Shown: one piece after another, positions 1 to 64,000 of the stretch
Position numbering within the stretch: position 1 is the stretch's first letter
How the letters are laid out: the number at the start of each line of letters is the position of its first letter
Origin: Strigamia acuminata
Lineage: Eukaryota
Reading direction: 5' to 3'
DNA: 64,000 bases
Assembly (NCBI GenBank): GCA_949358305.1
Contig: OX442314.1
Span: 6,200,001-6,264,000, forward strand
The notes under the pieces: generated by a model
Database searches by the model: none
What the model saw: only the letters and a program-made list of their open reading frames with translations
What the model was told of the DNA's origin: nothing
Translations under genes and position numbers: made by a program

Positions 1-984
1 GACGGGTTTTAGTCGTTGGTTACGGTATTGATTTCGAAATACGAATTGTTGCGCTTCGTTTATATTTTTAAATTCAGCTGAATTTAACTGGTATTGTTTA
101 CAATACTGTTCGAATTGATACCGGATCTCCCGTGGGTTAGTCAAAAAACTTTCTTTTTTAGGTTTAAAATCATTCTCATTATCGTGTTGGTAATACTTTT
201 TCAAGGGAAAAGTTTGCTTGACCTTTTTTCGATTTGAAATGGGCGTTAGGTAGAATTGTCTTGGCTGGGGACTCTTCTTGGTAGACAAATCATACGTCCG
301 CAAACATGAGTTTGTGATCGGCGATCGGGCACGTTGTTGTACGTTATTTGACTGCAAATGTTTGTTTGGAGTCCGAATATCTTTCCTTTGCGTTGATATT
401 GGTGGCCCAAAACTTTTGTTTACGGTTCCCAATTCTTTTGATAGCGGTAGGTTAATCGACAGATTAAGGCTAGCCACATATCGTTGTGCTTCAGCTGGAT
501 TAGCATATCGAACTGAAATTAGCTGATCTCGATTGTAAACGAGTTTTAATTTGTTCTGAACAACCGACTGGTTAGTTAACGAACTCTCTGGACGAGAATT
601 ATTAGGTTTATAATTCTTTTCCCCCTTATCTACCGAATTAGGTGGTTTAAACTTTTCTAACTTAGATCCCCTACTGGATGTTTGAAACATAGTATGAGAA
701 TCTTGATTCACTAAGTTTCGGCTGTATGTTTGTGGATTCCGTACTGGATCTTGATGTGAAGATTGAGATTGGGTACGATCTCGCCAGTTCCTAGCTTTTA
801 CATAGTCTGAAGCTTCGATTATATTTTTAAACTTGGTTTTATCCAGTCCATGACGATTACAATACAGAGTAAAATGATCGGGAATCTTTTCTGTTTGATC
901 GCCAAGTGGTACAGAACTTAAATTTAAGTTTGTCTGCTTATTATTTCCTTTTGGATCGATCATATTCAATGGTTTTTGAGCCAT
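1..984 (-). CDS. 5' part of ORF1 (gag-position ORF) of an LTR retrotransposon, open to the window edge
   Basis: ATG at 984 (MAQKPLNMIDPKGNNKQ...). Manual translation found no stop in this frame down to position 1 (>=328 aa), which explains its absence from the ORF track. It lies downstream of a 5' LTR and PBS on the same strand. No diagnostic gag motif is visible in the window. Confidence 0.6.
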   Translation of the reverse strand, partial: MAQKPLNMIDPKGNNKQTNLNLSSVPLGDQTEKIPDHFTLYCNRHGLDKTKFKNIIEASDYVKARNWRDRTQSQSSHQDPVRNPQTYSRNLVNQDSHTMFQTSSRGSKLEKFKPPNSVDKGEKNYKPNNSRPESSLTNQSVVQNKLKLVYNRDQLISVRYANPAEAQRYVASLNLSINLPLSKELGTVNKSFGPPISTQRKDIRTPNKHLQSNNVQQRARSPITNSCLRTYDLSTKKSPQPRQFYLTPISNRKKVKQTFPLKKYYQHDNENDFKPKKESFLTNPREIRYQFEQYCKQYQLNSAEFKNINEAQQFVFRNQYRNQRLKPV

Positions 985-3900
985 AAAAAAATTCAAAATC
1001 TGACGATTTTAATTCTTTAATTTATAAAGAAGACGAATATAATACACTTTTCAACAAGAAACACTTCTAAACTTTACTTTTGACAAAATAAAATTAAACT
1101 TCGCGTTTGTTTGACACGTGTTAGCTTTTGCAGGTTACACGGCACAAAATTCGAATCGTGACTGAAATCGGGACGGCGTGGTCAAGATGACTCTGGAACA
1201 CGTCTTCTGGTCTGGTCTGGATGCGAATGATCAGTATCTGATCTGGTCCTCCTTTAATAGCAGGGGGCTGGGGATCCCTAGATCTCCCAACTTCTGATTG
1301 GCGGATGTTAGTGTCGGCCAATGGTATAAAGGACGTTACATCTATTTAGTAGTTCTCTACTAAGTCCGTTCCCTTCGAGATTCAATTTTACCGATAAAAT
1401 AAAATTCCTTCGGGAAGACATTCGTAAAATATTGTATTTTTCAAATGAAAATAAAATAAACTTACTTCAATCTTCTTGAACTTTGGGATTTTTACCAATC
1501 CAAATAATTAAATAACTTTTCTTCAAAAAATATTTTTCTTTTAATTATTCCGTTAGTGTGTGATATCGTTACAACCACAACTTTAATAAAGTTTTCTCAA
1601 ACTCTCAATTTTTCTTATTCTTATTCAATTATCGTTCAAATAATCATTCCTTTGTAATTGAAATCTATTTTCGATTCCCAACATTGTGTATTCATTTCCA
1701 ATAGGAAGAATAATTTGACCAAGTCTTTACTTTTTCGGGTTTAAATTCCATTTTTCGAGTGTGAAAAAATAAATTTTCACCATCCATCTCCCCCTTTTTT
1801 AACAAAATTTTTTTTAACAAATAAAAATTCGTTAAAATTCTTTAAATTTGTTTTGCGAGAAAAATTATCTAATTCTCTAATCTTCCAAAAGAAAATATTC
1901 GAAATTTTACTTTAAACGATAAAGTTATTGGTACAAATGTGTACTTGTTTTTCGGGAGAAAACTATTCGACAATCCTTTAGACTTTTGGGTAAAAATTAT
2001 TCATCAAATCTTTCTTTTTTGATGACAATTGCTTTGATTTTTCGAAAGAAAATATCTAGCTAAATTCCACTTTTCCTGAGCGGACAATTGTTTTCACAAT
2101 TAGTTATTCCTTTGCGATATTTACGAAGGACGTGTCTTTGATTATTCGTTTTAATAATTTTCGTCCCCCTTATCTCTAATAACGAGATGTTTTTGCAGAG
2201 ATCTTTTATCTTTTGAATGAAAGAATATTTAAATCTCAATTGTCGTAAATACCTTCATCTGCTGCAGCATTTCCTCAATTTGAACTTTTCAAATGAAAAG
2301 ACAAATCTGGAGAACTTTCACTGTCAAACTTCTATTCCTATCGCGCCAAAATTCGTAATTCACTGGTTTGGAATTCCGTATAACACGTGACACAATAACA
2401 GTATCGATGTCACAATTAAGCAGTTTACTACTCGGTCCGCGCGAGGACATGTAAATTACTTTTTTCCGATAAAAATAATTTTTCTTTGAAAAATATTTGA
2501 AATTGATTTTTCACAACTACTTTTGAATGAAATAAAATGAAGTTATTCCAACTTTTCGTTAATTGCTCACACATAACATTCCCTTTACTGTGGGATTTGC
2601 ATCGAAATTCCATTTTTAAAGAACCTTTCTTTTACTTATCGCAAATAAAACATATTCAATCGTTTTTCTGATTAAACTTTAACACGTAAATTACGAACGA
2701 AATATATGATGACATTCCATTAACCTTTAGGAAAATTGACTAAATTCTTAATTTTTAGAGAAAAATAATGTATCTAGAATCTTTCCTTTTCCGAATAAAA
2801 TCTATGTTCAAAATAGAAGATAAATCTTGTGCAATTCTTAGTTTTTTCGAATGGAAAAATACAACTTTTTCATCAGCGGTGATTTATTTGATTTTTCCGA
2901 AAGAAAAATAATTACTTTGAAACTTATTTTCTTCGTTTAAATCAGCTATCTGATTTTAAAGCTTCAATCCAATCAAAAAATATTCGCTCCGTAAATATTT
3001 CATGTGGCAAAGTTCATAGCCACAAATGGATTTGTTATTCCGGTTTTAAGAAATCATGTGGGAAAATGTCCGATTAGATTACTAAAAATATTCGTTGTTT
3101 TTCAAACAGCTAAATTTCATTTAGAAATTCTCAAAATTTGGGAGACCCAAATATCGTTGGAAACTTAAAACACTGTTAAATTTCCGAAAGGAAAGATTGA
3201 ATGAAATCCTTTTACTTTTCCGAGGGAAAGCGTTTATCGTGATTCGTAACTTTCAATGTAAAAAATACTATTCTACGTGGTCGGCAACTTCATTCGCCGC
3301 CATTTTATATTTTCTTAATTTCCATTGTCCCGAAGGAAAAATTTTCCTTTTTGTGAAAATAGTTAATTCCTTCAAATAAAGGTAATATTCATTTCGATTT
3401 GCAAATCTTTTCTGCGAAATGGAGTGTGTTGTTTTTCTCCAACAACTAAATTATCTTTGGTACCGATGGCAGTGGAAAAATTAGTTCGCGACACTTTAAA
3501 TAAATCTCTACGAACCTTCTGTAACATTTCTCCGCTGTCTTTTATCTGTTGTCCGCCATAATTTCCAAGCATTCGTTCGCACCTTGCGTTGAAGGTTTGA
3601 GTAGCTTCCCTGCTGCGTTTGATACGGAGATCGACGCGTATTGCTATGGCGCGTGGTCGCTGGCTATCGGTGTCGACGTACAGTTACAGGAAACTTAATT
3701 TCTTGTAAATATTTCCAAATAGTTGCGGTGTTTTCTTCGTTTTAACTTTTCAGGTGGAAAGATAAATTCGTAAGAAGTCCGCCTTCTAAACTTGTATGTT
3801 TTTAGCTTTTCGAAATAAAACAAACTTCGAAAAAAAATATCTGTATTCTTATTTCACTCGAAACTTTTTTGATTTCTTATTTAAAATACTTCGTATTCCT

Positions 3901-4254
3901 TAAATTGTCGAACGAAAATAGTAAAGAGAGTTCACTAAACGTTTCCATTTCGTCAGTTTAACTTTTCACATGAAAATATAAACTGAAAATCTATTTGTCT
4001 GTTTTAACTAAAATTTTTTAGTTAATATCGGATTCAAGATTCGCTTTTGCAATTCGATCGAATTAATTTGCAACCTATTTCAGTGATCGTGTGATAGGTC
4101 TATAACTTCCGAAATTCCTAGTTAAAGGACTGTTTTGGTGTTTCTCAAGAAAATAAACATGGTTTGAAACTTGTCTGTTTTTTAACTAAATCTTTTAGTT
4201 AAATATTTATCTCAAAATTCACTTTTACAATTCTATCGAATTTAATTGCAACCT

Positions 4255-4273
4255 AATCTCGGTGGGACCTCCA
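4255..4273 (-). promoter_or_regulatory. Primer binding site complementary to the 3' end of tRNA-Gln
   Basis: Plus strand reads aatctcggtgggacctcca, the 3' end of metazoan tRNA-Gln including CCA. It is 2 nt from the LTR boundary. Confidence 0.85.
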
Positions 4274-4275
4274 CG

Positions 4276-6188
4276 TGTGACGGTGACGACCACAACTCCC
4301 ATTTAACAATGGTACCGGGAAGAGATCGCAATAAATAAACAGTGAATACAATACGAGATAAATACAAGACAGTTTATTGTTGGCAAACAATATGGATGAG
4401 CTAAATTATACATAGGACTAATGCCGACATTTGGCAAGTTAAATCAGCTATTAAACTATACAAAGAATTGGCCAACTGGCCCTAGAATAATATCACTACG
4501 GGTCTGGAATATGGGAGCGGTTTCCCCATCGCTCGACCTGATTATAGATGTCATCTTAAGCCGGATGGCTGTGTCCTGGAGTCCGATACGGCTTCGCTGG
4601 TTTCCTTGGTTCGCTGTGTAAACTATCGCACGTCGATAAATCGAATGATCTGAGCATTGCGGTTGACTTTGTCTGCACCGCCACAACTTTGGGAGGATAT
4701 TGGTGTAAGTAAATGTATTTATTTACTTATCAATATTCCACTTATGAATTATATTTAATTCATATCGTTGTGAATTCTTATTTAGATATTTCGGGAATAA
4801 GTTGTCGTCAACTTATCGGTTATATTGAGTTCAATATGAGATTAAGTCTTCTGACTTGATTTTGGTCCAACTGGTTGTCGAGTTTAAGTTTTTCTGTTAT
4901 AAATAAAATGAAGATTAAGCTTCCCGTCGCAACACACAATTGCCATCGATTAGAATATACGCCTTGCCATGCAGAACGGTATCAAGCGTCCCCGGCGTCG
5001 CAGCACGGTCGTCCATCGAGTGGTTGACGGTACCACGTACACAGGGGTCGATAGCTCGCGGCTCCGCACAGCAGTTTTATCTCTCGCGGTACTAATAATA
5101 GACCGACTGCTTTGGCATCGAATACCATGAGAATCAGCTTGCCAAACACTTGGTGCTACTCGTGGTTACTGTAAAACAGACTGCTTTGGCACCATCAGGT
5201 GAAGGAACCGATTCTCAACAATACCGATGCTACTCGTGGTAACGGAATACGTTCATACCGAAAAAGACAACTTGGTCCTGTCCGGAGGATACTGAATTGC
5301 ACAACGGCGGGTTCTCCTTCGGCGTCGCAACCGTAGACTGTAACATTTATGCAACATAATAATCCCAGCACTTCGACTTCAATTGCCGGCGGTGGCATGA
5401 TTCTGTAGAATCATGCAACGGTTCTTTGCGAATAAATCAACAAAGAACCAAAAGGTTTTTTACGTGAACAACGAATCATATTTCTTAAGTAACAATACCA
5501 AACAGAAAATAATCAAACAGAGCTGCGGAATGGCCGATTGTTTGGGTTTATATAACCTGACTGGATTTAAGGATTAATCCAGTCATCCAATTGGAACATG
5601 GGTTCCACGAATCCCTCCAATCCCGTATCACCGGAAGTGGATACGGAGGAGCATTTATGCAATTTATGCTAATCCTTGTTACAACCGGAACTGGATACCC
5701 AGGACCGGAAATGGGTTCCACCAATCAGATTGATCGGTTGACCGATTGATCGCTAAACATTCTGTCCCGCAGAAATGGAAGTTACATTGTATTTAACAAT
5801 GTCAGATATTTAATATATATTTATATTAATATTTAACACAATTTATTCACTTGATTAAATATACGTTTATATTTAATCATGAGGTTTTCAAGTTCGTATT
5901 CGAATTTATCGCTAATTGCGATCGCGCCATCTAGTGGCAATATGGAGCATTGACAAATGCGGGTTTTAGCAGACGAATCTTCGTAATTATGCCGTGATAC
6001 TTTAGTATCATGTGGAAATTAGTGTTTATTCTTAATAAACGAACATCTTTGTATTTGAAACATCATAAATGACTTTATTCTAGACATTTATCAGTTTTAC
6101 ACAGAATATTGTAAAAATACCATCATATTGGCGCAACAGCGCTTTCTTGATAGAAAATAGGCATTTATAGCCATTGTAAACCGTCATA
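4276..6188 (-). repeat. 5' LTR (~1.9 kb) of the left retroelement
   Basis: Terminal inverted repeat TGTGACGGT / ACCGTCA(T)A. Bounded by the PBS on one side and the host junction on the other. Confidence 0.75.
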
Positions 6189-8180
6189 ACATAATCAGAT
6201 TTTTGTTGGGCCCTCAATAATTGAGTGATTATGATTATTGCAATTATCAACTAATCACAATAATCGCTCATTTAATGAAACCCCTTAATGTTTCGTTACC
6301 ACTTAAAATAGGTTTTGTAGCAGTGTACAGGAAAACAAACAAATTTTAACAGTTTTGGTTTGTGTGGACTAATGTCTTTTAATTTTGTAGATGAATCAAG
6401 ACGCTTAACAGCTAGAATCATCATTCTATTTCAAGGGCTTTATCCTCCAGAACCAGAAGAATGTAACCAGCGTCTATGGGTATGTAAATCCATATAAACT
6501 GGGAATTCTACACATGTTCTTTGATTTAAAAGATTAACACTAGAGGGAATTAGTAACACAGGATCGTAGATGGGTTGGGAAAGTTACTTTTAATAGTAGT
6601 CAGAAACTTTGTAAATTTGAGCAAAAATATTTTTAATTACAATACTTTTAAGTTTTATCTGAGCAATCCAGAAGATGTTAACATTTTGGAACCATTGATG
6701 ATAAAGTATGGATGGTTTAATGCAGTAACACTTCACACATTTAAGGTAACAAACAAGGTGAATAAAGTATGTGTTTTGACTTAATTTCATGAAATAGACT
6801 GTAGGAAGAAATACAAAGCATAATCCCTGTGAAAGAAGCAAAACCGCTTATTCAAAGTGTAGGAATACTTGCGTGCAGAACAATTTATATCAAAGGATTA
6901 ATTGCACGTATGTGTAGCTCTTCATTTTGGGATAAAACAAATGGAATTCTTTCTTTAATATATTATAGCAAAATTTTTCTTTACGTCTGTTTCTTTTTAA
7001 GATTGCCATATATGTCAACATCTAATTTGTCAGTTTGCAATAAGACGGAAGACATTACTAATGCGCATTTTATGTATTTGAACAATTATAATTCAAATCA
7101 AAAAAGATGCAAATGTAAAGAGCTTTGCACAAACACATTTTACCAAACATCTTTTTATGACATGAGATCAAGTTTTCCTTTCGTCACTGTTCTGCAGTTG
7201 AGATTTGCTGATAGTTTTGTAGAGACTATAGAAGAGAAACAGGCATATCCGATGTCGGAATTATTAAGCGATTTCGGCAGTATTGTAGGATTAGCTTTGG
7301 GAATGTCATTGCTGTCTTTTTACATGTGGATTAAAAACAGTTACGATTGGTTTAAAAATTAAAATCAATCAAATTTTATTGAAACTACCTCTATCTGAAA
7401 TAATTATTTTGATTTTGAGGAACCACTGTGCAACTTTGCACCACCAACAAAAACGTTTTATTAATTTCAGCACTTTCTGGCACATTTTACACATGAAAAA
7501 TATAACAAATACGTATGGACAACGGAGTACGGAGTACTAAGCTTATACTGTATAAAATAATACTTATCAATATTTGTGTGAAAACTGAGAGTTTTACTCA
7601 AATGCAGTTTTATTGATTTTAATTCTATTTCAAGTGCCATTTTTATATTTCATAATTTTTCTATTTCATAATTTTTTGTATTTCCTATTTTTGTATTTTC
7701 CAATGTTTGTTGCATTTTTATCTCAACTTTTAAAACTCAATTTGTTTTCTCAAACTCATGTAGTGTTTATATCTTCCACCTTCTCACCCTAAATTCCATA
7801 TCTTAAAACTTACATCTGACCCTTCCTGGAACTAACTAATTACGAGCAGGTGTCCTTCGCTCACCAATGAGAGAGCGCCACCCTTTTCCTTCCCCCCACC
7901 TTTATTATCTAGTCTTTTGAAAATAAAATACAATCAGTGTTCTTTTTACAACCAAGCCAGAAGGTCTCCTTTCTTTTCTTTACCACTTACATCTTAAAAC
8001 CAAACCTAAAGATATTTTATGGGTGTGATTTTAGATAATTATGTGGATTCTGTCAAGGGTCTGTGGTTTCTAGACATGGCAGATATCGCAATGATATAGA
8101 AATATACACTTTCTATATCACATTGATATCGGATCTTAAATCATTGTGCTGCCTGGGGCGTTCACAAGTCGGATTGTTTG
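6189..8180. repeat. Segmental duplicate, near-identical in inverted orientation to ~48607-51237
   Basis: Exons, introns and 3' flank all match. ORFs 6575 and 50642 are almost the same, and the last-exon proteins differ at 7 residues. Confidence 0.92.
6391..7362 (+). CDS. DEG/ENaC (pickpocket-like) channel paralog A, 3' exons only; upstream exons are presumably beyond the LTR element
   Basis: Four GT-AG exons (~6391-6479, ~6653-6745, ~6798-6907, ~7002-7362). Cys-rich thumb, then EEKQAYPMSELLSDFGSIVGLALGMSLLS, which is the pre-TM2/TM2 segment with a G-x-S filter. Confidence 0.8.
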
Positions 8181-8448
8181 TACCGTACCAAACATACAAT
8201 AAAACACAGCAAAACTTCTTAACAGTCAGGCCAACTTCGAACCGAATTGGAGTGACAGAGGATACAGTTGTGTAAGTATATTTGATTCTTCTCTGGCTCA
8301 CTACAAGAAGGGCGAATTTCCAAAATTCGCCGTTGGAAACCTATTTTGACGTTTCCAATGGCGAATTTAATAAAATGAACAGAATGAACCTATTAATGTT
8401 GACGAATTATTTTTTATTTTGTGACTGGTATGGCCTTCGCCAATGCAG

Positions 8449-9050
8449 TTAGGGGACCAAAAGCACTGGTTTGGGGTGCATACTCACGTAAATAACTGAA
8501 TTCCCCACAATATTGGTTGGTTGGCCTTTATTGCGTTGTCTAGGGGTATGGGGGAATCCCGTTACCCGTTGCGGTGGTGCCACGGGGGCACGCCGCATCG
8601 GCAACCGACCCGCCATACACTGGGTGGGAACCCAATGGATGGCGTGGCCGGTTCGACTGTACATTCGTGTCGTACTTACCTACGACCCACGCGTCTACTC
8701 ATGGAGGCTGCACAACAGTGGGAACCGCTGTACTGAGTATCATCGTGGTGAATGGTGAGGAGTACAGAGTCCAACCTGGAACACTTCTTGTCCCTCCCAA
8801 GATGAATACCTCTCCTCTGGAGCCACCGCAGACACGTCCTTCTCAGGTGTCCCGTGCTCACTCTCTGTGTGCAGACACGTCCTTCTCAGTTCGTGTCTCA
8901 CACCACACCACTCCACTCCCCTCCTCACCACACCACTCCGCTCCCTCCTCCCCGGGCTAGGTCAATCACTCACATAGGGGTTGACCTTTGGGGCAGCAGG
9001 CAGTGTGTGGCAGTGCCGTAGGTCACCAGGGTGGCCTGGCGGTCACAATT
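8449..9050 (+). repeat. GC-rich interspersed repeat, unclassified; diverged relative at ~52185-52760 (minus)
   Basis: Shared blocks include ttggccttta-t-cgttgtctagggg, tacttaccta, ctcatggaggctgca, gacacgtcct and gtgtgtgg...ggtcacca. Confidence 0.65.
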
Positions 9051-9488
9051 TTTCCTGATAAAAGTGCAGTGTACAATTTAGTCGTAACAACATTTTTTGC
9101 TCAAACATTTGAAATGAGTTACATCAATAGATAAAAGTACAAACTTACACAAGTTACCCAACTAAATATAAAATTGAGAACAGAAATAGTTTTAGTTTTT
9201 TGTGCATTCAAACAAATGCACGACACAAATGTCTCAAACGTGTGTTTTTAATTCATAAATATGATGTATACAAGTAAAGTTCGTAGGGGAGTTAGAAGGG
9301 CACACAAATAATCGCTCTTGGCGCTGATAGACCAGGAGACTGACTCTGACTTTGACAATAATGATTTTTGCTGGTGCGTGTTGAACTAACAATTCGTCAT
9401 GATTAAATATACATTTATTTTTTAATCTGTGAAAAAAGAAATTTTAAATATTCTTATATGTACTTAGCTAATATTAGTAATATTTTAT

Positions 9489-12400
9489 TTACACTCTTTG
9501 GAGTGTAAATCGACAACCCACATCTTGATTCCGATACCAATTATAAGATTTTAAAATCCAATCGTACAAAGAGAGAAGTGACATTCCCAAACCTAATGAG
9601 AGAATGCTACCGAAATCGCTTAAGAATTGAGATATTGGATACGCTTGTTTCTCTTCTACAATTTCTACAGAACTATCAGCAAATTGCAAAAATAGAAATG
9701 TAATCTCAGGTTCTAGAAGATTTCTCTGCCGAAAAGTACTTTTGTAAAAAATATGTTCGCAAGGTTGTTTGCATTTGCATTGTTTTTGGTTCGAGTCCAG
9801 GTTGCTTAAATACGTGAAGTGAGCGGTAGTTACGACGCTTGTAGTGTTACAAACTGGCAAATTAAGTTTTCCCATGTATGGTAAACTGAAACAAAGAGGA
9901 GATTGGTCAAAGATGCAAATGGTGGCAGTTTATCTGCTGAAAAGGGTTAGGTGTCTTTCGAACAGATTCAATCTGGTGATGCAGCAAATGGATCTGCTTG
10001 CAAGTTTGTGTGTGGTTAATGCTAGTGCAATGACCCATTGCCAACTGATAACTGACCACGGATTAGCTGATCAAGTTTAAAACAGTGAAAATGAAAATAG
10101 ATGTGATAAAATTGCAGCTGATGTATGAAAAGAAATGAAACATCTGAACTCTACCTGCACTTAACACCTCGAAATACATTGTTATGCCAGCAAGCACTTT
10201 TACACTTGAGATAAGCACTTTTGTTCTCTTCACATGGATCGCGCTTTGTATTTCTTCGTACGATCTATTTCGTAAAAGGAATCTTAGTATGAGCATTTAT
10301 ACAATTTATTTCATTTTCAACCTGAAAGTCTCGAAGTACTACGTAGTTGACACACTCATAGTTTATGGTCAATGGTGCCAAAATGTTAACTTCCTCTTCC
10401 CGTTTATTTATGATTAGCTGCGTGTTATTATAATCCAAAATATTTACGTTAATTAAAACTGTAAGTTATGTGCTCAAAAACAATTTTTTATATTTTTCTA
10501 GTCACAATTAGGAATAAGTACGTGTGTGTCCGAACCAAACACGAACCATTTTTATAACTTTTTTCAGCTTTGGATTATCCTAAGAACTTTTTTGGATCTT
10601 TGGGCTCGAATAAATAGACTTTCTCGTTATCTTATTTAAAAATGTTGCTTAAAAAGACACCGAGACTGTCAATTTAACACATTCCAGTTTGGTTGCAAAA
10701 TTACAGGTGATTTCAAGTGAAAATTTTTTTTTACACACCTTTAGTTGCGGATCACAAGCTTCGAGTAAAGTTCGAGGTCTTCTAAAGTAGATGAATAGCT
10801 TAGTGGTTTTTGTGCGTGTTTTATCTGTAATACAGCGGTAAAGTCAGAATAAATTTTCCAACTCGTCTGCAGGAAAACAATTTTTACGATTAAATAAATC
10901 CGGAAAAAAAGAAACATTAAAAATTAAAAATTCCATAATTCAAAAGTAGACTTTGAATACAACCATTAATTAACTAAAATCATAAATTAATTTTGTAATT
11001 ACCATTCCTTATTTGTGAGCAATTACCAAATGGAAGTGAAATAAAATTAATTGATGGTACCTGTAAACATACAACTTTTATTGTTTCGTTTTGGTTTGAG
11101 GAATATGACTGAATATAGTTACATCTTTCCCAAGAGGTTGAACGGTTAACGTTTTGTCGATATTAAGCGATTTCCAGATGTTTTGCAATGACAATTTGCT
11201 GTTAAACAATTGCCAGGGTGATATGTTGCCACAAGTTTTATTGGGTTGTTTAAGTAAGTGTAATCGGGCTTCGTGCATTTCTTCATTTAATTCTTCTCCA
11301 CAAAATGTGACAGAAGGAAATTCGGTGTAGCGTCGTGGACTTATTCGAACGATTGTTGTGCCCGGTTCATCGAGGTAGTAATTGACACGAATGTGCACGC
11401 AATACAAAGTAAATCCTGCAACAACTAATACGAATATTAACTTCAACTTTTCTAATACTGTATATATTTTGGTTTGCTCCTCAGTTTCATCGACTTTTTT
11501 TTTGCACGTTTCATACAGACGCTTAATGTTACTGACGGATCTTTTTCGGTGAATGTTTGATGCAACATAATATAAATACCAAATGATGTCAGGTAATGAG
11601 ATTACGGATAGTCCAATAAACAAGCCCAGATTGCCTCCTAAATCTGACAGTAAGGCAATAACGTCATAAGTGTACCGTTCTTCATATACAGTGACTTTCT
11701 CATTAGTTATTGCTAATGTTAAACTCGTCATTTTATTATTTTTAGCTATGCCGAAATCAGTATGTTGTGTAAAAGTTATATGTTGACAAGGACGTTGACA
11801 ACCGCAATGAGCAATTGGGTCTAGAAATGTAACGACGGACAAAATATAAGAATACATCTCATCTGTATCATTTGCTAATTTGCAAAGTGGCAAATCTAAC
11901 TTCATGAACGGAAATCTTGTATAGAATATATTTAATTAGCTGTTTAATTGTGATACCAAACAAGAAGCATTTTCACCATATGTTCTTACCTGCATTTTAA
12001 CTTTTTAAAGTCGGTATGTAAGCAATTCCGATAGCATTCTCTGTATTCGTCTTCGTTAGAGCATGAACTGATCGGTGAATTTTGCAATATGAACTACAAT
12101 TGAATAAATTAAAAGAAATTTCAAGTCTTTAGATAAAACTTTACTTTGTTACAACTAAAATTTATTGTAGATGTTGAACCAGGATTCATCACTGATACAG
12201 GAAAGTGAATTCCAACATTTTTTAATGTCAGGTAAATCTAAGGGCAAAGAGGAAAAAATTAATGTAGCAATTGCTATTGTAATTTAATCAAGTTACCTCA
12301 TAAAAAGGCTTATTGCATATCGAGTCGTAATTTTTTTTAAAATTCACTGTCAGTAACTTCCCGACAAATGATTTGCTAGAAGATTTAGCTATATCAATGA

Positions 12401-13097
12401 ATAATATTAGTGTAAGAATGTAGGTAGTGATAAATGCTTGTTTGTAGTTACCAAATCGAAATGTTGAGCATATTCCTATTGCACTGTCAGTTTCCGTCTG
12501 AACAACAGAAGTATTTGAATATCCCTATGGGCAAATATAGTATAAATTGTGATTTTTAACTGAATTTCTTTATTGTTTTTTTTAAATTTAAATTTTTACT
12601 TTCATTTTTACACTGTTGATGTCATCAGTATTGTTAGTTGCTTTCCAAAGTGTATCCATATCGAAAGTTGGGTTTTTAATTCTCATTAGTTCATACATCA
12701 AGTCATCGCATAAAATGGATCCTGATGTTTGTTTATTTGCTATACGAGTCTCTTCTAAAAGCCTATTCATTTTCTTTGTGTCTGTACTACAGACCATTAA
12801 GTCTGGTAAAGTAACATTTTCTGATCTACTCGTTACGTCGACAGCTGTAGGATAACTGAAGTAATGCATTATTCTGTCGTATGTCTGATATGTGAGCATG
12901 CACGTGCAAAATGTGAATAAAAGCAGCCAAAGGATGTTATGTTTGCTCCCCCAACCTTTCCTACTGTTTACGAAATCTTCCAATCCGATTATATCGCAGT
13001 TGGGTTTGTTGGTATCATCCTTCACTAAATGGTGAATTGTCAGACGCAGTTGTCTTTTCCCTCTTCTGTATCTGCACATCAAACTATTATTCTCCAT
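9489..13097 (-). CDS. DEG/ENaC family gene encoding two tandem channel domains (TM1-ECD-TM2-linker-TM1-ECD-TM2), ~10 exons, roughly 800 aa
   Basis: Domain 1: TM1 ILWLLLFTFCTCMLTYQ..YFSYPT..LPDLMVC and TM2 LLSDLGGNLGLFIGLSVIS. The same exon (11916-~11123) continues into a second TM1, IFVLVVAGFTLYCVHIRVNYYLDEP..FPSVTFC. The second TM2, FLSDFGSILSLGLGMSLLS, is in the last exon. Exons at about 13097-12600, 12523-12297, 12237-12145, 12094-11990, 11916-11123, 11060-11003, 10825-10740, 10417-10322, 10264-10155 and 9885-9489 join in phase with GT-AG. Confidence 0.85.
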
Positions 13098-14030
13098 TAT
13101 TTTGGTACCTTCCAAGCTCGCAGAGTGACTGAATGAGTTTGATCAAAGTGTTTGTTTGCTTGAGCAAACATGCAGAGGGATGGCCAAACTGAAAAACGTA
13201 ACAACAACATTAATTTTTTTAACAGTGGTTGTTTCATACGCCAGTAAAATCCATTAATCAACCTTTATGCATGTCTTTGGAAGCAATATGGATTATTCAC
13301 TACCAAAGACCAAATAATAGTATTGCCTTAAATACAGAAGAGGGAAGTAGCCAAACGTCCTAAGCTTTGCTCTTTTTCCAATTCATGACATGGGTCTCCA
13401 AAATTGTGCCAATTTACAAATATGTCAACAAATTCAACTAACGTCTACATAAATTGACATACGAGTTAACACAGAGTTAACACAAGAAGAACAATAGTTT
13501 TGATCAAGAGAACACACACCGGCACCAGTCAGCTCGGCTACCTGCCCAACTCACATAACTACTACGGTACATCTACTTTCCATCCGCTTATTCACAGAAA
13601 AACGTAACTATACTCAAAACCACCCCAACGTTGATCTATTTCACTGGTGTAGTGGTACAAAAAAGACGTCCAAAACACCAGAATTGTAATCGAACTCCAG
13701 ACATTGTGCTCGATTACCAACATTGTCAAAGGTGATGCTTTGACACCGAACTACTTTTCCGTGTAGTAGAACACAGTACACAGTTAGGCGTAAACCAGCT
13801 GAAATAAATCAACGTTGGAGTGGTTTTGAGTATATTTAAAGAATTAACCTGTTACTTTCTGTGTTCAGTGTATCTTTTCATGTCATCTTTATGACTCTTT
13901 ATGTTGTATTTGTCTTTTCTATTTTTTTTTGTCTGTTTATGTCTCTGGGAAGCAAACCCAGCTTTCATCCTTACCCGAAAACTGTTAGAAATTAACGGAG
14001 CTGACAATGCAATCATCGAGTTTCGCACTA

Positions 14031-15264
14031 CCGTTACAAGTCGGGTGAATGTGGCCGATTTTTTTAGGAAATTGTTGATAGTGCCTTCAATTTAATAACT
14101 ACAAAACTGTTAACTATGTGATTAGGTGGGTCTTAGGTAGAGTTACAATACCCATATCAAACACTTTGATTTTTTGTCACACATTTCCTGTTTTTTAAAA
14201 AAAACCATGGTGGCCACATTCACCAGCACTGTCGGGAGACATTGGCCACCATTCAGCTTCTTAGAAGGTTAATGTGGCCTGAAAAAATGTTTCAAAAAAA
14301 TTCTATGTACCAAAAATTAATTTTTAAAATTTTTTTTCAATTACTTGGGTTTAAAAACAGACAAAATTTGTCATTTTTTTAAAAATTATCACAGGTTTTA
14401 ATAAAAAATCATTACATATTTGTATAAAAAACGATCACAGATTTGTATAAAAAAATATTCACAGATTTTTTAAAAATTTTCACAGATTTTTTAAAAATTT
14501 TCACAGATTTTTTAAAAATTTTCACAGATTTTTTAAAAATTTTCACAGATTTTTTAAAAATTTTCACAGATTTTTTAAAAATTTTCAGATTTTTTAAAAA
14601 TTTTCAGATTTTTAGAAAATTATTACTGATTATGTTATTAGAGAGACAGCCAACTCAATTGTTGCTTTTTCGAGTTTTATTTCATCTTGCACCAAGTTTT
14701 GGTGTAATGTGTTGGCATTGTTAACTTACAATACATATTACATTATTTTGCCAAATTCATTTAATTAATTAGTAAAATGGCATAAACAAACCTCAATTGG
14801 GAGCTCATTATGGCAACATCATTGGCGCCGCAATATTGGATATGACTACTTCCGGTTGGGGTTGAATGTGGCCATGTGTGGCCACATTCAACTCCGAATG
14901 AGTGAGTTGTCTTTCTAACATCACTGTATCAAAACTATTAAAGTTAGCAGCATTATTATTTTTTTGTAACATTATAACACATTGAAGAATGAGTACTTAA
15001 AATTCCAATCAGCAATTAGCAATACTTTTTTCAGGCCTCATTTTTCACTAGTTTTACATGCAATGCTTAAATAATGTGTAGATTTTTTTAAATTGATCAC
15101 AAAAATGTGAAATATTTTTTTTAAGCAAGCTGAAACCATGATAGATTAATTAAAAATAACAACTAAATGATAAATGGCCCAGCAGAAAGTGAGGGATTTT
15201 TTTTCTACAAACTTCATTTTTGGCGACATTCACCTGCCGGCGCCACCTTCACCCGACTTTACGG
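14031..15264. mobile_element. Non-autonomous Tc1/mariner(pogo)-type TIR element
   Basis: TA|ccgttacaagtcgggtgaatgtggc ... gccaccttcacccgactttacgg|TA. No transposase ORF. Confidence 0.7.
14458..14615. repeat. 21-bp tandem repeat (ttcacagattttttaaaaatt)n inside the TIR element
   Basis: Direct reading; it gives the spurious KIFTDFL ORF. Confidence 0.9.
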
Positions 15265-15924
15265 TACAACTATTCGTGTCGTGACCGAATTTATTTCCAA
15301 CAAAAACAACACCACGGTGTTGTACATTCAATTTTTAAAAAATGCAATTTTAGAAACATTGTGAAGAAATTTGAATAGAATATCATTTCAGCTAGGCCTG
15401 TGCGATTATTTTTCCAAGCAAATATGAATACGATTACAGTATTCACTCGGCTGCGATCTGTCGCAAAAGCAATATATCGCATCAGAAAAGTGATCTCGTA
15501 AAGCTTCAAATTGACGTCTGGTTCATGTAGGGGCCAGGGTCAGTTTAAACGGCGGAGGGTCACGGGCAATAACTGTGAAAACTGGCGTTTAAGAGAGAGT
15601 GGGGATGTGTAAGATCGAGGGTGACAAGGCGGTGGCGAGAACGTAAGCCAACATTCAGCGGGAGTTTTGGGCGATATTGGATGACGCTGAATGAATCGGA
15701 AGTGTAGAATTTTTGTCATAAATTATCAGACATAACTCTTTGTTCCTTTGATTTTGTATTTCGAGACCTTAAAAGACACAATAAAATTGTCCTCGACCCA
15801 AACAGACATGCTTTATTTTCGCGAGACCAGAAAATCGATCAATCAGTAAATAAAATACGACTTCTGTCGTTTTTCAACACAAATACGATAAATATGACTT
15901 ACGAAAATTCAAACTATAAGCACT

Positions 15925-16655
15925 AGGCGCATTCGAAAAGTCATTAAAACGAGTGTAAACGTGTTTACACTCGTTTTCACACGACATTTACACGAATTAA
16001 TTCGTGTAAATGTCGTGTAAACTGGTTAAACGGAAACGGCCTGTACGCCACGTTTCCGTTTAAAATCTCCGTGCAACGAGTTTTCTCGTTGAAATCGGGT
16101 CTTGCTGGCAGCCATCTTGGATTTTCGTTAGATCGGTTGGAACGATGTCAATCGCAAGAACAATTTTTTAGCAGGTATTAGCCGCATTCTTGCGATCGAA
16201 TGCGGCCGATGTTCGACCGCATTTGTACGATCGAATACGGCCGACGTTCGGCCGACGTTCGGCCGCATTTGTACAATCGAATGCGGCCGACGTTCGGCCG
16301 ACGTTCGGCCGCGTTTGTGCGATCTAATGCGGCCGGTGTTCGGCCGCATTTGTGCGATTGAGGCGGATGTTCAGCCGATACCCGTTCGGAAATAAATATT
16401 AATAATACAAATAATTAAAATAAATTTACATTTTATAATCATGTTTTTATAATCTCCTGTTTTTTTTTTAGAGTAAACAACAACAATAATGACTATGGTT
16501 ATTATTTGGACTAATTTAATATTTACACTTGAATTTACACTACTGAATTTTACACAGAAATTTATTTTGAAACTCGAAAATTGGGTCGTTTAACTTGAAA
16601 TTTACACTACCAGTTGCACTGGTCGTTTAGTGCAAATTACTTTTCGAATGCGCCT
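15925..16655. mobile_element. Non-autonomous TIR element (AGGCGCATTCGAAAAGT termini, 3-bp TSD act)
   Basis: act|aggcgcattcgaaaagt ... acttttcgaatgcgcct|act. Internal gaatgcggccg repeats at 16190-16360. Appears related to 52867-55333. Confidence 0.75.
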
Positions 16656-17714
16656 ACTGTTGCAGTCCAGTGAAAAGCTAAACGTGTATAGTGCAAATTA
16701 TTCCGCAAGAAGATTGGCAAATTGTAAAAAGTACTCACACTTTAGGGCCTGTTCATTTGCAAAAACCCACTCATTTAGTAAGCAATGCATATTTCATATA
16801 AACACACTTCTGGTTTCTTCTGTGAATTTTACCTGCATGGCCCTGGCACTACGGTGTCCTGTAGAAATTGCACGGGGTTGCTTTAGGGCTGGCTTCTCTG
16901 CTTGGCACCCATTGGATCTGATTGCGATATCGGTCGAAAGATCTCGAATTTTGGGCTGATGACTTGAGCTTGGAATAAGACTGCAGTCTATCAAATTCTA
17001 AACTTGTTTGCTCCTTACACAGTACAGTTTTGTGTGCTACTATAGCTTGGCTCGGCTGACTAGCATCTGAATGCTACTGCTTTCTTTGGAATAAAAGTTT
17101 GTGAATTTTACGATGTTTTTTATTCGTAAAAAGGACATTAACATTAATCATTCATGAATTATCTTTCCGGTGTTTTAATAATCAATACTTCTGAGTGTTT
17201 ACGACATGCAAATAAATAAGATTACATCTTCCATGCAATTGACACAAATGCCAGGAGCGAGTGAGCAATATTTGTTCTATGCATGTTGTGACATAAAAAA
17301 ATACAACAGGACTTAAAATTATGTATTTTTATATGTAGTTATTAAATTTTCAGTAAAAAATTTGATAACTGTGAAGCTTCTACACACAGTAAAGAATCCT
17401 GTGTGTTGTAACTGTTTGTAACAATGTGAGAGAGAGGTGCATTTAAATATCAGAAAAATAGATTGTTTAGATCATTTATTTAACAAATTACTATTGTTGC
17501 GTGTGTGGTAATTGGCTGAGATGATCACCTGATCATTTTCACCTTAAAATAATATCGATTTTGCACAGTCTCTAGCTTTTAGTTGCTTTTAACATAAGAA
17601 ATAAAACGATAACGTGAATCAAACGTTTATTTTTCTTACACTAAAACACCTAAACTCTTCAAATCCTTTTTAAACAAAAATATAAAAAAAAAAAACTACA
17701 AACGACGGCGACAT

Positions 17715-18202
17715 TCATTGAAGTTCGTGATCAACAGTCCCCGATCCCATACCGGACAATTGGACATTAACCTACCAAAAATACAAAGAAATAAACGTTA
17801 AATTTAATCGAATGCGACGAATTAAGCGTGCGATCGTACAACTGCGTCATCCAATACGTGAATATCCTTGTTCAGAGCGGCCAGTTGGGAGTCCTTTTGA
17901 CCAAATTCGACGAAACCGAACCCCCTACTCATTCCCGTGCTTTTATCCTGAAATTTGAATTAAATTTGAATTATTTTTTTTGAGAAAATTCCATCGATTT
18001 TGTCACTCACGAAAAGGACATTTGCGCTCGTTACGGCTCCGAACTGCATAAAGTGTTCCCGAAGTTCTTCTGGAATTTAAAATAATTAATTAATATTATT
18101 TTGGGGGTTTTGGTTTTGGAAATTGGATTTAAAAAAATACTCACTCACGCCAACAGACCACGGTAAATTGTTTACGAAAATTCGATGCAAGCGGGAAGCC
18201 AT
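17715..18202 (-). CDS. SLIRP: SRA stem-loop-interacting RNA-binding protein, mitochondrial single-RRM protein (~93 aa, 4 exons)
   Basis: Exons 18202-18145, 18069-18011, 17947-17840 and 17771-17715 give MASRLHRIFVNNLPWSVGVKELREHFMQFGAVTSANVLFDKSTGMSRGFGFVEFGQKDSQLAALNKDIHVLDDAVVNVQ..., which matches the SLIRP pattern (LPW, EHF-QFG, FDK-TG-RG-G-V-F, H-LD) and size. Confidence 0.85.
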
Positions 18203-18585
18203 TTTGAAAAAAAGGTTATACCACAAGGAGCATGTGCGGCGAGTCGGGCTGTGGCTAGCTGATGGGATAGATAAAGTACAAATCTTCAATTTGTCTGACA
18301 TGACTAACCGATTTCTGTTTTGACGATTTATTTGCGATTTGTCCATCTATAGATAGTGAATTGTGGAAATTAAATTGATTAAAATTTAATTTTTACAACT
18401 TTTATGTTTTGTATTACAGTGTTTTACCATTATATTCGTTTATAACTATAAATAAATGATCGCTTATTTAGGTCTGGGCAAATCTAATGCTAAGAATAGT
18501 TCTCTCTGTAACCACACGTTGCTCTGACGAAATCGTCTTTCGGTAAAAACAGGACGACTCTCCACTCTACAGCAGTGCATCAGCA

Positions 18586-21500
18586 ATGGCGTCCATTCTC
18601 CGGTTCTCGAAGCATGCTCGTAGGTTTTCACAACTCGGTGTTGCAACTAGAAAAATATCATCGATCCAAAACAGCTTAACTAAAAATGGCCAACTTCCGC
18701 ACTACGAAAAACTTAAGCAAGTGCAAACTTGGTAAGAAAAAAAAAATAATAAATACATAAATAAAAACGAGTTTACGGCGCTCGGTTTAGGCCTAACGAA
18801 TTTCGCCGGTGAAACCGACGCGAAATCGCGAGAAAGCGCCGAAAAAATATGTGAAATCGCATAATCTTAATTAAAATATATGTTCACGTTGTTTCAATTT
18901 TTTTATTTAAATATTTCTTTGTAATTTATTTATTTTTATTTTTATTTTTTTTGGAATAGGTCGATGGCGGCGCGGAGTATTTCGGTTCAAAAAGTGCAAA
19001 CCGATTACCAAAGGGTCGACGAAGCATTGAATCGGTTGGATATGTTCGCACGACGAACGGGAAAAATTTCCATGCGAGCAGTGGAGCAATTGCTCGATGA
19101 TTTCAAGCAATTGGGTGAGATTTTGTTGAAAAAAATGAAGAAGTGCACAAAAAAATCGAATTTTGTTGAAAATCGATGTAAAAAAATGTTTAAAAAATTA
19201 AATTTTGTTAAAAAAAATGTTTAAAAAATTAAATTTTGTTTAAAAAAATGTTAAAAAAATCAAATTTTGTTAAAAAATTGCTAAAAAAAAATAAATTTGG
19301 TTAAAAAAAATGAAAACAATGTTCAAAAATCGAATTGTTGTTGATAAAAAGGTTCAATAATCGATTTATTTTGTTTTATTTTGTTTATTTAATAGGAAAA
19401 GTGAATCCCAATCATAGTCTGTTGGCAATCCACTGCTGCGGTAAATTATTATGCGACGAAACCTTCGAAACGAGGAAGAAAATCATGTCGGACATTTGGA
19501 ATTTTTTGGAGAAAAACGGTTGGCAAAAAATAAAAAATGTTTTAAATTGAATTTATTCATTTAAACATTTATATTGCAGATTGCACGCTGGATATCAGTC
19601 ATTACAACGCTTTAATTAAAGTGCATTTTGAGAACGAGCACAAATTCGACGCGACCGATTTTCTGGCAAAAATCGAATCCAAGCGATTAGCACCAAACAG
19701 GGTCACTTTTCAACGTCTCATTTCATGTTATTGCCAGCAGGGGGACATCGAAGGAGCCGGGTAACTCGATTTTATACATGAAATTCGATTTTTTTTTACT
19801 TTATAATTCGAGTTTTTAGTCTAAAATTCGATTTTTTTTACTGTAAAATTCGATTTTATACGGTAAAATCTTTTTTTTTACTGTAAAATTCGATTTTTCA
19901 CAGTAAAATTCGATTTTTCACAGTAAAATTCGATTTTTCACAGTAAAATTCGATTTTTCACAGTAAAATTCGATTTTTCACAGTAAAATTCGATTTTTCA
20001 CAGTAAAATTCGATTTTTCACAGTAAAATTCGATTTTTCACAGTAAAATTCGATTTTTCACAGTAAAATTCGATTTTTCACAGTAAAATTCGATTTTTCA
20101 CAATAAAATTCGATTTTTCACAGTAAAATTCGATTTTTCACAGTAAAATTCGATTTTTCACAGTAAAATTCGATTTTTCACAGTAAAATTCGATTTTTCA
20201 CAGTAAAATTCGATTTTTTACAATAATAAAATTCAACTTTCTTCGTTTTTTTTTCAACAGGAAAATCCTCGAACACATGAAGAAAGAGTCAATTCCGATA
20301 AACGAAGGCGTTTTTAACGCGTTAATTTTAGGCCATGCGAGAGCAAAGTACGAAAAAAATAAAAACCGACAAAAAAATCGATAAATTTCAATTTTTCCTC
20401 AAATTTTCAGCAACATGGAGGGCGCGAAAGGCGTTTTAGACGTGATGAGGACCGCCAAAGTGCAACCCAGCGTCGACACTTACGCCGCACTAATTAACGC
20501 GTACGCGGAAAAGGGGGACATGCAAAATATCTCGCAAGTACGATCGATTTATCGCCGTCTAGCGCCGTTATTTACGTTTTAAACGCGTTTTAGGTGTTCG
20601 AGGAGCTCGAAAAGGCCGACCTCTACTTGTCGGACGAACATTATTTGGATGTTATTTATTATTTAGCCAGGAATGGACACTCGAAACACGTGAAAGAGGT
20701 GAATTTTTGAGTTTTTTGGGTGAGAATTGTTTAAAATTTTTGTGTTGTTTTGTTTTTAGATAACCAAACGGTTGAGGAAGTTCGTCGGTTTTAACCAGGA
20801 CGCGTCGACGTGTATTTTGAAGTTGATTAATTGCGGACAGGACGAGGTGGCGCTGCAATTGCTGGACGAAATGCCCGGCGTGAGCTCGGACGATGGGAAA
20901 GTGAAGACTTCCGGTCACTTTGTGATTCGCCAGTTGGTCCGCAATGACTGGGTTGAGTGTTTGGATTTGATTTTGTTTTTTGGGTTTGGTTTTTTAATTT
21001 TTTTAATTTTTTTTTTAGGCGGTTGATAAAGTGTTGAAAGTTTGCAAGGATTTGAAGCAGACTGGGAAGAACACGAAGGGGATTGATACGGCGACGAATA
21101 GCGCGTTGCGGTTTGGAAGACCAGGTTGGGGATTGTTTGTGTTGGTGGGATTTGGTGTTTTGGTGGGGGATGAGGCGTGGAAAGTGTTTAACGTGTGGTG
21201 GAGAAATGTATTTTTGTATTAGTGATGCATTTTTTGGTCTAAAAAGTGGTTGATTGGTGTGAAAATAGATTTTTTGGTCTAAAAGGTTGTTGTTAGGTGT
21301 AGGAAAAATAGATTTTTCGGTTTATAAAATAGGTTTTTTGATCTCAAAAGTGGTTGATAGGTCTAAAAGTACAGTTTTTGGACTGAAAAATGGTTGAGAT
21401 GTTTAAAAAATTCGTTTTTCGGTCTAAAAAATACATTTTTCGGTCTAAAAAATACATTTTTCGGTCTAAAAAATACATTTTTCGGTCTAAAAAATACATT

Positions 21501-24500
21501 TTTCGGTCTAAAAAATACATTTTTCGGTCTAAAAAATACATTTTTCGGTCTAAAAAATACATTTTTCGGTCTAAAAAATACATTTTTCGGTCTAAAAAAT
21601 ACATTTTTCGACCTAAAAAATACATTTGTCGGTCTAATCTATATTTTTCGGTCTAAAAAACACATTTTTTGATCTCAAAAAGTGGGATGATAGGTCTAAA
21701 AAGTACATTTTTCGGTCTAAAAAATACATTTTTCGGTCTAAAAAATACATTTTTCGGTCTAAAAAATACATTTTTCGGTCTAAAAAATACATTTTTCGGT
21801 CTAAAAAATACATTTTTCGGTCTAAAAAATACATTTTTCGGTCTAAAAAATACATTTTTCGGTCTAAAAAATACATTTTTCGGTCTAAAAAATACATTTT
21901 TCGGTCTAAAAAATACATTTTTCGGTCTAAAAAATACATTTTTCGGTCTAAAAAATACATTTTTCGACCTAAAAAATACATTTTTCGGTCTAAAAAATAC
22001 GGAGTACATTTTTCGACCTAAAAAATACATTTGTCGGTCTAACCTATATTTTTCGGTCTAAAAAACACATTTTTTGATCTCAAAAAGTGGGATGATAGGT
22101 CTAAAAAGTACATTTTTCGATCTAAAAAGTGGTTCAAGGGGTTTTGAGGCGACAGGATGAGCGAGTTCGCTATAGTTTGACAATTAAGAGTGTATTTGTG
22201 GGGCGACTAATGGCATATTTTTATTTGTAAACACTAAAGTAAATATTAAGTTTGTTTTTGCTTGAACATTAGATCACGCGATCGCTTTCATAAAGGAGAT
22301 GAGAGACGAGGGACTGCCCGTACGCACTCATTATTTCTGGCCGATTTTGATCCACTTGAAGAAACAGAACCACGACGAGTCGAGTACTTAGAAACAAATT
22401 AAACATTTGGTTTTAAATTTTTCTTATTTATATATTATGTCCTAAATTCTTAGAATTGTACGACGTCATCAGAATGATGGTGGACTACGGCTGTCCGGCG
22501 AATTACGCGACATTTGTCGATTATTTTTATCCAAATATAAATACGGACAATTACGAACCAGTGGTCAACGAACTTAACGTAAGTTTGATGATTTTTGCAC
22601 GAAAATTGTTAATGAGAATGCCTTAATAATCTTTAAAGGGTTTGGGCTTCACGTTTGGAGCGATCGTGTGCCCTTTGATCGAGCATTACCTCAATCGCGG
22701 CCAATTGGACAATGCCATTGCATTAAGTAATGCAGGAATTTAAGTATTTAATGCTGATAATTAAAATAAAGTTGGTTTTATTTGTTTTAGCGAAAATCCA
22801 CAGCGTGCGTGTAAACGTGAATAAACTGTTTGGGCCATTGGCGCGCCTGTGCTTCGAGCCTAGCGACGCCACCGTCGATTCCGTGCTAAACGTTCGAATT
22901 TGATAGCGATTAATTATTCAATTACTGAAAATGACACGTTTCTAATTGCAGTTGTTGGAGTTGGTCAGAGATCGGAATTTAATGGAAACTCAAACTGGTA
23001 AAAAATTTAAATTTAAATAAAAAATTGGAAATTTTTTTATGATTTTGTACGTGAAAAATAGATGTTTTTGGCCAGTTTGCGCTGTCGTACGGCCGCTACG
23101 TCAACAGGAATGCGACGAAAATCGAATTTGTTTTGAAGAAAATGCAGTCACGAGTAAAAAATAGAAAAATAATTCAAAAATTGAATAATTTGAAATTCTT
23201 TTTTATAGAATTTGTGCATATCGCCCGAAATCAGCGAACTGATGCAAAAACAATTATTGTTGTCAAATAATAAAGCAATTAGTGAGGTATAAACATCGAT
23301 TTTTGCAATTTCAAATTTTTTAAATTACATTTTATTGTTTTTTGTTTAGTTGTTGAGGAAAATGACAATGGAAATTGACGGCGTCGACAGTCCGACGCCC
23401 CGACAGCCGGTAAAAAGGATTATTTAGACGAGTTATGAGGTTATAATGGCTTTAATTATTTTTTTAGCGCGAAATGAACGTGGAGGAAATGGAAAGACAC
23501 TTGACTGAAGCGAGAAAAAATGGCCTCAACACCAAGGGCATTCTTTCAAAGCTGCTCATGCATTATTGCCGAACCCACGTAAAAATATTGCAAAAATATT
23601 GTACAAATATTGATTGTTATGCACAAAATAATGCATTTTTGATGCGTAATTGAAAAAAATTGATTTTTTTGCTCAAAAAAATGCATTTATGGTGCGAAAT
23701 AGGCATTGTTACACGTAAAAATCATTGCTTTTTGGCCTAAAGAGAGAGAAATTTCGTTTTAAAGACAGCATTCATTTTCTTTTGTCAAAAAAAGTGCATT
23801 TCTGTTGCTAATTCGCCTTTTTCTGTTTGATCAAAACCAGAATGTCGAAAAGGTGGAAGAAATTAAAGCGGAATTGGATTCACTCGATTACGTCTATTCC
23901 GAGGGGATTTTGTGTCTGCTGATGAACCTGTACGCCAACTGCGACAAACTCGACGACGCCAAAGCCATTTGGCAACGCATGTACGTTGGATTAGTGAATT
24001 TAAATGATGAAATTGAATGTTTCGACCGTTAGAAAAGAAAATCACCCGGACGTTGCGATCGACGAACTCAAACTGGTGGATTTTGCAGCGGCGCTCATCA
24101 GGGCGGACGAAATCGACGGTAGAAATAATCGAGTTTATTTAAACATTTTTTTTTTAAATTACTTTTTTCACTTTTCTTCAGAGAGTTTGAAGTTTTTGGG
24201 TGAACAAGCCGTGACCAAGGTACCCGCTCGGAGGGACGCGCCCATTTTTCGGCTTTTGAACGCGGCCGCCGAGAAGGGAGACGCGCAGTTGACGCAAAAG
24301 TTGTTTGATGTAGTCGTGCAGCGTGGTTTGACCGAACCGAACAACGTGGTTTTGGGACCGTTGATCAAAGTGCACATTTTGAAGTAATTAAAATTAAATA
24401 CTTTTTAGTATTTTATTTTAATTTTAATGTTTTTCTTTTTCTCTTCAATAGAGGGGATTTGAAAGGCGCGGTGGAGAAGTTCACGGAGATCTGTCGGAAT

Positions 24501-27467
24501 TATCGGTGTGCTCCGTGGCGGGACATGTTGTTGGAGGAATTCATTAAAATCGACGACGCTGAAACTGTGCAGAAAAGTGAGGAGTTGGTTGTTAGAAATT
24601 GAGATTTTTATTTAAATTTTGGTTTTGTTTTGTTTGTTTTGTTAGTTATTGATGAATGCAGCGCTATTTACGGCGAGATGAACACCATGTACGATTTGGC
24701 GTTTGCGTTTTTGCGATGCGGACGGAGCCGGGAAGCCAAGAAAATATTTGATGTAACTTGATTAAATACACTTCTAATTGTACACGGGTTTCTAATACCG
24801 TAGGGGCTTCTAATTACGCGCGGGGAAAGGAAAATTTGTGATAAATTCGATTTTTTTTTTAAAAGAAAAATTCGATTTTTTTTTAAAAGAAAAATTCGAT
24901 TTTTTTTTAAAGAAGAATTCGATTTTCTTTTTTAAAAGAAATATTCGATTTTTTTTATAAAAATTCGATTTTTTTTTAAAAGAAAAATTCGATTTTTTTT
25001 TAAAAGAAGAATTCGATTTTTTTTTAAAAGAAGAATTCGATTTTCTTTTTTAAAAGAAATATTCGATTTTTTTTATAAAAATTCGATTTTTTTTTAAAAG
25101 AAAAGTTCGATTTTTTTTTAAAAGAAGAATTCGATTTTCTTTTTTAAAGAAGAATTCGATTTTCTTTTTTAAAGAAATATTCGATTTTCTTTTTTAAAAG
25201 AAATATTCGATTTTTTTTATAAAAATTCGATTTTTTTTTAAAAGAAAAATTCGATTTTTTTTTTAAAAGAAGAATTCGATTTTCTTTTTTAAAAGAAATA
25301 TTCGATTTTCTTTTTTAAAGAAATATTCGATTTTCTTTTTTAAAAGAAATATTCGATTTTTTTTTAGAAAAATTCGATTTTTTTATGATATATTTGATTT
25401 ATTGCTGAAATATTCACTTTATTGATGATAAAATCGATTGATTGATTTATTGTAAATTACTTTAATTTTTTTAAAATTTACTTTTTAGACCAGCGGGGTT
25501 CGCGCGAGACACGGGAGTTTGGACCACGAGTGCCAGCGTTTGATCGAGCGGGACGACGTGGAGACGCTCGAGGAACTCGTCAAAGTGACTCGCGATTTGT
25601 TCGACATCAATCGCGACCGCATGTACTACCACTTATTGGTGGCTTACGGTGAGTTTCGAATTAAATTGAATTAATTAAATTAAATTAAATTAAATGTAAA
25701 TTTAGATAAAAGAAATGACTACGAGAACGCGCTCGACGTGTGGACGTTGATGCAGGACGAGGATCTGAGACCGAGCGAACGCACCCTGGTGTTTCTCGCC
25801 GACATTTTGAAGAGGAACGACCAGCCAGTGCCATTTGCCGTCCCAGAAATCACAGCGGTAATTCAATTTAACTTGAATGAATAATCGCTCGAATCTCATC
25901 ATTTTCTTTGCTAGGAATTGGCGACGAATGCAAAATCGGCGATCCAAGCTGCCATCGCCAACAACGATTTAGGAACAGCGATGAAGATCAACCAAGCGTT
26001 AATAATGCAATATTAATTGATTTATTCATTGTTTGATGCATTTATTTGGATTTGTAGAAACAAATTGAGCAATAAAGTGACGACGGAACACGAATCGAGG
26101 GCTCTCATCGAAGCTTTGGTGCAGAAAGAGCGTTTTAAAGGTGAACAATTGTTCAATTTGTTAAATAAATATCCATTCATTCATTTGTTTTGATTGTCTC
26201 TCTCAGATGCCGTTGAAATGGTGCTACAAGCCGACTGCGAATTGGAATCGCTGAGCGGCGCGTTGCGGCTGCTTTTAGTCAAGCTGGCCGCTCTCGGCGA
26301 CACGGACAACATCGCGAGACTGGAGAAGAAACTGTCGCCAGAGGTGAAGAAGCGCGTGCAGTTTAACAACACGCTCATCCACTCGTTGATTAGCAAGTAG
26401 GATTTATTTTTTGTCGCAAATTCCAATTGCAAATGTTGAATTTGACTGTTTCAGGGACGAGCCGGACGCGGTTCTGAATATGATGCAGGAAGATTTAGGC
26501 AGCGACAGAAGCAACCCGCCCGCCGGCATTCTCTTGCCGTTTCTAAACAAATATCCACACTTGCTCGAGAAAGGTGATAAATGAATTGAATTGAATTTTA
26601 ATTTTTAATTTTAATTTTAATTTTAAAAATTCAAGTGGAGGAATTGGCGCTCGGATATGCGAAACACGATTTGTTCGGAGCGTTGAATTTCGTTTGGGTG
26701 CACTGTTTTGCCAACGAGAAATACGACAAGGCCGACGCCATATTCAAGGTTCGTGTGTTTGTTATTGTTTGCTCGTTTCTTCGATATTAATTAGCTCATC
26801 TTGTATATTTAGCAAACGCCGAGGTTCCAGGAGTCGTTGTCTTTCCGCCACATCGTCGATCACGCCAAGTTGGTTCAGAATGTGAGTTAGTGAAATGCAC
26901 ACTTTTGAAAAGCTGCGATTGGCTGAGAGAGATGTAGCGATGTTTTCGAGGTTTTATCTTTTTTTCATCAATGTATCTCAAAGCATCTCTCAACCAATCA
27001 CAGCGCGTCATGAAAATAATGCGTTCTTGCCACTTGCTAATTGAAAATTAATTTTCTTTAGTTAGTTAATTAATTAATTAATTTGATTATTCTAAAAGGT
27101 GGATATGTTGAAGCGACTCGTGGACGTCGTTAAAACCACGTCACTGCCCTCGCAAGCCACAGCGAGGGTCGTCAGCTGTTTGATGGACGTTCAATGTAAG
27201 ATAAGATAAGATTTCACATTCAGATTTTACATTTCGTTTCGTTCAGGCGCTTTGAACCAATTGGACGGCGCCGAAGCCACGTACAAGGAGGCCAAGACGA
27301 TGGGCGTGGACAGCCTCGTGCACCACAAGAGCGTGCACAAACTGCGCAGTTTGATGACCAGTGCGGGCAGAGACACGTCATTCTTGCCCGACCTGACGAG
27401 CAGCAGTAGCGAGAGCTCCGATTCCGACGCGGATCAGAATAAGCGAAAGAAAACAACGCAAGTTTAG
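18586..27467 (+). CDS. LRPPRC: Leucine-rich PPR-motif-containing protein, mitochondrial (LRPPRC / Drosophila bsf-like), >30 exons
   Basis: N-terminal presequence-like [17 protein letters not shown]. Hallmark PPR segment [16 protein letters not shown]...[52 protein letters not shown]. Later segments [16 protein letters not shown] and WTLMQDEDL. Ser-rich C-terminus with stop at 27467. Confidence 0.93.
19870..20220. repeat. 20-bp intronic minisatellite (cagtaaaattcgatttttca)n
   Basis: Direct reading of near-perfect copies. Confidence 0.95.
21360..22130. repeat. 21-bp intronic minisatellite (ggtctaaaaaatacatttttc)n in two higher-order blocks
   Basis: Direct reading. The spacer ...cacattttttgatctcaaaaagtgggatgatag recurs at ~21660 and ~22066. 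Confidence 0.95.
24843..25385. repeat. ~22-24-bp intronic minisatellite (attcgattttttttaaaagaa..)n
   Basis: Direct reading. Confidence 0.9.
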
Positions 27468-27802
27468 AAGAAGAAAGAAAATATTGTAGACATTTTTTAA
27501 ATATGACAAGTTAGATTTCAAGAGTAAATAAATTAATTCCTTTTCTAATCACGGATCAATATTTATTTCCACATTTTCCACAACATTTGATGCTTCACTC
27601 GTTTACATTCCCACAATTTTTCTTTTTCTCACATTTTCTGGAAGTCACGGACCTCCGACTTACTTCATCTTTGCTCGTGTCTGTCCCGACGCCTCGAATC
27701 TCTGTGCCTCATGCTTTTTTTTGAAAAACAGCGCCATCTGTTGGACGTAAAAGCAACACACGATGCCATTTAATGTTTAATTTACGATTTCCAATTTCCA
27801 AG

Positions 27803-28460
27803 GGATTTATTTCCTCGGGATTTATTTCCACGGGATTTGGATTTATTTCCACGGGATTTGGATTTATTTACACGGGATTTGGATTTATTTACACGGGATT
27901 TGGATTTATTTACACGGGATTTGGATTTATTTACACGGGATGTATTAACACGGGATTTGGATTTATTTACACGGGATTTGGATTTATTTACACGGGATTT
28001 GGATTTATTTACACGGGATTTGGATTTATTTACACGGGATTTGGATTTATTTACACGGGATTTGGATTTATTTACACGGGATTTGGATTTATTTACACGG
28101 GATTTGGATTTATTTACACGGGATTTGGATTTATTTACACGGGATGTATTAACACGGGATTTGGATTTATTTACACGGGATTTGGATTTATTTACACGGG
28201 ATTTGGATTTATTTACACGGGATTTGGATTTATTTACACGGGATTTGGATTTATTTACACGGGATTTGGATTTATTTACACGGGATGTATTAACACGGGA
28301 TTTGGATTTATTTACACGGGATTTGGATTTATTTACACGGGATTTGGATTTATTTACACGGGATTTGGATTTATTTACACGGGATTTGGATTTATTTACA
28401 CGGGATGTATTAACACGGGATTTGGATTTATTTACACGGGATTTAGATTTATTTCCACGA
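27803..28460. repeat. 21-bp minisatellite (acacgggatttggatttattt)n with periodic 15-bp variant units
   Basis: Direct reading; it explains the three overlapping repetitive ORFs. Confidence 0.95.
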
Positions 28461-28842
28461 AATTTCCAGGAAAATGTAGACATTTTTCAAATATGACTTA
28501 TTAGATACGACTTAGACATGATGTGTATGATATACGCGACTTACTTTGTTAGATATGACTGCAATATGACTTAGATAGAAGATGAAATGAATCAATTCCT
28601 TTTCTAATGACGAAGAAATATTTATTTCCACATTTTCCACAACATTTGATGCTTCACGCGTTTACATTTCGCAATTTTTTCTGTTTTTTATCACATTTCC
28701 CAGAGTTTTTCTGTGTTTTAATCACATTTTCCAGAGTCTTGCTGTTTTTTAATCACATTTTCCCAATTTTTCTCTTTTTTTCTCACATTTTCTGGAAGCC
28801 ACGGACCTCCTTCCCTCCGACTTAGTTCACTTCAGTTCATCC

Positions 28843-30390
28843 TTACTCGTGTCTGTCCCGATGCCTCCGATCCCGATCGCGATTGCGGTGCCTCAGATGC
28901 CTCAGATGCCTCAGATATCGATGGCTCAGAGACCCGTGCCTCCGATCGCCGTGCCTCAGAGGATCCCCGTGCCTCGAATCCGACCTCCGCTCACTTCCCT
29001 TCTGGCTCCCTCTCCCTCTCCCTCTCCCTCTCGTCCTCGACTTCTCTCTCTCTCTATCAGGAGTCGACGGCCTCGCTTTGCGCAATCGCCTCTGCACCGA
29101 TGGCTTCTGACCCGGCCGTTGGCCCGGCGCCAAACTCGGTTTGCGCACGCGCCTCTGAATCTGCGTGCCGCCGTCGCGCGACGGCCTCTTGGACGGCCTC
29201 CGCCTTTGAATCGTGGACCTCGTCACCGGTTTATGAACCCGCCTCTGCACCGTCGCCCTGCGCTCCGGCGTCGGTCTCCGCACTCGCCTCTGCACCGTCG
29301 CCCGCCTGTACGGCGACTGTCTCTGCACTCGCCTCTGAATCGATCTGTGCACGGCCGACGATTCCTCGAACGTATTCGTCGGTCGATTGGTCTTGAGAAA
29401 TGGCCCCTCTCTCTGTACTGGTCCGTGGCCCGGCTTCTTTACTGGTCCGTGGCCTGGTTTCTGTCCTGGTCCGTGGCCTACCTTGCGTACTGGCTTATTC
29501 TGTACTGGCCTTCGTACTGGTCTGTGGTAGCTCGGTCTCTCTCTTTTTAGTGCTCCGTAGTCGGGCCGCTTTGCTGGTCTGCGCCTGGGCCTGCGCACAG
29601 ATCTGCGCACGTGTCTGTACACCGACTCGCGCCCGTGCCTGTGGATGTGCACCGACGTGCTCGAGTTGCTGTCGAACGATCTGCGCAGCGTGCAGTCGTT
29701 TAATCTGTTTCTGCGTTTGCGCCACTTGTCCGCTTTGCTGCTGCGTTCCGAGCCCTGCACCGATTTCTTGAACGAACTCGGCACTGATTTGTCGAACGAA
29801 CTCTCCGACGTAATCCGCTCCAGTCGCTTCGCTTTACGCTTGCGCCATTTGTTGTCCGATCTGTGCGCGTAGGAACTGCGATTCGTCGTGTCGACCGAAC
29901 TCTCGAACGATTCCCCGTGGCCGTAGAACAATCTCTTGACGGAATTCTCCACCGACAAACTATCGTCCGATTTGCGTCTTTTATGCCGGTTCAGGCTCCG
30001 CTTGCGCTTCTTGTACGAACTTCTAAACGAACTTGGCAACGATCTGTCGACGGAACTGCCGACCGACGCGCCCCTTTTCGCCGCTTTGCGCTTCGGCTTT
30101 TGCTCCGGCTTGTGGCTGTTCGCCGATTTGCGACTCGTCCTTTCCACCGATTTGCGCACTGGCTGCCGCACCGGTTTGTTGATGCGCTTCTTCACCGCTT
30201 TTTTCACTTTCCGCTTCTTAACTGCTTTTTTGCCGGCCTTTCCAGCTTGTGCGTGCACGGACTTGCGACGTTGCCGGCCTCCAGGTCCTCCAGGCCCACC
30301 AGGCCCGTTATTTAGTTCCCAAACCGACCACGACCCCGAAACTGGCTCCTCCTGTCCGCTGGTCCCCGAACTGGCCCCCGAACAGGCCAC
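28843..30390 (-). CDS. Long intronless, highly basic Arg/Lys/Ser-rich ORF (515 codons), possibly protamine-like/sperm nuclear basic protein; start codon unresolved
   Basis: GC-rich 1.5-kb ORF in AT-rich surroundings, with internal repeats (KPGHGP, RRATVQRRV, DKWRKR, RHLRH). It has no ATG in frame and a stop 8 codons upstream of the GTG. Confidence 0.5.
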   Translation of the reverse strand: MACSGASSGTSGQEEPVSGSWSVWELNNGPGGPGGPGGRQRRKSVHAQAGKAGKKAVKKRKVKKAVKKRINKPVRQPVRKSVERTSRKSANSHKPEQKPKRKAAKRGASVGSSVDRSLPSSFRSSYKKRKRSLNRHKRRKSDDSLSVENSVKRLFYGHGESFESSVDTTNRSSYAHRSDNKWRKRKAKRLERITSESSFDKSVPSSFKKSVQGSERSSKADKWRKRRNRLNDCTLRRSFDSNSSTSVHIHRHGRESVYRHVRRSVRRPRRRPAKRPDYGALKRERPSYHRPVRRPVQNKPVRKVGHGPGQKPGHGPVKKPGHGPVQREGPFLKTNRPTNTFEESSAVHRSIQRRVQRQSPYRRATVQRRVRRPTPERRATVQRRVHKPVTRSTIQRRRPSKRPSRDGGTQIQRRVRKPSLAPGQRPGQKPSVQRRLRKARPSTPDREREKSRTRGRGRGRGSQKGSERRSDSRHGDPLRHGDRRHGSLSHRYLRHLRHLRHRNRDRDRRHRDRHE

Positions 30391-30759
30391 GACCTCGAAA
30401 ATTGTTGTTGTTTATTGGTAATATGAAATGAGCCTCGATTTCGCCACCACCTCGAAACTGGCCCGACTACTGGCACGCTACTGGACCTTTGATTACTGGT
30501 TTTGGTGTCGTGATTTTTGGATTGACCATGGCCACGGACCCGTCCCCTAAATCCTAGGAACAGTTCCCAAATTGGCCAGTATGAGAACAGTCCCTACATA
30601 CTGGCCCTAGAACTGGCCCTATTCATGTGTACAGAATGTTGCTAAGCGACCGTAGCGATTCATTGTTTCTAGTCGCAGGGCGGAACTTTAAGCTGGAATA
30701 ATTGAGGTCGTTTTTTCGAGTAAAAATTTAAAATTTATTTTTTATTTTTGTACAATATT

Positions 30760-32007
30760 TTATCTGTGGGGAAACACTTGTCGGACATTTAGATTCAATC
30801 TCGATTGCGCGATGCAGTTCTTTACGTGGATCCATTCGGGCCTTTCGTGCTCGTGGTTGTCAATTTCGAGCCACGGTGTCGCTCCGCTCGATAAAACCCT
30901 AGGAACTGCGTGGTACGACAAACGTGATTGGCCGCTCATCACCACGACGTCACCGCTGTTCAGCAAAATGGCCGACGGTTCCTCGTTCGTCGTTTGGCCG
31001 CCCAAAAGAAATATCGCGGGCGAACCAAAACTAAAAAATAAAATAAAACAAAATAAATAAATAAGTAATTATATATTTTTTTTTACTCTTTAAACCTAAT
31101 AGAAAATAAAGGCGCGTCTAAATCGAATTCGGAACGGTCCACGTGACCAGCTAAAGTCGAATCCAAGTGATAGAAATTCACAATGGCCGCCTCGGCAAAA
31201 TAAGGCGGAAATTGCAGTATTTTCGCGAAAAATCGAGTTAGAGATGCAAGATCGATCGGAAACGGCGTGTGATGATCGAGAGAATAAACCTGCAGTTAAA
31301 AAAAAACGAAAATAATCAATTTTTCTCGCTTTTTATTCGGTTTTTTCAATTTTTTCTTGTATACTTTTGTGTCCCAATTGTGATGATAACCCAATGTCGT
31401 CCATCTGAGGTATTTCCACGTGTGTACGGCATTCCTGGCGCATTAAAATCGAGTTTTACATTGAATTAATCGGGAAATATTGTTCATTTATTCTCATACT
31501 TTGACCAAATGTGTTTTTTCCCGGTTTTATTTACATCCAAGTTGGTGACGTTTGGGGCATTTGGGTAATCCAAATAGCACCTTTGGATCCAATATTGCTG
31601 ACCAGCAGCCGTAAATGGATTGGTAATAAATATTAAACCTAAATTAAAGTGAAAATTAATTGAAATTTGATGAAAATTACAATTTTTTCGATTTATTTTT
31701 GCCTTCGTGTTTGTTTGATTTGTAAATTTTCCATTCCGAAGGAGAAATTAAGCCGATTTCGTCTAGTTCTGAGCGTTCAATCTCACGGGAGTCGAAATTA
31801 TGTGGAAAAATGTGAAAGTCATGTTTCTGTAAATAAAATTGAAAAATAATTAAATACATGTGAAATGATGATAATTTTATTATTTAATTTTTTTACTTCC
31901 GGGTCTTGATCCGTTAAATTGACTACACGAGATAAATCGGGCGAATCGACTTTCCTCTTGTAATATTTAAAAACCTTTTTAAAATTGTTGATTTCACTGG
32001 AAGTCAT
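30760..32007 (-). CDS. ALKBH1: Nucleic acid dioxygenase ALKBH1 (AlkB homolog 1), multi-exon
   Basis: FKKVFKYYKRK N-terminus; LRWTTLGYHHNWDTK; AEAAIVNFYHLDSTLAGHVDRSE (HxD); SFGSPAIFLLGG; SGDVVVMSG..YHAVPRV; RLNLNVRQV. Confidence 0.93.
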
Positions 32008-32165
32008 TTAATATGTTTAGCACCAACGAGCAAATTCAAGCAGACGGCCATTTGTAATTTAAAATGATGTTCCGATAATCCTGAAATCAATCTTATGACG
32101 TCAGAAAAAATGATAAAATCTGTGATAAGTCGATGGAATTTGACGTTTTTATGTTTAATTTAAAG

Positions 32166-32636
32166 ATGGCGGATCACTCGGACCACTGCTTGATGCACAG
32201 GGTGAGAAATCGTTTTATTTTTCGATGTTAAATAAAAGTTTTAATCGCAAACATTTTATTTTTAAGATCGCTGAAGCGAAAACCACGATAGATGAAAGCC
32301 AAAGGATTGTAGATCTTCTGGAAAAAAAGTTACAGCAAAGTCTATTACCGGAGAGTGAAAGGTGCTCGTTTTGAAATTAATTTGTATTTGTTTATCAATT
32401 TTTAATGTTTACAGAAATGGTATCATGAAGGAATTGACCGAAATCAAAAGGGAGTTATGTAAAAAAGGTTTGAAAATTTTAAAGTAAAAATTATTTATCG
32501 AATTTTAATTTTTTTTCTGTTCTGAAATTTTATTTTAGAAAGAAGTCTCGAATCGTTCCACCAATGGAGTCGGAAATCACATCTGCTCGTTTTCTTCGTG
32601 GTTTTTGTTATTTTCATGACATATTTATTTAGCTAG
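32166..32636 (+). CDS. CCDC167: Small coiled-coil, tail-anchored protein, CCDC167-like (4 exons, ~93 aa)
   Basis: Spliced product MADHSDHCLMHRIAEAKTTIDESQRIVDLLEKKLQQSLLPESERNGIMKELTEIKRELCKKERSLESFHQWSRKSHLLVFFVVFVIFMTYLFS. Size, coiled coil and C-terminal TM resemble CCDC167. Confidence 0.65.
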
Positions 32637-33124
32637 AAATCAATTTGTAAAAAAAAATTCACATTTTTCTACGGCGCTTTTGCTAAAAAAAAAAATTATT
32701 TTTTTAAAAAAAATAAATAAAAATCGTGAAAAAACTTAAAAAAGTCGTCAGAAAATGTTAAAATTCACATTTAAAATAGTTAATCCAAGCAATTCCAATC
32801 AAATTTATGCAAATTTAATCAAAAAACATAAAAAAATAAAAATAAATACTCTTGAACCTGGATCAGAAACAAAAATATCACAAAATTAATGATAAAATAT
32901 CTCAAAATACAAAGAAAAAGAATTATTAAAAAATTAATTCACTAAAATTCAATTTATATGAATAAAACACACCCAAAAGTGAAAATCCGCAAAACACGTG
33001 CACGAAGTGTCATATGATGCGCCACCTTACGTTCACAGTCTTAGCCCGGCGTTTTCCCTGGTCAAAAATAGAAAACATGGAATTCCGTTAGACTTCGAAC
33101 CGAGTGTCAATTCACCAGGCAAAA

Positions 33125-35175
33125 ATGGAGCGGAGAAGCGCGAGAAATTACAAAACTTTGGCCGAAAACAAGAAAAAGGAACAGCTAAAAAGGGCCGCAA
33201 AGGACGACGACGAAGGAAACTTGGTCAAAAAAATGGTAAAAAAAATACCAAAAATTCCAGACCGACTAATTAAACTTATTAATTAAGTTAAATCAATTTT
33301 TATTAGAGAAAACCTCTCGTGGATCGAAGTAAACAGAACCCGCCATTGCAGTTGCAGCACACTCTTGCTAACCCTAACGTGAGAGTGTTGCGGAATAAAG
33401 TCATTTTGATTAAAAATCCACCGGGTAATATAAAAAAAATTGAAATAACATTTTAAAAAATATTTAATGTTGTGTTTTTATTAATTTTTAGCCGCGAAAA
33501 CGAGACGGAATAATAATAATAATAATAAAGCGGAAAATGTTGCGCAGAAAGTGCAGCGTCGATTTCGACCGATCACGGTCGCGGATTTGATTGGGGAAGA
33601 AGCAATTCTTAGTCAATTTAGTTGTTTTAAAGGTTAAATTTATCGTTTTATTTGTCAATTAGTTGATTTTTAATCTGTTTTTAATTTTTAGATGATTGTT
33701 GTTCGAAGAAATTATGCGTAAAGGTGAAATTACCGGAGAAAATGAAGTTGCTGCCGCAAAAATTCAATTTTTCGAGCCATCTTGATGGTCAGGATTTAAC
33801 CGAGGATATCATGGAATATTTGTTTAATTTAGAAGTTCGCCGGCAAATGTCGCACGATTATTTTTTAATGGAGATATCGTGTATTTCCAGTCATATGAGA
33901 GCGGTTCTTATCGCCTGGCTGATCGAAATTCAAGTATTTGAGCAGAACATTGCGTTTTGTTTGGAAATTGTTTATAAATATTTTGTTTGTTTAGGATTCT
34001 CTGGGTCTCACGCAAGAAACGCTTTACCTCACTGTCATGGTTGTGGATCGGATTTTGTGCATGAACGAGTTGTCGCTGAATGTTTTGCAGTTGTTGGGAA
34101 TTGCGGCGTTGTTTCTAATCGCCAAATTAGAGGAACGATTTCCACCAGAGGTAAAAATGGGATGGACGGAAAAAATGTTTTATTTTAAATACAAGTGTGC
34201 ATTTTTTACAAAAACAGACATTTTTCATGCAAATGCTTCTTTTTTATGCAAATACATCTTTTTCTTGCAGAAATAACATTAAAAAGGTTATTTTCCATGC
34301 AAAAATGGACATAAATCGTGCAAATACACATTTTTCTTTCAAAAATGGATATTTTTCCTGCAAAAAAAGGACATTTTTCATGCAGAAAGTGCAAAAAAGT
34401 TATTTTCAGAGAAATTAATGTTTAATAAATATAAATTTTCAGGTCAGAAAATTGGTTTCTCTTACAAATAACTACTACACGTATACGCATTTGATTCTAA
34501 TGGAGAGATACATTTTGAGGAAACTGAAATTCGATTTGATAATGGCCGAACCAATGTGTTTTTTGAATAGGTTTATTCAAAACGTCAAAAACGCCACCAC
34601 TGTGAGTACCAAACACAGAATCATTGATTAGTCAAACTTTTTTTCTTTTTAAATGTGCAGGTCAAGTATTTAAGCATGTATTTCTTGGACACGTTTTTGC
34701 TGAACAAGGAATCGGCGGTGCTGTTGCCCTCGCATTTATCCGCCGCCGCTTTCTGGCTGTCGTGCTGCGTCGTGTTCGGTCCACGGGCAGACACGTGGGA
34801 AAGCGTCCTCGCCTACTATTTCACCAACTGTGACGACCTCAACGAGATCGGCTTGAAAATGCTCACGTTTTTACTCAAAGTCGAGAATTCTCCATACCAA
34901 GTAAATTTCACTCAGAAAAATTAATTAAATTTCCAAAATTTAATTTTCAAAATTAAATTTCCAAAATTAAATTTTGAAAATTAAATTTTCAAAGTTAAAT
35001 TTTGAAAATTTTGAAAATTTTCAAAATTAATCTTTTTGGATTCTAGGCTGTCAAAGAGAAGTATAGCTGCAAGTCTAAATTCGGAGGTGTAAGTGTGATG
35101 CCTGAAATGGCGACCGGTCCGTTGCAAGCACTCTTCAAAGTGATATCGAAACAGGGCAAATCCACTCGTGTGTAA
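33125..35175 (+). CDS. B-type (G2/mitotic) cyclin-like protein
   Basis: D-box-like RKPLVDRSKQN; cyclin box MRAVLIAWLIEIQ, ETLYLTV..DR, LQLLGIAALFLIAKLEERFPPE, MERYILRKLKFDL; C-terminal AVKEKY; TAA at 35173-35175. Confidence 0.88.
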
Positions 35176-35712
35176 ATGTAACTTATTGGAAAAACAAAAC
35201 AAATGTGTTGAATCATGAAGATGAGGATAAATAATAAGAATAATTTCCTTCGTTCTATTTGTATTTTTCTTTTATATGTCAATGTGTTAGTAATAACTCT
35301 CTAGAAAAACAGTTTGACTCGAATGAAGTAAACAGAACAATATTTTAAGCCATTTCTAAGTCCAAATTTATTCGATTTACGAAAAACAACAAAATAAAAG
35401 CATTAGGCCATTGCGTTATTACGACGCCATTACGAGATAAAAACAAAGGGGAATCGTGCACCCGTTAGCGCAGTTTCCATAGCAACGAAAGAAACATCTC
35501 AGAAAATGGCGCGTGAATGTTTAGTTTTAATTTAACCAATCCATCGAGTCAATCTGCTTCGAAAAATCATGGCAAATAACAAAACTGAACGCCATCTTTA
35601 TTTTATTACCGTATGCTATATTTACAAATGATTTTCTGTACAACAAAAAAACACAAAAGAAAGAAAGAAAGATTAGAAAAAAAAGACAAACAAAAATAAT
35701 AATTTCTTCAAT

Positions 35713-38700
35713 TTATTTCTCCGGCGCATCCAAATCATTTTGCATTTCCTCGTCGCCGCCATTTTCCGTTTTCTCCACATCGGCGTTCAAATTGGGCTCG
35801 AGCAGCTCGACGGGCACACTGAACCGCTCCTCGTCGTTCTTGTCCTTGTCCTTGTCGGTCGCGCACTCCAAATTCGGCTCGAGCAACTCGACCGGCACGC
35901 TGGACCGGTCGTCGTCGTTTTTGTCGGTCGCGCGCTCCAAATTCGGCTCGAGCATCCACTCGTCCATCTGCGGCGATTTGTCTTTGACGTTCGGGGCGTA
36001 TTCCAAGTTGGGCTGCGACAGGGTCGAGTGGTCGGGCACCGAGTGCGGGGCTTGTACGCTGGCGGTCACGTGGCTGAGGATTGCTTTGATTTTGGGCGCG
36101 ATATCGCGAGCGGAGGCGGAGGCGGAGGCGGAGGCGATGGGGGGAGACTGTTGGTGTTCGTTTTGGGCGCAGTCGGGTGTCGGGCTGCGGTTAGAGCGGT
36201 AATTGTCTAAAGAGTAATGCATTCTGATTCGTAAGCAAGATGAGGCAGCTTGTCGAGATAACTGTTTGCTCCTACTTTGGTCTGGTCTGTAGATGATTTT
36301 TTTGCTCAGGATCTCGTAGCTGGTGCGGCGGCACGACGGCGACGTTTCGTCCACTTCGTATCTCAGTTTCTTCGCGAAGAAATTGCGCCCGACGACGTTG
36401 TGCTTGAACACGGTCAGCATCACTTTCTTCATGCGGTTCCTGGCGCGATTCAAACAGATTAGAGAAAAAAGTTTTTGTCTTATTTAATGAGGTGCGTGCA
36501 AACTTTCTGTTAATAGCGTTTATGCCGTTTACTGTACTCGTACAGTCGAAACTCTTTATAACGAATCGCAAGGGACCCGAAAAATCGATTCATTATAAAA
36601 AGTTTCGACTGTATTTCTACGAATGTGGAATTTCACCAATGTGCCAATTTTGACAACATGTTGTTCAAAATTGGCTCACCCTATTGCCAATTTCTATTTC
36701 ATTATATTTAAGCTGTAAAATAGAATAAAATAGAAATTGATAAAAAAGAGTGTGCCGATTTTGCAGCTGGGTCAACTAAACATTTTGAATTAAAGGTCGC
36801 TTTCGAATACAAGCCACCTTCGGTTAGAAGTAGGCCTGTGCAAATTTGCGATATATTGCAATATCGCAGCTAAAGTAGTCGGTAGCTGTCGTTTGCAAAA
36901 TATTGCAATATCGCATATCGCCAGTGTTGTATCTCGTTCACCAAATCGTGAACTAGTTCATGTTCGCGTTCATCACCGTGTGAACTAGTTCATGTTCACT
37001 ACAATTTTTTTCAAAGTGAACTTGAACCAATAGTTCAGTTTTTTTTATGGTTTGTAGTTTGCAGATGGAAAAAACACACTTTTTTTTAGTAAAGCAGTCG
37101 TTTTCATTGATTTTAATGACCAAAATGCCTGTTTCCGCCGTTTTCATTGTAAAAAGTGATCAAAATGAATGTTTTGATGATGCAGACGTCATCAAACCAT
37201 TTAAAACTGATGCAAAAAGTTACGTTTTTGCAACATTTTTATCATCAAACATGGTGAACGCGAACTTCGTTCAAGTTCACTCTTAAAAGTGAAGAAAGTT
37301 TGTTTTTTGCATTCACTTGTAAAAAGTGAACTAGTTTGCGAACTTAGTTCGTGTTCGATACATCACTGCATATCGCAATATACGAGTATTGCGACACGCG
37401 ATATATGCAATTTACCGAATGTCTTGCGAATACATTTGCTTAATTTTATTTTCACATTTTTAATTTCAATTGGTTTTTTAATACATTTTTTAAAAATTAG
37501 TTTCTTTTGGCATGCCATTTGGTGTGTTGCAATGAATTGCGATTACACCGCTCATTCTCTGCGATATATCGCAAATAAATGGCCCAACTGCAGTATCGCA
37601 TTCGCATTCGCTTCAAAGAGTAATCACACAGGCCTAATTACAAGTCATGGCAAAAATTTGTGCATGCAATTCTAAGCTGCGACTTCAATTCAAAGAAATA
37701 CAGTGCACAAACAGCCAAAATTCTAAGCAAAATCGCACATAACCATGAATGTGTGCACCGCACGTAGCACATGCAAGTCTGACCCCTCAATCTGAATTTT
37801 GAATTTGGTTGTAAAAACAAAAAACCGGCATAAACCATTTCAAAAACATCTCCAGTGTGTACTTTTTGTTTTTCCGTTCGCATAACACGAACCCACTTAC
37901 TGTTTGGCTATTAATTCCAGAATTAACATCAAATACTGTCCGAGGCCCACTCTGCGCACCGATTCGTTCAACTGAATCTCATAACTAGAAAAAAATACAA
38001 TCCAATTCTCAGAAAATTAATTAATTAATTTCTCCCAAAAACTCGACGAATCAATTCGTACCAATACAAAACTTCGATGCCGTAATCCAAATCAAATCGA
38101 AAGTGCACGAACGCCACGTTCTGGCCTTCCGCGGTCCTCACGATCAAATACCACGCTTTTTTATTGGTCAGCTCCTCCATCTTGATCTTCTCGCTCCATC
38201 CCCACTCGCTCTGCTCGTAACTACGAAGAAAAATACCAATAAAGTCGATGATTTAAATCGAAATTATAAATACAATACAACGCACAGCGTGTGCATGTTC
38301 TCCCTGGTTAAGGCCAGTGCCCACGAAATGGTCGATCGGTTCAACTCGGTCACTTTGTGGCAACTAATCAACAGGTTTTGGCTGTGCAAAAATTAGAAAA
38401 ATTAAAAAAAAATTATTTTCATTTTTATTTATTTATTTATTTTGTACCCGCTTTGAGTGTATCTTTTAAATGCTGTTAGTTGAGAGAGCTGATTCGTTTT
38501 CTGGTTAGCAGCGTCGACTAGCATTTGCGCAGTCGCAAATGGGTAATTTTCAGCCTAAATGCAATGGAATGTTGGTTAGTTCTTGCGCTTTGTTTTCCTT
38601 TTGTTTTCGTGCGTCTTACCGTACAATACGGCGAATAGAATCCCTTGTCGACGATGCGATCGCTTTTCTGAAATTGGATAAGTTTTTCAAATTGTTTGAA

Positions 38701-39386
38701 ATTAAAAATTTAAAAATTATTTAAAATTAAAAATTTAAAAATTATTTAAAATTAAAAATTTAAAAATTTTTTGAAACAAAATTTTTTAAAATTATTTGAA
38801 ATAAATTTTTTTTACAATTTTTTGAACTTTTTTTTTTTTTTTAAACTTTTTTGAAATTACTTTTAATTTAATTTCTACTTTCTAAAGTTTTAATTTTTGC
38901 AACAACTTGTAATGTTTATTGAATAATATTCGAATTTTTTCGAATTTTTGTGCATACTTTCTTGAAATTTTAAATTTTTTCCATTTCTTCTTGAAATTTT
39001 AATTTTTTCTCCATTTTTTCTTGAATTTTATATTTTTAAGCATTTTTTTCTTAAATTCCTAAATTTTCGCAGCTTTTTAGAAATATTTATTGTGAAATTT
39101 TAACATTTTTTCGACATTTTAACATTTTTTCGAATTTCTTTTGAAACTTACACTTCTGTCCACGAGTTTCATTTCTGCCGAGTACGGAGCAACGCTCACA
39201 CAAACTCGTTTTCTCTAAACAACAAAATAAAAAAACAATTAAAAATAAAACATTAAGAATAAAAAAAGTCTGTCCCAAAAACAGCACTAAATCTAGAAAT
39301 TGCAAACAATTGTCGAAGATTTCGTTCTTAACTAGAATAGGTCTGGCGCAACGAAGCATCGCAGCAATCGGAACTCGACTCACCAT
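35713..39386 (-). CDS. NAA40: N-alpha-acetyltransferase 40 (NatD) with an acidic C-terminal extension; 5' exons uncertain
   Basis: VDAAN...FKRY; WALALTRENMHTL; EWGW..KMEELTNKKAWYLIVR; AFVHFRFDLDYGIEVLYCYEIQL..VRRVGLG; MKKVMLTVFKHN...FF...YEVDETSP...YEILSK. Confidence 0.9.
36831..37636. mobile_element. hAT-like MITE (taggcctgtg termini) in a NAA40 intron, containing a nested MITE
   Basis: taggcctgtg ... cacaggccta. Imperfect 8-bp flanks gttagaag/attacaag. Confidence 0.65.
36922..37368. mobile_element. hAT MITE (CAGTGTTGTATC termini, 8-bp TSD catatcgc)
   Basis: catatcgc|cagtgttgtatc ... gatacatcactg|catatcgc. Internal gaactagttc motifs. Same family as 53096-54919. Confidence 0.85.
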
Positions 39387-40275
39387 CGCTTTTCAAAGTC
39401 CAAACTCTGCTCAGCAAATCTGATTTAAATTTTGAACCTTCCACATGTCACCACGGATACCAAAATGGAACACAACTAATCAATATCGCAAATTTGACCA
39501 TCAAAAATCATGAAATCCATCTTCTTCGCACCGCCATCAAGCGGGAAAAAAACTAGATAAACCCCGAACGACTCCCCGTGGTTAACCCCAGGCTCGAACA
39601 ATCCATCAGAAATAAATAAAATAAAAATCATTATTAGTTGAATAAAATTCATTTATATCAACATTTTACGACAAAAAAAAACAACTAATTTTAATATCGT
39701 AGATTAACGGTAAACGTTTTGAGCAAATGGTTGAATTAATATAAATTTATGCATTAGTCACGTCCGGTAATAAATTTCACTACGGGAAGCCGCGTACGAT
39801 TTACTCTAATTTCGATTTTCACCACCAGATGGAAATTAATTTAACATTAAAAAACTAAAAAATAAATAGAATAAATCGATTTTAATACAAAAAAATTACA
39901 CAACAAACCACAAAATAAACGCTAAAAAAACAATTCAACCACTAAACAACCCAAAAACCAAAAAAAAAACAAAAAAAAAATCATAATTCACAGCGCCCTA
40001 GCTACGAAACCAAAAAATAAATACAAAATAAAAAACAAAAACGAATCCAATTTCCAACGAAACCAAATAAAAAAAAACAAAAAAAAATAATCCAATCAGA
40101 TTAATAAAAACTAATCCGACTCCGTATCACCAACGTGACCAAACACACGTGTTTTATTGGATCCTCGCAGATCCCACGTGGTCTGACCGCGTGGCGTTGT
40201 TTAGTCGCCATATTCCTCCATCGCCGTTCACGGACCAATTTTCGCCCGAAAGGACGCGCCCGCCATCGTTTTTAA

Positions 40276-43200
40276 ATGAGCGACGAAGACAGAGATGTAG
40301 ATATCGAAAGCGACGTGAGTATCGCTCGCCCACAACGTCGTCCATGTTTTTTTAGTTGATCCCTACAAATCGATTTGTCTTACTCCATTAGGATGAAGTG
40401 GACATCAACTCGAAGCATTCTGGAGGTCAATTCCAGACGCAGGTCAGTGCGAAAGTACGTTTCGGTGCGCCAATGGCGGAGAAACCGAGTAGAAATGCCT
40501 GAAATGCGTCGAAATTGACGGAAGGAAGGAAAACTGGGCGCAATTTGGCCCGTTTTTCGGGCTTTTGGGTGTCGGGTGGGGGAAAGCAATCGATTAAGAG
40601 CGTGTGATTAAAAATGGTGGATTCTGGCGTTACGTAATTGCGGCTGCGGAAGAGGAATTTGATTGTGTTTATTTCAGGCGGAAAAGCGCGCACACCACAA
40701 TGCGCTGGAACGAAAACGACGCGATCACATTAAGGACAGTTTCAGCAGTCTGCGCGACTCCATTCCTGCTTTGCAAGGAGAGAAGGTGCGAATGGTAATT
40801 AAACGAATATTTTATTCGTTTTTCGTTTAATTTTGCTTGATTTTAAGGGGAATTTTGGCCGAGACGAGGCTAAACCTACGGTAATTTGATGGTTTTTTGA
40901 TCTATTTTTATGTTTTATTTTTTGTTTGGAATTGATTTTTGTGTTTTTGGTGCGAGGAAATTGATTTTTGGGGCGGAAATGGTTAATTTGGTTAAAGTAT
41001 CGATGGGGTAATCGTCGTGTTGGTGATTAGTGGGACAAAGAGTTGGTTAGATGCACGGCCTACGCCATGTTTGATTGTTTTTAAAAATGTTTGATGTCGT
41101 GATCACGTGGCTCGTTTGGTTTTGTGGAAGAAAAAATTAGTACAAAATTGAGTTTTTTAAAATCTAAAATAGAATTTTTTGATCTAATATTTTATTTTTT
41201 CGATCTAAAATTAATTTTTTCATCTAAAATGCCATCTAGTGATGGAAAAATTGATTTTTTGACACCCGAAATTAAACTTTCCTCACAAAACCAGTTATAA
41301 TAATCATTTTAATCACATTTTTGCTTATTTTTCATTAAAATAGCGATGTATTAATCGTTAAATTACTGATTGAGACAAAATATAGTTAGATGCACAGCCG
41401 ACGCCATGTTTTTAAAATTTTGGGGTATATCTATGACGTTGTTGATCACGTGGTTTATTGTTGTAAAGGGAAAGGGCCCTTTGTTCGAAAATCGTTTTTC
41501 GGAGTCTTATTTTGTTTTTGTTCTTCCTGTTTTCTGGATTTGAAGGCGTCACGTGCTCAGATCCTTAAAAAGGCTGCGGACTACATCCAGTTTATGAGAA
41601 AGAAAAATTCATCCCACCAGCAAGACATCGATGATCTCAAAAGACAAAATAATCACCTGGAAACACAAAGTAATTTCTTATCGAGATGACGGTATTCGGT
41701 TTGACGTCTATTTTGTATTATTTACTTATTTATTTATTTTTATCTATTTATTTGATGCAGTTGGAGGGACACTGGAATGATTTTTGATTGGTTACAGATG
41801 TATGAATAAATAAATTGGAATTTAATTGTAATTGTAATGTGAAATTTGAGCGAATAGTTGGTATAGAGTAATTTTAATTTGGTCAGATGTGGCGGCCATT
41901 TTGGAACTTGGGTGGAAAAGCAGTGGTGTAACGATAACGACTGAATGGTGATTGGTGGGGGTCATGTTAATGTATGTGATGAAATAAATTTTGATGAGAT
42001 TTTTTTGTTGTTTTTAATCCGGATTTTTGTTGAGTTTGTGGCGAATTTGGCGACTGGAGATAACTTGGAGATTTTTTTGATGAGTTGAGATTAAATTTGA
42101 GCATTTTTTTTGTAAAATTGTGACATTTTGGAGAATTAATGACATATTTTTGTACAATTATTACATATTTTTGTAAAATTGACATGTTTTTGTACAATTA
42201 TTACATATTTTTGTAAAATTGACATGTTTTTGTACAATCATCACATATTTTTGTGCATTTTTGACGTATTTTTGGCATTTTTGTACAATTATGACGTATT
42301 TTTGAACTATTATGACATTTTTGTTGTAAACTTACAACAAATATTCACAAATTGTAGAAAAGTTTGCTAAGTTTAAATAGAATTTCGAATTTTCTTGAAA
42401 TTTTGGTATGGTTGGAAGACCAGGGCACAAAGTTTAGAAATTTGGGATAAAAATTTGAAAAAATTCGACAATTAATGAAGTTTCTATTGGGATGGTTTGT
42501 TAGATGTTACACCACTGCTCATAACAAATTTTATTTTTTCTAAATTTATTCACATGGTCCCTGCAACTATTACATTAAATAATTAGAGACTTTGCGTTTT
42601 GCTAGCAATCGGATTAGCAAATTCCTAACACTTTAACATGTTGCCAGAAATTGTTTTGCTCGCATATCCAAATTTGATAGCACAAACAAACTGAGCTTAC
42701 GCAAATGCTCAAATGTCCTAAAAAAAAAAGAAAAAATGCAATTTAGTAGCATGCAATGTTTTTAATTCAGGTTTTTTGTTTTCAGTATTCGGTAACGGAG
42801 TACGAAAAAAAAATTCATTATTCGGTAAGCGGCAAAATGCAAAGTCTAATTCTCTAAGTACTTGGTAATTTGCGTCAACTTTGCTCAAATGGTTTAACCA
42901 TTTGTCTGCGTGTGGAGAGGAAGAGAAGGACGAAAAGCAGGCTAAAATGGTCTGGAAACAAGCGAACTTATGCAAATGAACCATCAGAGTTAAGCTTGCG
43001 TTGGGTTTGTATATTTTCGGCTCGGTTCGCATTTTGTTCGACCCATTTAGAGATATATGCAGGACGTTATGGACAGAACTTACGGCACGAAGTCGTTACT
43101 TAAGATCAGGGCATTTATACGAGGGGTACTCAAAAATAACTGGAATGTGTGCCCAACAACTCCGTTTGTCAATCGAGTTCCCAACTCGATTCGACGATTG

Positions 43201-44740
43201 GATTCTGGATTGGAATTCATTAAATGATGTCAGCAGTCCATTGTTGCGCATTATGCAATCACATTTTGGTGTGAACACAGCTCCATCCAAGTGAATATTG
43301 AAACTGTTCAGTTGGATCTGATCGGTCAAATGCAATTAATATGCGTTGTGGCTGACAGTGAAAGGGTTAATCAGATTTTCATATCTACCAGTTTCAGGCA
43401 GGATTGGAGCCTGTATGGTAAAAACCCAAAAACCACAAATTTAATATAATAATCAGTAGCTGCATTCAAAAACTCTAAAACGTATGCAAAACTCGTTTCG
43501 TGTTTGTACGTGACGTCATTCCCATTGAATAACATTCAATGGGAATTGGACTATTAGACCATGAAATTTATTTGTTGGGCCTTGGTGGTAACTCCAAGGA
43601 TGTATGGAACCAGTTTAGTTACCTTGAGAATTTTTCAAAGTTAGGATTAGATGGGGGTTTCTTCTTTCCACTACATCAAGAATAGAAGCAAAAGTCACAG
43701 TTTAGCTTAAGTAGGTTAGTGTTATGTGCATTTATTGCTATTAACACTCCTATCTTACTTATGCAAGTGGGTTAGTGGGATACTCCGGACAATAATAGTG
43801 ATTTTAAATCTCGCTATAAACGGGTCATTGAATGAGTATTTTAGTTTGTAATTCTGTTTGAGTCCCGGGTAATTCAATTGGTAGAGCACCAGTCTGGCTA
43901 ATGGGGGATCTGGGTTCAATTCGAGGCTTTTCGGAGTTCGAGATGTTTTCTTTTTTCAATCAGAAATTTGGGTGGCGGGAAGTAAATGCTCTCAACCTTG
44001 TTTTTACACGGTTGATACTCGTACATTCCAGAAAAAAACGTGTTAAAACAAACAAGCGGGGGCAATTTCCTAAATATTTTGTAGAAAATTACAGTTAATG
44101 GAAATATTTTTCCTTAAAAATTTAAATTAAATTTTAAAAAGGCAATTATATTTCTAATACAGTCGAAACTCTTTATAACGAATTGCGATATAACGAATAC
44201 CTAAAAATGGCCCGTTTGGTTGGCTGGCCATAGAACACCATGTTAAAAAATTTCGATATAACGAATTCTCATTATAACGAATCGATTTTTCTGGTCCTTT
44301 GCGATTTGTTATAAAGAGTTTTGACTGTAACGAATTCTCGTTATAACAAATAGATTTTTCTGGTCCCTTGCGATTCGTTATAAAGAGTTTCGACTGTATA
44401 ACGAATTCTCGTTATAACGAATCGATTTTTTTACTCCCTTGCGATTCATTATAAAGAGTATCGACTGCAATCAATTAGTTTGAGTGAATTGAGATAGAAT
44501 GTTTTATTCAAACGTGCTTTCGCAATTTCAGTACGATCCTTGGAAAAGGCGAAGACGATGGGGACGTTTGCCCACCAGAGTTCGGTCGTGGATTCGGCGT
44601 CGTTGATCACCAATCCGAAGGGGAATGCCGTGTCGGCCTTCGATGGTGGGTCCGGCTCGGAGACCTCGGACTCGGAGTCGTCGTCACAAAGCCGACGGAA
44701 AAAGTTAAAAACGAGCAGTCCAAACACCAGCAGTAGTTGA
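40276..44740 (+). CDS. MAX: Protein max (bHLH-Zip Myc partner)
   Basis: [13 protein letters not shown] | [17 protein letters not shown] | [36 protein letters not shown] | [41 protein letters not shown] | IRSLEKAK...RRKKLK; stop at 44740. Confidence 0.97.
43862..43930 (+). pseudogene. Degenerate tRNA-like sequence (tRNA pseudogene or SINE head) in a MAX intron
   Basis: A-box-like taattcaattggtagagc and B-box-like gggttcaattc at tRNA spacing. The stems are imperfect. Confidence 0.45.
44160..44468. mobile_element. Tigger/pogo-like MITE with reiterated right end; relatives at 36543-36611 and ~46340-46480
   Basis: TA|cagtcgaaactctttataacgaa ... ttcgttataaagagtttcgactg|TA, with the terminal ~60 bp present three times. 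Confidence 0.75.
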
Positions 44741-47370
44741 ATTGATCAATGCTCCCAATCTGTCCTTAAACACACATCCTGCCTAAACTCCATGAGAATG
44801 AATAACAAGAAAAATAATATAACAACAATAATAACTTATTTGAAAGAAAAAAACAGTTAAAATGTCTCGATGCATGTTTTTGAATACAAATTACAATGGC
44901 AGGTGAAATTGTTTATTTATGAGTAGAAATGTTGGAAAATGTTGGTTGGCCTGGCTAAAACTTCGTATTTTGGGGGAGAACTTGAGTGGTGAATTTTTCT
45001 TTTTCTTTTTGTTTTGGGATTGATTAATGTTTTTACAGAGCTTGTATATATGTATAATCTTAAGAAATGAAAAAAAAGAAAAGAAAAGATAAGAAATTTT
45101 AATGTGAAATCAATATATATATATTTTTTAGTTTTTGACACATACCTCAGAATGATGAAACAAAGAAAGATTAAGAAAACACTCCAATGTTGATTTTAAC
45201 AAAAAGAAAAAAAGAATAAATTGTGTAGCCTGTGATTTTGTAGTTGACAAGTCTTTCAAAATGAATACTCAGTGGATCCCAGCAATTGTTGTGTGTTGTG
45301 TGTATGCAGTTTTGAGTGTTGCTGTTAAATATGTCAATTTTTATTGGATTAATATAGTTGAGGAGATGGTGAATGAATGCTGTGCATACACTAGTGCTGA
45401 TAATTCTAGTTAAATTTGAAGAAGTGTTTAAGATTTTATGAAATTTGTAGCTTTCGCAGTGGAAACCATGATTTTTAGAGTTGTGAATTCAAAAGTGAAC
45501 TAGAAAAATTGGGAAATTGTTTGATTTTCTAGTTCAGTTATGAATTTGCTATGAAGATTGGGATATCATGGACTGTAATTATGAAATATTGGATAATTTG
45601 TATCTGGCATAATTGAAAAATTGTTAATTTTATATTATTTAACAGAATTTTTAAAAGATTTATGGAAAATTTGGGAAATTTTGATGAAATTTATGGAAAA
45701 TTGCATTAGCACTAGTTTTTGCACGGCATTAAATGCAAACTCAACAAATTGGTAATAAATATGGAGATGCAAACACGTTGCTACAATTTGTTTTTCAATT
45801 AACTGAGCAATCAAAGTTTTGTGTCATAATTTCTGCGTTTATTTACCTGTGTGAGTGAGTTTGCTGGTTTTACAAGCAAAAAAATTAAATAACGAAACAA
45901 GCTGATTTTAAATTTATGGCAGCAAGATGATTTGAACGGTTCAAAGTCAAGATTGTGTGGCATTTGCAGACTTAATTAAGCTAATCATTTTTTCCCCTTC
46001 TCCAAATTGGCTTAACTTACATTACATTTGAGGCATTTGCTGATTAAACTTGCAACAGACAAAAAATATGTAAATAAATTGAGATTGAATAAATAATTTT
46101 TTTTTAGATTATATTTTTGTGATGAAATCATTTGAACAAAAGTTTTATTTATCAATATTTTTCCAAAAATGGACAGAAGTTATGTTTAACTTGTAATTTA
46201 ACATGTTTTGTTGTTTAAATGTCCTGTGCATGACTTTACAAATGTGCCTAGTTTAAATAATCATTACAGATAGAGCAAGACCGGCGCAGGCAGACCTTGG
46301 TTCCTTGTGGCCTCACACTGAGGTTCCGCATAGCATAATGATACAGTAGAACCTTGTCATGACAAACCGCGATTATAACGAATTTTTTGTTATAACGAAT
46401 CCTTAAAAATGGCTTGGTCAGTCGGTTAGCCAATTAACTAATCAATTTCTCAGGTCCCTTGTGATTTGTTATAACTAGACCCCAGATATTTATGCAAAAT
46501 AAAATTTGTTTTATTTGCACCAAAAATTCTATTTTATGCAAAATAAGAATAAAAATGTAAAAAATTAAAAAATTTATTCGAGCGAAATCAGGTGTTAAAT
46601 AACAACTTAATACCATTTCAAAGTGTTCTTGATGTAAATGAATTATAATTAGTAATTACAATTCATTTTTTTTCTATTTTTTTGTTTTTTTTTTATTTTA
46701 TTTCTTAAAACTTTTTCCAGACACTAATTTAGTGACTTCCCCTGGTGTCTGTTTTTGGCGCAGTCCTCAGTTTTCCGACTGTAAGCATATGTACACGATA
46801 CGTGTCTTACTAAATAAAAAGCAGAAATAGATATGTACATGTTACGTATCGTTAAAAAAAGACACAAATCGCAGTTTTTTCCCGGAAAAATGGTAATTTA
46901 TGCATTTATTTCTGATTTTCGGAAAAATATGCATTTATAGCCAATTTCATCTGTTTATTGAATGAAAATAACTCCTACGCATTTATGCATTTATCCGATG
47001 GTTCCTATGATATTATCTATTTAGTTTAGTAAAATTATATGATTTTTCGATAAAAAATATTTATTTTGCAAATATTTTGTAGCCCCACTAATAAGCTTTT
47101 CTCGAGGTCCCGCTAAACCTCCAGCGGGTCTTGTCAATATTTCTTCTTTTGTTTATCATCAATTTTGGTCTTGGAAATATTTTTACAGGGGAAGATGTTG
47201 ATTTTGTCTTCTTTGTAACATACAGCTGTTGTTCATTGTCATCTTCACTGAAATAATAACATTTGAGAACCATCAAATATAATTTTGACGTTGCTGTTTT
47301 TGCTGTTATTAGTGTTTTTATGAACCAAACGGACCAAAAAAATAATATAAACAAATTTTGAATGCTTATA

Positions 47371-47475
47371 CAGGGTGGTCAGGTCGTCATACTACCCTTA
47401 CAATAATTTTGCTGAATCAACATCTAGAACAGTTTGGGAATTATTTACATAGAACCAGACTTTCTGACCACCCTG
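47371..47475. mobile_element. Small Tc1/mariner-type MITE
   Basis: TA|cagggtggtcag ... ctgaccaccctg|TA. Confidence 0.7.
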
Positions 47476-48042
47476 TATTGTTTTTATAGGTACCTGATTA
47501 CATGTTGGCAAGTTGGTGTCATTTCACTGTGAGCTTGTAGGAAAAATGCACTGAACAGAACAAAGGAAAAGAAACAGACCAGCAGTAATACAAGGCAGCA
47601 GTTGAGTGATGCTTTTTTCATTTTAACACTAGCTGAAATCAGGTAAAGAAGTTTTGTATGAGCTGAATATATCCAGAATGGTCTAAAACATACCACAACG
47701 GAAGATTTAAATTCTTTTTCTAATCATTTAGGTGTGCACTGAGTAGCAGCTGAATGGAGAATGTTCCCTAGAAAGAAGAATTCAATAACAATAGTAAACA
47801 TGTGTTCTGCACTTGCCAGTTCGTTATCTGATAAAAAAAACATATTTGCTGATTTTACCGAAGATTTTACCGAAGAACCCGAGTCAGGCCTTCCTAGAGT
47901 TTTTTGCAGCATAAAACTTTTCTACAGCTTTCTGCCCAGACTTCATACGGAGCAAGACTGGTAGTTGATTCAAGTGAAGGTTGGCAAAGTGGTTTTACCA
48001 CATAATTCAAACTGTCTTGATAATTGCTGAATACATTTTTAA

Positions 48043-48575
48043 TGTGGTATTGCCGTATTGATGCGGTATTTGCCGTATTGATGCGGTATTTGTGGTATTG
48101 CGGTATTGCGGTATTGCGGTATAGATGCGGTATTTGTGGTATTGCCGTATTGATGCGGTATTTGCAGTTTTGCGGTATTAATGCGGTATTTGTGGTGTTG
48201 CGGTATATATGCGGTATTTGTGGTATTGCCGTATTATGCGGTATTGATGCGATATTTGTGATATTGCGGTATAGATGCGGTATTGTGGTATTGCGGTGTT
48301 GATACGGTATTTGTGGTATTGGGGTATTGCGGTATAGGTGCGGTATTTGTGGTATTGCCATATTACGCGGTATTTGCGGTATTGATGCGGTATTTGTGAT
48401 ATTGCGAAAAAGATGCGGTATTTGCGGTATTGTGGTATTGTGGTATTGATACGGTATTTGTGGTATTGGGGTATTTGCGGTATAGGTGCGGTATTGATGC
48501 GGTATTGCGGTATTGATGCGGTATTTTGGTGGATACCGTGGTATTAAGTCGTAAAAAAATACCGCGGTACCGCAC
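48043..48575. repeat. Degenerate (gcggtatt/gtggtatt)n simple repeat
   Basis: Direct reading; it gives the spurious IPQIP ORF. Confidence 0.85.
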
Positions 48576-48952
48576 ATTAGGCTATTGTACACCTTTGCTG
48601 GACTTACGAACAATCCGACTTGTGAACGCCCCAGGCAGCACAATGATTTAAGATCCGATATCAATGTGATATAGAAAGTGTATACAGTATTTCTATATCA
48701 TTGCGATATGATGTCTAGAAACCGCAGACCCTTGACAGAATCCACATAAACATCTAAAATCACACTCACAAAATATCTTTAGGTTTGGTTTTAAAATGTA
48801 AGTGGTAAAGAAAATAAAGGAGACCTTCTGGCTTGGTTGTAAAAAGAACACTGGTTGTATTTTATTTTCAAAAGACTAGAGAATAAAGGAGAGGGGGGAA
48901 AGGATATATGGCGCTCTCTCATTGGTGAGCGAAGGACACCTGCTCCTAATTA

Positions 48953-49377
48953 CCGTATTACCTCACATTAAGCCGCATGCCGGTATAATTCGAGTTATAC
49001 CGGCATGCCGATAAACCTCGTTTATAACGGCATGCCGGTGTAAGTGAGTACGAATTTTTTTTTAAAGAATTTAGCCAAAACAACCAAAAAAATCATTTTT
49101 AGATGTCCAAAATGTAGGAAATTTGTATAACATTTCCCAAATTTTAGTAGTCATCTTCAGAATATCAATAAAACTTAAATTTCAGACCCAAAATTCAATA
49201 TAATTATTCATCTGGGCTCTTTAAAAAAAAAAACAAGAAAAAAAAAGTTTTTCACTTATACCGGCTTGTTTCGTTTTACATCGGCATGCCGGTATACGTC
49301 GTACACTTTTTGGACAAAATTTTAAAAACCTGCTAAACCCATGACAACGGCATGCCGCTTTATGTGAGGTAATACGG
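48953..49377. mobile_element. Tc1/mariner(pogo)-type MITE inserted at TA
   Basis: TA|ccgtattacctcacat ... atgtgaggtaatacgg|TA. The empty site is visible in the duplicate (~7831-7850, actaactaattacgagcagg). Confidence 0.9.
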
Positions 49378-50232
49378 TAGTTAGTTATAGGAAGGGTCAG
49401 ATGTAAGTTTTAAGATATGAAATTGAGGGTGAGAAGGTGGAAGATATAAACACTTCATGAGTTTGAGAAAACAAATTGAGTTTTAAAAGTTGAGATAAAA
49501 ATGCAACAAACATTGGAAAATACAAAAATAGGAAATACAAAAAATTAAGAAATATAAAAATTATGAAATATAAAAATGGCACTTGAAATAGAATTAAAAT
49601 CAATAAAACTGCATTTGAGTAAAACGCTCAGTTTTCACACAAATATTGATAAGTTTTATTTTATGCAGTATAGTACGTATTTGTTATATTTTTCATTTGT
49701 AAAATGTGCCAGAAAGTGCTGAAATTATTAAACCTTTTTGTTGGTGGTGCAAAGTTGCACAGTGGTTTCTCAAAATCAAAATAATTATTTCAAATAGAGG
49801 TATTGTAGATTCAATAAAATTTGATTGATTTTAATTTTTAAACCAATCGTAACTGTTTTTAATCCACATGTAAAAAGACAGTAATGACATTCCCAAAGCT
49901 AATCCTACAATGCTGCCGATATCGCTTAATAATTCCGACATCGGATATGCCTGTTTCTCTTCTATAGTCTCTACGAAACTATCAGCAAATCTCAACTGCA
50001 GAACGGTGATGAAAGGAACACCTGATCTCATGTCATAAAAAGATGTTTGGTAAAATGTTTTTGTGCAAGGCTCTTTACATTTGCATCTTTTTTGATTTGA
50101 ATTATAATTGTTCAAATACATAAAATGCGCATTAGTAATGTCTTCCATCTTATTGCAAACTGACAAATTAGATGTTGACATATATGGCAATCTTAAAATG
50201 CAATGGACGTTAATAAAAATTATGCTATAATG

Positions 50233-50493
50233 CAGGGGTTCCCAAACTTTTGATCATCGCGACACATTTTTAAGCAAGGCCATCTTCCGCGCCCCACTTC
50301 ATCTACCAGTGCATTAAATTTTTCGAAATTAAAATTTTTCTTAAAATTTTACATCAGTTTGCAAAAAATAATTTTAGTGCATTATTCTAGGGGGGGGAGG
50401 GGGCGTCATGTCTACAAGTTAGTTAGATTGTTACAATTGTGTTGTTGTGCCTCACCAAGAATCAGCTCGTGCCTCACAGTTTGGGAAACGCTG
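50233..50493. mobile_element. hAT MITE (CAGGGGTTCCCAAAC terminus, 8-bp TSD ctataatg)
   Basis: ctataatg|caggggttcccaaact ... agtttgggaaacgctg|ctataatg. Absent from the duplicate intron at ~6910-7000. Confidence 0.88.
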
Positions 50494-51143
50494 CTATAAT
50501 GTGATGAGCTACACTTACCTGCAATTAATCCTTTGATATAAATTGTTCTGCAAGCAAGCATTCCTACACTTTGAATAAGCGGTTTTGCTTCTTTCACAGG
50601 GATTACGCTTTGTATTTCTTCCTACAGTCTATTTCATGAAATTAAGTCAAAACACATACTTTATTCACCTTGTTTGTTACCTTAAATGTGTGTAGTGTTA
50701 CTGCATTAAACCATCCATACTTTATCATCAATGGTTCCAAAATGTTAACATCTTCTGGATTGCTCAGATAAAACTTAAAAGTATTGTAATTAAAAATATT
50801 TTTGCTCAAATTTACGAAGTTTCTGACTACTATTAAAAGTAACTTTTCCAACCCATCTACGATCCTATGTTACTAATTCCCTCTAGTGTTAATCTTTTAA
50901 ATCAAAGAACATGTGTAGAATTCTCAGTTTATATGGATTTATCATACCCATAGATGCTGGTTACATTCTTCTGGTTCTGGAGGATAAAGCCTTTGAAATA
51001 GAATGATGATTCTAGCTGTTAAGCGTCTTGATTCATCTACAAAATTAAAAGACATTAGTCCACACAAACCAAAACTGTTAAAATTTGTTTGTTTTCCTGT
51101 ACACTGCTACAAAACCTATTTTAAGTGGTAACGAAACATTAAC

Positions 51144-51631
51144 GGGTTTCATTAAATGAGCGATTATTATGATTAGTTGATAATTGCAATAATCATAATC
51201 ACTCAATTATTGAGGGCCCAACAAAAATCTGATTATGTGATTATTGCTCCGATAGGCGGAATTGTTTAAATTGTAACCTAAATACGCTGCAATTGTTTAA
51301 AAAAAACTTCCTACAAATAATAATTGCAACTACCTAACTCGTTTCATGTGTTCAATTTAATCTAAACTGAGTAGACTTTGTTATATTATGACCTTGTGTA
51401 GTTGAAGTGGGTCTGGCGCCGCCATGTTGGTTTCAGTTGAGAGAGCACTTATAATCGGCCCAAGTCAGCAGAAAATCATGGTTTGGGGTGATTGATTAGT
51501 TGCTTAGTTGCTTATTTGATGAAATGATTATTCTCGGGATTGGTTGAATCCAGTCACATGACACATCAAGTAATCGACTACGTAATCAAAATAATCAAAG
51601 TAATCAACTAATCGCTCATTTAATGAAACCC
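51144..51631. mobile_element. MITE with 23-bp TIR gggtttcattaaatgagcgatta; its counterpart in duplicate A (6189-6284) is cut by the LTR element
   Basis: The TIR pair is visible at 51144 and 51609-51631. Superfamily is uncertain. Confidence 0.7.
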
Positions 51632-52184
51632 TTTGATTTCCACTTTAGGAATTGTACAGACCTGAAGTACGAAACCAATAGGGATAATTGGATGAGCAAG
51701 GAGAATGTCTGACCTCTCAGACCATAACCTATAAACCCTTTTTTTGCTGTCAGGTCTAATGATCTCTAATGACTCTAAGTTTTGAGTATAATTCGCCTTC
51801 TGTATATTTATTGTAAGCGTTTAATTAACACTCAATTATCAGATGATTCTTGCTAATGATAATGAACCAATAACCCTAAGCTTTGTAGAAGACACTTTGA
51901 TGCTTACAAGGTTCTTATTTGGGTGCACAAGAATTAAATGTAGACAGACAGAAGCAAAAATACTTATACTCTAGCTCACTATAAGGTTGGCCTTTCTCCC
52001 ATTGGCCGAGTCTCTTTACTCCTAACTGGAGACTGTGTACTACCACCAGGAAAATTAGTTTCGGTTTTTTTTCATTTTTGTGATTATTATATGTACAAGT
52101 AATGATTATACAGTAATGGTTTTATTTTAATTGTATTTTATAATAAAATGTTTTTCCATTAATAAAATACAGTTTTATGCTGCT

Positions 52185-52760
52185 TTAATTCAACACAGTG
52201 ATCGTTTGGCCACCGTGGCTACCCATGGTGACCCACGTCACTCCACACACTGCTCTCTGGCCCCTGGTCACCCTCTCCTGTGAGGTAGACTGACCCAGTG
52301 GGGAAGGAGAGAGCTGAGTGGTGTGGGGAAAGAGAGGGTGAGAGAGACAGAGAAAGAGTTTGGACAGCACAGGGTGAGGACGTGTGCTCTTGAGGTCCCT
52401 CAGCCAGGCTGGGCAGTGCAGTGTCCCAGTTGACTGCTCTTCTGCCATTCATCACTGTGACGCTCAGTGACAGGTAGATGTTCCTGTTGCAGCCTCCATG
52501 AGCGGTTACATGGGCTGTTAGGTAAGTAACCACAGCAGAATGACTTATGCCAACTGACCACGTCACTCACGGGCAAACCACCCTGTGAGTGATGGGACGG
52601 TTGTAGGTGTGGTGTGCCCTTTGGCACCAGCACGGGTGATGGGTACTCCGACCCCTAGACAACGGATTAAAGGCCAAAACCAACAATCCGGAGGCTCTGT
52701 CTCCATTATTATGTGAAGGTCCGGTCCCACCCAGGGCAATCAATCCCCAGATTGCCGTGA
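52185..52760 (-). repeat. GC-rich interspersed repeat related to 8449-9050
   Basis: Collinear shared blocks on the reverse strand. Confidence 0.65.
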
Positions 52761-53701
52761 GAGAGACGACCTGTCACAACACATGTTTGTTCAGTTTATT
52801 GATTGCATTGTCAAGAAAGAACACAGTTTTGAATTTTTTGCCGGTACCTAGGCAATCGATTACAATAGGTGCATTCAATTCTAAAGAGTTTTCCCCGTTT
52901 TCCCCGTTTTTGTCGTTTTCGCCGTTTTCCCACACCGGATGTAGACGCATTTGACGTCACATTTCGAAAATCGGTTTTTTCGAAAACCGTTTTTGTGAAA
53001 ACCAGAATTTCGTGGTTTTCGCGTGTTTCAAATCGTTTTCCCGGGCCGCCATTTTGTTTTCGAATAGATCAGCGGTGAAAGCACATACAAAAAGGCAGTG
53101 TTGTATCGAACGAGAACTAATAGTTCGCGTTCGCGAACTTAGTTCGTAGTTCGCGAACTACGAACGCGAACTAGTTCCCCGTTTTGAAAGAACGTGAAAA
53201 ACGAACGAAGTTTGTTTTTTTGACGCGAACTACGTTCTAGTTCAGTTCTCGTTCGTTCACCGAACGTTTTATGTCACAGCCAATCATTGACGATTTCTTT
53301 TCTATTGTTTTGGCGGATTTGGCGGATTTGCAACAATAGTTTTCCATTCAATTCCCTTTCGTAATCGTGTTTTCCGAGATCTTTTATCGCACTAATATGG
53401 AAGCTGAAGCTGTGGAGTTAACCGAAATTCGTAAGAAACCAGTAATGTCTGAATGGTTTGAGTGATTAACACTTCGTAAATATTTACATGGTAGAAAACT
53501 TGCGGATTGTTATAGAAAAGATTCCATTAAAAAAAAAATGGTTTCGAGTAAATTTTCTAGTAAAATTCCAACAAAAAACTTGCACGACAAAATCCATTGA
53601 AAAAGAGAGATAGAATTATACGTCAAAATGTGCACGAAAATTTGGATCCAGGATCGCGATACCGTTGGAAAATAATAAAATAAAAGAATGAACCAATCAA
53701 A

Positions 53702-54556
53702 CCGGGTCAGATCGTTTAGTCGACGGTCGTTTAGTCGACAAGTCACATAAAGCGATCATTTTGTCGACAAGCCGTTTTGTCGACAAACGTTTAGTCGACG
53801 AAATTGTTTAGGTCGATTAGTCGACCAACTGCTTGGTGCCGTCTTGTCGACGGTACATTTTGTCGACGCACGTTTTGTCGACGTAACAGTTTGTCGACGC
53901 ACGTTTTGTCGTTGTTTCGGTGTGTCACAGAGTGTGTCAAGGAGAAACCAAGGCCACACATGACGCGTGGTGTTGTTAGAAAGATGTGTTACTTTGTAGG
54001 CATTTGTGGCCAATATTCTTTCCTAGCGGCCTTTTGTTGGCTGAACGTTGTCACTTTTAATATGTGGAGACATTTTCATCCACTACGAATTTTCCATTCA
54101 ACTCCTCGTGCATCAAATTTCAAGTTTGCATTCCAATCACTGTACGCGTGGATGGTACCAGCTTTGATTCTAATCGCATCCAATCTGCTGATTTTTGTAA
54201 ATGCTCCAGTTGTTGATAGTCACAACGCATTTTGTTTTATATCTATGTACAATACAGCAACAAAGCCCAGTTGCTTTTTCATAATGGCGGCGAATTTTAT
54301 ACATTACTAGTTAATGTTGTTTTAGTAATTATTACTTTCTACAATTTGTGACGGTTTGTGTTTTTAGTTTACATGAAAATAATCGTCTCATTTCACATAC
54401 TATTACACTTTTCACTTAGTCGACGCCGTTTAGTCGACGCCGTTTAGTCGACTAGGTCACTTAGTCGACAATACTCGTCGACTAAGTGACCTTGTCGACT
54501 AAACGGCGTCGACAAAACGGCGTCGACTAAGTGAAAGTCGACTAAACAACCCGGCT
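53702..54556. mobile_element. MULE-like element with gtcgac-rich subterminal arrays and a 9-bp flanking direct repeat ccaatcaaa; innermost element
   Basis: ccaatcaaa|ccgggtcagatcgtttagtcgac ... gtcgactaaacaacccggct|ccaatcaaa. The TIR is imperfect. Confidence 0.65.
53975..54310 (+). pseudogene. Fragment of a Methuselah-like / secretin-family GPCR (TM3-TM5)
   Basis: CYFVGICGQYSFLAAFCWLNVVTFNMWRHF...FAFQSLYAWMVPALIL...CFI matches the Mth-like TM3 (Y-FLA-F-WLNV--F-W--F) and TM4 (SLYAW--P) motifs. Confidence 0.75.
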
Positions 54557-56085
54557 CCAATCAAACGCGTGTTAAACGTATTAACGACGTCGACAATACA
54601 TTCCAGTTGTATTTAACGACTGTTTACATGCAAATCAAATCATTAATTCTTTCAATCATTCGACATGCCGTACAGGAAATCAACAACCAGTCTTGAGGAA
54701 TTATGTTTGCTTACAATCATTACTAAAATAAAAATTTGAATTCGTAAAAAAATATTTGTAAAATGAACTGAACTAGAACTGAACCAGAACTGAACTAGAA
54801 CTTAGTTCACTTGGAGTTTTTGGGAGTGAACGGGAACTAGAACTAGTTCCCTAAATTGAAAACGGTGATGAACGCGAACTAGAACTAGTTCGCGATTTAG
54901 TGAACGAGATACAACACTGCAAAAAGGTAAGTTTATTTAATTTATTTGTGTCTTTAATATTCATTTAATAACGATAAAATGCGGCCGGAGCTAGCCTTCA
55001 TTTGCGCTATCGAATGCGGTCTAATTTCGGGCGCATTTGCGCCGTCGAATGCGGCCAAAGTTCGGGCGCATTTGCGCCGTCGAATGCGGCCAAATTTCGG
55101 GCGCATTTGCGCGATCGAATGCGCTCAATTTTCGACTGATTTCCTGTTCTTAAATGAATAATAATAATACCTTATAATACCTATTAATGTGCAGACTGAG
55201 CATGCTCCGTGGCTGTTGAAACCTGTTGACAGCTGTTGGTAATAACGCTGCTCAATGTTAAAAACCGTTTTCATCGTTTTCGGAAAACGATGAAAAACAG
55301 TTTTTGAAAGCTATTTTAGAATTGAATGCACCTAATGTCTACACCGAATGCAATACTGGTGTTTTGGTCTATTTTTTGTATCACTACACAAGTGAAATGG
55401 CTTGGCCAATGGGAGAAATTGTTATTTTTGAAATTGTCAAACTTGGCGCTGCTGTTGTGACAACATTCGACCAATCAGATTTTACAACATGCACCTTTAA
55501 TTGCATGCTAGTAAAAACTTAAAAGTACTATGGAAAATACCAAGTAGAAGGGCTTTCGATTAAATTGTGAGAAGCCAACTTAAAGTTATGATGAGATTTC
55601 AAAGGGGCAAACGAAATTATAGTAAAATACTGGTACCTGCATTTATTTGTGAACAATGGCCAAACGGAAGTGGAATAAGATTTTTTGTGATGTCTAGTGT
55701 TGCTTTAAATCCAGTAATTTGCTAAAAGTATAAAATAACTGCATAATTATTTTCGAGAATGTTTTAATACTATTACCCGAATTGTATCATCATTGATATT
55801 AATTGTTTCATGCACATTTAGTGAATTCCATATATCTTCCAATGACAATTTCTCATTGAACAATTGCCAGGGCGATGTGTGTTTGCAGGTTTCGTTTGTC
55901 TTTAATCTGGCTTTTTTCCTCTCAGCCGTAAAATTTTCACCGCAAACAGTGACAGAAGGAAATTTGATAATCTGCCGTTGAACTATACTAACGACTTTAG
56001 TTGCAGGGTCATCAATGTAGTGGTTTAAACGCATTTGCAACAAAAATAAAGTAAATCCTGTGCTAACTATTACCAGTATTAACTC

Positions 56086-57676
56086 TGTGACGATTACCTT
56101 CTGGAGATAGCAATTGCTAAACTAAAGTGTGAACTATCTGTGTGAAAATGTAAAATATGCAAACCTGATGTTTTCTCAAAACATATAACATTTATTCCGG
56201 TTTGAACCTTATATAAATACTATGCCTACAAGTGGCTAAAATGACGATAAGTTAAACTATACAGTTATTTGGCAAAAGCCCTGAAATAATATCATTTGAA
56301 GGCTTCAGTCAGGCAATAAGAATTTGTAACGGTCTTATTGCTGTGACGTAAAAGATGTCATCTATGAATGGCTTTGGTTTCTAAATGGTCCGGGGTTTGG
56401 TTCTAAAAAGGCGTGTAAATGGTTAGGCTGGGTGGGTTATATCCGAGAGGTGCGGTTGACTTTTCTGTATCGTCACACACATCGCATCGCAGATAATTAT
56501 TGTAATCAATAATTATCGCGAGATGTAACAATGTGAGAATAAATAGTCATATTAATTCTATGGAATTAATCATGATATTTTAGAGTCACAAACTTAACTT
56601 AAACTGTGAAAATAAGTAAAATATATTAAAATAGCGCCGAGCTATTTTTTGCCCCGAGTGCAATCAACATCTAAGTTAGACTTAAATGTTCCGTCAAACC
56701 AATAACGAATTGAATCGAAATATCTCGCAGGAAAGGTTATCCATCGCCGGGAAATTACTCCACTCGGTCCTGGCTGGCGGGAGAGTAACCGGGAAATTAC
56801 TCCGCGTCGATTACTCTGATAATGCGTCTGTGAAATATAAATACTCCACTCTAGATTCTACATTACCAATGCGTCTGTGAATTTTACTCCACTCTAGATT
56901 CTGCACTCTACAACGGAATGTTGGCATGAAGCTGGAGGGAGTGCGTCTGTGGGTTGTACCCCACTCTAGATACTACACTTAAATGTGTCTGTGAATTACT
57001 CACTCTAGTTACTACATTTCTACAACGGAATGTTGGCATGAAGAGGCGGGCAGTGTGTCTGTGAGTCTTCTACCCACTCTAGATACTTACACTAAATACA
57101 AAGTATTTCTACAACGGATTGTCGGAACGCAGAGAAGTATAATATGTGCTCAAGTAATATCAGTATCAAACAAAAACAGAACAAGAGCGAGCTATATCCG
57201 TTTTGCAGGGGGATATATACTCGGTGAGGAGAATAGCTGTTCAGTGATCCAATGGGATCACTGGGCAGTCAAATCCATCCAATCCCAGATCATAGGAAGT
57301 GGATACTCAGGACATAGTCTTCTACTAGGTCCACTACAGGAACTGGATACGCAGGACACATTTTGGATTAAGTCCCTTTGACTATAATCCAAAAGGAGTC
57401 CAACTCACAGTGGGTGATGGGGGGTGACTTCACCAGGTGTAGAGTTTGCACATAATTCAATAGAATTATGTGACAAATAAATCAACTAGTTTTTAAACAT
57501 CCAAAAGTATTTAAAAGTGTCTAAAGTTGCAGTGGAATAAAATATAAATAGTAATTTATATTTTATTCACTCAAAAATTGTCGAAATTTGAATTTACCGC
57601 TAAAACGCATCAGCGCCATCTATTGGTGAAGTAATCGTCCTATACTAACAAAGTGTATGACAGTGTAACCGTCACA
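56086..57676 (-). repeat. 3' LTR (~1.6 kb) of a Gypsy element
   Basis: tgtgacgat ... accgtcaca termini. Polypurine tract (minus strand aagggggact) immediately adjacent at 57677-57686. Host coding sequence resumes at 56085. Confidence 0.85.
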
Positions 57677-58338
57677 AGTCCCCCTTAAATATATGTTAAT
57701 ACCTGTATTAACATACTATTTATTCCGAATATCTTGAGGATCAAGACCACACTGTCATCTATGGAACTGGAGCTGTAATCCTTGGTAAGTAAAAACCTTT
57801 ATTTTATATCTTAATAGTATAAATAAAGAGTATTTCTTAATCAAATGCTTCAAAAAATATTTATTAGGGTTATAAAACTTTCAATTATCAATAATAACTT
57901 CCATCTCTCTTTACAGGTGGACTTACAACTGCATCAAGAAAAAGGCGATAACTTAAACTAACATCAAACTCTTGTACCAAACAAATGATTAATAAAATTT
58001 AACAATTATTTTCACAAAACTTAACTTCTCACTGGAAATATAATGATTTGCAAAATAACACTTTACACGTTAAAATTCAAGTATTAAAATTAGTATTCAT
58101 ATAAACAAACTCACATTGACTCGTAATCAAAATTTTAACAGAATGGTTAATTTAAATATTAAAGATCTTTGAATTATTCACAAAAAAAATGGCATAAAAT
58201 ACACCTAAACCTGACTAAATCTTTGTTTCATCTCGGGTCAAGCAATGGAGATGGAGAAAATGGACTCGTTACTTCTGGTCTTGCCTTGAAAAGGGAAAAT
58301 ATCGGGAAAGTAACGGATCCCGACATCGTTGACGCTTT

Positions 58339-60006
58339 CTAGTCCAACTCTTCATCCTCAATAAATCCTTCCATGGATGTAACAACTTCCGAGACGGCTG
58401 CGGGTGGAGAATTAAGTTGAATAGTTACCAATTCCGGTACTACATCTGGCTCAACGTCATGGGCCAGTGGGTTCAGGAGCATTCTGTGTTGTTCCTCGGT
58501 GAATACTTCCAGGGGATCAGGCCCTCCTAACGGAATGGTGTTAGCGCTGGTTGGCTCGGAAAAAACCAAGTGATGGTCGGGTAAGCCGGAGTGCCATCCC
58601 TCACGAATCAACGGGTGTGCTGCTGCTGAGACCTGTTGCAAAATCTTACACCAAATAAAAGAGCGAGTTTGAAAAGATTCCGGCCGGGATGGATGAAAAA
58701 TCCATTGGATCACGGCCAGTGGCACGCTCAAATCTGGAATTCGGTCGTTTGAAATCGACATGCTAATACGCTTAGCTGCTTCCAATAAAATTGGGAAATA
58801 ATGTTCCACTTCTGCCTTCGTTTGTTCCGTGAGTGACATGTCTGGTCTCGGCATATATGGGTGGACCAGTAAAATAACCGGTTCAGCGGCGTTGTTTACT
58901 TCGGGGAGCGGAATAGTCGCTACAATCATGTTGTTAGTCGATGTTCCCTCTGGAGAAGCGGCGGCTTTTGGACCAGACTCAGAGGCAACCGGCGGAGAAT
59001 CCGACGCAATAACTGACGTTGGTTCGTTCGTTGGGAGTTTTTCCGCCGAGACAACCGGAGTTCCATCAATCGCAGGGGTGGGAGTTTCCGGCTCGCGTTG
59101 TGGCTCCGTAAATCCTCCTCGTGGAGTCGAGGTGCTGGACATTTGCGCCGGGTCTACATAAATAGCCTGCTCCGGGCCCTGGTGGATGAGGCCACATTCG
59201 CGACACATCGCCCAATTGCGTGCTGTCGGCGTACTTAGCCCCTTGACGATAAATGGAAGAATTTCTTCATTCCACATGCTGGATATGGCAACGCGTTTAC
59301 CACCGTGACAGTTCACGCAGACTACGGCGTGAATGCCGGATAACAAGGACGACAACCATCCGCATCCTGCGCACAATGGGCAGAACATAAGTTTCGACTT
59401 TGGCATGATGTTAGTCCCCAAGGCGGCAGCTTCCATATCTCGAAATACGTGTTCTCTTCGCTGTTTCCGGTAACTTGGCAAATTTAGCTCCGATATCGAG
59501 CGAGCCTGCGATGTTGGGCGGGTCAGCGCTTCGGATGAAGATGCCAACGTGGACTTGGTGGGTCCTTTGGGCTTGCCGGTTTTGCCTCGACTAGCGGTAT
59601 CGCGAGGATTTCGTGGTCGGGCAAACTGCCTGCTGGTGGACTGAGGTGGAGCTTCTTCAACCGATTCTTCTTCTTGTGAGAAGTCATCTTGGCGTCGCCT
59701 CCTTGAAGCAGAACGGGAGTATTGTGACGAGTCGTCAGAAAAATCCCAATTCGGAGTCTCGTGGGGCGCATCATAGGTTACGACACGCTGAATAGCTTGA
59801 CGGCCTCTGGAAGGACGCGAGTCGTTCGGACTGACGCCCATGGCGGTCCGAATCCGTGGCGGTACGAGATCCGGGTTATCACGAGCCCAGTTGGCGACGA
59901 GCTCGGGGTCAGAGGAGGGATTAACAAAGCGATAATCCGTCTCTTCCGACTCTTCTGGATCCCAGTGCACGTATTGTCGCTTGCTAGCGCGACCTCGGCG
60001 ACTCAT
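58339..60006 (-). CDS. Accessory ORF (555 aa) of the Gypsy element with clustered Cys motifs; function unknown
   Basis: Intact ATG-to-stop ORF between pol and the PPT. Contains CPLCAGCG, HAVVCVNCH and CRECGLIH, with a basic N-terminus and acidic C-terminus. No signal peptide or TM segment is evident. Confidence 0.8.
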   Translation of the reverse strand: MSRRGRASKRQYVHWDPEESEETDYRFVNPSSDPELVANWARDNPDLVPPRIRTAMGVSPNDSRPSRGRQAIQRVVTYDAPHETPNWDFSDDSSQYSRSASRRRRQDDFSQEEESVEEAPPQSTSRQFARPRNPRDTASRGKTGKPKGPTKSTLASSSEALTRPTSQARSISELNLPSYRKQRREHVFRDMEAAALGTNIMPKSKLMFCPLCAGCGWLSSLLSGIHAVVCVNCHGGKRVAISSMWNEEILPFIVKGLSTPTARNWAMCRECGLIHQGPEQAIYVDPAQMSSTSTPRGGFTEPQREPETPTPAIDGTPVVSAEKLPTNEPTSVIASDSPPVASESGPKAAASPEGTSTNNMIVATIPLPEVNNAAEPVILLVHPYMPRPDMSLTEQTKAEVEHYFPILLEAAKRISMSISNDRIPDLSVPLAVIQWIFHPSRPESFQTRSFIWCKILQQVSAAAHPLIREGWHSGLPDHHLVFSEPTSANTIPLGGPDPLEVFTEEQHRMLLNPLAHDVEPDVVPELVTIQLNSPPAAVSEVVTSMEGFIEDEELD

Positions 60007-61315
60007 TGTGTCTTCAAAAAGAAATAAATTTTATTTGAGAACATGAATCAACCGTCGGAAATTAATTTAATTTCAAATTAAATTAATTGTCGAACAACAA
60101 CTGGATTAATTTCATAATTAATTCTTAAGTTCCCTTGTTAGCGTGTTTCCTCCATTTTGTCGAATAATTATTAAGATTAATAATTATTCTCGACTTGGCA
60201 TATAATTTCATTTTATCGTTTAAAACAATATCGCTGATAAAATATTCAAATTAGTGTTTATTTAATGAAATAAACCTAATTTTTGTATCTACACGACATA
60301 ATAACTAAAAAACATATAAAAATATTAAAAAAAAAAATATTTTTGTAAGTGTTTTTTAGCATCCGACAATAGTCATTTTACATGGTTTTAATTGTACGAA
60401 TAATTCCACAATTCGTCCGAGTAAATAATTTACTACCGACATCTGGTGGCGTTTGCCCCTATCATACACGTGGCTTGTTAACACATGTCTGCTCACCAAT
60501 TTCCAAGGAACTTAAGAGATATTTTATCTTTCATAAAATAAACACTTACTAACTAGGTGTAGTCCTAGAAGGGTATACTTGGCTAGTTTAATGTCTAGCT
60601 TCACGTATTTGCGAGGGCTGCTCGGTTCCGGCGATGTTGGCCGATAAAAACGTTGTGCGGCGCGTGCGAATTCTAAGTCCGCCGTAATGAACGCTTAACC
60701 AAAATAAATGTTGTCAATTAATGTCAAAATATTATAAATTTTGACAAAATATTGCTTAAATATTTACCGGGAATTCACTTAGTGAGTTCGTGAAAGGCTT
60801 ACTCGCGATTTGTCCACGAGATGGTTTCGATAATCAGCGTCGTGTCGATAATTTCTGAATTTGAACTGATATTCGTCAAATGAAAAAATCAGTAAAATAA
60901 ACGATAAGTGTTCAAAATCATCTAGATTTTAACTCACTAAATTTCAGCGAAAATCCGTTAAAGCGTCGAAGGGTCGAGAATAATCCTTGATTTCAGTCCA
61001 GTACAAAACTTGGCGAACAAGTGAGTGATAATCTCAAACCAGGGGTTAAGGGGAGTTTCGAGGAGTAATTTGATTGGTTTGTAATTACTCATCTCGAAGT
61101 TTCTATTAACCCAAAGGGGGAAACACAGTTTCAAGTAAATGTTTACACGTAGATTAATTTAAATATAATCGGCCGTGTAAAAATAACTCAAACATTTGTT
61201 AGATTTTATTCATCCCAAAAAAAAATGTTTTTAACTAATAAAATTTAACAATCCTTCGTGAATATGATTGGAAATATTTATTTTAAAATAAAATATTTTC
61301 AATATATTGTGTTTT

Positions 61316-64000
61316 TTAACCCAACTTGACTTGTTTTAAACAATTTATGAGTTGTACAAAATCGGTCACGTATTTTGTGTTCGGCTTGGGTCTACGTTTA
61401 GACTGTCGAACGGGAGATGGAAATCTTTTCCTCTTTTTAGATGGATTTTGAGGAGTTTCGTCCTCTTTAGAAGAAATCTGAGAAGTTTCCTCCTCTTTCT
61501 CTTCAACTAAATCCTCTGTTTCCATGGACACAGGTTCATTTATTAATTCTGAAGAATTAATAACTTGACCTGCCATCCAATCTGGAGTCGGGTGTGACTC
61601 GTTGGTACCGACTTTCTGATCTAATGTCCATTCCTCAATCGGGTAACTTGGGATATAAGGCATTAAATCCTGTATGTTGATCGCTTTGGCTTTCGTGTTA
61701 TCAGAAAGCTTCCGTAGTGTGTAGGAACCTCCGCCGAGAACAGCCGTAATTTCCCAAGGTCCATCACGTTTCTCAGCGAATCCTGCCGAAATCCCTTTAT
61801 CTTTATTCGATAAAATATGTGTGGCTTTCCACACGAGATCTCCTTTGGCAAATTGACAAATATAATATTTGTCTTTATGTAGTCGATCATGCTTTTCGTA
61901 ATTCGATTGAATTTTCCGATGCATTTCGCTGTGTGCACGTCTAATTACGTCTAAAATGCTGTAGACGTAGGCTTCGGGATTTTCTTTGTCGAATTTGATG
62001 GCGTGTTTAGTAATACGCGGATCAAATGGCAAAGGAACGTTTCTTCCCGTATTAAGAATCATCGGTGAACAATTTGTTGCCTCGGACTTAGCGGTGCGCA
62101 TCGCAAAGGCAAAAGAATTTAAATATTTTGGCCAGTGGGAGTGAATGTCCGAGTATAAAGCTAACATCATTTTTAAAGTCCGGTTAGCCCGCTCTGTAAT
62201 ATTAGCGGCAGCGTGATATGGGCTAATGTGAGCAATATCTACGTGATTCTTTTGACAAAAATCATTAAATATTGTCGACACAAATTGTTTGCCGTTGTCG
62301 GAGATTATCTTTTTTGGATATCCCCAACGGTGGAAAACTTCGCTCATTTTATTAACGATGCATTCACTTGATGCAGTCGCTAGTGGGAAGACTTCAATCC
62401 ATTTTGTACAATTATCAATGATTACTAAAATCCATTTTAATTGTGAACGACCGGCTGGTTTTGGTCCCATCAGGTCAATGCTTACAGTCTCCCACGGGTT
62501 GGTCATGTTGTGAGGTGTATAGCTTGCCCGATGCTTTTGGTGTTGACTAGGTTTGTATTGTTGGCAATGAGTGCAACTGCGAACGTAGTTTCGAGTGTCT
62601 TTGCTCATTCTAGGCCAGAAATACATCTGTTTTGCTCTATCTAGGGTTTTGCTCATGCCGGCATGTCCTGTAAGTGGGTGGCCATGGCATGCGAATAATG
62701 CACGTCTCACGAGTGAGCGTGGAATTACCGCCTTAAACCCGTTGCCAGAGTCGTTTAACTCTTCCTCATCGGTCGGAGCAAAATAAATTAGCATAACACC
62801 TTTATTTTCTTCCGGTTCGTCGAGAGTGTAGCCACGAATCGCATTTAACCAATGTTTATCCGTGATACGATTTTTTAATTTTTCGTCTCCTTTTAGGTAA
62901 ACAAGGATTTTACTACATGCTGGATCTTTAAGTTGCGCTTCGATAATTTCGTCTCGCGTCGGCGGAACTACTTTTATGATATCTGTTAGCGCAGTGTGTA
63001 CATTTTCGTGATTACAATTGTGGACATCTATATGTCTGCAATTTTCTCTCGTACATCCTTCTTCCTCCCCCTTTTCTCCAGAATCATGAAATCTAATTGG
63101 ATTATATGATTCTGAGAAAAAATCTAAACTAAGGCCAACATTTGTAAGAAAATGTTTGCGCTCAGTTTCCGTCACTTGTAAAGATGCACACCTGTTTCCA
63201 TTCCAAGTTGGATAGAAATGGGTGATTTCCTCTGGTTCGATATAATCATAATCCGGAGTGTCTAGTGCAGACAGTGGAGCGCGTGACAATGCGTCCGCTA
63301 CTTGGTTCATTGCACCGCGTCTAAAAATAATTTTAAACGCGCCACATTGTATTTTGACGGCCCAACGACCAAACCTTCCCGATGGTTCCGGCGTACTCAT
63401 CAACCAGCTAAGGGCCTTAGCATCGGACTCGAGAGTGAAAGTCGTGTATTCAATATATGGGCGAAATCTTTCGATTGCCCATACAACGGCCAAACACTCC
63501 AATTCCGGCGTAGAATACCTTACTTCGGCCCCGTGTAACACTCGACTGGCGTACGCGACTGCTTTCGGGACCATTATTAATTTCTGTTTCTTTTCACAGA
63601 ATAATTCTACGTCTTGACAGAGTACTGCACCTAAGCCTGAATGAGAAGCATCTGTCAAAATGACAAAAGGCTTATTCATATCTGGCATGTGGAGAAGGGC
63701 TTGGTCCTTGTCACACAAGATGTCTTTGATAGTTTCGAATGCAGTTGTTTGTGGTTCATCCCACACAAACTTTGCTTGATCATGCATAATATTGGTCAAT
63801 GGACGAGCAATATTTGCGATGTTAGGAATGAATTTTCGGAAAAAATTCGCAAGTCCTACAAATCTTTGTATGTCTTTAGAACAAGTTGGTTTGGGAAAAT
63901 TCCTTACAGCCGAGACTTTGTCAGGGTCTGGAAGAAGAGATCCCTCCGAAATTAAGTGGCCTAAAAATCGTAATGATGTTCGACCAAATTTTGACTTGTC
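61316..64000 (-). CDS. pol: Gypsy pol polyprotein, C-terminal part (RT thumb/connection, RNase H, integrase)
   Basis: FLGHLIS..PDPDKV; FVILTDASHSGLGAVLCQ; ELECLAVVWAIERFRPY; HHCC (H..GH..CTHC); SIDLMGP; ISDNGKQF; ERANRTLK; GPW motif. The frame is open from the window edge. Confidence 0.97.
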   Translation of the reverse strand, partial: DKSKFGRTSLRFLGHLISEGSLLPDPDKVSAVRNFPKPTCSKDIQRFVGLANFFRKFIPNIANIARPLTNIMHDQAKFVWDEPQTTAFETIKDILCDKDQALLHMPDMNKPFVILTDASHSGLGAVLCQDVELFCEKKQKLIMVPKAVAYASRVLHGAEVRYSTPELECLAVVWAIERFRPYIEYTTFTLESDAKALSWLMSTPEPSGRFGRWAVKIQCGAFKIIFRRGAMNQVADALSRAPLSALDTPDYDYIEPEEITHFYPTWNGNRCASLQVTETERKHFLTNVGLSLDFFSESYNPIRFHDSGEKGEEEGCTRENCRHIDVHNCNHENVHTALTDIIKVVPPTRDEIIEAQLKDPACSKILVYLKGDEKLKNRITDKHWLNAIRGYTLDEPEENKGVMLIYFAPTDEEELNDSGNGFKAVIPRSLVRRALFACHGHPLTGHAGMSKTLDRAKQMYFWPRMSKDTRNYVRSCTHCQQYKPSQHQKHRASYTPHNMTNPWETVSIDLMGPKPAGRSQLKWILVIIDNCTKWIEVFPLATASSECIVNKMSEVFHRWGYPKKIISDNGKQFVSTIFNDFCQKNHVDIAHISPYHAAANITERANRTLKMMLALYSDIHSHWPKYLNSFAFAMRTAKSEATNCSPMILNTGRNVPLPFDPRITKHAIKFDKENPEAYVYSILDVIRRAHSEMHRKIQSNYEKHDRLHKDKYYICQFAKGDLVWKATHILSNKDKGISAGFAEKRDGPWEITAVLGGGSYTLRKLSDNTKAKAINIQDLMPYIPSYPIEEWTLDQKVGTNESHPTPDWMAGQVINSSELINEPVSMETEDLVEEKEEETSQISSKEDETPQNPSKKRKRFPSPVRQSKRRPKPNTKYVTDFVQLINCLKQVKLG

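What the first reader, a model, noticed from the sequence alone, without database searches (positions are those of the whole stretch)
9489..13097. A naturally concatenated two-subunit DEG/ENaC channel gene
Seen: a single uninterrupted ORF (11078-11905) runs from the thumb and TM2 of one DEG/ENaC domain (SDLGGNLGLFIGLS), through a ~45-aa basic cytoplasmic linker, directly into TM1 and FPSVTFC of a second domain. The fusion therefore lies inside one exon and is not a gene-model artefact. The other exons assemble in phase into two full domains. Both halves share a phase-2 intron before (R/S)(F/L)P(F/Y)M, as expected for an internal duplication. Known: ENaC/ASIC/pickpocket subunits have two TMs and form trimers. 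Inference: a 4-TM tandem dimer must recruit a monomeric third subunit (fixed A-B-C stoichiometry), assemble in an unusual higher-order form, or be cleaved in the linker. I do not know of a characterised example.
Basis: partly seen in the sequence, partly recalled or inferred. Interest (0 to 1): 0.9.

Follow-up and report, generated by a model that had tools for sequence, protein, structure and literature searches.

The report
Centipede genes fusing two channel subunits
One gene, likely from a centipede, joins two different subunits of a normally three-part ion channel (DEG/ENaC) in one reading frame; the same join occurs in many predicted proteins of the centipede Strigamia maritima, and the pair likely recruits a separate third subunit to complete the pore.

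Summary
Confirmed and extended. An 11-exon, 799-aa model has two DEG/ENaC halves (A, B). One exon (11915-11123) runs from A's TM2 through a 39-aa basic linker into B's TM1. All five intron phases repeat (0,1,0,0,2 twice). The halves are only 24% identical, so the duplication is ancient. The junction is conserved: 23 of the best 150 homologues match across it in one stretch. Twelve junction-bearing proteins are named S. maritima; the four closest (50-57% identity) keep the spacing within one residue. B halves form one clade (100/98). A full-length relative folds into two DEG/ENaC subunits, closest to centipede BRTNaC1 and PDPNaC1. Best reading: an uncut A-B dimer plus a single-domain third subunit (0.55); assembly is untested. 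Against: no RNA evidence, a cryptic acceptor would truncate B, and listed differences from sibling sequences look neutral (22 nonsynonymous, 5 synonymous). Ten literature searches and three scan look-ups found no description; one key paper was unavailable. Separate three- to five-domain models exist in other animals.

The parts
12600..13097 (-). Exon 1: ATG at 13097, N-tail without HG motif, TM1 of half A (about 12935-12879), finger
12452..12524 (-). Exon 2 (half A; conserved GxC strand); followed by a 63-nt phase-1 intron
   Evidence: alignment with S. maritima P0001
12297..12388 (-). Exon 3 (half A, palm)
12145..12237 (-). Exon 4 (half A)
11990..12093 (-). Exon 5 (half A, thumb cysteines); ends in a phase-2 intron
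11123..11915 (-). Exon 6, the junction exon: thumb and TM2 of A, linker, TM1, FPSVTFC and finger of B
11564..11662 (-). TM2 of half A, with GLS filter motif (11614-11606)
   Evidence: positions by arithmetic from the exon start
11447..11563 (-). 39-aa basic linker, cytoplasmic by topology (inferred)
11390..11446 (-). TM1 of half B; FPSVTFC follows at 11320-11300
11003..11060 (-). Exon 7 (half B; GxC strand); followed by a phase-1 intron
10739..10824 (-). Exon 8 (half B, palm), acceptor 10825 chosen by homology
10844..10867 (-). Cryptic upstream acceptor (10867) and in-frame TGA (10846-10844) that would truncate half B
   Evidence: stretch matched with no differences in both DNA runs
10322..10417 (-). 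Exon 9 (half B)
10155..10264 (-). Exon 10 (half B, thumb cysteines); ends in a phase-2 intron
9489..9885 (-). Exon 11: thumb and TM2 of half B (about 9635-9549, GMS at 9587-9579), stop at 9491-9489
49831..56100 (-). Paralogue Q: B half open over six exons (phases 0,1,0,0,2; one 4.6-kb intron), 51% identical to B; no A half or start codon found upstream
6391..7362 (+). Paralogue P: last four B exons only, 97-99% identical to Q (duplicated fragment)

Best explanation
The gene encodes two different DEG/ENaC subunits, A and B, in one reading frame joined by a 39-residue linker; the chain is predicted to stay uncut, to fill two neighbouring positions of a three-subunit cation pore, and likely to recruit a single-domain subunit as the third. 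Shown: the open 11-exon frame, both halves being DEG/ENaC, and the conserved junction. Inferred: an ancient duplication gave A and B; the last exon of A was joined to the first exon of B; the joined gene then multiplied into a large family. Inferred: the join fixes two of three subunits and their order. The third subunit could come from a single-domain gene (S. maritima has them, e.g. P0033, P0038), from a B-only gene such as paralogue Q, or from this gene by skipping between matched introns. A sensory role (chemical, proton or heat sensing) is inferred only by analogy with BRTNaC1 and PDPNaC1.
For: Open frame with repeated intron phases. The junction is matched in one stretch by 23 of the best 150 homologues (rows picked by eye, tallied). 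35 of 164 fetched proteins show a TM2 unit followed by a TM1 unit. Twelve of those are named S. maritima, 8 of the A-B type and 4 of a separate repeat type. GxS-to-FPSVTFC-cysteine spacing is 104 here and 104, 104, 104, 103 in the four closest relatives. The linker aligns over 38-39 positions at 36-45% identity with three of them. GxS-to-proline spacing is 75-102 in 18 relatives at 21-55% identity, and A's GxS is present in 19 of 19 rows. B halves are one clade, 12 of 12, support 100/98; A halves 9 of 9 at 75/90. The AF2 model of full-length relative P0022 has pLDDT 70, pTM 0.66 and four long helices; each half aligns to whole DEG/ENaC chains, best BRTNaC1 Z 21.5 and PDPNaC1 Z 19.9. B versus Q gives dN/dS 0.38. 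Skipping at any of 5 matched intron pairs gives an open 414-421-aa single-domain product. The closest characterised relative is a homotrimer without HG (PMC12714832, passages), and engineered ASIC concatemers form working channels (PMC10329638, PMC4529235, passages).
Against: No transcript evidence; all homologues are predicted proteins, mostly automatic gene models, and several are plainly wrong outside the junction (P0001 carries a duplicated N-terminal part; P0006 runs into an intron). The spacing statistic is biased, because proteins were found by matching across the junction. The cryptic acceptor at 10867 would truncate B, and retention of intron 6 would give a 565-aa three-helix product. 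Among 28 listed exonic differences between this copy and run contigs (from 40 shown of about 290), 22 are nonsynonymous, 5 synonymous and 1 a near-terminal stop, as expected under neutrality. One contig per run has a 1-nt deletion in exon 3. pTM 0.66 does not show trimer geometry; the fold of the junction exon itself is weak (pLDDT 59, pTM 0.30). Engineered concatemers also give cleaved or shorter by-products (PMC4529235, PMC10329638, passages). Trees used LG+G4 without mixture and hold long branches.
Confidence: 0.55

Rival explanations
1. The tandem assembles without any separate monomer. Three chains build two linked pores (A2B and AB2), or two chains build one trimer with one half left outside, or an (A-B)2 four-subunit pore.
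For: Both halves keep GxS-type filters (GLS, GMS) and whole folds in a relative. A 39-residue linker could reach further than one neighbour (inference). A tetrameric state was argued for ASIC1a from cross-linking (PMC4529235, passages). An ENaC dimer structure exists (PDB 9BTU title).
Against: The relative PDPNaC1 is a homotrimer (PMC12714832, passages) and trimers are the rule in this family (general knowledge). Single-domain genes are available in S. maritima. The short linker, nearly fixed in length among the closest relatives, fits a link between neighbours.
Confidence: 0.17
2. The chain is a polyprotein, or the gene mostly makes single-domain products. The linker is cut, or splicing between matched introns gives A/B chimeric monomers, and ordinary trimers form.
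For: All 5 matched skips are in frame and stop-free. One database model, P0106, reads as an A-start/B-end chimera. The linker is rich in K and R.
Against: Only 2 of 19 junction segments hold an R-x-K/R-R motif, and the linker would face the cytosol (inferred). P0106 is an unnamed predicted protein, not a transcript. Cleavage gives no reason for near-constant linker length.
Confidence: 0.12
3. The family is real but this particular copy is under relaxed selection or is a young pseudogene.
For: Neutral-looking 22:5 ratio among the listed differences. Cryptic acceptor with a stop. Truncated neighbours P and Q.
Against: 799 codons open with canonical GT-AG introns and 13 cysteines counted in each half. 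dN/dS 0.38 against Q. The 28 differences are a small, non-random subset.
Confidence: 0.12
4. Two neighbouring genes only look joined (read-through by chance, or an assembly error).
For: No RNA was seen.
Against: No stop, intron or start region lies between TM2 and TM1. Contigs of two DNA runs cover the linker without gaps. The same join is present in diverged relatives.
Confidence: 0.04

Closest known systems
BRTNaC1, heat-activated DEG/ENaC of Scolopendra subspinipes mutilans (PDB 8YMR/8YMW; PMC9974506)
   Same: Best sequence and fold match of the family profile (E 2e-41; Z 21.5, rmsd 4.8 over 325 residues); compact centipede DEG/ENaC subunit.
   Different: Single 431-aa subunit with two TM segments; about 20% identity; no sign was tested that its gating is shared.
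PDPNaC1, proton-dissociation-gated channel of S. s. mutilans antennae (PDB 9JF7; PMC12714832)
   Same: Best PDB sequence hit of the junction exon (E 1e-10); Z 19.9; also lacks the HG motif.
   Different: 421-aa single-domain homotrimer; GAS where this gene has GLS and GMS.
Insect pickpocket subunits, especially ppk17 (PMC8438182)
   Same: Nearest named single-domain hits in word-based searches (31-58% identity over short parts); Pfam PF00858.
   Different: Single-domain; they sit apart from the A and B groups in the tree. The paper's passages note 46 of 578 PPKs with 3-5 predicted helices but do not describe tandems.
Engineered ASIC/ENaC concatemers (PMC10329638, PMC4529235)
   Same: Subunits joined C-to-N on the cytoplasmic side; used to fix stoichiometry and order.
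   Different: Artificial, with 8-19 added linker residues; here the whole stretch between the helices is 39 aa and is kept by evolution.
Uncharacterised S. maritima proteins T1JEH2, T1JGJ4, T1JEG4, T1IYF0, T1JD34, T1J963, T1ITL7, T1IPM9
   Same: Same A-TM2/linker/B-TM1 junction.
   Different: On record only as 'uncharacterized' gene models, many partial; 22-57% identity to the junction exon.

Membership tests
DEG/ENaC superfamily (Pfam ASC PF00858) | ASC profile match above the curated cut-off | tested here: met
   62, 46 and 48 bits against a cut-off of 23.6 for three exons; 2 stretches in the junction exon
DEG/ENaC superfamily (Pfam ASC PF00858) | Hand-shaped extracellular fold between TM1 and TM2 | tested here: met
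   Tested on full-length relative P0022: both halves align to whole ASIC/ENaC/BRTNaC1 chains. The window's own spliced protein was not folded whole; its junction exon gave a weak model.
DEG/ENaC superfamily (Pfam ASC PF00858) | Post-TM1 FPxxTxC motif, cysteine-rich thumb, GxS in TM2 | tested here: met
   FPSVTFC in B and a degenerate equivalent in A; 13 cysteines counted per half; GLS and GMS
DEG/ENaC superfamily (Pfam ASC PF00858) | Pre-TM1 HG motif | tested here: not met
   No HG anywhere in the 799 aa. Not strictly defining: PDPNaC1 lacks it and conducts (PMC12714832); a T/S-x-h-HG motif is in 43% of insect PPKs (PMC8438182).
Canonical DEG/ENaC subunit | One ASC domain and two TM helices per chain | tested here: not met
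   Two ASC domains in one frame. Four helices: two by hydropathy, two by homology and the relative's fold.
Canonical DEG/ENaC subunit | Trimeric assembly | not testable with these tools
DEG/ENaC superfamily (Pfam ASC PF00858) | Cation conduction, amiloride block | not testable with these tools
   Needs electrophysiology.
Insect ppk17 (subfamily VII) | Groups with ppk17 orthologues in a tree | tested here: not met
   P0007, P0008 and P0161 form their own clade (100/99), apart from the A and B halves
BRTNaC1/PDPNaC1 orthology | Supported sister relationship | tested here: inconclusive
   P0085 (same length and match range as PDPNaC1) fell at weakly supported places and was left out; BRTNaC1 was not identified among the tree rows.

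The most novel reading that the evidence does not exclude
Geophilomorph centipedes have an expanded family of naturally concatenated sensory DEG/ENaC channels that break the three-separate-subunit rule outright: A-B chains assemble with no free monomer into two covalently linked pores (A2B plus AB2) or a four-subunit pore, while other animals have independently evolved single-chain trimers.
Probability: 0.15. Interest if true: 0.93.

Novelty: new variant of a known kind. Interest (0 to 1): 0.8.

Why it matters
A two-subunit chain does not fit a three-fold pore, so the family poses a sharp and testable question about DEG/ENaC assembly. Laboratories build concatemers to fix subunit number and order; here evolution did so and kept the join through deep divergence, which gives natural linkers and fixed A-B interfaces to study. 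It would also change how centipede sensory channels are counted and tested: a tandem expressed alone may be silent without its third subunit. The three- and five-domain models seen in other animals suggest concatenation arose more than once and may have been dismissed as annotation error.

Tried and rejected
Whole-genome search: no genome is held. RNA evidence: no RNA holder listed; the two runs behave as DNA, with contigs over introns and no joint matching an intron. A closer look at linker variants was not obtained. Complex prediction of A + B + monomer was not available, so there is no verdict. My first model read through the 63-nt intron in half A and suggested that B had lost a strand or was frameshifted; rejected after alignment with P0001. 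Recent duplication within the subfamily: rejected (p-AU 0.007; group named after seeing the tree, no mixture model). A and B as one ancient pair: one side of a branch at 70/89, not shown and not rejected. P0106 pulled one B half into the A group; it was dropped as a chimera, and one search also left out P0085, P0075, P0071, P0090, two repeat-family units and the non-centipede multi-domain units. Units under 230 profile positions were excluded from all trees. A decayed A half upstream of paralogue Q: not significant at DNA level (32 of 300 shuffles scored as high) and in 5 of 6 protein tests; one frame reached 3 of 200. A profile word search returned only its first sequence. Atlas searches added only 'ASC'. 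Literature: ten searches showed no natural DEG/ENaC tandem in their listings. The S. maritima genome paper (PMC4244043) has no occurrence of five DEG/ENaC terms in its main text (supplements not read). Vizueta et al. 2020, which reports S. maritima DEG/ENaC candidates, is not held and may bear on novelty.

Full report
Observation. The minus strand holds a stop-free frame at 11935-11078 with thumb, TM2 (GLS), a basic stretch, a second TM1 and FPSVTFC. Pfam ASC matches it in two stretches, and also the first and last coding exons. An 11-exon model from ATG 13097 to stop 9489 has 2400 nt, 799 aa and only GT-AG introns; intron phases are 0,1,0,0,2 in half A and again 0,1,0,0,2 in half B. The junction exon is 11915-11123: the last exon of an A gene and the first exon of a B gene with no intron between them. 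The linker between the helices is 39 aa. One point rests on homology: exon 8 must start after the AG at 10825, since the AG at 10867 adds an in-frame TGA. The matching exons are 92 nt in half A, 86 nt here and 89 nt in paralogue Q, which favours 10825. Hydropathy at threshold 1.5 picked only the two inner helices.

Independent DNA. No whole genome is held. Two coded runs hold the stretch; their contigs cover introns and show no joint that matches an intron, so they behave as DNA. 853 and 675 contigs were laid, many at 90-95% identity, which points to many related copies or alleles (depth is no copy number). Gapless contigs cover the linker, and none of the 12 listed indels (of 16) lies in the junction exon; one lies in exon 3 in one contig per run. 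Of the 40 listed differences (about 290 in all), 38 fall within the gene span and 28 are exonic: 22 nonsynonymous, 5 synonymous, 1 stop in the second-last codon. That ratio equals the neutral expectation (N/S sites 3.8). The subset is small and biased, but it is a caution for this copy.

A family, not a one-off. Word searches with the junction exon found S. maritima T1JEH2 and T1JGJ4 at 51% and 50% identity over 97% of the query. The HMMER search found 316 proteins at E up to 0.001 and listed 150; in 23 of them one stretch runs from TM2 into the next TM1 (picked by eye, tallied). A local profile test found such a junction in 35 of 164 fetched proteins. Of the 21 proteins looked up by name, plus one named, 12 junction-bearing ones are S. 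maritima; the other family-like rows were not looked up. The four closest keep the GxS-to-cysteine spacing at 103-104, against 104 here. With three of them the linker is 36-45% identical and TM2 73-79%. In 18 relatives the GxS-to-proline spacing is 75-102, and GxS is present in all 19 rows; this set is biased toward similar spacing by the way it was found, and includes one protein (P0028) of the repeat type. That the window comes from a geophilomorph-like centipede is inferred from these best hits only.

History. The two halves are 24% identical, while each is 53% (A) and 46% (B) identical to the same half of T1JEH2. In a 47-row tree all 12 B halves form one clade (100/98); the 9 A halves lie on one side of a branch at 75/90, and A plus B at 70/89. 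Holding this subfamily's A and B together is rejected (p-AU 0.007). The model was LG+G4 with long branches, and the rows left out are listed under Tried and rejected. Reading: an old duplication gave A and B, they were joined once, and the joined gene radiated. A second S. maritima group (P0019, P0020, P0021, P0028) has near-identical repeats and falls in a separate clade with single-domain models, so concatenation likely arose twice there.

Structure. AlphaFold2 on the full-length relative P0022, with 23 aligned sequences, gave pLDDT 70.4, pTM 0.66, four long helices (38-71, 359-414, 418-452, 755-790) and a low-confidence linker. Residues 41-389 and 420-784 each align to whole DEG/ENaC chains; the best are BRTNaC1 (Z 21.5) and PDPNaC1 (Z 19.9), then ASICs at Z 13-15. 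The same two centipede channels top the sequence searches of the PDB. The junction exon alone folds weakly (pLDDT 59, pTM 0.30) as helix-loop-helix across the linker. The protein has no HG motif; PDPNaC1 also lacks it and works as a homotrimer (PMC12714832, passages). BRTNaC1 is a two-TM heat-activated antennal channel (PMC9974506, passages).

Mechanism. Shown: frame, family and fold of a relative. Inferred: the chain is made whole, and A and B occupy neighbouring positions, leaving one position open. Candidates for the third subunit are single-domain S. maritima proteins (T1IGW0, T1JKA6), a B-only gene such as Q (B half open over six exons, 51% identical, dN/dS 0.38, but no start codon or A half found within the 7.9 kb upstream), or this gene's own skip products, since all five matched-intron skips give open 414-421-aa monomers. 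Engineered ASIC concatemers form channels but also shed shorter species (PMC10329638 and PMC4529235, passages). I put 0.55 on tandem plus monomer, 0.17 on all-tandem assemblies, 0.12 on cleavage or mostly monomeric products, 0.12 on this copy being relaxed, and 0.04 on artefact. Assembly could not be modelled here.

Novelty. Ten searches listed no paper on natural DEG/ENaC tandems. I also read passages of PMC8438182, PMC5203786, PMC7067487 and PMC7738191, and ran a term search in PMC4244043 with no hits in the main text. No supplements were read, and Vizueta et al. 2020 was not held; either could mention double-domain models. The S. maritima models are public but labelled uncharacterized. The scan's earlier notes hold nothing on this DNA or protein. 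Verdict: a real, conserved architectural variant of a known channel family; interest 0.8.

Noticed in passing
P0041 (KAG5672929.1, Polypedilum vanderplanki), P0136 (KAF5291553.1, Abscondita terminalis): Gene models with 3 and 5 ASC domains; GxS-to-next-cysteine spacings of 75-98 at the junctions measured. The three-domain one would be a single-chain trimer if real; both could be fused models of gene arrays.
   Followed up: partly
P0042, P0045, P0069 (also P0067, P0162; P0074 similar): About 1000-aa unnamed proteins with two full DEG/ENaC-like domains flanking a reduced middle unit. P0042 and P0045 lie on Logan contigs of 3.4 and 3.7 kb, hardly longer than the ORF. Candidate independent single-chain trimer family; taxon not determined.
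   Followed up: partly
P0019, P0020, P0021, P0028 (S. maritima T1IU28, T1IZL2, T1ITG7, T1IL99): Second concatemer group with near-identical repeats and signs of three or more units in a row; separate clade from the A-B family.
   Followed up: partly
P0086 (Helobdella robusta), P0072 (Oedothorax gibbosus): Two-domain models whose halves are each other's nearest relatives, with long gaps between domains; possibly fused gene models.
   Followed up: no
window 49831-56100 (-) and 6186-7838 (+): Paralogue Q has an open B half with an AG directly before TM1 and no A half nearby; its 3' part is duplicated in inverted orientation at 92-98% identity as fragment P.
   Followed up: partly
window 33685-34188 (+): Weak Cyclin_N match (E 3e-4, below the cut-off); likely an exon of a cyclin gene.
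   Followed up: no
window 28843-30411 (-), 35713-36483 (-), 58339-60030 (-): Long ORFs of 522, 256 and 563 aa without a Pfam match; the first is very rich in K, R and S.
   Followed up: no
window 19763-20240, 21225-22128, 27803-28465, 48043-48530: Tandem-repeat arrays seen in the self-comparison.
   Followed up: no
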